Shown here: positions 1-64,000 of the stretch, in pieces | How the letters are laid out: the number at the start of each line of letters is the position of its first letter | Position numbering within the stretch: position 1 is the first letter of the stretch | NCBI GenBank assembly: GCA_051362555.1 | Contig: CM120645.1 | Location: 20,398,001 to 20,462,000 of the forward strand | Length of the DNA: 64,000 nucleotides | From: Lingula anatina | Lineage: Eukaryota > Animalia > Brachiopoda | Reading direction: 5' to 3' | Made by a program: the position numbers and the translations under genes | The notes under the pieces: model-generated | Told to the model about the DNA's origin: nothing | What the model saw: the letters and a program-made list of their open reading frames with translations, nothing else | The model's database searches: none

Positions 1-1450
1 AATGTGACTAGCAAAGGTCTTCAGGCCCATGGAACTTCAAAGTCACAACTTGAAAATGCCAAAATGTAAACAAGACAGCACTGTTCTGAAATGTTTTTTT
101 TTTTCCATTTTTAACAATTTTTTAAACATAAAACAAAATTAACAGGTTACTGCCATTTTTATACGATCAACTAAGAAAATTGATGAGATGGGAAAAATAT
201 CAATACAACAGTGTTAAATGTCCAATTTCCTCCATTCTGAGATTCTGAACATAGTGAATGATTAAATCTGACAAACTGCAATGATATGAGTTTGTTTCCA
301 TTTTTGAAACTTTATTACACAATACAAGATAACAAGTTTACCATCATTTTTACATAATCAACTAATAATGTTGTAAAGATGCAGGAAATGTCAACCAAAC
401 ACTTTTACATGTCTTATTAGTTAAATAATAAGACTGTTAACATGCCTAAGAATTGAATCTGAGGAAATGTGAAACAAGACAGCACTGTTCTGACATGGGT
501 TTATTTCCATTTTTAACACTTTTTTTAACATAAAACAAAATAAACAGTTTACTGCCATTTTTATAGCATCAACTAAGATAATTGATGAGATGGGAAAATA
601 TCAATAGAATAGTGTTAAATGTCCAATTTCCTCCATTCTGAGATTCTGAACATAGTGAATGATTGAATCTGACAAACTGCAATGATATGAGTTTATTTCC
701 ATTTTTGACACTTTATTACACAATACACGATAACAAGTTTACCATCATTTTTACATAATCTACTAACAATGTTGTAAAGATGCAGGAAATGTCAAACAAA
801 CACTTTAATGTATCTTATTAGTAAAATAATAAGACTGTTAACATGCCTAAGAATTGAATCTGAGGAAATGTGAAAAAACAGCATAACTTCTAAAATAATG
901 GCCCGATTATGCTGATTTTCGAACTCAACCTGCGTTTTAGTAAGATTGACCACTCCTGTGAGTTTAATGACAATTGGCCCATCTGTTTTTCTTAAATTGT
1001 GTTTACAGTGTTGCACATATGCTGAAAAAAGGAAAAAACAGCATAACTACTAAAATAGTGGCCCGATCATGCCCATTTTCGGACTTGACCTGCGTTTTAA
1101 AAAGATTGATTACTTCTCTGAGTTTCATGACAACAGGCCTAACGGTTTTCCTTAAAATGTGTTTACAGGGTTGCATATATGCTGAAAAGTGAAAAAACAG
1201 CATAACTTCTACAATAATGGCCCGATCATGCTGATTTTCGAACTTGACCTGCGTTTTATGAATATTCATCAGCTCTGTAAATATAAAACCAAAAAATAAA
1301 ACTGTGTTCCACTTATCGTGTTTACAGTGAAAGTGCACGGCGACGGCATCGCCATCGGCATCGGCATCGGCATCGGCATCGGCGACGACGGCGACGACAG
1401 ACGCAGGTGATGGCAATATGTACAGACACATCTGTGTCTGTACATAATAA
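1..1450 (-). mobile_element. Non-autonomous Helentron/HINE-like element carrying a tandem-repeat array (probably extends beyond the window start)
   Basis: Read on the minus strand: palindromic head ATGTACAGACACA/TGTGTCTGTACAT (~1418-1445), a GTC/GATGCC microsatellite (1338-1400), then ~160-bp tandem units (starting ~875, 1035, 1194) and ~403-bp dimeric units (starting ~64, 467). Head + microsatellite + tandem array is the layout known for molluscan HINE/pearl-like elements. Confidence 0.6.
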
Positions 1451-3512
1451 ATCTTTTTTTTTTTTCTTATGCCAAAAATGTATACGCAGACCACCCAAAC
1501 ATTTATGGGGCAAAACCAGGGAAGAGAAGGAAAAATATGTAACACGAAATCTGTAACATAACCAGAAAAAGGTCCTACACAAATTAAAAAACAGTTTAAC
1601 AAAATCAAAGTATTTTTTTTTTGTGGGGGGGAGACAAACAAAATAGAATACACAATGGAATATTTTATATTTTTTGTTGGCCTTATCATCATGGTAAGCA
1701 CTTGGTAAAAACATATGATGCCAGCTTGAGTCCAAAACCAAAAAGAAATGTTATTCAACTCAATTTGCTCACTGCAGTTGTAGCCACTTCTTTATTTTCA
1801 ACTTCTGGGAAAAGTATCGACAAATTCCCAGAAATCAATTTCTTCAGTTTATCTTCTAAGCTATCATTTACAACTCCTAATCTTTCTGACCTTTTAGAGT
1901 ATACTCAGAAGAAATGCTTCCTCCACATGTTATGATTCACAAAATATCACTTAAGTAAATAATGTCCAAGTATTACAAAAATAAAAGGCACAAGAAGGTG
2001 AAAAGTAGCATGCAATGTACTAAATTTAACTTTTTTACTGGCCAAAGGGCCAAATGTTTTGCATAGGTTAGAAGAGAAAAATGACTCCGGTTATTCTAAA
2101 ACTGTCCAATAAAGACTTCTGTACTGTCATTTTTTTTACTATGTTTGGGGAGGGGGTCTTGCGGGGGATCATGGGGTTGGTCTAAGAATTGAAAATGTAT
2201 TCTTCGCATATATTAAAATGAAATGTTTGACTTGTTTGCACATGCATTCATGCTGGTGACTTTTGACATTTGTTGTAATGGTGACCTTGGCTACGTAACT
2301 GTTGGGATGTTGACATTTGACAACTGTTGGGATGGTGACCTTGACTTACTGTTGGGGTGGTGACTTCTTTTTCTTACTGTTGGGGCTGAGGATAGTGTTA
2401 TTATTGCCTTGCAAACTAAACAATTTGCAAGAAGTTTGTATTTGCAGAGCCTTATTCAATTCCTGTAGTCAAATCACAATGAATAAATGTGAAAATTTCA
2501 TTAAATATGTTCTTGTTCTCCTGTGTAGACAAGGCACTTACAAGATAAGACTGATGAAATCAATGTTACAACTAGAACACTAAGTTATATATGATGATAA
2601 AATCTGAAGTAAATATCAACCCAGGGAACAATTCGCGATAAGATATTATATAAGTGCCACATATCAAATAGCCAATGCCATTGTCATTGCACAAATACTT
2701 GAACATTTTCTGGCCATGCTTTTTTCATCCTCTGGCACAACTTAACATAAAAGTGAACCAAAGGTATAAAGTGTATGGACATGTTACATTTTACCACTTG
2801 TATATCTTAAATGTCATATCTTGTATGTCATATCTTGTATGTCATAAATAATAACATTCCTTATTTCTTAAAAGTTGCCACACTCACATCTCAGAGTTAC
2901 TTTCTGTAAAAAAAAATTATAGTTGCTTTATGAAAAGAGAGGAAAAAATTATTTGCTCGGTTCAATAATTGTTGGTGTTGGTAGCAAGAGGGGGAGTCAC
3001 CCTGTGTTGCTCGAGCGGGAACACCTTGACGACCGAGGGGCGCAATAAAATCGTAAAATACTAAGATGGATACTTGAGCGAGGTTGGCGGGGTCAATAAA
3101 GACGCTTTTGAATTGAAAGATAACACCACTGCAATAATCTACAATTGTTTATTAAGCACAATATATCATAAATAGATTTAACTGTCTTCTTATAAACATA
3201 CATATTTCCAAACAGACAGTGTGTGATAGATTATATGGAAATATCAGATAATTTTTGACATAAAGTATCGTCTTCCCGTAGAGTTATTACTGTTTACAAA
3301 CATTACTGTGGCCTTGGGTTACTACATCTGTAGCTGAAGCATATTCATTTTCAAACAAAACATCCCACAGAGATAAAACCACATCAATGATAAAAACCCC
3401 CAAGAGATTTTTCCTTTTAGTATTTGCTTCTTCAGATGTTTTAGCTGGAATTCATAAACAGTATTCATTTATTTATTTTGTTCTTATGACACAATGATTT
3501 GGTTAAAAACCT

Positions 3513-3546
<34 letters not shown>

Positions 3547-4937
3547 TTTACTGCAGTCCAAATAATTCAACAATGGGCTCAAAGAGACTTCAAATTATAA
3601 AATCAGAGTCAAAAGGTATATAAATCAATGTACCCTGCACACTTTTGGATATTTTTTTCTGTATTAGAATACAAAACAGACAATTTTTCTACTTGGGATG
3701 GTTTTTCATATCTGTGTTGCACAGACTTAGTGTCTGTATCCTCAATCAAAACATCGGCTTTTGACCTCCTCATTCTTATCTCTCCAAGGCATCAGACAGG
3801 TTAACCCTTTCCTTATTTGGTTTACCCTTCCCCTTATTTGAACTTGAGGGTTAACCAAAAACATTCACAGGGTGCCACTACTTCCATTTCACTTTCCCCA
3901 GAGTCTCTGTCTCTGACAGCAACCATCTGATCATAAGCGGGATCGTGAGCAAGGCAAATGACCAGTACACCCCAAAGTGCTGAACTAAACAAAAATCAGT
4001 TTTTAAAGTTTTATTCATTACTTTAAAGAAAAAACATAGAACTGTTCATTAAATATTCAAAGACCCTAAGAATATACATGTAGATCTTTTAATCCTGTGA
4101 ATCCATTCTCTCAGTACAAGTACTGGTATGTACATGTAACTATAGAAGTAAATATGAGGACAGAAATAGAGATAGACCAGCATTGCTTAATAACTATATC
4201 TCATGATGGGTGCTCATCAATTTAACTGTAACATATGATTAATATTGTCCCACTTTCTTTTCACATATAGGTTTGTTTTGTTTTTTTTTTTTTTGGGGGG
4301 GGGGCATACACATAAATAAAATTTCTGTAGTATCTTATATATATTATCTAGTTCTTTCTCATGTCGGGATCTGACTTTTTAAAGTTACTGGTGTAACTCT
4401 TGATTGATATTTTTCAATCAATTGCAGATCTCTTTCTCAAACTAGTTCCATTATTCTGTGAGGCCTGCTAATCTAAATGAAATATCTGCACAAGTTAGCT
4501 GTTCTGCCTCGACTAGACTTGATCATTACCTGACTATAGCCATAAATTTGTGACAATAAAAGGCCCTTAACAGGCACTTAGGCTATGTAATTTCAAATTA
4601 TGCTATTTGTTTGAGCCCAATTCTTGCACCAGCTTCCATGCCATTTAAATTTGTCAGAGTGTCAAATGATTTATGGAAGGAGGAGTTCATCAGAAGTTGG
4701 TAAACCCATTACGGTAAACTTGATTTTTTCTTTTCAAAATCGACTATAGCTAACTGCATTTATCTGCTGAAGTTGTATTACTTGCCCTAAGATAAGTTCA
4801 ACAAGAAGTGACAATGTGTGTTTTAAATTGCCTTAAGTATCTTATCACTCTGATAATTAAGTAAGAAATGCAAAGAAATAAGAAATTGCATTTCAGAAGA
4901 GCATGAGAAAGAGCATGTGAGCATAAATGTGTGCAGT

Positions 4938-4951
4938 GGTGTGTGTGTGTA

Positions 4952-4992
<41 letters not shown>
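4938..4992. repeat. Compound (GT)n(GA)n microsatellite
   Basis: Seen directly in sequence. Confidence 0.95.
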
Positions 4993-5009
4993 TATGAGTA
5001 GCACTGTGA

Positions 5010-5480
5010 TATCAGAAGGTATAATTAAGTAGTAAATAATGCACTGTCCACGAGCCCGATATCACGATAGCATGCCGAGCGCCAGCGAGGCATGCTATCG
5101 TGGATATCGGGCGAGGGGGTAACAGTGCATTATTTGTCATACATACAAAGGGAAATCGTGCGTGTTCCCCACCCCAAACCCCTAACTTTGAATAGAACAC
5201 GCTGATATCACCGCGCATGGGGTGATATCAGAGAATGGACTTTCCCCGCGTATACTGCCTAATTGCGGTCACCGTCCAATCATTTTCATTTACGTGAATG
5301 GTTTGTGGTTGCGTGTGTATTGACAGGGACATGGGTCAGTGGTTTTCTGCGAGAAGTTGGCTAATTTCCTGCCCATCTTTCGCACGTGGCAGTCACTCCG
5401 TCTCATTCATTATATCGGTCCCTGCAATCCTTTTGTTTAGATATCAACCCCATGGTATGTATTACTAGATATAACTGATT
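5010..5480. mobile_element. Probable non-autonomous repeat with an internal GC-rich hairpin
   Basis: Inverted repeat GCCCGATATCACGATAGCATGCC ... GGCATGCTATCGTGGATATCGGGC (5054-5112) inside a CpG-rich block set in AT-rich DNA; boundaries approximate. Confidence 0.4.
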
Positions 5481-8132
5481 TTCTCCCATGCCCCCTCCCA
5501 CACACACACACACACACCCACATATTCTTCCCATCCCATAACGTGCTGATAGACAGGAGGCCAATGAAAGCTGACCAGGGGGTCAATATAAGATCAAAAA
5601 GTTAAATATAAGATTTGGAATGTGCATTAGACAAATGTTTGCCATTCAGTAACCTTTGCTGACTGACAACTCAAATCTAAACTCAACTGACATGGATGAG
5701 GGATATATATAACATTGCACCTGTTCTTCATGGCAATTACTTTATAATTTCAATATCTGGCTCATTCTAATATTCTACATTTTCAACACATAATTTTTTT
5801 AAAACTTTAGTTTATCACACAAATCTACTCTCTGGCATGAAGCCAACTAAGATCCACTTTACAGAAATACTGAATCGATGAATTTAATCTTTATAGACAT
5901 AACAGAGTTCAGGGGGAAATTCTCAATTTCTTTTGTCCAAATCTAATGAGTTATTACCAAAAGCTCTCCGTAAGCTTCCCACTCAACCCCCCCCCCCCCG
6001 CCCCACTCCTCCAGACCCTGTCACTTCCCGATACATCAGTTCCATTAAGATAATTAGGTTCAACTATGCTGATATATTAGCTGTGTTTATATGTCTGTTG
6101 AATCACCTGTTTACATCTTACTTGCCCTATCTACCTTGATTACCCATCAGGAAGAGAGGATGGTGATTGAATGTCAATATGGAGACTGTGAGTAATGCTT
6201 GAAGTCTTAGTCTCTCCAAACTGGGGTCTGTTTTCACCAAAAAAAAAAAATCATACTGAAAACTATTATAAACTTTAACGCTATCGTTTTACTCTGCTTT
6301 GACAGGAGACAAGTTGGTTACAGTCCAATTCAAAGAACTATTCTGCACGTTTTATGTCAAGAGAGAAATTGATATAGTTCTGGTAATTAAACTCCATTTT
6401 ATACTTCTGTATCACCCTGATATATCTGCCTAACTTTCAGAAACAATATTTAAAAATAAAAAAGTCTAACATGCTCCTCTCCCTCTAACCTTTTGTCCTT
6501 ACCACTCACAAACTGATTTAAAGGCCGAGAATAAGAGTTAACATTCTATATTAAAGTCAGAGGCACTAAATCACACCCCAGGTAACATCCTTACCTACTG
6601 TAGGCCTGCAGGCTATTTTCAGGCTACGATCAGGTCACTTAACAGTAAAATGCGTGAAATACACTGCTGGTGAGAGTAGGGATAAATTCGCCTTTTATAG
6701 GAGATTAAGTACACACAAAAAACTACTAATACCTGTGTGAGTTGTGTAAAATCACTAAGAAAGAGGGAGAGAGAGAGAGAGAGAAAGAGAGGTCAAAATA
6801 AATGACTGAATTGGCATAAATATCACTTATAAGCAATATCCTTTTTTTTTTTTACAAAATTACCTTTAATACAGAGCTAATATTTTTTTTTACTTAAAGT
6901 AAATTCACACTTTTGTAATTGTTATACTCATTTGCCAACAGACTGCATCATGGCTGACTGCAACTTCAATAAAAGAAATCAAATAAGGATGAGTTTGGTC
7001 ACTTGTAATTTTAATTACATTAAAAAATGTAAAAAGCCATACGTAACTCTTAAAAAAGTATTTCTCTCTTTTGGATGCCGTGAGCACCAAAAAGTCTAGA
7101 ATTTTGCTGCAGGAGAAGCATGTATATAGATACTCATTTTCTTATTTTGCTCAGCATCTTTGCATATAAATACTAATTTGCAGATATTTCCCATAAAAAT
7201 CACTTATTAACAGCTTGAGGATGAATAAAATTGCTTGGCTTTATCCAATTACATTAAATAACACTGCTAAAAAGGACTTGGTGCTAATGCACCTCTTTAA
7301 CAAATTATGCTCCACTACAAATGCTACAAACATATGTTCCACCTTTTAACAAAACATGGTATTTAGCCCATTCACCAAATAGCAGTATTATTCAGAAATG
7401 CATCAACTGATCTCTCAAAATAAAATCAACTGCCAAAGGGAACAAAGGGCTAAGTTTGATATGATAAATGTCATTCAGAAAGGACTGTGTAAGGTTCAAG
7501 CATGTAGCTAGTGACCAACAATACCTAAAACCTGCATATCATCAATCAAATATTATTCAAAATTACATTCTAGTTTCATATTTCAGTTGCAAAATCAATG
7601 GAATACAATGATCAGATGCCACTCTGTGAATAATTTATATCCTTATAATTGTTAATTTCTACATGTTCATTGGAAAAGCATAAAGGCCAGTGGATATAAA
7701 AGAAAGCCAAAAACAAATGCAGGCCAGAAAACAAGATAGATCAATTTTACACAAGGAATCCTAGAATCATGTTTATCAACCCTCCAAGCCCAAAACAGTA
7801 TAAAATGTCAATTTCCAACCTTCCAAATACCTTGGGGTAGTTTTTCCACTTCAGGCATACACGGATATTTTACTTTAGAGTAAGACGTACATACCCTTTA
7901 TCGTTACTACCAGCTGCAATTTTAGCCCATCATCCACTCCTTACCAGCTAATAGCACATCTTCTGCAGTCTATCAAATTATCAGGAACATTATAAAGACT
8001 TAATATATCCATGCAGTATATATTTAGGATGAACATAAATGCATTCAAAATAAGCCTGAGAAATTGATCCCAAGTCACCAGCTCAGCAGTATTCCATCTT
8101 ATAACTATATTTCCATTTAATGCAGGCAGTTA

Positions 8133-8350
8133 GATACCATTCCCTCAGATTTTAGATCGATCTATCCCTATGGGGAGTCTCACTTGATTACTGTCAGCTT
8201 AGCCAGATTAAATGTCTGTCCTGCCTTCTAAAAGCTGTAAGGGGGTAATTAACTACTATGGTGCGCGCTCGACTGACAGCAATTTAGCGTGAACCCCCAG
8301 GGAGTTAGGTGGATCCAGATGGATCTATCTAAATCTCTGGGAATGCACTC
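8133..8350. mobile_element. PIF/Harbinger (Tourist-like) MITE, family A, copy 1
   Basis: TIRs (CATTCCC-CAGA-TTTAGATCGATC) flanked by a TTA TSD (8130-8132, 8351-8353); same family as 29144-29358 and 56744-56958, in the opposite orientation. Confidence 0.85.
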
Positions 8351-9325
8351 TTAGCCTTTTGCCATGGAGGCAATAGTTAAACTCTACTGGGATACTATGC
8401 AATAGTTTAACTCTGCTGAAATATACTATCTTCACATAATTATGTCCCTATCGGAAATAGTTAACATTTCACTATAGCAGTTTGAAATAAAAGACACAGC
8501 AGTCCTCTTTAACAAAGTTCATGCAAGTATAAAAATTGTATTAAAAATATTTAAAATTAGCAATTTTATGTGTTGTTTCAACAATATTTACAAATACAAC
8601 TGCAAAGATGTAATTGATGCTGTAAAAAAAACTAACATACAGCAATTAATTCAATCCATTTCACATAAAACATAAAAAGTGTGTTAAACATCACCTGAAC
8701 AGCATTATTTTCATTTATTTGCAGTTAGATGTAAAAGCACTGTAAAATCATTATGCACTTTATTCTGACCTATAATCTTTTTATAACTCATTCAAAAGGC
8801 ACCATCTTTAATAAACATTCTGTTTGAACTACCTGGACATTGCTAGCTCTAAATCTATATATTGCCCTTGCTGGTAAAGTTTTGTCCTAGAAGTTCTAAA
8901 TATCACTGATGTTCAAAAATATTAAAACTCAATGCTCCGTGGCCGTTTGTTAAACCGTTTAACTCTTATGCACCAACACTTAAACGCACTGCTCTCTGAC
9001 TGCATGTGCTTCGCGGTGAACCGCACGTTCATGCTCTGTTGCAACTTCGCCTAGTAAACAACTTGTGTTTTCCTGCCCCCAGTATATAAACAAATGCTTT
9101 TTTCTACGTACTGATTGACTTATATACATTCTACAACTCCTGTCTCAACTTCAACGCTGTAAAATACGCGAAAGCATTCGACTTAAACTGCGAAGTTGAC
9201 CGAAGATTTTACTACTTTCTTTCCACTTGATCAACAAGGAAGTATCAAACTATTTACTAGTTAGTGCGGTAACTAACAACCCTCATCAGAAGGTGTGCTT
9301 TAAATCATACCAAAGTTTCACTTAC

Positions 9326-9403
9326 CAGTGGTGTACAATCTTGTGCCCAAGAAAGCCTCGCAATTAGAACAAAAACAAGTTCTAGTACAAGTTTCACTGA
9401 CAT
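9326..9403 (-). CDS. First coding exon (signal peptide) of IL-17-receptor-like gene copy A; remaining exons not found in the window
   Basis: ATG at 9403, MSVKLVLELVFVLIARLSWAQDCTPL, then a GTAAGT donor; near-identical to exon 1 (31648-31725) of the paralog whose later exons resemble the IL-17R ectodomain. Confidence 0.7.
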
Positions 9404-9487
9404 TTTAGCTGTTTCTTCTCTCCAGCTTTCACATGCTTGAGCTGCGCTGGTTTGTGGACGGTTTCTTGGAATTGGGTCAAAAAGAAC

Positions 9488-9495
9488 TATTTATA
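9488..9495 (-). promoter_or_regulatory. TATA box of IL-17R-like copy A
   Basis: TATAAATA on the minus strand ~85 bp upstream of the ATG; the paralog has TATAAGTA at the same position (31811-31818). Confidence 0.6.
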
Positions 9496-9635
9496 GTCCC
9501 CTTAAAGTGCCCGGATTAACACCTTCAGCATAAGCTGCCGCTTGCGGGGTCGAAGCTAAATCGTGGTGTTAAACAAGAGTGCGCATGCGCAAAAATTTCA
9601 GCTACGTCATGCGCACGTGATGTAAACAAACCAAC

Positions 9636-12047
9636 ATGGCTTTGAAGGCCGAAGAGCCGGTAGTTTTCTCTACTTGGTATGAGGCAGACCAGTTTTTCCA
9701 AAGCTATCAAAGGGAAACTGTTTCCAGGTGGAGAAAAGTGGTCTCCAAGTTGCATTTAGGTAAGTGATAACATGACCATTGTCAATTAAGCCATAATTTA
9801 CAAGGAGATTACCAATGCTCTGGCCCAGAGTCTAGTTCTTGGCGGGAAATCTAAGTTGACTCATTATTAACCTACTCATTTTATCCTCTTCGTGAATGGA
9901 ATTTTATCTCGATTAAGGCCTGGTTGATAAATGGTGAAGTGAACTCAGAGTATTGGCCGTGGTGTGGCTTATACATAACATGAACTTTAAAGTATATATC
10001 AAAATGGCAATTTAGTATTTTTCTTGATTCTAAAGCCAGTTGACCTAAAGTTGAGGGAAAGAGATTGTGAATCAGAGGGCAAACTGACCACTTGAAAATC
10101 ACTGCTTATAGCTAGTACATGCATAATAGTTAATCTATGTTATTGTTTATGTATTTCTAATATTCAAAAACATTTTTACTTTCATTTAGATGTTAGTGCA
10201 GAGGACTTTTTAAAAAGTCTATCTCCCAAAAACCATGTTCGATGGTTCACAAACAACATCCCATTTAATGGGACGCCCTTTTACGTTATTGGATATGATG
10301 AATATGACTGCCACAGAGGTCCAGACAGAGATACCGAAACCAAAAAAAGAGCAAAGGAGGCCCGTGAGCTGAAAAGGGTATGTGAAAACGATAATCATAT
10401 TGTGTGTTCTTTTACTAATTTGTATGCAGTACATGTATGTATGGAATGTGGGAGTACTTTCTGCATATGCTTATTTAAAAAAATTGCCTTAAAATAACTC
10501 TGAATTTCAGAAATGAAATGTTAACTATGTATGCTTAAAGCTGTCTAATGGTATTTACTTGTGCATACATTATATTTTATCATTGTTACATGTGTTTTAT
10601 CTGGTCAATTAAATATTTTTAATATAAATGTGAGATGCAGAAATGGTTCTACCCTAGTTCTTGATCTATAATCTGAACATTTTATCCATTATCCACAGAT
10701 GACAGATCATACATTTTGTAATGTAGTGAAGAGTCGGAGAATAGTTCAGGACACCAAAAAAGTGAATTGCCCTGCCCAAATTACATTGACCAGGATAGTG
10801 CAGTTTCCTGACTATAGAGTAAGCATGTTTTTTTACAGGTCTTATAGCTTATTGTTACATAGATTTATAGTTGTTACTATGTAATGTGTTCTTGTTGATT
10901 AAAGGACATCTTGACTTTATTGCTCTAAATGTTGCCTCTGATGTAGAAAGGAAAATATGATATTAAAATAAAAAAGGGATCATTTTAGGCCAAAAACAAT
11001 GAGTGGGAAAAAAGGAATAAATCCAAGGATCTACGAAGTGCCATCAAACCTGAGTGCCAGTTTGAAGAGGCCTTCTATTTGACACTACCCTCAGAAAACT
11101 GTCATATGGGACATCTTACTAAAGGCGTTGTAAGTTTTTTCATAGGGAGTATTTTGTTGAGAATTTCATAACAAAATAGTTGGATGATTTCATATAAAAA
11201 GTGATTTGTAATGTAAAAAAATGTTAATTTTCTGTCATGTTTGTGATTGATTTTAAAGAATACTATAAGTATCCATAATTATATGTAATTGAAATATACT
11301 GTTCCTTTATTTTAGGACGAGCATTTTGGTAAGACACTTATATATAACTTACATTTGTCCTGGTTTTGCCTTGTGTGCTTTTCTTATGTAAAAGATCTTA
11401 TTTCATAATTCCTGCACTACCCAATTTATCTGCATTTGCTTACTTTTGATAAATATATATTAATATGGTGGTTGGGGCTTTGTGTGATCTTGCTTTGTGT
11501 GCTTTTCAGATGTAAATGGTTTTATTTCACTATTCCTGCACTTTTCTATTTATCTGCATTTGCTTACTTTTCACAAGTAATTTCAGTTTAATATGGTTAT
11601 TGGGATTATGTATGATCTTTTTTTTTTTTTTGCTTTTCTGATGTACATAAATGTTAGCTCACAATTGCTGCACTTGTTTGTGACAATATTTCTAATCTCA
11701 CACTATACACCTGATTCATTCCAAATTCTAAAATTCTAAGTCTAAAAAATGATTGATTAAATCTCCCTGCTTTGTGTAAGTGATCATTGAGGTGAGGGTA
11801 GTTTATAGTGTACCTGAAGGATGTCAAAGGTACAATCAAGTTGATATGTGACATTGTTTAGTAACAAAATGTAGGTTTTGCTGCGAAGGCAATGTTGGTA
11901 AGTAAATATGCCCAAACTACAAGACAAAAAATTGTATTCTAATAACCTAGCTGAACATTAAGTTTGGTAGAAAATGGCAGCTTTTCCATTTGGCAGTAAT
12001 GCTTAGGGAAAATACTCATAGCCACTTTTATCATGGCTGTCATACTA

Positions 12048-12087
<40 letters not shown>

Positions 12088-15000
12088 CAGTGATTTCTTC
12101 TTAAAAATGGAAGGTTATACATTCATATCTTTATTGTCCATTGTTGCAAGTAAGCAAGGATGAAACAAAATAATTATTTACCCTCACATGCTTAAATATT
12201 TTTGTAAATCAAAACTTCTATACAATTTAAGTTTGTTTTATTTTATATATAAACCGTTTATGAAATAATATTTTTAGGATAAAACAGTTGCTTCAATCTG
12301 ATTAGATTTTTATGTCATCGTTATCATCACCATCATCAGAGTTATCAACCAAAGGCCACTACACAGTTCTTTTTCTCCATCATCAGTGTCCCCAATTTAT
12401 TGGTGCTCTATGTCAACACTCCCATATCTTTCGAAGCAGTTTATTTTACTCTGTCCACATGAGAATAGTACATTTGCAGTCTTAATTGAGTAAAATGTTT
12501 AAGATACACAGACGTTTTATACTAATACACTGTATTTGCATATATTTCAGGCAAACTTAATGTCCCAGCCAGTTGATCCTGTCATTGTCAACAAGATAAA
12601 AGAACTGTACCGTCACAACATGAGGAAAGCAAGTCTTATTGAGACGTACATTCATCTTTTTGTCAAAGACGATGTGTTCAAAGGCAAAGAATGTCCTTCA
12701 CGTCTAAATAGACGCTGGTTCCCGACATTAAAAGACATAAAAAACATTGCTACCTGCCAGTCAAAAAACCCTAATGATCAAGTTAATCTTGCTGATTATG
12801 TTAATCAACAGAAGGCAGTGAATCCAGAAGACTTGATATTTTTTAGGGTATGCTATTTTTAAAAAATTATGTTACAAAATCATGATGTTGTAAGATGTCA
12901 CATGGTAGTGGGTAAAATGATCTCTAGAAGGTGTTGACATCTCTGAATGATACTGTGAAATTGAACTGATACAAAATTCTGAGGAATCATCCTTCATGTT
13001 TCCATGCCTGCTAGATCACTGGTATAATAATGATATATTATCCAAATTTTTTCATTTGATTTGTCTAGGCTTCTTCCTTGGGAGAAAATCAAAAGGTGAA
13101 CTTCTTGTTTGTATATCAGACAAAGTGGCAAAGGAGACTGCTGAAACGATATGGCAACCACATAACACTCATGGATGCTACTTACCGCACCTCTAGGTAA
13201 CACTAGTGGGCTTGATTTGGTCTTAAAGTGCAATTTAAGAACATAAATAGTCTTACATGATCTTAAAACATGAGTAAGACCATTTCTAGTCTGACAGCCA
13301 ATTAAGTTGTCTCCCCTTACACATTCTCTATTGTGAGCAGAGGTGTCTTCTATTGTGAGGGGAGGTATCCCCCATTGTGAGGGGAGGAAACTGCTTGACC
13401 ACATTAGTAGATGTTAGATCATTTTTGATCTTAAAAGCAGATTCAGTCCATTTTAAGACTACTGCTGTAATGTTTAAGATCGTGTAAGATCACTTGTGAA
13501 CTTAAATTGCACTTTAAGACCAAATCTAGCCCACTAGTGTAAATTATATGAATTATCAAATATATAAATTCTATAGCGCTTTATGTTGCAATTTGTTTTG
13601 GAACATCATTATATTTGTTATTTTAATATTATAAAATTTGAAGCATCAAGAGTAGAAAATGAGCCAAATCATGCTTTATGCAGACATGAGGTTTTTCTGC
13701 AGAAAAGCAGAATTCCACGGTTTTTAAATTCAATTCTGATGGTTCCTGAGATTCGTAATGGTGTTTTTTTAACCTAGGCTCATGCCTTATTATATGAGCA
13801 AATATAAAGATTAATTTATTTTTCACAAATAATTGGCATTTTAGAATAAATATTATGTATTTAATATTTGTAAATTGGTGTTGCCTAGAATGATAGGTAA
13901 TTAACTTAAGATTTATCTATAATTCACTCAGATGAAAATAGTTGCCAAAAGAGGAATTCAAATTCACTTGGGCAAATTGAAATATTTCAGCAATATTTTT
14001 GGGATAAATACATGCAAAATGTTTTTACTCACTGGGGTTACATGAACCTACATTTTATCCTACAAGACAAAGCAAGTACTACATACAGGTGTATTTAATC
14101 TGCCCCTGACAGTAAATAAAATAACTTTAAAAAAGGCTTTTTGTCAACATTTTAATGTTTCATTAAATTTTTTTCTTCTATTTTTTTCCTGAGCCAAATA
14201 TTTCTTTCTTTTATAACTAGGTATGCCATGCCCCTATTTTTCATTTGTGTGAAGACCAATGTCAATTTCACAGTGGTGGCATCCTTCCTGGTAGAAACAG
14301 AAAATCAGGAATCCATCATGGAGGCCCTGGCCATAATCAAGAAATACAGCCCAGAGTGGGATCCTGAACATATGATGGTGGATTACAGCATGTCTGAAAT
14401 AAATGCATTAGAAGCCTCATTTCCAGGTTTGTGCACACTTGTTTGACAAACATTTATACTTAACAGCAGGTGCAGCTCAAGCGTATACATCTGTATTTTA
14501 AAGATTTTGAGCACAACTAGTAAAAATCACAAATGGTAAATTTTTAAAAATTAGGATTAGTCAACCTCATTAATCAACTTTCCAGTCTTGTCTGCCTTAC
14601 CCACCCTGGTATTGATTGATTTATTGTATTTGGCTTGATTAACAATTACTAATCTAGATAATATATTTTTTAACGGGAAGGATAAATGGCCTTCTATGAC
14701 TTGTTTTATTTAGAGAAAAATGTATTGTACCTAGAGAAAAAATTTCAAATTAATTTTTTTTTCAGAAACAAAAATCCTCCTATGTGATTTCCATCGTGAA
14801 AAAAGCTGGAAAGAATGGGTGTCAAAAATTCAGAATGGTGTGTCAGGGTGCCAAGAAGAATGCCTTGGCATCCTTAGAGCTCTGGCACACAGTCCAACAG
14901 TCACAGATTATAAAGAGACACTGGCGCAGTTTAAGTCCAGTGATTTGTGGAAATATAATCCCAAATTTAGGACCTATTTTTCCAACCACTGGGAATGTAG

Positions 15001-18000
15001 AGCTGAGGTAACAATTAACTGCAGAAAATACTCGATTATTACCTAAGACAAAAATGTTAATCCTAACCATTGTTTTAAATTTGCATAGATATGTTATACG
15101 TAGGTTGTATAAAAAACTTTTAAATGCAGTGTCATAAGGTGCTGATTTTAATTTTTATGCTGTCATAAATGATAGGCGGTTGCTCTAAAATCTTATTTCA
15201 GAAGTGGGTAAAAGCATACAGGGGCACATTGCTGATCCCCGTCAATTCCAACAACGGATTGGAAAGGCAAAATCTTGCCTTAAAGGATAGTTATCTGCAG
15301 GGATTTAAGAACTGCACTATAGAAGCTTTGGTGAAGGTGTTGGTGGAAATGTTCATTCCCAACTCATTTGTCAGGTAATTCATTTTTAAGAAAAAGGGCA
15401 ATTACCGGGGGGGGGGGGGGGGGGGGGGGGGTCAAATTTAACAGAATGGACTACGAAATTGGGAAATTTGACTTTTTTGTTCTTTGTGGACTATGTAGTT
15501 TTTTATGTACATATTTATATGAAAGTATGTCTACTTCCTTCAATCCTACTGTACTACTACTTTTATCATCTGCATGTGTAGGAGCTAGTGTAGTACTTTG
15601 GATCACTGTGTCGCCAGTCAATCACATCAGTTATCCCTTTGCAGGACAATTTATTAATTGATAAATGCACCAGGGTTTGACATTCCATTGCATAAGAGGT
15701 TTAATGAAAGGAGTGCTTGTTAATTAAGTAATGCATTTTGAATCCAATTTTACAGATACATACTTTTACTTAAGTCGATATTAATGTGTGTATTAGTATA
15801 ATTTGATAGATCGCTTAATTTTTTTTAGGTACCAACAACTAAACATCCGTTGCTCTGCTGAAAAAAGGCAGTACAGTCAAGAAGTACCAACTTTCCTGCA
15901 CAACAGACCAGTGCAGTTTGTAAGGCACATAATGGATCGGTGGACAACATTTAATATCAGCAATGTCAAGAGGCTGTCATCAAACCATTTCAAAGCAAAG
16001 AATGATGACCAGACAGAATATAACATTTCACTGGATCCCTGCTGTTGTGAGTGCCCTGATTTTTGCCAACATAAAATTCCATGCAAACACCTTTGTGCAG
16101 TCCTGAAATTTCCAGGGGTGTCTTGGTCTTCACTGGGTTCAATTTTTAACAGCAATCCAGCATATTTGCTGGACGAGGATGTCATCGACCAATCTCCTGT
16201 GTCATACAGTGATGAAATTTCAACGGTAACATCTGAACCTCCCCCTCTTACATCTGAGTCTCACCCTACTGAAACAGATGTCATAATAAATGACCTTCCC
16301 AAAAGAAAGAAAAACGTGGCCAAAGAACAATCCATCTGCATTTCCTTGGCCAAGGAATTACTGGATTCACTCTATCAAATAGACTCTCTCCAAGACCTGC
16401 AGCATATCAGGAAACAGATAGGCATGGTGTTAGAAGAAGCAAAAGGGGCAATTCCACATGAGTATGGATTACCAAAAAAACCTAAGTCTCCACGTAAAAA
16501 GCCAAAGGTATCACCCAAAACAAAAATTGGTTCTTTACCCCAAAGACAGAAGAAGCTGCAGTTGATGAAAAGAGTGGGAAAAGGAGCAGAAATAGCTAGA
16601 AGAAAGCGGGGATTATCTGATCTCAACTTGAGTCAAGCAGGTATTTTTATATCAATTAATATTTTAGAGGTTTTGATTATCCTATTAGGTTATCAGGCTG
16701 CATTAGCTATCTTGACAAAATTTATGTGTATGTTTTTTTTTAATTTCTTTTAGGCAAAGATATTGGGCATGCATAATGTATTTTGTATAAATTACTCATA
16801 ATCTCTTTAAATGTTTAATTGAGGGGTATAAAGTGAAGCATTCAAATAATTATTTTGTAGCAAAACCATCAGCAGTTCCACCAATAAAGAAAGTATGTGT
16901 GGAAGCAAAAAAACAAGAGTCACCAAGCTCACCAAAGGCACAAAACAAAATCAAAATACATTTAAATCGATGTAAGTACTAGAAGGTTTTGACATGCATG
17001 GGCAGTGGCAGTAAGATAGGAGGAGTACTCATTGAAATATGTGTAGGAGTATGTTTGTAAAAAGTAGTAACAAAAAATTATATTCTATTACATTTTAAAA
17101 AGAATAAAAATAATGAATGCTTTTTCAACTTTGAACTTTTATCATTAATAATAAGCTTTACATTTATCATTGAAGATGCTGTCCCTTCACAAAACACCAA
17201 TGTGACGCTTGGAAAATACAAGTCGCATCATATAACGTATGACAGTATTACATCTATAAATGGGATGCTTGCTGATGAAGTAAGTAAACAGGTTTGTTAC
17301 ACTGGTAAAACATAAGGATCTTATCATATCTATTGTTAAAATGAGCTGCATAGACTGAAATGATGCCTTGCAGCATTTGCCTTGTTATTGATAGTACATA
17401 CTCAATGTAAGAAGACGTTAATTTCTCTTTCTGCTGCTTGTTTTTTTTTTTTTTTTTATAAATGAGATATATAACATGCTTAATGTTTTAGGTAATTGAC
17501 AGTTATCTGGACATTATGATTAGCAACAGTGGCAAGAAGGTAAGGATTATAATGAAGTGCAATAAAATGACAGAATTAAATGTCATTGAAAACACCAATG
17601 ACATTTGGTTATAATTGATGAAATGGTAATAATGATCAAAGTAATAATAACAACTATTATTAACGTTATTATTGTAAAAATAGAAATAATAATTATGTTT
17701 ATTAAAGGCATAAGAGCTGTTCATTTTGGCCAAAATAAAAAAGGATTTTTTTTTTTGTCAAAATGGACATACCTAACAATGGTAGATACATCCATTCTGA
17801 CAATTTAATTTAATCAAGGTTTTTTCTAAGCTTGGTTTCTTGTAAGAAATTAAGAAATTATTGCAAAAGGTAGCTGTCTGTGGAGGTCTCATAGTTCGAT
17901 GGCAAGTACAGATTCCAGAATAATTGTGATAAACGGCATTTTGGTGGTAAAATAGAATTTATTATATTTCTGGGATTGTTTTCAGTGTATTTATTATGAA

Positions 18001-20232
18001 ACATAAATCTCATACAAAAAGTTTTCTCTTTAAGCTTTAAATGTCACATTGTGTATTCTAACTGGCTTTCTTAGCTGTAATTTAAATTGTAAAATACACT
18101 GCTGCACTATATACATATCAGTTTTACAGAAACATATACTCTAGTTCATGATGGCATGCTCACGTCATTACAAGACTTAGTATATCATAGCATCATGCAT
18201 GATAAAATAATACATATAATGCATTTTAAAAATGTCGAGATGTTTCCAAGATCATAAAGAGAAGGGTGATTCTTTGCTCATATGAGGTACAAACGTCATC
18301 ATTTAAATTATTCTTTTCACAGGTGTTCCATGTGAGCCTTCATGTAATGTCCAGGATTGTATATGATGGAGACATGACTTATTTTTCTAAGGTTAGCCAT
18401 ATACACATTGAATAGTTAGCTGAATATGCTTTAAAGAAAGAACTTTCAAATTTTTTTCAGCCATTATTGAATTTTTTTAACCTCCTTTAACTTTACTGGC
18501 ACTTTTGAAAAGGCATTAGTATATATGTAATAGTGTTTTAAAATGTTATCTTCCAAATTTATGTTTAAAAAAGTCATTATTCTCAATACTTTGGTTTCTT
18601 TATTTAATTTTCAGAGATATATAGGTTTGGTGACATTCATTTAGTAATTGTAATAGTAATAGTAATTTAGTAATTGTTTCCCATCCCAGTTGCAAAGAAT
18701 AGCTTCATTTGAGTTTAAATTCTTTTTTCCAATTTTTTTCTTTGTTTTTAATATAGAAAGACCTCCGAGAATATGACATCATAGTGGGAGTTTGTATTAG
18801 ACGAGGACACTACTCTGTCTTGGTAAATATTCGACCCTTACATGGGACTCTCTCAGATTAAAATTTGGATTTGGGTTGTTTTTACTTACATAGGCAGTTT
18901 ATCTCTCCAAAATATGTAACACTGCTATATGAAATGCTTGACATGAGGTAAAAACAAATCTATATCATTTTTAATTATCCTGTTTTTGCAAAGAAAATTC
19001 TACATTTATTTGTATATTTAAAAGACAATTTGCAAAATTTGAGTACTTTGTATTAGATCTGATGTTTGATTAATTCGCCACACCAACACCAATTGTGTTT
19101 TGTGCTACTTTGAAAATATGCTGTAATGACTGAGGCTTATTTTTTCACTTGTGCCTATAGTATTGTGGAAGAAAGGAGGGGAAATACACCTTTGTCAATT
19201 CTCTTGGAGAGACTGGTCAAGAAAAGGACACAATCACAAGAAACTGGGGGTAGTTGAATTTTAAAACATTTAAAAAAATGATAATATGTCTTATTGTATT
19301 GCATTAATAATATATTTTATTAATTATGTTATTTATGTGTGCAAAGTGCAGACAAATCAATGTTATGATTAGGTATAATTTTCCTTGTGATGTATTTTCA
19401 GCACCTTTTCCAAAAGAAAAGAAATTGGATGCCAGTTTGTCACCATCGACCATGAGAAACAACTGGATGGCTACACTTGTGGGCTCTGGTGTATACATGT
19501 GAGTGATGTTACCTAGGAAGCACACATATCAATATAAGTTTTAAAATTGTACACCACTGAAGATTTCCCAAGCATTTATAGGGCAGTAATTTTTTTAGAA
19601 TTTATATGTAGTGTGGGGGGTTTCCTTTTGTTCTTATTATATAAATAATCATTTTGTTATTATTATTACTTTTTATTCAGGCAGTGGAGCACCTGTTGGA
19701 ATATGGGTTGAACAGAACTCCAAAGATCTGCCAGCCAGACTTTTTAAGGCTTAGGCTAAATATTGCCACTTTGATTTTAAGAAATATTGGTATGAATATG
19801 GAATTTAATTTTTCTTAAAACAATGATTATGAAAAGAATAATTTTTTTTTACAAGTTAGAGTTGAAATTTACCTTTAAAATACTAAAAATGTAATTCTAA
19901 AAAGGAAGTAATGGACATCAAAATATCTTATTTATTTTCAAGACTAGCATTAATATTTAAATTTATGGATTTAGTTGGCAAATTCATTAAATTGCTTTAA
20001 AGTTGGCTATGCCCAGGGAAAGCATTTGAGGATCTCACTGTTTTACAGATTTCAAAATAGATGGGGTCATATCTGTCTGGAAATGTCACCGACTTTGCCC
20101 TTTGGTTTTATGATTAATACTGATAACAAATTATCTTTTTCTTGATTTTCAGTTGTTGCAGACAAAAGACACCTAGAATTAAGACCTGTTGGACAGAAGA
20201 TCAAATTAACTATGTCACAAAGCAACACTTAG
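9636..20232 (+). CDS. Multi-exon transposase: CaRF/ALS2CR8-like DNA-binding domain + MULE DDE + SWIM + Ulp1/C48-like protease (~1,067 aa)
   Basis: Phase-consistent GT-AG exons: 9636-9759, 10190-10377, 10699-10818, 10989-11129, 12551-12847, 13069-13196, 14221-14426, 14766-15007, 15202-15374, 15829-16640, 16861-16971, 17176-17279, 17492-17539, 18323-18391, 18757-18822, 19161-19249, 19402-19498, 19681-19789, 20153-20232 (last exon uncertain; alternative acceptor at 20049). Motifs: IPFNGTPF..CHRGP, CPAQI..QFPDYR, WFPTLKDIKN (CaRF-like); LMDATY, MMVDYS, CDFH, NSNNGLERQN (DDE plus CxxH); CECPDF..PCKH (SWIM); LADEVID, GHY, VNSL, QLDGYTCG (Ulp1-like). Confidence 0.85.
11360..11650. repeat. ~125-bp tandem duplication (about 2.3 copies) in transposase intron 4
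   Basis: Repeated TGTGTGCTTTTC...ATTCCTGCACT...TTTATCTGCATTTGCTTACTTTT. Confidence 0.7.
13201..13539. mobile_element. CACTA/CMC-like MITE nested in transposase intron 6
   Basis: ~70-bp imperfect TIRs starting CACTAGTGGGCT and ending AGCCCACTAGTG, with TAA on both sides (13198-13200, 13540-13542). Confidence 0.8.
17875..18032. repeat. Dispersed repeat fragment (also at ~20985-21140 and ~31350-31502)
   Basis: Shared CAGAATAATTG...TTTGGTGGTAAAA-AG...TGAAA-AT-AATCTCATA motif at three places, two inside the MULE and one outside. Confidence 0.7.
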
Positions 20233-21161
20233 TGTATCAAATCCTGGCAATTATGTTACTATTATATACTACCATGTACTTATATCAAATATTATATATA
20301 CAGAATATTGAATGAAACTTTTGCATTAACAGTGGACATTCCATAACATTATTTAAATATATTTGTATTATTACTATTTATATAATTGATATTGGGATGC
20401 TGTTGGTATTTTTTAATGGTGTTTGGGTGATGGACTTGTTAACAAGCTATGTGCACTAGCATCTGATTTAAGGATATAATACTGTACTGTATTTACAGTA
20501 TGTCTTCATTTTACATAATAGTGGAGAAAAATAGTTTTAAGATCTTAACAAAAATCAGTCAATCTTAGTTATGCCAGAGCCCTCTAAGTTAATTTTCTGA
20601 GTAAAATTATTGTACTGAAATACAGTTAAATTTTCATTAAAAATAAAATTAATTTTGGGTGGGTCCAAATCGGGGGTCTCTTTATCACCTGCAGTACACA
20701 TACCTTATACAATCGTCTAAGAGGGATCAATATATGTGCAACAAAAAAGATTATCATAATGATTGTTGTAAAATATTAAGGAGAAGATGAGTGTCTCTTA
20801 TTATCTGATTTTAGATGACATCTACTGTGTACAAGTAAATGACAGTCATAAAATATGTTTTAAGAAAAGATCATATGACATGTTAAAATATCAACAATAT
20901 ATTTATATTTATATTATTCTATCTTTACATGAAAAAGTACTCTACCCAAAGGAACAAATAATTTAGTGTTTCCCCCAGAGGTTAGCCACCTGTGATGGTC
21001 CAGTGTACAGCACAAATTTCAGAATAATTGCCATAACCATCATTTTGGTGGTAAAATAGTATTTATTATATTTCTATGTGTTGTTTTAATACAATGTATT
21101 TATTGTGAAATATGAATCTCATATGGAGAGTTGTTATCATTCATACAGTATATATATACCA

Positions 21162-21222
<61 letters not shown>
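21162..21222. repeat. (TA)n microsatellite
   Basis: Seen directly in sequence. Confidence 0.95.
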
Positions 21223-21226
<4 letters not shown>

Positions 21227-21854
21227 TGTGTGTGAAAATATGTTTGTATGTGTACATACAATGTAATGGAGATTTATTTCAATTCAATTCACTATTATAT
21301 ACTACATCTTTTTCTTTTCTTTTTTTTCAAACTACTGGTACTCTACTGGTACTTGTAAATTTATAATGACTTTTTTCTGTGGGTGACATGGTTGTGCTTA
21401 AAAGTAATATAAGATTTATGCAAATAAATAATTTTTTGTGTTTTTTGGTACTACACTTTTTTTTTATTTTTTGGTATTGTAAATTAACCGACATTGCTTA
21501 AAATCGGATATGGGTGTGCAAAACTCCCGGTCCCGTGTTTCACAGGTTTAGGCTCTGTGTATTATAAAGGTTATGGCAAAGTTAAATAGTATGCCGTCTA
21601 AAACAAATTATTCACTTCTACAACTTAAATTACAGACTTACTTACAGGTAAGAGACGCCAAAGCCAAAAACAACAAAAGTGATTAGAAATATCCAAATTA
21701 AACAGCCGCCATCAGTTTAAAACGAAGTCAATTTCTATGTCGGTATATACATACACGTGTTTTATGTTTACATCACGTGCGCATGACGTAGCTGAAATTT
21801 TTGCGCATGCGTACTCTTGTTTAACACCACGATTTAGCTTCGACCCGCTTGCGG

Positions 21855-22790
21855 GGTGCGTATGCTGGACAGTGATTCGTCGTTTTTCAATGTCGTATGG
21901 CTATGGAATGTTCGTTTTACCTCATATTTATGTTATAATGTGTTAAAGATCACTAGTGTTAAGTGCGGCCCCAAGAGAGAGTAAAAAAAGTGGCAAGGTG
22001 GGGGTCAACAGATCGTTAAGAAATTTGGTGTGGTTAATAAAGGTCCTTATGAAGGATAATTATGTTAAGATGTTAAATATTCTATTTTCTTTTGTTTTCA
22101 AGAACAAATTGTCAGAATGGAAACTTTCATAGAACTGAAGAAGAACTCTATGGCTCCATGGATGTTTTTATGAATTGCAGTTAGGTTACAAATCGAAAAA
22201 GAAATAATTGGAGTTTGGGGTGATAGCTAGGGCCTAAATAGGGGCTAAATCATATCATTATTTAAACATTCAATTAGGGCACTAAATAGTTACGTATCTT
22301 GTCACTTACTGTGAAGAGAGAAGTGGTGAACTATAAATTACTTTAACCTTGGATCTATTGTGTCACTTGCACTTGATATAGGCCCTACATATTTTTATTA
22401 TTTAGAAATGTTTAGCGGTATGTCAGTCAAAAGTTGAAGAGTGGAAATTTAAGCTACTAGTGGTGTTGGTGTTATGCTATGTCAATTGCTATAGGGTAAG
22501 GCCCATTAAAAGATGGAAAACGCGTTTGAAAAAATACGCAGTCCACTCGAGACCTGACGTACTGGTACTAGATGTTGTTGACTAACTCTACTTGAAATCA
22601 CAACAAAATTAATGAGCCAATAATGCGAGGCGGGGCTATTTTTTTAAACATTCGCTTTACAAGAGGACCAACTTCAAAAAAAAAAAAAAAAAAAAAAAAA
22701 AGAAAAAAAAGAATGAAAAAAAAGATAAACATCAAGCTGTTATAAACATTTTCATACATAGACAAACACAAGATCTTAGTAGGCCTATTT
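21855..22790. repeat. Displaced upstream region of IL-17R-like copy A; segmental duplicate of ~31871-33125
   Basis: Colinear blocks, e.g. GATTCGTC..TATGG-TATGGA-TGTTCGTTTTAC, CACGTATCTTGTCAC-like, ACGCAGTCCACT-GAGACCTGA, TAGACAAAC-CAAG-TCTT. Confidence 0.8.
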
Positions 22791-24137
22791 GGGACAGTTT
22801 TGGTAAAGGAGCTTGTCACCAAAAATCATGGATTACGATTATCCGTTGGCTCACAGTACACTGTGGGATGGTGCTGACACAAGAAATTACATAATTGAAG
22901 ACAAAAGGGCTGATAAAAGAGATCAAAAGATGTAATAACTACTTCACCCACGACCACTTCTAACAAAGCGTGTCCTGAGAAAAAATACACGTCGCGCCAG
23001 CTCAGTGGATTTCCAGTGGGAACTCAAAAACATGGGCGAAGTTTTTTTTTTTTTCATATTTTTTTCTTCTGAAAGGTGATATCAGTGTTTTTGCATGAAG
23101 TTTCGGACTGAAAATAGATATCTTAAGAGAAAAGAAACTATGACGACAACATTATCTAAATTCCGTTCATTTTAAATGTAGCAGAGTGACAGTTTCTACG
23201 AAAAGGCTCTTTAAAGCCGACACTCCCAAAATCGTTGTAATGGACACTTAAAAAGTCAAGTATACAAAAAATAGTTTGCGTTCTCTTAAAGTATTTTTAT
23301 ACATTTTCCTTGGAGTCGAAATTCTATTGTTTTATTATTATTATTTATATTATACAGTGGTCTATTTCGTGGTGGGCACATCCTATATATAGGCCCCTAC
23401 ATTGTTGTAAATTGTACCTTTTTAAAAACAACTAGTGAATTATTTATTTGTTTGTTTGTTTATTGCCTGCGATGCCAATTGTAATTGTTTTAATTTTTTA
23501 AGATGAAGCCGTGTAGGCCTACATGTATCTTTATTTTATTTTAATTTACTTATGTTCAGCAAGCGTAATGTATAATCTTATCGACATTCCGTTACATTGT
23601 TTGGTAACAGCGGTTCGATTATCATTCTTTACTGTTTTTTCTTTTCTTGGCTAACCTTTAAAAGCGGTCTTGTCTTATCTCTTTACTTCTTTTCTTTTCA
23701 GTGAACCCACTTCTTTTCATTTCTTTCTGAGAATTCCAAAATAAGAACTCTGGCTCTCATAACGGACACGCTTCTGGCCATATCTTCTACTTGTACTTAT
23801 TCTAAAGTTCTCTTATACAATTTCTTAATCTGATCGATTTCATGTATATTTCATGTCAATTTCATCTTATAAACATCCGCGTGTTACTTCCTCGTTTCCG
23901 TCTTTAGATAAGATGTCCGCGTCGCCTGTGGCATATTTGCTTATATTTTCCGAGAGATGGGTTTCTTGGCAGCTGACAGATTATCTCCTGGCAGACATGA
24001 AGCTAAGGGTCAGTCTCAAACAACACTGACGTAGTTGTGATGGCTTCAAGGATCAGACCACTTGAAGTGAATTGCTAATGACGTTCATAGCGCTCGGGTT
24101 TCCGGGGGAAAATGCGAATGTTAAGCACGCAACCTCC

Positions 24138-24179
24138 CTCTCTCCCCCTCTCTCTCTCTCTCTCTCTTTCTCTCTCGCG

Positions 24180-24270
<91 letters not shown>
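24138..24270. repeat. Compound (CT)n(CA)n(GA)n microsatellite
   Basis: Seen directly in sequence. Confidence 0.95.
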
Positions 24271-24275
<5 letters not shown>

Positions 24276-25249
24276 CGCACACGTGTGCCGTCACCTTCAA
24301 AATCAAAACCAATACAACAAAAGAAAATCATTATTTTCCTTTTTCTCGAAGGCTTGTTTCTTGAGATATAATGTTAAATCAGAGGACGAAAAGAGGCTGT
24401 TGCCTCTGAGACAAAATCCCCTTCACTGAAGTCGGGAACGACACTTTTTCTGTGAAAATGTACGTTCGCTCCCCTATTCAAAAGTATTACAGAAGACATG
24501 GAATTGAAACAAGAGAGAGCAAGCGATAAATGTTAAAGGGCTTTTTAAGTATTGTGGGTATCCTTACATAAAAAATATATGAGGTAAAATGATAGAAATT
24601 ATTTCTATATTTGCTCGAGCTGTAAGTTTTGCATTTTTGCCGAACCCTCTGTTCAACAGCATGTTTTATTAATCCTCGTTTGTTGAACACCGGAGCGGTT
24701 ACCAGGTGGGGGTGGGGGTTTGGGGGTGGGGTTTAGACCATCTTTTTCTTACCTACCTTTTTTATTGGCTGAAAGCCACCTTAACGTTTTCACGACCGGT
24801 TTATGTCATCTTAGTATTTGTTTTTTTTTTTTTTTTTTTTTTCAATTCTAGTTGAAATAAAATTTCAATTCGTATGACTACTGAAATTTTGTCGACCTAT
24901 GTTTTTTTCTTTTTGTCTTTTTTACTCTTCTTTTTCGATCGACATCAGGCAATTAAACCAAAGACAAAAATGCCTTGAATTGTCTGTTTTGCCAACTCTT
25001 TACTTATGCATAATGATGTAAGTACGCACACAGGTGAAACATTCGCCTCTATCAGAAATGTGGTCTCTCTGCAGTTGTCACATATAGCATCTGTCCTCAC
25101 CTGAACAATCTTCTTGTTAGTATACAAATCGTTAATTCATGCATTTTCATCATTTTACTTTATGATTCCAGTATAATTTGATGTTTATTGACGCTTGTAT
25201 TGCTTCTTCAATCAACAGCTACATTAGAGTATTTTAAACAGTTCAATCT

Positions 25250-26260
25250 TTATGCTAAGCTTTTAAACGAACTGAAATTTCTTTCATTTTTATGCAGTTG
25301 GGTTTTAGAGTTTTTATTAGACAGGAGACAAGCTGTGAAAGTGGGTACAAGTACTTCTGATATTGTGATCTTAAATGCAGGTGCGCCTCAAGGTTGTGTT
25401 CTGTCACCATGTCTGTACAGCATGTTCACGTATGATTGCGTTTCATCTCACGAGAGTAATTGCATTGTGAAGTTTGCAGACGACACCATTTAAATTGGCT
25501 TAATAAGTGTTAATGATGAGACCTGGTATAGAAACGATGTCAACTCAGTTGTACAATGATGTAAAGACAACGATTTGTTACTGAATGTAGGGAAGACTAA
25601 GGGAATGATTGTTGACTTCAGAAAGAATAGAAATGTGAAAGAACCCATTTATATCAGTGGCACTGCGGTAAAGCGAGTAACCAATTTTAGACTACTGGGG
25701 GTAGAATTCAATAGCTCACTTACATGGAAGGACCACCTAGACAAACAGTTAAAAAAAGCGAGGCAAAGGGTATATTTTTTAAGAAAGTTGAAGGATTTTA
25801 CTTCAAATGATTTGATTTTAGCAAACTTTTATAAATGCATTATAGAAAGTATATTAACATTTTCAATTATGGTATGGGCGGGCCACTGTAGAAGAACGCA
25901 AGCGTCTAGATATGGTCACATCAACGTGCGGCAAAATCATCGGTCTGGAACTCCCCTCTCTAGGTGCCATCTATGCTAACAGATCAGTAATAAAAACAGA
26001 GAAAATCATGTCTGACTATACCCACCCCGCACATGAGCTTTTTAAATTTTAACCGAGCAACTGCAGACTTTTAACTTTTAAGGGTTCTAAAAGGTTTTTA
26101 AAGAGTTTTCACCCATCTGCTGTATCTTATTTTAACAACAAAAATGGAAATTTATTATTTATAACTTGTAACCCGAATAGCAGTCCGATTTCCGTTTTAT
26201 ATGAATTTTTATATTTATATATATTATTGGCTGAATAAACTCTTATCTTATCTTATCTTA
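25250..26260 (+). mobile_element. 5'-truncated, decayed LINE (CR1 group, Rex/Babar- or L2-like) RT C-terminus with (TCTTA)n tail
   Basis: GAPQGCVLSP and KFADDT RT motifs, LNVGKTK, KKARQRVYFLRKL; in-frame stops and frameshifts; AATAAA followed by TCTTA x4 at 26241-26260. Confidence 0.9.
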
Positions 26261-27394
26261 TAATCAAATGTATAAAAATCTTTTCATGTCTATTTTGAAT
26301 TTTCATTTGTAGGGACAATGTGCAATTGAAAGCTTTTTAAAGCGAATAAAAGCAACTTCAAACGTGAAAGAAGCCAACTGCACATGTGGGCATCTAATTC
26401 ACGTGTTTAACCAAATAAATAGTTTTAAAATAGACAAGAAATATGAACAAAATATGGGATAAATCAAAAGGAGGCACAGTAATTATCAAAGCTCTCTCTC
26501 TAATTCTAGCAATTTTTAAATAATACGTGGACTATTGAAATTTTATATATTAAAATATATAATATTACAAAAGTCCACGTATTAAGACCTACAGTCCACA
26601 ACTCAAACCACGAAACATATTATCACTGGGACATCTATCACAAAATTGTGACATATATCACATCTTAAAACAAAGGAGGGGGGGGGGCTTAACTGAACCT
26701 AACGCAATGTACGTAGAATGTGTCGTGCTCAACACTCCGTCGCAGCTAACGCAATGACTTGAACCATGTGTGTTTTGTTTTTTCACAAATGCTGGCAATA
26801 TAGGCACAATGGTCGGAAAGCTTGATAACGTCAGCAATTTTAGAAGCAATTGTTTCTCTCGCAAAGTTTCTTTTTAAATTTGTCCAGTGTGATGATAAAA
26901 ATTAAATGGCCATTAGTTGTTTGGAAATTAATTTAAAGCGAGGTAAGTCCCGTTCACACTATTTTTGTTTGAATCGCGATCAGGCGTCTCGTTCACAAGA
27001 GAGGCTTTACAACCATAGAATCTAGATTTGGCGTAATCGCAATTCAAAATGCAGTGTGTGAATAGGAAAATACATAGTCACAAGTTACGCGCACCTGATA
27101 AATTAAGAAAGAAGCTTACCGGAAAGTTTTTTAAACATACGTTTATTGCGTTTAAATTTTTAGATTACAATTTTTTGGTAAAAATCGGAACCACTGTTTG
27201 TTTGGACTCGATGAAGGTTACCGAGGTCAGAGCTGAGTTGTCGTTGTTCAGGTACAGGTCATGAACGCTGCACTGAGGCAAGGAAACGCTATGCGTTGCG
27301 TGTGTAAAACATCTCGCTTTATGTGATAGATACAATACGATTCGTCGAGCTGTACGTGAAATATTACGAGTGTATTGTCGAGCCGCAGGCGATA

Positions 27395-28221
27395 GCCTCG
27401 GTCACAACCGGCCGCACGGGCTCTTACGGGCTGTACGGAGGAGGATGTTGCAATTGAAAATGTCCAAAAGATTCTACGAATAGCCTGCGAACAGCGAGGC
27501 CGCAAGCGTAACTTGCTCCCCTCGCACGGAGTTAGCAAGAGAGACGCGCGTTGTGCACGACGCACGTCGCAAGCAATGAAGGAGCAAGTGCGCTTTACGT
27601 GTTGAGTAAGGCGCACGCCCTCACAACTAACGAACAAAGTCGAGAGCACACTGGGAATGCGTCACACGTGCGTCACCCCCGGGTGCTCATGACGCACGCT
27701 TGTGTCTTTACAATGAATGTCGACTGTGTAACGTGTACAACAATTTTCAAATTTTTTACAAATTTTTGCTCAATTTAGTTTCTAATATGCCTCCAAAAAT
27801 AGCAAAAGGCAAGAGAAAGAAGCTTACATAGTAGAAAAAAGGGAAGAAGAAGAAGAAAGAAGAGGAGAACAGGAAGCAAAACTGACGTACGCCGTCAGTA
27901 CGTCACCCAAACGTGTGAGGCAAGTTTGAAGCAAAACTGATTCAGAAGGGCACTACTTTCGCCGTGCGTTGCATTCCCTTCGTAAGTGATGAGTGTGTGC
28001 CACGTACACAGGAAGCAAGACAAACTCAAGAAATGAGTACAACTTCCACGGTCATCACCCCTTGCAATTAGTGTCCCAGGTTGAAAGGACATCTCATGTG
28101 GCCCTTGCGACTCGCAAGGCAGACTTTTCTCTACCTCTACGACCTCCAGGGCCACTGCAACACCCAAAAATCGCAGGGGACGTACGATCCTGAAATTCGT
28201 GCGTCCGGTTGTGACCGAGGC
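27395..28221. mobile_element. Internally deleted TIR element, PIF/Harbinger-like
   Basis: TIRs GCCTCGGTCACAACCGG-CGCACG / CGTGCGTCCGGTTGTGACCGAGGC; CpG-rich interior with a disrupted MPPKIAKGKRKK start (27787). No clear TSD, so the superfamily is inferred. Confidence 0.6.
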
Positions 28222-29143
28222 CTTAACTAATGCTTTGGTGGATAAAGAAGTAAAGACGCAATATTTTGGGAAAACATTTTGAATTGACAAGACTACAGCA
28301 GTTAATCAAACTTAAGACATTTTGTCGAAAATAATTCCGTATCGCCAACACTTTGATGTTTTGTATGCATTCATTTATTATTACTTTTTGTCTCGATATA
28401 TTTTCGCTTATTGCGTTCCGCAATGTATTCTTGTAGTTTATAGCATAATGGGTGAATTCTAGGAAGACATATTTACACCTACGTCATATGGTCTTGAGGA
28501 AAGGGAGAGTGTGCATGTCTTTGCGTGCACGCGAGAGTAGAGGCATTCTTAATGGCAGATTACATAGCATGTGTAATATTAAATGCATAAAGGAAGTTGC
28601 TGATAATTGTGTGTCAAGATTTTATTACACTTATAAAATTCATAAAGCTGATGAAACGGGTCCCAATTTTGTTTTTTTTTTCAACCATTGCTAAACAAAG
28701 CTATAAAATAAATGTGATAGTTTACGAAGAGGACAGTTTACGAACCCTCAACGTGTGTGCGTGTGTATTTTTCCTTTTTTGACGAACCACCAAAAGCCCG
28801 TTAATTGTATCAGTTGTAATGTTTTCCAGGGTGTTCATGATCATCACGTGACCTAATGATGCTCTTGGTCTTGCCAGATTTAGTTCAATTTTTGCCTGAA
28901 TTCCTGAAACCTTATTACATGGCTCGAGTTGATATCAGACACTCTTGTGCTAGCAGGATGCTGAAAAAATTGATAAAGATAAATTGATAAAATAAAATCA
29001 GAGTCTTGTTTTTCCGAAAATTAATCTCAACTTTAGACCAAAATTTTAGCCTTCCCTGTATAAGCTAAAATAATACAGTTTCTGCAAAATTCACAATTTT
29101 CCCCATTAAAAAGATCGATTAATCACCTTGAGTCTTTGAGTAA

Positions 29144-29358
29144 GAGTGCATTCGCAGAGATTAAGATCGATCTTACTAGATCGACCTAACTTCCTGGGGG
29201 TTCACGCTAAATTGCAGTCAGGCGACAGCGCACGGAAGTTAATTACTCCCTTACAGCTTGTAGTAGGCGGGACGGACATTTAAGTCGGATTATCTAACAG
29301 TAATCTAGTGAGACTCCCCACGGGGATAGATCGATCTTAAATCTATGGGAATGCGCCT
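29144..29358. mobile_element. PIF/Harbinger MITE, family A, copy 2
   Basis: TIRs GAGTGCATTC.../...GAATGCGCCT with TAA TSD (29141-29143, 29359-29361), ~10 bp from the exon-5 donor. Confidence 0.85.
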
Positions 29359-29683
29359 TAAGACCCACCTTTGCCTCTGAATGTCGTTCGGATCCTATGT
29401 ACACAGGGTTGAGTGCGATCAGGGCTTGGCATGGGGAGGCTGCAAACTTCAACCCAGCAGTCTGTGCTTGGCGGGAGGTTATTTATGAAGAAGTGGAACT
29501 TGGGGTTGAAACACAAGAAAACTATTTATGATTCAATTATCAAATTGGTTATGGTATATAATAAATGCAAGGAATCAGAATTTAACTTCCAAAAACCACA
29601 CGGATTTTACCTTAATTTATTGTTTATATGCTTGTGAAAGTTCTTGTGCATATATGCATGTTTGTTGGCACGTATAGTGCTAA

Positions 29684-29687
29684 TGTG

Positions 29688-29737
<50 letters not shown>

Positions 29738-29761
29738 GGAGAGAAAGGGAGAGAGAGAGAG
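29684..29761. repeat. Compound (GT)n(GA)n microsatellite
   Basis: Seen directly in sequence. Confidence 0.95.
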
Positions 29762-30859
29762 TACGTCTGCATGATTTATTAGTGCAGAAATCAATATACA
29801 ATCAGATGTAAGTTCACCAAAACACATTACAAACATTTATACAATATACAGGTACATGAATGTATAAAAATAAAAAGCAACACGTACTTCTGGTTGGTTC
29901 AAGTGGTCAGAATCATTCCAGACAGCCTCAGTCATGTTGTAGAATCTGCATATATTTTCGTTCACTCTGTACCCATTTAAAAACAATATGGTCACTTTAA
30001 ATCCCTTTGTGTAACGGAATCCAACTGAAAGGTGAACAACAATCTTCGTAGACCAATAATTTCAATGAGAATGGGCCCTTACATAATTCTGGTATTAAAA
30101 CATGCAGTTATGCTTAGTGCCTCTAACAAAATGCATCAACACTGACAACACTGATATATATATATATATATTATTTGACATAGGGTTGATTTTCACATCT
30201 AAACAATTCTTACCATCATCAGCTGCCTTCCAAGTGATACTGAAAGCAGGATAATTAGAAACGATACGCCCATCGTAAACATAATCTTTAAGGATGGATT
30301 TTACAGTCAACTCAGTGGGAGCACTAGGATTGAGATTATTGTTAGTCAAACGTGATAGCCAGGCATCTAAACAGTTTTTACCTGAAAATAAATAAAATAT
30401 TGAATTAAAAAATAAATTAATTATTCAATACAAGGTAAATGTATCATTATGTATTATGAAAATAATACGCATCACTTTTTATGAACAATTTTAACATTAA
30501 ATCTCTGTAATCTTGCCTTTATAACATTTTCCTCTTCAATATTGTCAATGTTAAAAATTATAAGGCAGCAATTGTAAAATAATATTTAGTTGAATCAAAA
30601 GATATTTTGTGCCGTGAATGACTAGTATTTAAAAAAGCAGACATCATTTTGGCAAAAATTAATTATTAACCATTTCCTAAATTATGTACGTACGTATATA
30701 TTTTGTTCAACAATTTTATGGTATCTAGTAATCACAAAAGGTCAACTTACTAACAGTACATTTCAGATGAGGGAAGCCCTGCAAAAAGATACAATGTAGC
30801 AATTAATTAAAACTCATAACTAATAATGTCATTAACCTTGAAAAATATTTCAGCATGAT

Positions 30860-31179
30860 CAGGCCTACCCAACTACCAGACTCGGCACCGAATGATCCTG
30901 AATTCACCGGTAGATCAAACCACACTACCCGTTTTCAAGGTGTGTGTCAGATCATCCCCTTACACAGTATCATACCCTGAACAAATTTTGAGTGGTGATG
31001 CAATGCTTTTCAACCCCGCTGAGAATCGTCACTATCACATCGCGTACTGGGCAAGAGCGGTGTCGCGTCTGATAGTGTGAAATGCGTACTGATACACACC
31101 TTGAAAACGGGTAGTGTGGTCCGATTTACCGGTGAATTCAGGATCATTCGGTGCCTAGTCTGGTAGTTGGGTAGGCCTG
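30860..31179. mobile_element. hAT-like MITE with ~90-bp TIRs and a 5-bp TSD
   Basis: CAGGCCTACCCAACTACCAGACT... / ...AGTCTGGTAGTTGGGTAGGCCTG, with ATGAT on both sides; lies in intron 1 of IL-17R-like copy B. Confidence 0.8.
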
Positions 31180-33839
31180 ATGATAATGCTCCACCACGTA
31201 CACCACGTACAGCCAATGCAACAGCAGACCGGTTTTAGCAGGTTAAAATACAAAGACGACCTCCGAGGAAGCTATTGTAAGCAGCAAAACAGTGTCGTCT
31301 GTTTCTCTAATGAATCTCTTAAGAGATTATTACAGAGTATCGCCATCTATGATAGTCACGTGGTCCGATGGCAAGCACAGATTCCAGAATAATTGCGATT
31401 ACCGCCGTTTTGGTGGTAAAACAGAATCTACTATATTTCTACGAGTTGTTTACAATGTATTGTGAAATATGAATCTCATACGAAGAGTTGTTATCCCTTT
31501 AATATTGGCACAATGCTAATTTCTCTCCTTCCTTTTCATCAATACCAATTTCTTGTTTATCCATAAATAGATTTTTTTTAAAAAAAACTTGCAACTAACA
31601 ATCACCACCAAAAGATGCGCTTTAAATCATCCTAAAAGCTCACCTACCGGTGGTGTACAATCTTGTCCCCAAGAGAGCCTCGCAATTTGAACAAACACAA
31701 GTTCTAGTACAAGTTTCACTGACATTCTTTGCCGTTTTTTCTCTCCTGCTTTCACAAGCTTGAGCTGTGCTGCTTTGTGGATGGTTTCATGGAATTGGCT
31801 CGATAAGAACTACTTATAGTCCCATTAAAGTGCCCGTATTATTAGTTCCTGTGAAAGCTGCTGTTTGCGGGTCCATGAATGGTGAACCATGATTCGTCTT
31901 TTTTGTTATGATATGGTTATGGAGTGTTCGTTTTACTTCATCACATCATGTAAAAATGTGTTTTAAATCCCAAGTGTTAACTGCGTGCCCACAAGAGAGT
32001 AAAAATAGTGGCAACTAGGGGTTCAACAGACCAAAGTGACAAAAACTGGTGCGGTAAAAGGTCCTCATGAAAAAGTTTTCACCATTATGTTCATGGATGT
32101 TAATGTTTTCTTTTCTTTTCTTTTCAAAAACAAATTATCCGGATGGGAACTTTCATAGAATTGAACAAAACTTCACAGAGGCCTTTAAAAACTGCAGTTA
32201 CAGTGCATTTATACAGAACAACAATTTAATAGGTGTTTGGGGTGATAGGGTCTTTATCATCATTTTATATATTTCCAACATTCAATTACCGTACGAGTCA
32301 CGTATCTTGTCACCAACTGTGATGGAAGGAATGGCGAAAAGAATATAAGCACTTTAATTAAGGATCTATTGGGTCACTTGCACTGAATATATTTTCTATT
32401 GAAATGTTAAAGATACATACAAAGTCAATTTTTTCTCACAGAAACCAACCAAATGCCAGCATATAGTTTCAAGTAGTATAACTAAGAGAATTACCAAAAG
32501 GCATTGTTTAATTTTACCCGAAAATAAGGTTTGAACACATTTTTCTGCTGGTATTCTAAGCTTTATGTCAATGGGGCAGGAAAGTAGGTCACGGAAGTAG
32601 GTTAAATTTACAACCATAAATTTAAAGAAAGGAGCAGTCTAAAGGTCTTTTATGGCTGATCGAGTGATCTATTCAGTTTACCCCTTGGCATGTCAAATTT
32701 ATTTGAGTCATATAAGAATCTAGTAGAAGTGGTTTACATGTGTTACTGGGAATCCACGCTCCACCGATGCTCGGTTCGTATGTACCTTTAAGCGGTATGT
32801 CAGTCAACAACTGAGGGGCAGAAAACTACAGCGTAGTAACATTTGGAGTAATATGTTCTGTCTATTGATATGGCTACAAAATAGTGAAAAACGCAGTCCA
32901 CTTGAGACCTGATGTACTGGGACTGCATGTTGTTGACCAACTCCACTCAAAATCAGATCAAAATAGGGCTAATACTTATGTGCGGTGGGACTTATATGAA
33001 AATTGAAAAAGAAAAGAAGAAAAGAAAAAAAGAAGAGAAAAAGAGAAAACATAATGTGCATTGAGATGAAATATTTCCAGTGTTTCTAAAACTGTCATTC
33101 TTAGACAAACGCAAGGTCTTTAGGTGCCCTGAAACTTTTAACTCCAGCGTGCTTCTTGCAGAAAAGGAGAGATGCCAACAATAACAGCATCCAATTACCT
33201 CTTTAACTACTTCCTGTTCTAATGTGTTGAATGGTTACTTGTTTTCAAGTTACTCTTATAATCACCAGCTTTTTTGTATTCGAGTTAACACTAGAAGGAG
33301 GCGTGCTAATCTGTTAAGCTGATTGCACTTAGGGAGAGCCTCCGTAGAGATAAGCTGACCTACGTAGGCCAATGTGTCCCTAGGTCTTAAGTTAGTTGTA
33401 CTAAATTGCTTCCCAAGCCTCTACTATGTGCTTGCCTTAATTTGAAACCGAAGTGTTATTTTTAACGAAATTTATAGGAAAAGAAACTGTTTATATTGGC
33501 CAAATAATGAATTTTCTTGGGGTGAACAGCAATTTTCACATACAATGGTAAATGAATCAGTTCCGTCAATCGAAATTAGTTAATTGTTTTTTTTCTTTTT
33601 AGATCAGGAGTTCTTCCATAATATGTAGAAACAGTCCGCTTTGTTAACAAAAAATTAGAAGATAGACTCTGTATTCTCTGTAACGATAAAAAAAGTAGAA
33701 GATGAGTATTATTTTTTATTTGATTGTCCAATTTAAATAAAATTCAGGAAAAAATGGTGTGAAAAAAGTAAAAATGGGCGATCTTATCTTTCCTGACCTG
33801 GTAAAATTTTACTATAGACGCCTGACTATTTTTGGCCGA

Positions 33840-34104
33840 GATACAGACTGGGTGTTGACGCTCTCACCTCCCTGGGGAGAATACAGCTATACTGCCGCAT
33901 GAGGCGCTCAAAGTTATCAAAAGAACAATATCTTTCGCCGTTATGCCCGGAACTTCACCTCTGCTTCAACCCGTAAGTGCTGAGTACCAAGCGGGGAGAC
34001 AACAGGAACCGTTTTTGAAGGACTGGTACCAGCATGTCCTCGGACGGGGCCAAACCCACGTCCTCTTGGTGCGAAGGCGGACACTCTGACCACATCCGGG
34101 CGGT
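33840..34104 (-). mobile_element. tRNA-derived SINE, MetaSINE-like
   Basis: Minus strand: A-box-like TGGTCAGAGTG, B-box-like GGTTTGGCCCC, then AAAACGGTTCCTGTTGTCTCCCCGCTTGGTACTCAGCACTTACGGG resembling the Meta core domain. Confidence 0.65.
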
Positions 34105-34739
34105 TACGAGAAAGTAGTCGGTAAATTTATAACGAGATAGCAGCAGATGTTTGGAATTTCCGAGACCGTCTCTACCATCAAATGCAGTGATCTCTCTTCG
34201 CCATTTGGAACAAGTAGAATTTTTTTCATGTTGCCATTTTAGAACCGTTTGTAAATTAGTCACGCTAAACACTGTTAGTTAAGTTGGTCTTGGATAATTA
34301 GTAATATATGAATTTAGGCGCAAAAATCCTCTAACTGGCTCAAGGGCGGTGTTTCGCATGCAGCTGGTCATTACTATTTTACAGCGTATCGTTTTTGTGT
34401 ACATGAAAAACGATGCCATTTTATACAATCCCTAACAAAACGCTAATAAAACGCACTGTATTTACGTCGATTTTATATTTTGACCGTATAGTGATCTGCA
34501 CTATCCTTGTAGACATTAACCTATTCATGAAACAGGTGCTACATTATTCTGTAGCATCCATCCAGAACTCCTGAAGCAATACTGGTATAATCAAGACTGA
34601 GCAGGGAAATGATTTATTGTGCCGTATCTCTGGGCAAAAGGAATTTTTTGTTATGCATGTCTTATGGCAACATTATGTACATTTAACATAGGGACTCGAA
34701 TCTTAAAAAGCATTAACTCACTCACTTACCAGAGACAGA

Positions 34740-34880
34740 CTATGCAATAAACATGTTAACAGTTTTACAGTGCAGGTGAATATAAACCTACCCGAGGACA
34801 GCCATTCATTAGAAAAGCCCTTCTCTTTTCTAGATGCCAGTTGTACGTATAGAAGACAAATTAATATAACCTAACCGGTA
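34740..34880 (+). promoter_or_regulatory. Putative promoter and non-coding first exon of ODC-like copy 1
   Basis: TATAAA at 34781, CCGGTAAG donor at ~34878; block conserved upstream of copy 2 (TATAAA 43054, donor ~43145) and partly repeated at 39245-39445. Confidence 0.55.
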
Positions 34881-35543
34881 AGGTATGTAGGCCTAGCATT
34901 TAATTATCTCTGCAAAACAATGAAGGTATTTTCAGACTTTGTGCTTATGTGTATTTATACTAGGTAATTTATCTCAAAACACCCCCGTGTAACCTGCGAT
35001 CTAGCTACTCAAAACAACTTCCATTTCTGTTGGGGGTGGGGGGGAGGTAGGGTTTATCAACTGGAAATATTCTTTCCACCTGCTTGTAAATTAATAAACT
35101 ACCGAGATAGGAATAGGTAGAGGTGTGAATGACATTGTGATACATTACATGCAATAACAGTGGGGGAAAACAGATGTGGAGAGAAGGTGTGAGGTTTTGT
35201 ACGAAGTCATGTTTAGGTCTTGGTCATTATTCTGTGGGGTGTAAAACTTAAGGTGATAGTAGTGTATATGAGAAATGACTGTCCATGACTTGCCAAGAAA
35301 CCCTTTTGACGTACATGTACGTTATATTTGCCATCAGCAAAAGAGGGAAACATCTGTCTAGAGAAGCTAACATTCTCACCAAATTAACTCATGGTACTTA
35401 GAATGCATTTTTCATTTCTGCTAAAGAAAAACATATTGAGCTATTTTCAGAACCTTTAAATTGTATTAACAATTATTTTTTTCAGATTTTTACAAATAAT
35501 TTAAAGGGAAAGATAACGCAACTGCTTTTTTAAAGAGAACAAA

Positions 35544-38500
35544 ATGGCGACAGCATGCCCTCAAAGCCCGCAAAATATTGAGAGAAATCCTGGACTTCAC
35601 AGTAACCACGCAATATTACAAGTTATTAAAGAAAAGATTATGGAAGAGAATGACAGGGTAATTATGACATTTGAAAATTATTTGATTTTTATCATGGCAT
35701 TTGCATCATGGTGTAAGACTTCTTTAAGTATGCAACCACAACTGTAATTTGTCTGAAAACAGAAGTCCACTAAATAAGAATACTGTCACCAATAAGACTG
35801 TCCAGTAAAGGCATTTTTGCTATTTCTCATAGGTAAAAATCAGTTTCGTTTGAAAAGGTTTACCTTTTAATCAGACTGCGTTCTTTTAGTAAATAATCCA
35901 AAAACAAGTGTTGATGTTTTAAAGCTTGTGTTGCAGACATTATATATGTACTCAATTATTCAATTATCTGCGAAATTGGTCCTTTCAGTAACCATCAGCA
36001 ATAGATTAAAACCACCCACATTGGTCATCTACAGTTATTGGCATATTTTTCAGAAGACCGATGTTTTTTATTAATGTTATCGATTGTTGAATAAATATCC
36101 AGACAAATCCAAAAAGAAAAGCATGCAAAAGAATATGATTCTTGCTACGGTCAATTAAGTGTTGTAGTCAACACAATTTCCTACATATGATTAAATTTAT
36201 TGCAGCGACCCTTCTATATCGTTAACTTGGATGACATCGTTGCCAAGCACAAGCATTGGCTGGCACAAATGCCACGTGTCAAACCCTTCTACGCCGTGAA
36301 ATGTAACAACACTGAGCCAGTCGTGAAGACCATTGCGGCACTTGGAGCGGGATTTGACTGCGCCAGCAGTGCCGAGTTCCAGCAGGTTCTAAATCTTGGG
36401 GTGGGTACAGATCGGATAATATATGGCCATCCTTGCAAAGATCCCCAGGATATCAAACTTGCTTCAGAACAAGGAGTCGACCTGATGGCCTTTGACAACG
36501 AGTGTGAATTGGTCAAGATAAAGAGACTCTATCCAAGCGCAAGACTTGTGTTACGGATCCAACCACAAGATGACGAGGATGTATATAAACACGGCAAGAT
36601 GTATGGTTGTGCCTTAGACCAGTGCAAAGAACTTCTCGTGAAGGCGAAAGAAATGGAACTGACTGTCGTGGGTGTCAGGTAGTTCAACAAATGTTTCTAT
36701 TATCCGGTGGCTGTAACATTAATATCATTGAACTACAACTGTTTTGTCTATTCAGAAACTACTGTAGACGCATTGGTTCACAGCTTAATTGAATCACTCT
36801 GTATAAACACAGGTTTGTAAACCATCTTCATACATCTAAATCTCAAATGTATGTATGTATCTCTTTTATCTTCCATATTTAAGTTAACAATTTAAGTTTC
36901 TTTTTGAATTTGTCCAGTGTGATGATAAAAATTAAATGGCCACTAGTTGTTTGGTAATTAATTTAAAGCGAGGTAAGTCCCGTTCACACTATTTTTGTTT
37001 GAATCGTTCACACGAGAGGCTTTACAGCGATAGAATCTAGATTTGGAGTAATTGCAATTCAAAATGCAGTGTGTGAATAGGAAAATACATAGTCACAAGT
37101 TACGCACACCTAAATATAAATTTTGAAATTTAGAATTTTGAAATGATTAAGTTAGTACATGTATATGCATCCGCACTGCATCCTTAATAATTAAAGTAGT
37201 AAAAGTGTGAAATTGAACAATTTTATTATTTGCTATAGTTAGGTATGTAATTCAGTGTTTCACAAAATTATATTTTCCTTAGCTTCCATATCGGTGGCCT
37301 CTGCACTGATTACATGGCCTACCACCACACCATACGCCTGTGCCGTGACATCTTTGATGATGCCAAATCCATGGACTACAACTTCAGCTTACTGGACATT
37401 GGTGGCGGGTTCCCCGGTTATGCAGTCGAAAACAACCCAACATTCTCTGATGCTGCCAAAATCATAAACATGGCGCTAGACGAATATTTCCCTAAAGAAG
37501 AAAATGTTGAAGTCATTGCTGAACCTGGAGCGTACTACGTGCAGTCGGCCTTCACGTTGGCACTACGAGTTATCGGAAAACGAGTTCTACGCTCGGCAAA
37601 CTCAGCCAAGGTTTGTGCATTAATTTTTTTTAAGTTGTGTATGAAGTTAAGTGTTTGATAAACTCTACCAAATGCCATTATATAGTTTCTAATAACATAA
37701 CGTAAAAATTACTAAGGGGTGTCGTTTCATGCATGCCGAAAAATACTATTTGAACATGTTTTCAGCTTTATTTCTTTGCTATATGTTTCACTTGATTGTT
37801 TCTGTCAAGTCTTGAAATTTAGTGCTATTGTGTGCGTAGCAGTAATGCGTAATGTTCTAACTACGTCAGGCAGTTTAACAATCTGAGGGGCGGATAAATA
37901 TATCAAGTTAATGTCCAACAATAAGTTTTTAAGCCATTATTTTGGCAGACCGAGGGATTATATTGGCTTATCTCTTGGCATGACTTAACTTGAGTCGTGT
38001 AAAAAACTTGTAGAAGTGGCTCATGTGAGATATAGGGAAACAACGCTCACTGCATACATGTCTGTAATTTTAATTTTGGCGTTTGCTTACTATTTGTTTA
38101 ACTTTTCGTGACTAATCTATTAGTTTGTATGTCTGATCCGTTTCAAACTACTTTAACATGATCTCTATCTTTTTTCATGTGCCATAAAGGTCTCTCAACA
38201 GTCATACTTCTACTACCTCAATGACGGAATCCATGGGTCATTCTTTTGCAATTTGTTATTTTTGGCTGACAAGCTGGTTAGAAATTTTCACGTTGTAAAG
38301 GTATGTAGCTAATACAATGACCATGAAAAGTATTTACATGAGGTTTCACAAATATCAGGGGCGGATTCAGAGCTATTTTCTGACAGTCTTCCAAATGATC
38401 TTTGTTGATCCTTCCTCCAATTTTGACAGTCTTCCAACAGAAAAAATTAGATATCTTTCAATGTAAACTTGAAAATCTGACCGTCTTCTGGAAGACCCAG

Positions 38501-39020
38501 AAGACGGCTTAAATCCGTTAAATTATATAGGGTAAAATCTGGTAACCACATTGACTGATAGAGTAAAAAATGAGTAAGTAAAAGGTTTATTATCTAAACC
38601 TTTTGGTTATAATCCAAAAATGTTACAGGTTATTTTTTCCTCCTTTTTTTGTTAATTTTTCTTTTTTAAATAATAATAGAGCAATCAACACAGTTATGTT
38701 TTATGCCTAAATACATGTATTTGATTTATATATATATATATATATATTCACACACGATACGCTTTGAAATCATTTTTGGATTATTATAGGACGAGGTCCA
38801 AATGCCGGTCTACCAGAGCACCTTGTGGGGTCCAACACTCAACCCTGATAATCTCCTGGCAGAAAATATCCAACTGCCCGAATTGGACATCGGAGACTGG
38901 TTGTACGTACCTAACATGGGGGCATACACTATTGTGCTTGCATCCTCTTTCAATGGGATTGCTCCGCCGGAACTATTTTATTTTGCGTCTGATGAAATCA
39001 CCTCCGAACTCGGTGCTTAG
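35544..39020 (+). CDS. Ornithine decarboxylase-like / antizyme-inhibitor-like protein, copy 1 (418 aa)
   Basis: Exons 35544-35657, 36206-36678, 37283-37610, 38190-38300, 38790-39020 in frame; PFYAVKCN, GFDCAS, SFHIG, LDIGGGFPG, IAEPG, NDG, NMGAYT motifs; WGPTLN replaces WGPTCD. Confidence 0.9.
38356..38520. mobile_element. Small hAT-like MITE in ODC-like copy 1 last intron
   Basis: Starts CAGGGGCGGATT and ends AAATCCG; absent from the equivalent intron of copy 2. Confidence 0.5.
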
Positions 39021-39445
39021 GGGAGACAGTTGAGGAGTTTGTATATCTGTCTTGATTGGAGCCCATATCAATCACATGTTGAAAAAAACATGGGAACAAT
39101 ATGAACTAAAACGTAGACAATATCAATTAAAACGTATGACATGATCGTAGAAACTTAGAAAAAATTGCCTATTGCTACTTTCAGTTTTAATCCTCATTTT
39201 CCACGCCTCATTTAGGCGTCTTATATTCCTCTTACATTCAGACAGTAACACAGGTATAATCTAGTCTAAGCAGGAAAATGATTTGTATCGTATACCTGGG
39301 TAAAACGAAATTGTTATGCACGGCATATACGGCAACATAATGTACATTCAACATAGTGACTTGCATATCAAAAAGAGTCATTAACACACTCACTTACCAG
39401 AGACAGATTATGCAATAAACATCTTACAAGTTTTACAGCCATTCA

Positions 39446-42400
39446 TAGTCCAGGAAATTGGTGAAAATTGTGCATTTTTTACCTACAAGCATGAAATTTG
39501 GCACACTTATGGACAATAAAATTCTAAGCAAATTTGGATATATGGGCATGTCTGAAAATTCCAAAATGGCCGGCAAAACCAATATGGCCACCAAAATACC
39601 TTTTCAAATTAAAACTTCAAGTACATAGTCTTCTAATGACTTAAAATATCATATAAAGGTTAGAAACCACCATGGTATGAATCCTTCAGGTGTATTAAAT
39701 CCAAAATGGCCGCCAAAAGTAAAAAAAGCAGACCATTTATTCAAGATATCCATTTGAATGGGGAATTCATCAAGCACTTAAAACTACAAGCATAAAATTT
39801 GGCAGGTTTGTGGAAAATGAAATTCTGAGCAAGTTTGGATGTATGGGCATATCCGAAAATTTAAAAATGGCCTTCAAATTCAAGATGGCCTCCAAAAATA
39901 CGGCTTCTAATTAAAACTTCAAGTATATAGTCTTTTAAGGGCGTAAATATCATACAATCGTTAAAAAACACCACGGTATGAATTTAGAATCAATATTTGC
40001 TTTTTTAGGTGTATTAAATCCAAAATGGCCGCCAATAGTAAAAAGCACTCTACTAATCCAAGATATCCAGCAGAGTGGTTAATTCATCAAAAACTACAAG
40101 CATGGCATTTGGTACAGTTGTAAAACAGGATTCCATGCACTTTTGGATGTATGAGCATGTCTAAACATTTCAATATATGGCCCCCAAATCCAATATAGCC
40201 GACACAAATACCCGTTCAAATTAAAACTTCAAGTATATATAATAATATAATAACTTAAGATAACATTTTATGGTTAGACAAGACTATGGTATGCATGAAG
40301 TATCAATATTTGATTCTTTAAGTGTATAGAGATCCAAAATGGCCCCCAAAAATAAGAAAAACAGGCCACTCACAGCAGCAGTATGGTGAATTCATCATGC
40401 ACTTAAAACTACAAGCATGAAAATTGGCTCAATTGTACAGAACAGGATTCTAAGCAATTTGTTATATAGGGACATGTCTGAATATTCTAATATGGCCACT
40501 AAAACCCTTTTAAAGTAAAAAAAAGACTACTATATAATATGACTGACAACAGTCTTTACTCTTTTTTGGTTTTTCGCTCCTTTAGTTATATTTAGACCCA
40601 AATGACCATAAAAAATGGAACAGGACTCCTTTTGGTCTAGTTGTGACACCACATGCAGCAATTCTATAAATGTCAAGGATATGAAAATGTCAAGGTATTT
40701 TCACAAATAAGTTTCAAATTAACGAAAGTTATTTTATCAAGTAAGTGTTGCACATTTTATGGGCGGTCAACCTTTTACTTTAGTAAATGGACAATATCTC
40801 AACAGAGGATAACAGCTAGCTACACCGAAATTTCTACTTATTTGGTTAAATAATTTTCATTCATTAATGTGTGCCTAAGCTTTACTAGTAGTTGTGTTTC
40901 CCTCAGCTTTCCCATTATTTCCTTAAAGCTAAAGCTTCTACATGTAATCCACTTTCCCCAACAAAATACCAAGAGGCATTGGTCGTTTTTAACACCAGAA
41001 AGCATCAGTTTACATGCATGAGGGTCAATAGGAATATGAAAGTGTGGAAGGGCATATTAGTAGATGTAGGTTACTAGTGTGAACCCTTATAGCACCAGTC
41101 TTCCAATGCTTCTGACTCCCCTCACCACAGTTAGCAACTGCACACATAACTACAAACAGATGTGGTAGGAGCTTCCTGGTAGATTTTGTAAGCTGGGTAA
41201 GTGAATACTTCTCATGGCTTCATTCTGGATTGTCCCACAGAGACAATGATGCCGGAAATCTCATGAATTTTTACCTTTCAAAGTCCATATTGCACTAATT
41301 TCTTGATGTAATCCTCAGAATACATCGTTTTTTGAAGTTTTGTATGTATTAACTGTCTGGAGGATTTTAATTCTTTTATTTTCATGTTCAGTTTTTTGAA
41401 AGTATAAGTTTGTAACTAAACAAGTTGCCAAATGATCAAATGAAAACCAAAGTTTGGCGCCTATAGATCAGTGCTTCTTTTTTAGTGCACGAAGTGTGAA
41501 GTCTGCAATGCAACTCTTGGATACAGCACGTATCAACACCTGCCCTCTGTTTGGGGTACAGGTATTTCTTTGCTCATAAATTTTCACTAAATTCTCGGTG
41601 GCCATTACTGCGAATGTACTAAAGCCAATTTTTTAAATAAGAAGCTTTTCTAATTTACTTTTGAAGCACAAGATAACATCATAACATTATCGAGTGCAAA
41701 TGTGCCCCGCTTTTAGTACTTTACCAATGAAAAACACCAAATTGTTGAGACCTGTATGTTTGATTAGCTGTCATTTTTGTTATATTTATGAGCATTTGAT
41801 GAAGCGCCATGCACTGATCTAGCTGAAGAATCATAACCAACAGACAAAATTGGTACACCCCAAGTTTTTTATATTTGCCTCTTTAAGGCTAAGTTATTCT
41901 GGTGTTTCTTTCACATTTTATGGATTTTGCATGATACTTTTTTTCTTAGAAAGGGGGAGTCACTCATGAGTGCCATATAAGAAGATTGCTAACTGGGAAT
42001 TGATCTAAATAAGAATCCAGAGCAAAAAGTCAAACTACTTATGTTGGTTTATCAAAAGAAGGACTTTTTCAGTACATAATAAATGTATCATGCTTGATGG
42101 TTTTTTAAAAACTCTGTAGAATAGCTCCTGCACAGGTAGGAATATGCTGATTATACAGGTAGTTTGCAAAGCCCACATGCCTATTCCCGAGTCATTACAA
42201 TTCAATAGTTGTGGTCTGCTGACTTTTGGAGGCCATTTTGGAATTTTAAAACCTTAAGTGGCAGATACTGATACTTCATACATACAATGGTATTTTCTAA
42301 CCATTAAATGATATTTTTATAAAAGACTATACAAATAACTTTCACCTTGAAAGGGTATTTTGGGGGCAATATTGAAATTGGCTGCCATATTGGAATTTTC

Positions 42401-42841
42401 AGACATGCCCCTATATCCAACGTTGCTTAGAATCATGTTCTACATAACTGTGCCAATTTTTATGCTTGTAATTGTAAGTGCTTGATGATTTTACAAAACT
42501 GCTGCATATTTTGCGTAAGTAAACTGCTTATTTTACTTTTGGAGGCCATTTTGGAATTCTATACACCTGTAGAAGCGGATATTGATAAGTCATTTATAGC
42601 ATGATATTTTCCAGCTATAAAATGATATTCTTAACCATTTTAGGACTATATATTAGATGTTTTAATTTAAAAGAGTATTTGTGGCGGCCATATTGGATTT
42701 GGCGGCCATACTGGAATTTTCAGACATGCCCATATATCCAAAAAAGCTTAGAATTCCATTATCTACAACTGTGGCAAATTTCATGCTTGTAGGTAAAAAA
42801 CGCACAATTCACCCTTTTTTCTGCACCAATTTCTTGGACTA
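39446..42841. mobile_element. Non-autonomous Academ-like DNA transposon (3.4 kb) with long subterminal repeats
   Basis: TAGTCCAGGAAATTGGTG ... CACCAATTTCTTGGACTA termini with 3-bp TSD TCA; ~300-bp subterminal repeats rich in CAAAATGGCCGCC in inverted orientation at both ends. TAG...CTA ends with a 3-4-bp TSD fit Academ. Confidence 0.75.
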
Positions 42842-43374
42842 TCATTATTCTGTAGCAGCCAACCAGAACTGCTGACGCAATACTGGTATAATCAAGTCTG
42901 AGCAGGAAAATTATTTGTGCCGTATGCTAGGGCAAAACGATTTTTTGTCATATAAGGCAACATTATGCCCATTGAACATAGTGACTCGAATAACACACTT
43001 ACCACAGACAGATTGTGCAATAAGTTTGTTAACAGTTTTGCAGTGCAGGTGAATATAAACCTACGTGAAGACCATTAGAAAGGTCCTTCACTTTTCTTGA
43101 TGCCAGTTGCACATGTTAGAAGGTAAATTAATGAAGACTAGCCGGTAAGCCATTTATCGTTTATCTATGTAAATCAATGAAGACATTTTCAAACTTTGCG
43201 TTTATTTATTTCACCATGGTAGATTGCCAACACAAACGTCTAGGTTGGCGATGCTGAAAAATCCTGGAGTACGTAATGCCAGTGCATTAATGATCCAACA
43301 TAAGATTAAGTATTTTACATAAGAGGTGAGGATTTCTCACGTGGGCCTGCCTATCTCAAAACACCCCCGTGCCA

Positions 43375-45745
43375 AATCAGGTTAAAGTATCAGTATGACA
43401 AAAAATGAGGATGCGGGGGGGGATCGGTTCCTTAAATTTCTCCTTTACCTGAGCACCAACGAAAAGCGTTTTTACGCTAATTAAATGACACTTAGAACTC
43501 CAAAACCAGACAGCGATTTTTCTTAGTCTTAGGGACCATTCCCAGACCCTATCGTACACATCTATCTCCTAGGGGGTTCTGGCTAAATTGCAATCAACTA
43601 AAGTGGCTTAGATGTCTGTCACGCCCACTGAAGCTGATAGGGGGTAATTATCTATCGCTCAATAGCTTAGGTAGGCGTGTCAGACATCTAAAATCCCCTA
43701 AAGCTGAGAGCAATTTAGCGAAAAACCCCTTGAAGGTAGACCGATCCTGTTAGAATGATCTAGGTATGGGAACCCAGACAACAGGTAAGTTCTAATTGAC
43801 CCTCAAATCCAAGATGACTGCCAGCCACAAATTTGTTAACGGTTAAGGGATACTTGTAATTCACCAACTTAAGCCCTTGCTCTTACACAAGCATGCTATA
43901 CATCGTTTTCATCATTTTTGGGTGTAGAAGTCATGTGTGGTATCACCTGTAAGATATTATGCAAGTAGAAATTATTGCAAGGCTCTAACACCAATATAGG
44001 CCCAAGTCTTCGCATTCACTTGGATACGTCTTGAAGTCTAATTAGTACAAAAGTATTTTATATAACAATTTTAAATGGATATCGCCAGACCTAGAAACAA
44101 GTGCAAGTGACCAGAATGGCTTAATTGACGTTATGATGACCACATTTGAACTGTTGGACTTCAATATGATTGTAATACAGAACAATAAAAAAGGCAAGTG
44201 AATTCCAAGATTAATTACATCATACCATTAGTTGTCACTTGCTGTAGATGTGCTTGTTCGTCCATTGGAAACAATTAAAACTATGTAGTCGCCTTGAGGA
44301 TTTCTATTGGTAGAGAGATGGCTGGTCTAGGCAAATTGTGCTAGGAAGGGTCACTGTCACTGTCAACTAGGGAAGGAGGCTGCTTCCTGGAGACTTTCTG
44401 CATTATGCCCCCTTGGCTACCTGCGCTGCTGCAGTTGTCTCGTTGGTTTTGCAGGTTCTCTCTTTTGTGAAAAGATACCACTTTCCTCTGAGGCAACTTG
44501 TTCCCATGCAATGATGCAAATGATGAATGTTTTTTGTGAGGGGTTGCTCTTTTGGCTGCTGCACCTGATGGTTTGTTAGTTAGAACAGTATTTTATATGA
44601 CGTATGATCAAGCATGCAGACTACATGTCCTATCCAGCTATGCTATAACTGCATCAGGATGGATCAATTGCTCAAGGTTAAACATCTGATCATGAGGACC
44701 TCAGCGTTGGAATTTTTTCTTGCAACTTAATGTTTTAACATGAAAGTTGTTCTAGCAGTATGTTTTGTGGAAGTGTCTCAGCTTCTTTGTGTGGTGTTGT
44801 TAGCCTGTCTACAATTCATAGCCAAAGCAGGTGGTCACAGGTAAGAACATTGGTGCAGCTAACCTTGACCACATGGTGATGTTTCTTCTTTACCACATAT
44901 TTTGTGCAATATGTAGTAAGAAGCACTTAGTAAAGCAAGTCACCCAAAGTTAAAGATATTCCATGAGGGATCCTAGCACAGATAGGATCTTGTGTACATG
45001 TAGCTGTTAGGGTACTGACATTACCAGTTTGTTGATGCCTCACTGTCTGAGAACCAAAAAAACTTCGGCAAGAGCCTGTCTCAGCCCATCCAGTGCTAGA
45101 CATCAGTCTTCCGTGATCAATATCTTTCATGGGAAACTCTATGGAATTCAAATCAGATGAATAACCATTTAGACCAGTTTCCTAACGTCTTGCGTATTGA
45201 ATTTTTTTTTTGCCCGGTGAAGTTGGGCATTGTCATTTCTGGAAATCATCTCTCCATTGCATTCAAGTTGCAACCATAAGTGTATCACACCCTTTGTTCA
45301 TAATCTACCAAAATTCCAAGCCCTTTCCTTTGGGGATTTTGTATTACATCAATCCATATTATCTCATTTATTGTCCAAATTATTCTAGCTAGTCATTGCC
45401 CTCTTCTCTTCTAATAAATAAATAATTAACGTGCTCTCCCAAATTGATGAAACATTAACCTATCCCCTATAAACATGCCATTACCTATATAAACATTATT
45501 GTAACATAATTATTATTTTAGGTATCCAAATGTTCCCAAGCTCAATGAAGCTCTGTTTTGGTCATAAATAAATAAGACTAAATCCACATGGCTGGAAAAT
45601 AGTCTTTTATTGAAATTATTGAAAATCAAAATAACAAAAATTAGGAATAAACAAAGACAATATCAAATAAAGTTATAACCAAAACATCCCCAACACAGCA
45701 TAGCAAAATATTGGCAAAAATAGGAAAACAATGGCCACAAGATGG
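43375..45745. mobile_element. Probable decayed transposon sequence in intron 1 of ODC-like copy 2
   Basis: Absent from the homologous intron of copy 1 (homology stops after CAAAACACCCCCGTG and resumes at CTAGAGAAGCT); only short broken ORFs; family not identified. Confidence 0.4.
43532..43775. mobile_element. Diverged relative of MITE family A
   Basis: TTA followed by GGGACCATTCCCAGA; internal GCTAAATTGC, GGGGTAATTA, GCAATTTAGCG motifs shared with family A. Confidence 0.6.
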
Positions 45746-45935
45746 TACATCTAGAGAAGCTGACATCCCCACCAAGGTAACTCATGATACTCAGAATGTA
45801 TTTTTTTTTTCTTTCTGCCAAAGTAAACATACCGAGCTATTTTCAGAACCTTTAATTATTTACAATTAATTTTTTCAGATTGTTACAAATATTATAAAGG
45901 GAAAGATAACGCAACTGCTTTTTAAAGAGAACAAA

Positions 45936-48900
45936 ATGGCGACAGCACACCCTCAAAGCCCGCAAAATATTGAGAAAAATCCTGGACTGCACAGTCACCA
46001 CGCAGTATTACAAGTTATTAAGGAAAAGATTATGGAAGTGAATGACAGGGTAATTACGACATTTGAAAATTATTTGATTTTTATCATAGCATTTGCATTA
46101 TGACGTAAGACTTCTTTAAATGCAACCACAACTGTAATAAGTCTGAAAACAGAAGTCCACTAAATAAGAATACTGTCACCAATAAGACTGTCCAGTAAAG
46201 GCGTTTATGCTATTTCTCATAGGTTAAAAATCAGTTTCGTTTGAGGAGATTTACCTTTTTATCAGACTGCGTTCTTTTAGTTTTCTACTTGATAACAAGT
46301 GTTGATAATTTAAGGCTTGTGTTGCAGACAATGTGTATTCAATTACAGTATTCAATTATCGGCGAAATTGGTCCTTTCAGTAACCATCGGCAATAGATTG
46401 AAATCACCCACATTGGTCATCTACAGTAATTGGTATTTTTTTCAGAGGACCGACATTTTTGTCAATGTTATTTGATTGTTGTATAAGTATCCAGACAAAT
46501 CCAAATCGGAAAGCATCCAAAAAGAATATTATTTATGCTACGGTCAATTTAGGGTTGTTGTCAACACAATTTCCTACGTATGATTACATTTATTGCAGCG
46601 ACCCTTCTATATCGTTAACTTGGATGACATCGTTGACAAGCACAAGCAGTGGCTGGCACAAATGCCACGTGTCAAACCCTTCTACGCCGTGAAATGTAAC
46701 AACACTGAGCCAGTCGTGAAGACGATTGCGGCACTTGGAGCGGGGTTTTACTGCGCCAGCAGTGCTGAGTTCCAGCAGGTTCTAAATCTTGGGGTGGGGA
46801 CAGATCGGATAAAATATGGCCATCCTTGCAAAGATCCCCAAGATATCAAACTTGCTTCAAAACAAGGAGTCGACCTAATGGCCTTTGACAACGAGTGTGA
46901 ATTGTTCAAGATAAAGAGACTCTATCCAAGTGCAAGACTTGTGTTACGGATCCAACCACAAGATGACGAGGATGTATATAAACACGGCAAGATGTATGGT
47001 TGTGCCTTAGACCAATGCAAAGAACTTCTCGCGAAGGCAAAAGAAATGGAACTGACCGTCGTGGGTGTCAGGTAGTTCAACAACTGTTACTATTATCCGG
47101 TGGCTGTAACATTAATATCATTGAACTACATCTGTTTTGTCTATTCAGAAACTGCTGGAGACGCACTGGTTCACAGCTCAATTGAATTACTGTGTATAAA
47201 CACGGTTTTGTAAACCATCTTCACACATCTAAATCTTAAATGTATGCATGTATCTGTGTAATCTTCCACATTTAAGTTAACAATGAAAACTTGAGGGTAG
47301 AATTTTGAAATTATTAAATTAGTACATGTATATGCATCTGCACTGCATCCTTAATAATTAAAGTAGTAAGAGTGTGAAATTGAACAATTTTATTATTTGC
47401 TATAGTTCGGTATGTAATTCAGTGTTTCACAAAATTTTATTTTCCTTAGCTTCCATATCGGTGGCCTCTGCACTGATTACATGGCCTACCACCACACCAT
47501 ACGCTTGTGCCGTGACATCTTTGATGAAGCCAAATCCATGGACTACAACCTCAACTTACTGGACATTGGTGGTGGGTTCGCCGGTTATGCAGTCGAAAAC
47601 AATCCAACGTTCTCTGATGCTGCCAAAGTCATAAACATGGCGCTAGACGAATATTTCCCAAAAGAAGAAAATTTTGAAGTCATTGCTGAACCTGGAGTGT
47701 ACTACGTGCAGTCGGCCTTCACCTTGGCACTAAGAGTTATCGGAAAACGAGTTTTACGCTCGGCAACCTCGGCCAAGGTTTGTGCATTTAAATTTTTCGT
47801 AAAGTTCCGTATGAAGTTAAATGTTTGATAAACCCGACTAAATCCCATTATATATTTTCAAATATCATAACGTGAAGAAGTACTAAAGGGTGTTGTCTCG
47901 GGTATCCCGAAAAATACTTTTTGAACAACTTTTCCCCTTTATTTCTGTGCTTTGTGTATCACTCGATCGTTGCTGTCAAATCTTATTTGAAATTTAATGC
48001 TATTGTGGGCGCAGCAGTAATGCGTCATGCATTTACTACGTCTGGCAGACTTTAACAAACCGAGGGGCGGAAAAAATGTCAAGTTTACGACCAGAAATTT
48101 GAAAAAAGTGAAGTTTTTTTTTATTTTGGCAGACCGAGGGATTAAATTGGCTTATCCCTTGGCATGACTTAATATGAGTCGTGTAAGAAATTAGTAGAAG
48201 AACTAGTAGAAGTGGCGATATAAATGTGCGATATAAGGAATCCACGCTCACTCCATACATGTCTGTAACTTTAATTCTTGGTGTATGCTTCCTTCCCGAG
48301 TAAGTGTTCGTGACTTATATATCAGTTTGTATGTCTGATCCGCCTGAAACTATTTTTAAGCTGGTCCCTGTTTTTTTTTTTTTTTTTTTTTTTTTTTCAT
48401 GTGCCTTATAGGTCTCTGAACAGTCATACTTCTACTACGTCAATGATGGGATCCATGGGTCATTCTGTATCATTAAGTCATTTATGGCTGATAAGCTGGT
48501 TGGAAATTTCCACGTCTTAAAGGTATGTATCTGAGACAATAATCACAAAGAATATTTATATGAGGTTTCACTAATTTTGGGTAAAATTTGGTAACCAGAT
48601 TTACTGATTGAGTGACAATGCAGTTGGTAAAGGGTGTATTATCTTAACATTTCGGTTATAATCCAAAAATGTAAATGGCTATTTCCCCCTTTTTTATTAA
48701 ATGAATATAGAGCAATGAACACAGTTATGTTTTTATTTTTAAATATCCTGATATGTATATCACGATACGCTGTGTAATCAAATTGGGATCATTATAGGAC
48801 GACGTCCAAATGCCGGTCTACCAGAGCACCTTATGGGGTCCCACACTCAACCCTGATGATCTCCTGGCACAGAACATCCAACTGCCCGAACTGGACATCG

Positions 48901-49028
48901 GAGACTGGTTGTACGTGCCTAACATGGGGGCGTACACTATTGTGCTTGCATCCTCCTTCAATGGGATTGCTCCGCCGGAACTATTTTATTTTGCGTCTGA
49001 TGAAATCACCTCCGGACTCGGTGATTAG
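45936..49028 (+). CDS. Ornithine decarboxylase-like / antizyme-inhibitor-like protein, copy 2 (418 aa)
   Basis: Exons 45936-46049, 46599-47071, 47450-47777, 48412-48522, 48798-49028; same structure as copy 1 with extra changes GFYCAS, RIKY, GGGFAG. Confidence 0.88.
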
Positions 49029-49639
49029 GGGAGACAGTTGGGGAGTTTGTATTCCTGTCTTGATTGGAGAATCACACATGTTGAAAAAACAATGGAAATA
49101 ATATCAACTAAACATTGCCGTAGAAAAATTAGAAAAAAATCGCCTATTGCTACAAACGGTTTTAATCCTCATTTTTATCTGGGTCATTTTTATACCACAC
49201 CAATAACTAGCGTTCTCGTCGGCACAGCATATTTTATACCTATCAGCTAGGTAGTAGGCATTTTATATTCAGCGTACTTATGTGTATAAACAGTAATTTG
49301 TTAACATGTTAGCTGCATGCAAGTCCGCCAGGGCTCCGTAACTCGAAAGCATCGCGAATTGCGACCGAGCGCAAGCGCCTCTATTCCATAACTGGAGATT
49401 TACTCGCCCCATGTAATAGCCTAGCCTCGAAATGAATGTTGAGTTGACTGAAGAAAAACAAGAATATGATCAACTCATCCAAGCACTACACTATCTTAGT
49501 TCATAAATGGTTTCTTGTTTCATGTTGGGTTCTAAACAATATCAACCTCACCATTTTCGTTCTAAAACCAACTACAGGAAGTAGACGTTTAAAACGTAAT
49601 TTAATATCTATGTCAGACTCAATTAAACCACAGACCTGA

Positions 49640-49889
49640 AGAGTGGGTCCAGGATTATTTGAAGGGGGGTGGACGGGAAGCCAACCCTCCCCCCCCCCCC
49701 TCTTGGCGTGGAGTTCGGGGCCTGCTGAAGGGCCCGAGATTTTAGTATTTTAGAGGGCGAACGGTGCCATTGGGTACGGTTAAGAACTATGATTCAGCTA
49801 GTCAAAATTCTAATTTGAAGAGGGGGCCAAGAATTGAAGGGGGGGTTCAAGACCCCCTTGACCTCCCCACCCTCTAAATCCGCCACTGC
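49640..49889. mobile_element. hAT-like MITE
   Basis: Ends AAATCCGCCACTG with G/C-tract subterminal arms; absent from the paralogous upstream region near 56650. Confidence 0.5.
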
Positions 49890-50163
49890 ACCCATTCTTT
49901 GATTTGTACTCTGAACTCTTGGTGTACAAAACAAGTGAGGGCAAACAAACTGTTTACTTTCCTAAATCAATCTTAGAACATTTTAGCTTAAATGTTCCTG
50001 TTTAGGACTTGATATAACGCATTCATCTTAATCTTTATATCTAAGTAGGCTCAGTTGTTTTTCTTTCCCTTATATCTCAGTCAACGGAGAAAAAGACCAA
50101 AGGCAAGTAAAATCTATCGCCTTTTTTGACGTGGCAACAGTATCCCTCTGCAACATTGTCAAT

Positions 50164-52892
50164 ATGTCTACTTCTGCTGTTGTAATTACTAGTATGTTAG
50201 TTGCATCAGTCTGGCATTTTGGAGGAGCAAAAAGTGTTGACGACACTGCTTTTAACAAACTCATGGATAGGGTTCGTAACTTAGAAAGTGTGCTTCAGGT
50301 CCAGGGCCTCGAGAATTCACAATTTGAGACAGATATCAAGCTAATGAAAAAAGAGAATCAGCATCTTAAGGTAATGTAAATACCCAACAGTATTTCATCA
50401 TTATTAAATTATTTTTGAAAGATCACCTTAAAACTCATTTATTTATTTGTTATTAAATCTTCCATCCAATCAAGATTCTTTAGAAACGTTATTAGGCACA
50501 TTTGCGAAAAGCTAAAAGTCAGAATAAATATACATGTAGGTTATGAATTTCCAGGATTCCATACACAGCCTCCAGTTAACCCTAAATGATCACCCCAGTA
50601 ATGAAAAGGACGTCCAGTCAAAATTGTTGTCACCCATGAATGATGATCATAACAACGCATCAGTCACAGGGACTGTGCAGAGTAGGTGAAAATTACAAAC
50701 AAATACTGTATATTTGAGAAAATTAATATGAACGATTATTGCGATCTAGTGTGCACTTTGCCAAGCAATATCCATGTTAATACCTGTTGTATTATTAGCT
50801 TTCTTATTGATATTATAGAAGGACGTACACATTTTATGTGCATCTACTGTATTTGTCTTATTTTCATATTCCATGATTTTCTGTTTTTTTATTGTTTTTT
50901 TTTTTTTTTGTTTTTTTTTTTTTTTTTGTTTTTTTTGTTTTTTGTTTTTTGACACAAATTCTGATGCAGATGCATATTGTTTTCTAACAAAGTCAATATG
51001 TCCACTAGGGTTGTCTTTACAAAAAAAAAACTCGGTGTTTATATCATTACACTTTTTTATTCACTTAAAAACCATGGAAAAACTAAAAATCATCACCAAT
51101 GGCCATTTTATGTATAAGTCTATTTCTTGCCTCTCTCTCAGCTGTCGCGTGCCCTCAGGCATGCAGGGGACTCCCAGGCAGAGATGGCAGAGATGGTACA
51201 TCTGGGAATGATGGGAAACCAGGCAGAGATGGGAAACCTGGCGATGATGGGAAGCCCGGAAATGACGGGAAAGCAGGCAGAGATGGGAGACCAGGCAATG
51301 ATGGTAATCCTGGCAGAGATGGGAAACCTGGCAGAGACGGTAGTCGTGGGACAGAGGGCAAACCAGGCAAAGATGGCAGAGATGGTTTACCTGGCCAAGA
51401 CGGAGAAGGGATCCAGGTGAGAAAGATACGTAGATGATTTTTAATGTACATGCACATCCTGTCTGTGCATGTAACCATCTCTTGTCTTTGTCGTCGTCGT
51501 CGATAACATGGTACACTGAGAACAATAAAGTACAGGTTCATTTCAAAAATCAGCTGAATCGGACCAAGTGGCTTATGTGTCACACAGATGAGTTAATTTA
51601 TTTGTGGTGGTGGTAAGTTCTCATGTGGAAGATATTTGGGATATATTTAGTAAAGAGTTTGGTCACACTTTTATCTTTTATTATAATATTAATTTTTTCT
51701 TTGGTTTAGCTCAAGTAAAATAGAAAGCATACCAAAGGCAGTGTTATAAGGGTTCACAAAATTTATTTATATTTTGTGTTGTTGATAGGGTCCTCCCGGT
51801 CCCGCTGGTCCACCTGGTCCTTCTGTGACAGACGACAGAATCAAACAACTTATTCAAGATCTAGGTACACTTTACGCTTCTTTACTTTAAAGATGATATT
51901 GTCCAACGGTCTGCATGGACCGTACCACAATGGCTGTTTACGTATCCATAAAAATTACTCTTCAATTGGTAAAAAATTGGTTTCCATTTGAAAATGTTAA
52001 AATATAAGACATGCTGACCGTTGATATTGCAAAATGTAAACCATCTTATATAAATTTCAAGACAACGACATTCAACAATTTGCGTATTTTTGTATTGTTT
52101 TATAGGTTTACCACCTAATACGACAGGTGGCGGATCAGTGTACACGAGATGGGGGAGAACTAAGTGTGGTGCCTCTTCTAAACTTCTTTATGAAGGTAAG
52201 AACTGCATAAGCAATTACAGTCACGCAGTTTTTAAATTGAACCATTTCAAAAAATGAAAACATAATTTAACGGGGTTGTTAACCCATAATAAATTAATTA
52301 GGGTGCCATTTCATTAAGGCCTAAATCATATAACTTCCTCTTACGTATACTGCATCTACACATCGCTGTTGCCCTTTTTTATTTTGAAGGTTATACTGCT
52401 GGATCCTACTATGGTCAGAAAGGTGGGGCTAGCAACTACATTTGTCTCCCTCACGACCCACAGTGGGGCAAATACCAAGATGGTCTTCAGACTTCTGGCA
52501 GTTACATTTACGGTACAGAGTACAAAATGGGATACTTCACCAATGATCCTTTCCAGAGGATCAATGTTGGAGGCAAGAATTTCAAGGACCATGATGCTCC
52601 ATGTGCTGTTTGTTACACCCTGAACCGCACCAGTCATGTTATGATTCCAGCCTGGAAGACATGTCCTGCCGAGTGGACACTGGAATATCATGGCTACTTG
52701 GTTGCCCAATACTATTCGCAATATAGAACTGAATTTGTCTGTCTTGATGAGGCTCCAGAAGCAGTCAGAGGAGGAGAAATCAACAGAAATGGTGCCCTTT
52801 TCTATGTAGTTCAAGCCAAATGTGGTCAAGCTCTCCCATGTCCGAATTATGTTGAAGGGAGAGAGCTCACCTGCGTTGTGTGCTCCAAGTAG
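50164..52892 (+). CDS. Secreted short-chain collagen C4-like protein, copy 1 (~425 aa)
   Basis: Exons 50164-50370, 50555-50681, 51142-51416, 51789-51864, 52106-52195, 52390-52892: signal peptide, coiled-coil-like segment, CPQAC, Gly-X-Y run, then [48 protein letters not shown]-terminal domain. Confidence 0.9.
51440..51510 (+). repeat. Relic head of the HINE-like family seen at 1338-1450 (also at ~58362-58430)
   Basis: Degenerate TGTACA-CACA..TGT-CAT palindrome followed by (GTC)n, in intron 3 of both collagen-like copies. Confidence 0.55.
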
Positions 52893-54348
52893 GTGAAGTG
52901 TGGTTAAGTTGTCACGCAATTATGTAACTCGTGGCAGTTTGCAATCATTACAATACCCTTATGCCATGAAGTAATGAGAGCATTCAAGACAATATTCAGA
53001 GCTCTCTCTCCCTCTCTCATAATGAGTTCTCAATATATCCAGATTATATTGTCATTACACGGAAGGTTATCTGTACCTAGACTTGCGCCAACATTAAACT
53101 GTATGCCAATTACCAATTTTTACTGTACTCTGGTTGCACAAAATGAAATTCGGTTTCCATTTCTGATGGGGGTGGTTAATTCAATAACATGGAATTTGAT
53201 CAACAGTTTTCAGTTATTTGGTTTTAACAAAGATAATACAATACTGGGCAATATTCCTACTCGTGTATGTTGATTTCTCTTATTTTTGGCAATTTGTTTC
53301 TTTGTTTGTGTTACCTCCACTTCACTAGATGATAAAGAACTGGTATACGTATTTTAAAGCAATAATGTTGCCGAATCTGGTGCCACTTATGGATGATATT
53401 CAGATTAAAAATAATTAAGCTAACGACCTATATTCAGAAGATCTTATATTGAGAAACCAAAAGCATAAAGTAAGCAGTGTTAATCTCTCATGGGATCCCT
53501 TAAATGAAAGAATGCATAGGGTATATAGGCTACATGTGTACACTGTGCGTATTTTATGTAACTGTGAAATTTCAAAAGATTTTTTCCTGTAATGTCACAT
53601 TCAAGCAGATAATAAAACTTTACTCTTACACCATACTGCCAATGAAATTTATTTTTTAATCTTTTGCGATAAATATGCTGAGTTCTTTAACATTTAGGTT
53701 ACCCTACAACGATGATAGGTTTAAGATTGTAAGAAAAATACAGAGAAGGGTGTAATAATCTCCCTGCGCTATAAAGTGGCCAGGTCATTTTTCTCCATTT
53801 CTGCCACATGACACGCAGACGTGATTGTCTTGTATGCACTACGTACAATCGCTTATTTTAGCAATTCAAATTTTTGCACCCCCTCCCCCAAATTTTAAGC
53901 ATTTTGATCATCTGATTAGAAAAAATACTTAATTTCATTGATAAGTCTATTTATAATCAAGTTCCTTTAAACCATACTCTGGTTTCCTCCTTCCCTACCC
54001 CAGCATCATTACGTTCACTTGAATGGATAGGTACAAAGAGCAAAAAGCCGCTTGAAACGATTTTTTTAAAATTCTGTAGATTTTCTACGTGCCACTTTGT
54101 TGCTACTGAGTGAAGAAATAAATCTGTGACACGCACGTAACCGAATCTTCAGATTGGTCTTCAATTCACAATTCATCAAAATAATTCAAGGAAAAAATCT
54201 GATATTTGTTGTTCAGCGACACGATAAATTATTGAGACCTTTCCAAGGTGCATTGCCTCTCAATTCACTGTACAAATTTTATGCTCACCAGGGGCCCTAC
54301 TTATAATAACTTGGCCCTGAAATCTGCTGCATGCTTTTGAGTTTATTA

Positions 54349-55734
54349 CACACACTGGACAAAAGAATCTCACCCCCTAACTCAGAGTAATGAAAGTAGG
54401 CAGATCTTGGGTACTTGTAATGCCTGGTCTACTTATAATGTGACTAATGAGTATAAAACCGCTATACCATGGAATTGTATTGTTGGTCTTGTACATGTAC
54501 AGCAAATGTTATTCCTGTCTTCCTCCAGTATGGCAAGATACAGGTAATTATCTAACGGTTATAGGTGCAAGTTATTAACCTGAAGAGGCGGAATATAAGC
54601 AATGTCAGAATATCGATACAATAGAATTGTTCAGTCAGAACCGTGCAGAGGGTCTGGTCTCGGTATAGAAACACTGGATCAAGAGACAAATTGCCTCTGA
54701 TGGGTCGTCCAAGAAAAAATACTGGCCGTGAAGACCGACGACTGATTTTGATGTCCAGGTTGTCAAAGTTCGACACTGCTTGTCAGTTGACAACACAGTG
54801 GAACAATTTCACACATAAGAATGTGTCTGTGAAAATTCCTAGGCGTCGGTTACATGCTCAGAGAGTGTACAGCAGGGTAGCAAGACTGAAACCTCTTATA
54901 TCGTTACAAAACAGGCAACGTAGAGTAAACTATAGGGTCAACAGGATCTGGAACTGGACAGTTCATGACAATTGGTCCTATATATTTTTTCTGATGAGTG
55001 TCGCTTTGGTCTGACCTTTGATGACAGACGGGTACTATGCTGGCAAACTGCTGGTCAAGCATTTGAACCACATGCACTGAATTTTCGAACCCGGAGCAGC
55101 ATGTTCATTATGGTGTGGGGCTGCATCAGCATCCATGGCTTGGGCGAATTCATAGTGGTTAATGGAAACATGAATCACTAGAAATATATCGATGTTTTGG
55201 AGTCAGGCTTGCTACCATCTATTACTAACATGTTTGGTGAAAGGAATTATCCATCTGTTCACCAGGATGACAATGCTCCTTGTCACAGGCCCAGAGCAGT
55301 TGATGATTGGTTTGACCAACAGGACATTCGCAGGGTGATGTGGCCTGCCCAGAGTCCGGATACAAACATAATAGAAAATGTGTGGAATGATATGTCAAAA
55401 CTTTTTACAAATGCCCGTCTAACCAGCAGAGAAACTCTGTTATATTCAGTGTTTCATGCTTGGGCCAGCATAAGCCCTGAACGCATCAGATAATTAAATG
55501 AATCCTTGCTTCGTAGACTGGCACTTATTATTAGGTCACGTGGCTATGCCACTAAGTACTTATTTTGGACTTGAAACTACATATTTTGGTAGAATGTATA
55601 TTTTGTTTTCATTTTGTGATTTTTGTGAAATTTGATGTTAATAAAATGATACCAGGAGCATATCATTCCACAGTCATTTATCTCCCCCATAGTATTGGCT
55701 CAGTAGGGGTGACACTTCTTTTGTCCAGTGTGTG
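54349..55734 (+). mobile_element. Tc1-like (DD34E) transposon, full length with inactivated transposase
   Basis: TA-flanked TIRs CACACACTGGACAAAAGAA..CACCCC; GRPRK, FSDE, MVWGCIS, QDDNAPCH, WPAQSPDTNIIE (34 residues between D and E); several stops and a frameshift. Confidence 0.93.
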
Positions 55735-56743
55735 TATAAGTTGTGCTTACTAGGGGCCTAGATATAAAGTAACGCAACCCTGAATCTGAGCCATAGACTA
55801 AATCATAATAAGACATGTTGGCACTTATCAAAGAATACTGTTATCAGTTTCCAGTCTGATGAATTTCAAATTATTTATTCTGTGCATTTTACCAACAATG
55901 TGAAAAACGTTCAGATGATTTCTTCAAATTTCATTTTGAGAAAAAAAGTATATCTTACAACAACACATGATTTGACTAAGGGTGGCACATGGTTTAAAAA
56001 ACACAGTAGATGAGTATAGACTTCATCATAGTGTAAATTTGTTTTTGCGTTTTTCTGCTCGGGCACTTTTAACCTATCATAGTTGATTCTATAGATGCGC
56101 TTTCGCTCTAATTTATGTATTTCATATACATGTACAATCAACACAGTGATTGTAATGAATCTTTAAAATATTTCTAGAAATGGTATCTGTTAACTTTTAC
56201 ATTTCAGACACTTATATAAGATTTTTTTTTGTTATTTGAATCATATTTATGTTAAGTTATCCTCCACTTTACATATTTGCAGAAAGAAAAAAGAAATCGA
56301 GTTAAAAATACTCAATGTAATCTAAGGGTGGGATATCATAAGAAGAAGGCCTACACGCTGTGACATCCAGTCATTACAATCTGTCCAATCCATTTGATAT
56401 GCAGCTACTGGTATATAAATGTCCTCTTGGCTTGATTCAACATTATACATTGACAAAGTAGAGCTGATGAAAAGAAAGCAAGGACATGATCAACTCATCC
56501 AAACAAAACACTATCTCAGTTCATCAATGATATCTTGTTCCATGCTGGGTTCTACACAATATCAACCTCAACATTTTCGTTCTAAAACTAACTCCAGGAC
56601 GTGGACGTTTCACATGGTATTCATTACCTAAATCAGACACCATTGACCCAACACCTGTTCTTCTGAACACCTGTTCTTCACCTGATCTGAACCCTGGCTC
56701 CATTAAACAAGCGAGGATACTAACTCTTTACTTGCTTCAATTA

Positions 56744-56958
56744 GAGTGCATTCCCAGAGATTTAGATCGATCCATCCGGATCGCCCTAACTCCCTGGGAG
56801 TTCACGCTAAATTGCAGTCAGCCGAGCGCGCACGACAGTTAATTAACCCCTTACAGCTTTTAGTAGGCGGGACAGACGCTTAAGCCGGCTAAGAGGACAG
56901 TAATCTAGTGAGACTCCCCACAGGGATAGATCGATCTAAAATCTGTGGGAATGGGGTC
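56744..56958. mobile_element. PIF/Harbinger MITE, family A, copy 3
   Basis: TIRs with TTA TSD; absent at the homologous position upstream of collagen-like copy 1 (~49965). Confidence 0.88.
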
Positions 56959-57156
56959 TTAGTCTTAAAACATTTTAGCTAAATCGTTCCTGTTTAGAAC
57001 CTGATATAACCCAGTCGACTTAATCTTTTGTATCTAAATATGTTCGGTTGTTTTTCTTTCTCTTATATCCTAGTTAATGGAGAAAAAGACAAATAGTGAG
57101 TAAACATCTACCGTTGCTTTGACGTGGCAACAGTGTCAATCCGAAAATTTTTCAGT

Positions 57157-60100
57157 ATGGCCACTACTGCTATTGTATTTATGTTAGTTGCGATCTGGCA
57201 TCTTGGAGGGACAAAAGATGTTGATGACACTGACTTTAACAATCTCATGGATAGGGTTCTCAGCTTGGAAAGAGTGCTTCAGGCCCGGGGCAACAAGAAT
57301 GCAAAATTACAGACAGATATCAAGCTAATGAAAAACGAAAATCAGCATCTTAAGGTATTGTAAACAGTCCATTGTATTTAATTCACAATAATAAATTCAT
57401 TTTGAAAGATCAACTTAACTGATAAGTGATATATCTGTCATTAAATATCATATCCAATCAAGATTCTTCATATATGCAGGTGCTATATGCACAGACATTT
57501 GCGAAAAGTTAAAAATCATTTAAAAAAACTGATCCTCATGATTTTCCAGGATTCTATGAACAGCCTCCAGTCAATCCTAAATGATCACCCCAGTGATGAA
57601 AAGGATGTCAAATCAAAATTGTTGTCACCAATGAATGATAATCATTATAACGCCGCATCTGGCACAGAGACAATTCAAAGTAGGTGAAATTTAAAATATA
57701 TGTAATCATATTGTTTAATTTGAAGAAATTATTGTGATTTAGTATATGCACTTTGCGGGTAATGTCCAAATCCATACCATGTTGTACTTGTATTATTAGC
57801 CTTATAACTGAATTCATGATTTTGTAGGAGTATCGACTGCGTTCTTTGGTTCCTTTTTTATTATTTAATACAAAATTAAACAGAAATCCATACTTTTGAA
57901 GTGATTTTATTTTTACCTGATTGTCTGATAAAGTTATTTTGAAGTCGCTTTACAAAAAAACTCGGCGTTTGTATTACAATACTGTTTTATTTTCTTAAAA
58001 AGCATAAAAAATAATAATCATAACTAATGGCAAATTTTAAATAATTCCTTTTTTGCCCTCTCAGCTGTCGTGTGCCCCCAGGCATGCAGGGGACTCCCAG
58101 GTAGGGATGGTAGAGATGGTACACCTGGGAATGATGGGAATCCAGGCACAGATGGGAATCCTGGCGATGATGGGAAGCCCGGAAATGATGGAAATCCTGG
58201 CAGAGATGGGACGCCAGGCAATAATGGAAATCCTGGCAGAGATGGGAATCCTGGCAGAGACGGTAATCCTGGAACAGAGGGAAAACCAGGCAAAGATGGC
58301 AGAGATGGTTTACATGGCCAAGACGGAAAAGATCTCCAGGTGAGAAATTGGGAATATGATATTTTATTGTACAGACACATTTTCACTGTACATATTGCCA
58401 ACTCCTGTGCCCGGCGTCGTCATTTTCAATGTATGACTTTAAAACCCCATGGACCTGAAACCATATGGTTTATACGTTTTCCTGGAAGTAAATATGTTAC
58501 CTGTTGAAAATGGAGGTCTTTATGTTGTTAAAATTGTGTTTTATGACAGAAACCCATTTTTTATTTTTCACACATCGGCATATCTAGTGAATAACTTTGA
58601 ACTCTCATGGGATTAAAGGCCTATTTCATTACCTTATTCTGCATGACTTTGTTATCTTTGCGGCATGATTAAAATTTGGCGGTGAAAATGTTGTTGAGCA
58701 TTATGTAATATTGCATCCATAATAGACAAAATAACCTATTTTTTCTTCCTTTTTTCTATATTATATTTTCACATTTAGCAGCTGTGCTGGCTTGTTTTAA
58801 TTCACTTGATTTGCGTTTCCTGATAATTCATTCATTTACCAAGATTTTTAAAAGCACGAAAGTTAGTGTCAAGTTTGTAGTTTCGTGTTTTTAACGATTC
58901 TTACCAACCAGAAACTAGTGCCACGGGAGATGCTCGAACGGTGACACGATTTCAACAGTGACGACCACGGGTCGATTGAATTTTGCCATCTACCTCACCT
59001 TTCCCGCTCCCCCTCAATTGACTCTTGTTAAGGTAGATCGGTCGTTACGTAATTTGACGATTTGCGCAATTTCAGCGCATCGTCAATCGTCTCTAACGAC
59101 ACTTCAGTCTGTTTTATTAATTTGAGGAAATAATCCTCAAATAATTATCTACAGACTTGACATTTAATATGGAATATTTTTTTCCTAATCATTTTTCATC
59201 AGTTTTTTCCTATTTTGCTGACTGATAAATGAAAATAAAGATTAAAATCGTGTTTAAATAACTTTATATTATCTCTTTGATGTCATGGTAGCATCAGTTC
59301 ATTGATTGAATTCGACAGTGAAGCAAACAGAAATACATTGCTTATTCAATGTCATACGACATCCATTAAAAGAGATATCTTGGATCTCCATATTTTCCAA
59401 ATTATCGTCTGTAACAGAGTTCCACGCTCTACAAAGGACCCTCATGTCAGTGTCTAGTCATAGTAATGGTCACTGTTACGCTTGGCCTCTTCTGGCTGTT
59501 ACCAGCGCATTCAAGCGGCAATGCATTTCTTGGGATAGGTTTTTAGAGTTCAATCTGGAATAACATTCCAGGAATCGGTCAAAAATTGTCCAATTTGGTC
59601 CAGTTTTGTTGTAGGACATGTAGGCCGTTGATTAGGCGAGTAATGAACTACACACATATTGACTATACGGTTCAAATGTAGCGATTTTGATGGCTAGGGT
59701 AGTTTCTCATTCCCATGGTTCTGTAAGTTATCTGCTATTAAAAGTGCTCTTTGTGAACCAGCAAACTCACCGTGCAACCTAAAATTGTTCTTAAGTTACC
59801 CCTTATCAAATTATAGTCAAGTGGTTCCCAGATTATTCCTTTATTTGATCTGGTTAAGATTTTCGTCGATGACTACCATTGGTGTTTTGGCACCAATGTG
59901 GTATCCACTCCAAATACTGACGCTGTCAATGACTCGAGTCACTTTAAACGCGGCACACACTTCGTCGTAAGCCTCTTCTGGATGTCTGTAAACTCTGTAT
60001 CGACTAGTTGGGCGGTACAGGTGAAATCTGACCTCAATAAAGAAAGTCATGAGGTTCCAGTGTTCTACCCAGAAACGGTCATGGCCCCCAATTCATTAGA

Positions 60101-60849
60101 GAAACAGACGACGATGTTTTGCTGTTTACAGTGGGTACCTCGGAGGTTGTCTGGTATTCTAACCTGCTAAAACCAGTTTGGTGTTCGCTAAGGTCCTTGA
60201 AAAACGCATTTTGGTGGCAATTTACCCCTCATTCTGAACGGACTGGGTGGGTTTGTGTAGTTGCAGCAGCATATCCTGAAGGACAGTGAGTCCTGCACCC
60301 TGGTGGTAAGATGTCGATACATTGGGCGTGGCCTATGTGTGGGTACTTAGGTCTGGGCATTACTCTATAAAACTGTGCGGACCGTTCCGTTTGGCGCTAT
60401 AATCTGTATGGTAATGTCTGTCTTTTTGGAGCCATTCTGCCACCGATTAACAAATTTGTAAAGCACCACTTAGCTCATTTTACGAATTGCAAAACTGACC
60501 GATTGCATGCACAATTTCAAATTCTTCTGTGCAGTAGTTGCCGACATATGGATACTTTTTTGACAGTACCAAGCTTTGCCTAAGCCAAGCTTTGACCAGC
60601 CCAAAGGCACACTACCCAATTAAATCACTGCATATTACATAATGTATCAGCGCAACAGACATGGAACTCAGTTAATTGGTAGCGACACACCTAACTACAC
60701 ACTTCTCCATTCACAAATCGTATATGAGATGGGAGTTTTTTGAAAAAAGAACGCATTTTTACCTAGGCATACCTTCGAAACTGATATATTCCATATTAAA
60801 TGTCAAGTCTGTATAAGATAGATAGATGTCTCTCCACACACACACACAC

Positions 60850-60891
<42 letters not shown>

Positions 60892-63158
60892 AAATAAATA
60901 AATAAATAAAAATGATTTAGTGCAAAAACACCCATTTTCCCATTGATTTGAATGGGGACTTCCAACTAGTGCGTCACACAGAGTGTAACGCACTTCAACT
61001 TGGCGTAGTTCTCTTATTTAGTCGGTGACCCCCAATTTTTTTGGCAAAATTTAAATGTACTTGGAGGAGGCCTCTTTACACAAAAAGTTGTTTAAAAAAA
61101 TTCAAACGTTAGAAAATAATAAAAAAATAACGTTTTGGTGAAAAAACACCCATTTGCCCATTGATTTGAATGGGGACTAGTGCGTCACGAAGGGTGTGAC
61201 GCACTTCAAGTTGGCGTAGTTCTCTTATTTGGTCGGTGACCCCCAATTTTTTTGGCAAAATTAAAATGTACTTGGAGGAGGCCTCTTTACACAAAAATTT
61301 TTTTAAAAAAATTCGAACGTCAGAAAGTCATGAAAAATAATGCTTTAGTGAAAAAACACCCATTTTCCAATTGATTTGAATGGGGACTAGTGCGATATGC
61401 AGGGTGTATCATATTTGGGCCTAGTTCTCTTATTTGGTCCGTGACCCCCAATTTTTTTTGCAAATTTTTAATGTACTTGGGTGTCTCTTCAAACAAAAAA
61501 AAAAACTTTTAAAAATTCGAACGTTGGAACATGTAACGACCGATCTACCTTAAGCCACGTATTTTACACTTCCTTTGAATAATTCCAATTTTAGGCTTCG
61601 TTCACATGCAATGTCTATTTTCTAAATTCTATTTTCTATTCGCGCTATCTTATGATCACGGTCTGTGCCCTGAATATCCCGCGGCGTAATTACTGGCAGC
61701 GCGAGCCAGTTACTATAGGTTACTATAAGTAACTGGCTCGCGCTGCCAGTAATTACTCGGCGGGATATTCAGGGCACAGACCGTGATCATAAGATAGCGC
61801 GAATAGAAAATAGAATTTAGAAAATAGACATTGCATGTGAACGAAGCCTTAGGTACAAGTAAGGGAACATAACCTTCGTGATGTATACCCCTGTATGTCA
61901 CACACACATGTGGGTTGATTTGTGGCGCTGGGAAGTTCTCATTTGGAAGGCATTGGAGATATATTTATTATAGAGTTTGTAAGACGTTTACTTGAGTAAA
62001 ATGCTGAATGTGAAATAAAGGGCATTGTTGAAAATGTTCACAGTAATTGATGTTCATTTTGTGTTGTTGATAGGGTCCTCTCGGTCCCGCTGGCCCACCT
62101 GGTCCTTCTATGACAGACGACCAAATAAAACAACTTATAAAAGAACATGGTAAACTTTCTTTTTCTTGTTTGAGCTATATGTATAGTTGATATTGTCCAA
62201 CATAAACCTTTTTCATGTGCATAGACCAAAGCATCTTTAAAAATTATGAGTAATCGAAAAAATAAGTTTTCTGTTGAAAACGTTTTTCACATGTTCACCA
62301 TCTGATATAATCATTAGAAGATGACGTTAAACAACTTATAAAATTGCAGATTGTTGATTTTTTTCTGATAGGTTTACCACGTAATACGACAGGTGGCGGA
62401 TCAGTGTACACGAGATGGGGGAGAACTAAGTGTGGTGCCTCTTCTAAACTTCTTTATGAAGGTAAGAACTGCATAAGCAATTACAGTCACGTAGTTTTTA
62501 AATTGAACCATTTCAAAAAATGAAAACATAATTTTCCTGGGTTGTTAACCCATAATAAATTAATTAGGGTGCCATTTCATTAAGGCCTAAATCATATAAC
62601 TTCCTCTTACGTATACTGCATCTACACATCGCTGTTGCCCTTTTTTATTTTGTAGGTTATACTGCTGGATCCTACTATGGTCAGAAAGGTGGGGCTAGCA
62701 ACTACGTCTGTCTCCCTCGCGACCCACAGTGGGGCAAATATCAAGATGGAATCCAGAATTCTGGACCTACCATTCACGGCACAGAGTACGAAATGGGACA
62801 CTACTCCAATGATCCTTTCCAGAGGACCAATTTTGGAGGCAAGAATTTTAAGAACCAAGATGCTCCATGTGCTGTTTGTTACACCCAGAACCGCACCAGT
62901 CATGTTATGATTCCAGCCTGGAAGACATGTCCAACCGAGTGGACGCTGGAATATCGCGGATACTTGGTTGCCCAATTCTATTCGCAATATAGAACTGAAT
63001 TTGTCTGTCTTGATGAGGCTCCAGAAGGAATTAGAGGAGGAGAAAAAAACACAAATGGTGCTCTTTTCTATGTGGTTCAAGCCAAATGTGGTCAAGCTCT
63101 CCCATGTCCAAATTATGTTGAAGGGAGAGAGTTGACCTGCGTTGTGTGCTCCATGTAG
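57157..63158 (+). CDS. Secreted short-chain collagen C4-like protein, copy 2
   Basis: Exons 57157-57354, 57550-57679, 58065-58339, 62074-62149, 62372-62461, 62656-63158 in frame; same domain order as copy 1; intron 3 expanded to 3.7 kb by TE insertions. Confidence 0.88.
59032..61549 (-). mobile_element. 2.5-kb TIR element in a TTAA context containing a decayed Tc1-like transposase
   Basis: TIRs GGTAGATCGGTCGTTAC / GTAACGACCGATCTACC with TTAA on both sides; minus-strand relics [46 protein letters not shown]; three ~230-bp tandem repeats at 60910-61500. Confidence 0.75.
61594..61848. mobile_element. Fold-back PIF/Harbinger MITE
   Basis: ~120-bp near-perfect inverted arms (GGCTTCGTTCACATGC... 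/ ...GCATGTGAACGAAGCC), short spacer, TTA TSD. Confidence 0.92.
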
Positions 63159-63249
63159 GTGAAGTGTGATCAAATAACATGCAATTTTGTGACTCGCAAC
63201 AGTTTGGAATCTTTAAAATATTATTTTCACCATTGGGTCATGAGAGCGT

Positions 63250-63474
63250 CCCAGCTAACACAGAAAGCTATTAAAACGTTGCTGTGACGTTTCCCCCCCC
63301 CCCCCCCCCCCCTTCTTTCTATTTTTTAAAGTTATCATGATGATGCATCTATGAAGTTCTACTTTAGGATCACCATTATGATAACTTATTAATTTCTTAA
63401 AGATCTATATGGTTTTTGATTATGATTATATAAACGTTATGGTAAAGTTATAAAAACGTTTTGTGTATGTTGGG
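63250..63474. mobile_element. CMC/EnSpm-like MITE (CCCA...TGGG ends) downstream of collagen-like copy 2
   Basis: CCCAGCTAACACAGAAAG ... TTTTGTGTATGTTGGG; absent at the homologous site after copy 1 (GAGAGCATTC, ~52976). Confidence 0.65.
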
Positions 63475-63536
63475 ATTCGCCACAATATCCAGAACGTTTT
63501 CTGTTTCCCTTTCTTCTTTTCGTCTTTCATTCTTGT

Positions 63537-63574
<38 letters not shown>

Positions 63575-64000
63575 TAAGTTCATACTGTATTCAGATCCAT
63601 AACCGGGTAATTTAGACACCATGCTGCTATCCATTCCAGAAAACAATACAAGTAAAAGGCAATGATAAAATCACGCTAAATATCATTTTCTCGCAACCCG
63701 ATATAATGATACATGTATTTCTGACCCTTAGTTTTTACATACAGCACCTGGAAAAAACTCAACACAGCATGTTGTGTAGGATGTAAAGAATGATAAGCAA
63801 ACATGCGGAGTAGTTATTGTTATTAAACGGAATGTCATCTGTACCCAGACTTGCGCCAACATTGAGTTGTATGCCAAATTTACCACATTTTACCGTGCTC
63901 TGGTTGAGCAAAATAAAAGTCGATTACCACTATTCTTTTTTAGTGGAGGGACCATTTAGTTATTTCAAAAACGTAAGTTTGTCCAACAATTTTAGTTATT

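What the first reader, a model, noticed from the sequence alone, without database searches (positions are those of the whole stretch)
9548..21845. Intact, intron-rich Mutator transposon whose transposase is fused to a Ulp1/SUMO-protease-like domain
Seen: eight short exons after the SWIM exon (16861-19789), almost invisible in the ORF track, continue the transposase frame without a stop and give GMLADEVIDSYL..RGHYSVL..FVNSLG..KQLDGYTCGLW, the motif order of clan CE/C48 proteases (His, acid position, oxyanion Gln, Cys). Known: Ulp1 domains occur in some plant MULEs (Kaonashi) and some Phantom elements, so the association itself is not new. I do not know of a description of this CaRF-type, ~19-exon single-chain form. 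Inference: the transposase could carry a deSUMOylase/deubiquitylase to its own TIRs and counter SUMO-dependent silencing, or process itself.
Basis: partly seen in the sequence, partly recalled or inferred. Interest (0 to 1): 0.85.

Follow-up and report, generated by a model that had tools for sequence, protein, structure and literature searches.

The report
Brachiopod transposon with swappable protease tail
This is an intact-looking 12-kb jumping gene of a lamp shell whose cut-and-paste enzyme is predicted to be spliced to a SUMO-protease-like tail; that pairing is already known from other transposons, but here the tail was likely swapped between two distant transposon families and lacks two tryptophans usual in such proteases.

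Summary
Real, and mostly a known kind. The element (9548-21845) has 81-bp TIRs, a perfect 9-bp target duplication and a 19-exon, all GT-AG, stop-free 1067-aa frame: CaRF-type domain, MULE DDE core, SWIM, basic linker, protease. A Lingula anatina RefSeq model matches 871 of 873 residues. The tail folds as a clan CE protease (Z 20.9 to Ulp1) with His-Asn-Cys plus Gln, but misses Pfam's C48 cut-off and has Met/Tyr in place of two usual Trp. RNA reads join protease exons 15-16-17; the transposase-to-tail junction was not seen (depth under 1). Mutator-Ulp1 elements are published for hydra and lancelet; the same single-chain layout occurs in Ciona, Solemya and Saccostrea models, and this scan noted the pairing before on other DNA. 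New here: a second Lingula model shares the protease at 76-80% but the transposase core at 44%, and the two transposases are rejected as sisters (AU p=3.5e-5), which points to module exchange. A RefSeq isoform skipping exon 16 loses the catalytic Cys. Likely role: a tethered deSUMOylase that helps the element; untested.

The parts
9539..9547 (.). left target-site duplication (9 bp)
   Evidence: identical to 21846-21854
9548..9628 (+). left TIR, 81 bp; the ATG lies 8 bases after it
   Evidence: 80 of 81 match to right TIR
9636..11129 (+). exons 1-4 (9636-9759, 10190-10377, 10699-10818, 10989-11129): N-terminal part of the CaRF/ALS2CR8-type domain; absent from the RefSeq models
   Evidence: GT-AG, in frame; Pfam PF15299 hits collinear on exons 2, 3, 4 at profile 2-48, 59-88, 91-141
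12551..12847 (+). exon 5: end of CaRF-type domain
   Evidence: PF15299 profile 166-227, E 2e-10; RefSeq models start here
13069..15374 (+). exons 6-9 (13069-13196, 14221-14426, 14766-15007, 15202-15374): MULE DDE core; D326 at 13174, D387 at 14381, CxxH at 14783-14794, E503 at 15262
   Evidence: PF10551 E 4e-14, PF21056 E 8e-17; positions; conserved in 21-row alignment; joint 15007-15202 in 3 reads of X2
13201..13539 (.). nested non-autonomous insertion in intron 6 with CACTAGTG ends, 68-bp inverted arms and a TAA duplication
   Evidence: (I25); many repeat-like RNA reads
15829..16640 (+). exon 10: SWIM finger, helical hairpin, basic disordered linker
   Evidence: PF04434 E 2e-5; model pLDDT under 50 at P0002 470-505 and 555-661
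16861..16971 (+). exon 11: rest of the linker; not shared with the second Lingula element
   Evidence: 7 of 37 identical to P0003
17176..19789 (+). exons 12-18 (17176-17279, 17492-17539, 18323-18391, 18757-18822, 19161-19249, 19402-19498, 19681-19789): CE-clan protease domain; Met878 at 17265, His939 at 18808, Tyr940 at 18811, Asn956 at 19197, Gln993 at 19460, Cys999 at 19478
   Evidence: RefSeq X1 match; fold; RNA joints 18822-19161 and 19249-19402; positions
20153..20232 (+). exon 19 coding part with stop TAG at 20230-20232
   Evidence: matches last 26 residues of P0002
21765..21845 (-). right TIR, 81 bp
21846..21854 (.). right target-site duplication

Best explanation
This is an intact-looking Mutator (MULE) DNA transposon of Lingula whose single gene is predicted to splice a CaRF-type transposase to a Ulp1-like cysteine protease, which likely strips SUMO from the transposase or from chromatin proteins at the element and so likely helps it stay active. 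Shown: TIRs, 9-bp TSD, open 19-exon frame, intact DDE/CxxH residues, splicing of three protease exons. Predicted: the CE-clan fold with His939-Asn956-Cys999 and Gln993, held on a flexible basic linker of about 100 residues. Inferred: the N-terminal domain binds the TIRs and brings the protease there; SUMO is the substrate; skipping exon 16 or retaining intron 10 gives protease-less transposase, a possible switch; the protease exons are a cassette that moved between distant MULE families in this genome, which suggests it is useful to the carrier.
For: Anatomy. RefSeq X1 joins exons 5-19 the same way. Fold: model pLDDT 89.6; Foldseek ranks 1-27 are all SENP/Ulp SUMO proteases, best E 2.9e-11; VIA Z 20.9, rmsd 2.5, 185 aligned to Ulp1 1euv. 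54 of 61 sequence relatives of the tail carry Pfam C48 at E<=0.001. In 40 of those 61 relatives aligned, His, Gln, Cys are 40 of 40 and the third residue is Asn in 24, Asp in 16; Asn is an accepted triad residue in clan CE (PMC1847702 passage). RNA joints 18822-19161 (X1 6, X3 3, X9 1 reads) and 19249-19402 (X1 3, X3 2). Cassette exchange: P0003 shares 36 of 45 and 86 of 113 protease residues but 100 of 227 core residues; proteases are sisters 100/100, transposases rejected as a clade, p-AU 3.5e-5; similarity starts at exon 12. SUMO is used in piRNA silencing of transposons in Drosophila (PMC10363806 abstract); VANC-Ulp1 of plant Vandal MULEs is tied to anti-silencing, Ulp1 role unknown (PMC13317346 passages).
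Against: No activity or substrate was tested. The joint 16640-16861 was not listed in any of the 6 runs laid (threshold 3 reads, depth there under 1), so the fusion rests on frame, a computed RefSeq model and homologous models. The Trp after the catalytic His (37 of 40 relatives) is Tyr and the N-terminal Trp is Met; PMC4961225 (passage) links these Trp to substrate recognition and notes their loss in YopJ acetyltransferases. Pfam C48 12.5 bits against a cut-off of 20.7. NEDD8 protease scores Z 19.7, barely below Ulp1, and CE specificity cannot be read from fold. The model was built on an alignment of C48-like relatives, so the fold search is not fully independent. 17 of 19 transposase relatives have no such tail in their models, so it is dispensable. 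P0003 is an unverified gene model lacking exons 14-15 (with the His) and could be chimeric.
Confidence: 0.5

Rival explanations
1. The tail is an active isopeptidase but for ubiquitin or NEDD8, protecting the transposase from degradation or tuning repair at the break, not countering SUMO silencing.
For: NEDP1/SENP8 Z 19.7 against 20.9 for Ulp1; CE-clan enzymes switch between Ub, NEDD8 and SUMO (PMC4961225 passages); OTU replaces Ulp1 in Ginger1 transposases, and a role in DNA repair was suggested (PMC2836005 passages).
Against: Profile of the tail family ranks Ulp1/SENP1/2 at E 1e-26 to 1e-19, SENP8 at 2e-12; Foldseek ranks 1-27 are SUMO proteases, NEDD8 protease first at rank 28.
Confidence: 0.18
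2. The tail is a processing protease with relaxed specificity that cuts itself off the transposase in the disordered linker.
For: Loss of both Trp could open the Gly-Gly tunnel; 107-residue disordered linker; polyprotein processing was suggested for OTU-fused MULEs (PMC1702500 passage); viral CE proteases appear among fold hits at Z 11-13.
Against: No Gly-Gly in the 1067-aa chain; fold much nearer Ulp1/SENP than viral proteases; splicing already yields protease-less forms.
Confidence: 0.12
3. The tail is a weak or non-hydrolytic domain (SUMO-binding reader, or an acyltransferase like YopJ) or drifting cargo with no use to the element.
For: Met878 and Tyr940 replace the Trp pair; long stem branch (1.28) in the protease tree; below Pfam cut-off; RefSeq X2 and the P0003 model both lack catalytic exons.
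Against: His, Asn, Gln, Cys all kept; frame open across nine small exons; 76-80% conservation with P0003; YopJ-like folds score only Z 9-11.
Confidence: 0.12
4. The protease exons are transcribed separately or the main transcript ends in intron 10, so transposase and protease are not one chain.
For: Junction 16640-16861 not listed in RNA; read-through of the exon 10 donor gives a complete transposase ending at 16751; plant Kaonashi is a separate gene (PMC4948706 passage).
Against: Canonical phase-matched donor and acceptor; both RefSeq isoforms join exon 10 to 11; same-strand reads over exons on both sides; single-chain models in Ciona, Solemya, Saccostrea and a Logan contig.
Confidence: 0.08

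Closest known systems
Ulp1-bearing Mutator transposons of hydra and lancelet (Repbase reports cited in Bao, Kapitonov & Jurka 2010, PMC2836005; passages seen)
   Same: Animal MULE with a Ulp1-like domain in the transposase; ubiquitin/SUMO role in transposition already proposed.
   Different: I could not see those sequences, so whether they are CaRF-type is untested. Here 18 introns, no PHD finger, both Trp replaced.
Unpublished single-chain models: Ciona LOC144746767 (P0081), Solemya ScPMuIL_009711 (P0093), Saccostrea LOC134252909 (P0056)
   Same: CaRF(ALS2CR8)-MULE-SWIM-C48 order in P0081 and P0093; MULE-C48 in P0056; Asn at the third triad position in P0093 and P0056.
   Different: They keep His-Trp, P0081 and P0093 end in a PHD finger, and their proteases are only about 27% identical or less to this one; their transposases do not group with this one.
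Kaonashi / C48-MULEs and VANC-Ulp1 of plants (PMC4948706, PMC13317346; passages)
   Same: MULE carrying a C48 domain of unknown function, patchy across clades.
   Different: Kaonashi is a second gene, often in non-TIR elements; here a TIR element with the domain on the transposase chain.
Ginger1 transposases with Ulp1 or OTU tails (PMC2836005; passages)
   Same: Intron-containing animal DNA transposons with a C-terminal Ubl protease fused to the transposase.
   Different: Gypsy-integrase-type core, 4-bp-type Ginger biology, 0-4 introns.
Yeast Ulp1 / human SENP1-2 (MEROPS C48)
   Same: Predicted fold, His-acid-Gln-Cys order.
   Different: 16-18% identity, Asn for Asp, Met and Tyr for the two Trp, below Pfam cut-off.
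Recombination between divergent Mutator clades in maize (PMC10401008; abstract)
   Same: Internal exchange between divergent elements makes new gene combinations.
   Different: There TIRs, mudrA and mudrB inside one family; here a protease cassette between transposases 44% identical in the core.

Membership tests
MULE/Mutator superfamily | TIRs and 8-10 bp TSD (PMC5499845 passage) | tested here: met
   81-bp TIRs (shorter than the typical >100 bp), 9-bp perfect TSD
MULE/Mutator superfamily | DDE triad | tested here: met
   D326, D387, E503; invariant or >=90% conserved in 21 aligned proteins; PF10551 53 bits
MULE/Mutator superfamily | (C/D)xxH 15-45 aa after the second D and a Trp before the E | tested here: met
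   C408xxH411, 21 aa after D387; W477 nearly invariant
MULE/Mutator superfamily | [quoted passage not shown] | tested here: met
   PF15299 over exons 2-5 and PF04434; DNA binding itself not tested
MULE/Mutator superfamily (autonomous, active) | Multiple near-identical copies, empty sites, transposition | not testable with these tools
   No genome held; one copy in the window
Clan CE cysteine proteases | CE fold | tested here: met
   VIA Z 20.9, rmsd 2.5, 185 aligned to 1euv_A; first 29 rows Z>=9 then a drop to 5.8; Foldseek E 2.9e-11
Clan CE cysteine proteases | His, Asp/Glu/Asn, Cys in this order with oxyanion Gln (PMC1847702 passage) | tested here: met
   H939, N956, Q993, C999 align with invariant columns; 3D geometry not inspected
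C48 Ulp1/SENP family (canonical) | Pfam PF02902 gathering score | tested here: not met
   12.5 bits, E 0.13, cut-off 20.7; 54 of 61 relatives hit it at E<=0.001
C48 Ulp1/SENP family (canonical) | [quoted passage not shown] | tested here: not met
   Tyr940 and Met878; Trp after His in 37 of 40 relatives
C48 Ulp1/SENP family (canonical) | Cleavage after Gly-Gly of SUMO/NEDD8 | not testable with these tools
   needs an assay
Kaonashi / KI-MULE | C48 in a second gene beside mudrA | tested here: not met
   one predicted frame, RefSeq single chain; junction read not seen
Phantom (MULE group 20 of PMC6446971) | Placement in the Phantom clade | not tested

The most novel reading that the evidence does not exclude
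The eight protease exons are a mobile cassette that has recently been exchanged between two deeply divergent CaRF-type MULE families in one animal genome and kept because it helps the carrier; its Trp-less active-site tunnel gives it a specificity unlike host SENPs, and exon-16 skipping switches it off. That would be direct evidence that transposon-borne Ubl proteases are selected counter-defence modules, with a natural on/off isoform pair to test it.
Probability: 0.25. Interest if true: 0.65.

Novelty: new member of a known kind. Interest (0 to 1): 0.36.

Why it matters
Ulp1-like domains ride on many DNA transposons and their function is still described as unknown (PMC13317346, 2026 review, passage). 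This element is intact, expressed and has a natural catalytic-null isoform, so it is a usable test case. The apparent exchange of the protease between distant families argues against passive cargo. The pairing itself is not new, and Lingula is not a tractable genetic system, which caps the interest.

Tried and rejected
No RNA holder was listed by the index; raw-read runs were laid instead. Junctions 10-11, 11-12, 12-13, 13-14, 14-15, 17-18, 18-19 and all of exons 1-8 were not listed (low depth, 3-read threshold; 10 joint rows were hidden): no evidence either way. Pfam on single protease exons: 0 of 6 hit; on full P0002: no C48 at E<=5. phmmer of P0002 against PDB: only E 0.5 to a CE protein. 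ESM Atlas unreachable in 5 tries. Copy number: no genome. Phantom paper not held; Hoen 2006, van Leeuwen 2007 and the Repbase reports were seen only as citations. Literature searches: 'CaRF, Mutator, transposon' whole-word gave 0 papers; none of the 15 papers listed mentions Lingula; searches listed none using the CaRF terms; searches listed no functional test of a transposon-borne Ulp1 by title or abstract start. This covers open-access text only, not Repbase or Dfam; supplements were not read and PMC2836005's alignment files could bear on whether the hydra/lancelet elements are CaRF-type. Self-cleavage at Gly-Gly rejected. A domesticated host CaRF gene rejected: near-perfect TIRs and TSD enclose the whole gene. 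A chance exon chain rejected: RefSeq match, RNA joints, fold. The 13-nt candidate micro-exon at 11316-11328 was left out of the model: it gives a stop at codon 204 and the direct exon 4-5 join fits P0003 spacing.
Full report
Observation. The element runs from 9548 to 21845. Its TIRs are 81 bp with one mismatch and it is flanked by a perfect 9-bp duplication, CGCTTGCGG. Inside, 19 exons from 9636 to 20232 join into a stop-free 1067-aa frame, with 18 of 18 introns GT-AG. Pfam places ALS2CR8 (CaRF) collinearly over exons 2-5, the MULE/RNaseH core over exons 6-7 and SWIM in exon 10. D326, D387, C408xxH411, W477 and E503 are invariant or nearly so in a 21-protein alignment and match the MULE hallmarks given in PMC5499845 (passages).

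Independent support for the exon chain. A search with exon 10 found one protein, Lingula anatina LOC106181007 isoform X2, 100% identical over the query. Its cluster partner X1 (XP_013420695.1, P0002, 873 aa) equals my exons 5-19 at 871 of 873 residues. The two differences (14929 G>T, 14954 T>G) are what 3 of 3 reads in run X2 show, so another allele or copy is expressed. RefSeq XP models are computed predictions (recalled), so this is support, not proof. X2 equals X1 with exon 16 skipped, which shifts the frame and removes Asn956, Gln993 and Cys999. Both models start at Met195 and omit exons 1-4.

RNA. Six runs were laid, reading 6-30% of each. Expression is low (depth mostly under 2) and, in X1, X2 and X3, from the element's strand. 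Joints listed: 15007-15202 (X2 3 reads), 18822-19161 (X1 6, X3 3, X9 1) and 19249-19402 (X1 3, X3 2). These join the His, Asn and Gln/Cys exons. The joint between exon 10 and 11 was not listed; depth there was under 1 against a 3-read threshold, so it stays open. Read-through of that donor would stop at 16751 and give a tail-less transposase.

The tail. On its own it reaches only 12.5 bits on Pfam C48 (cut-off 20.7). An HMMER search of 1.84 billion representatives gave 62 hits, one being X2 itself; 54 of the other 61 carry C48 at E<=0.001. An alignment with 40 of those 61 (chosen for short length) has His, Gln and Cys in 40 of 40, Asn in 24 and Asp in 16 at the third triad position, and Trp after His in 37. 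Its profile finds yeast Ulp1 at E 2e-26. The AlphaFold model (pLDDT 89.6) matches SENP2 at E 2.9e-11 and Ulp1 at Z 20.9, rmsd 2.5 over 185 residues, with NEDP1 at 19.7 and YopJ-like proteins at 9-11. The model leans on that alignment. A model of all of P0002 shows a folded transposase, a helical hairpin, a disordered basic linker (555-661) and the separate protease domain. The Lingula tail has Tyr after the His and Met where Ulp1 has its first Trp; PMC4961225 (passages) counts both Trp as substrate-recognition positions. So it works like a CE-clan Ubl protease by fold and triad, but is not a canonical C48 member.

How common. Of 19 transposase relatives (X2 excluded), 2 carry C48: Ciona P0081 and Solemya P0093, both CaRF-MULE-SWIM-C48-PHD; a profile built without the query found no tail in the other 17. 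Two hits of the tail search are also MULE fusions, Saccostrea P0056 and an unnamed Logan protein P0049. In print, PMC2836005 (passages) lists Ulp1 in Mutators of hydra, lancelet and plants and in Ginger1, and suggests a role of the ubiquitin pathway in transposition. PMC4948706 and PMC13317346 (passages) describe plant C48-MULEs and call the function unknown. PMC12903978 (passages) reports MULE-ULP fusions in rice. PMC6446971 (passages) has no hit for Ulp, C48 or CaRF. Earlier notes of this scan report the same pairing in other genomes, none on look-alike DNA. I found no paper joining CaRF, Mutator and transposon, within open-access text only.

What is new. A second Lingula model, LOC106175477 (P0003), shares the protease at 36 of 45 and 86 of 113 aligned residues, but the DDE core at 100 of 227, SWIM at 14 of 45 and the linker at 47 of 183. 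Similarity begins at exon 12 (25 of 35) after an unrelated exon 11 (7 of 37), and the gap in P0003 matches exons 14-15, so the two share exon borders. In a tree of 60 of 63 protease domains they are sisters (100/100, short tips). In a tree of 19 of 22 transposase cores (3 short rows dropped) this element groups with a goby protein lacking a tail (100/99) and holding the two Lingula cores together is rejected (p-AU 3.5e-5). Reads with about 8 other differences over exon 16 appear at 88% likeness and mostly vanish at 92%, consistent with a second expressed copy of the cassette. The simplest reading is exchange of the cassette between families; direction is unknown, and P0003 is an unchecked model that could be chimeric. 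Exchange between divergent Mutator clades has a precedent in maize (PMC10401008, abstract).

Mechanism. Most likely the transposase binds its TIRs and carries the tethered protease, which removes SUMO from itself or nearby chromatin proteins; SUMO is widely used in piRNA-linked transposon silencing in Drosophila (PMC10363806, abstract). Binding, substrate and benefit are all inferred. Rivals are Ub/NEDD8 specificity, self-processing (no Gly-Gly in the chain), a non-hydrolytic or altered enzyme, and unjoined transcripts.

Verdict. Observation confirmed, interpretation partly supported, a new member of a known kind with two unusual traits (probable cassette exchange, Trp-less site). Interest 0.36.

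Noticed in passing
window 9326-9547, minus strand: The element sits about 50 bases upstream of a TATA-like box (9490-9496) of a head-to-head host gene whose first exon (9403-9326) reads as a 26-aa signal-peptide-like leader; RNA reads of that orientation cover it. Fits the Mutator taste for gene 5' ends.
   Followed up: partly
window 13201-13539: Nested element with CACTAGTG ends and TAA duplication (CACTA-like by recall) inserted four bases into intron 6, leaving the GT donor intact.
   Followed up: partly
window 11316-11328: 13-nt candidate micro-exon with a strong AG and GTAAGA; inclusion would stop the frame at codon 204 and might explain why RefSeq models start at exon 5. Possible poison exon, no reads seen.
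   Followed up: partly
window 9578-9628 and mirror in right TIR: TIR interior holds GCGCATGCGC, ACGTCA, CACGTG and TGTAAACA, which resemble NRF1, CRE, E-box and FOX sites (recalled); the ATG is 8 bases past the TIR, so the promoter is probably in or beyond it.
   Followed up: no
window 17850-18140, 20954-21138, 11366-11675: Dispersed-repeat fragments inside introns and the 3' region; one has a copy at 31319-31495 and attracts many reads from elsewhere.
   Followed up: no
window 35500-39050 and 45900-49060: About 10-kb tandem duplication carrying two ornithine-decarboxylase-like genes (PF02784), 93-96% alike in blocks.
   Followed up: partly
window 51087-52892, 58028-58507, 62568-63158: Repeated collagen-repeat exon (PF01391) followed by a 195-aa Cys-rich exon with no Pfam match; resembles invertebrate short-chain collagen C4-like proteins (recalled).
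   Followed up: partly
window 54625-55014 and 25560-25979: Tc1/mariner transposase fragment (PF01498) and a fragment with PF09004, usually the tail of a LINE reverse transcriptase (recalled).
   Followed up: partly
window 61593-61849: Near-perfect hairpin, 122-nt arms 98% complementary with a 13-nt loop.
   Followed up: no
P0008, P0032, P0035, P0048: The tail's nearest branch is a group of fish proteins, several fusing a C48-like domain to an AP-2-like domain, apparently multi-copy; others fuse it to chromo shadow, PWWP, UBA or PHD domains.
   Followed up: no
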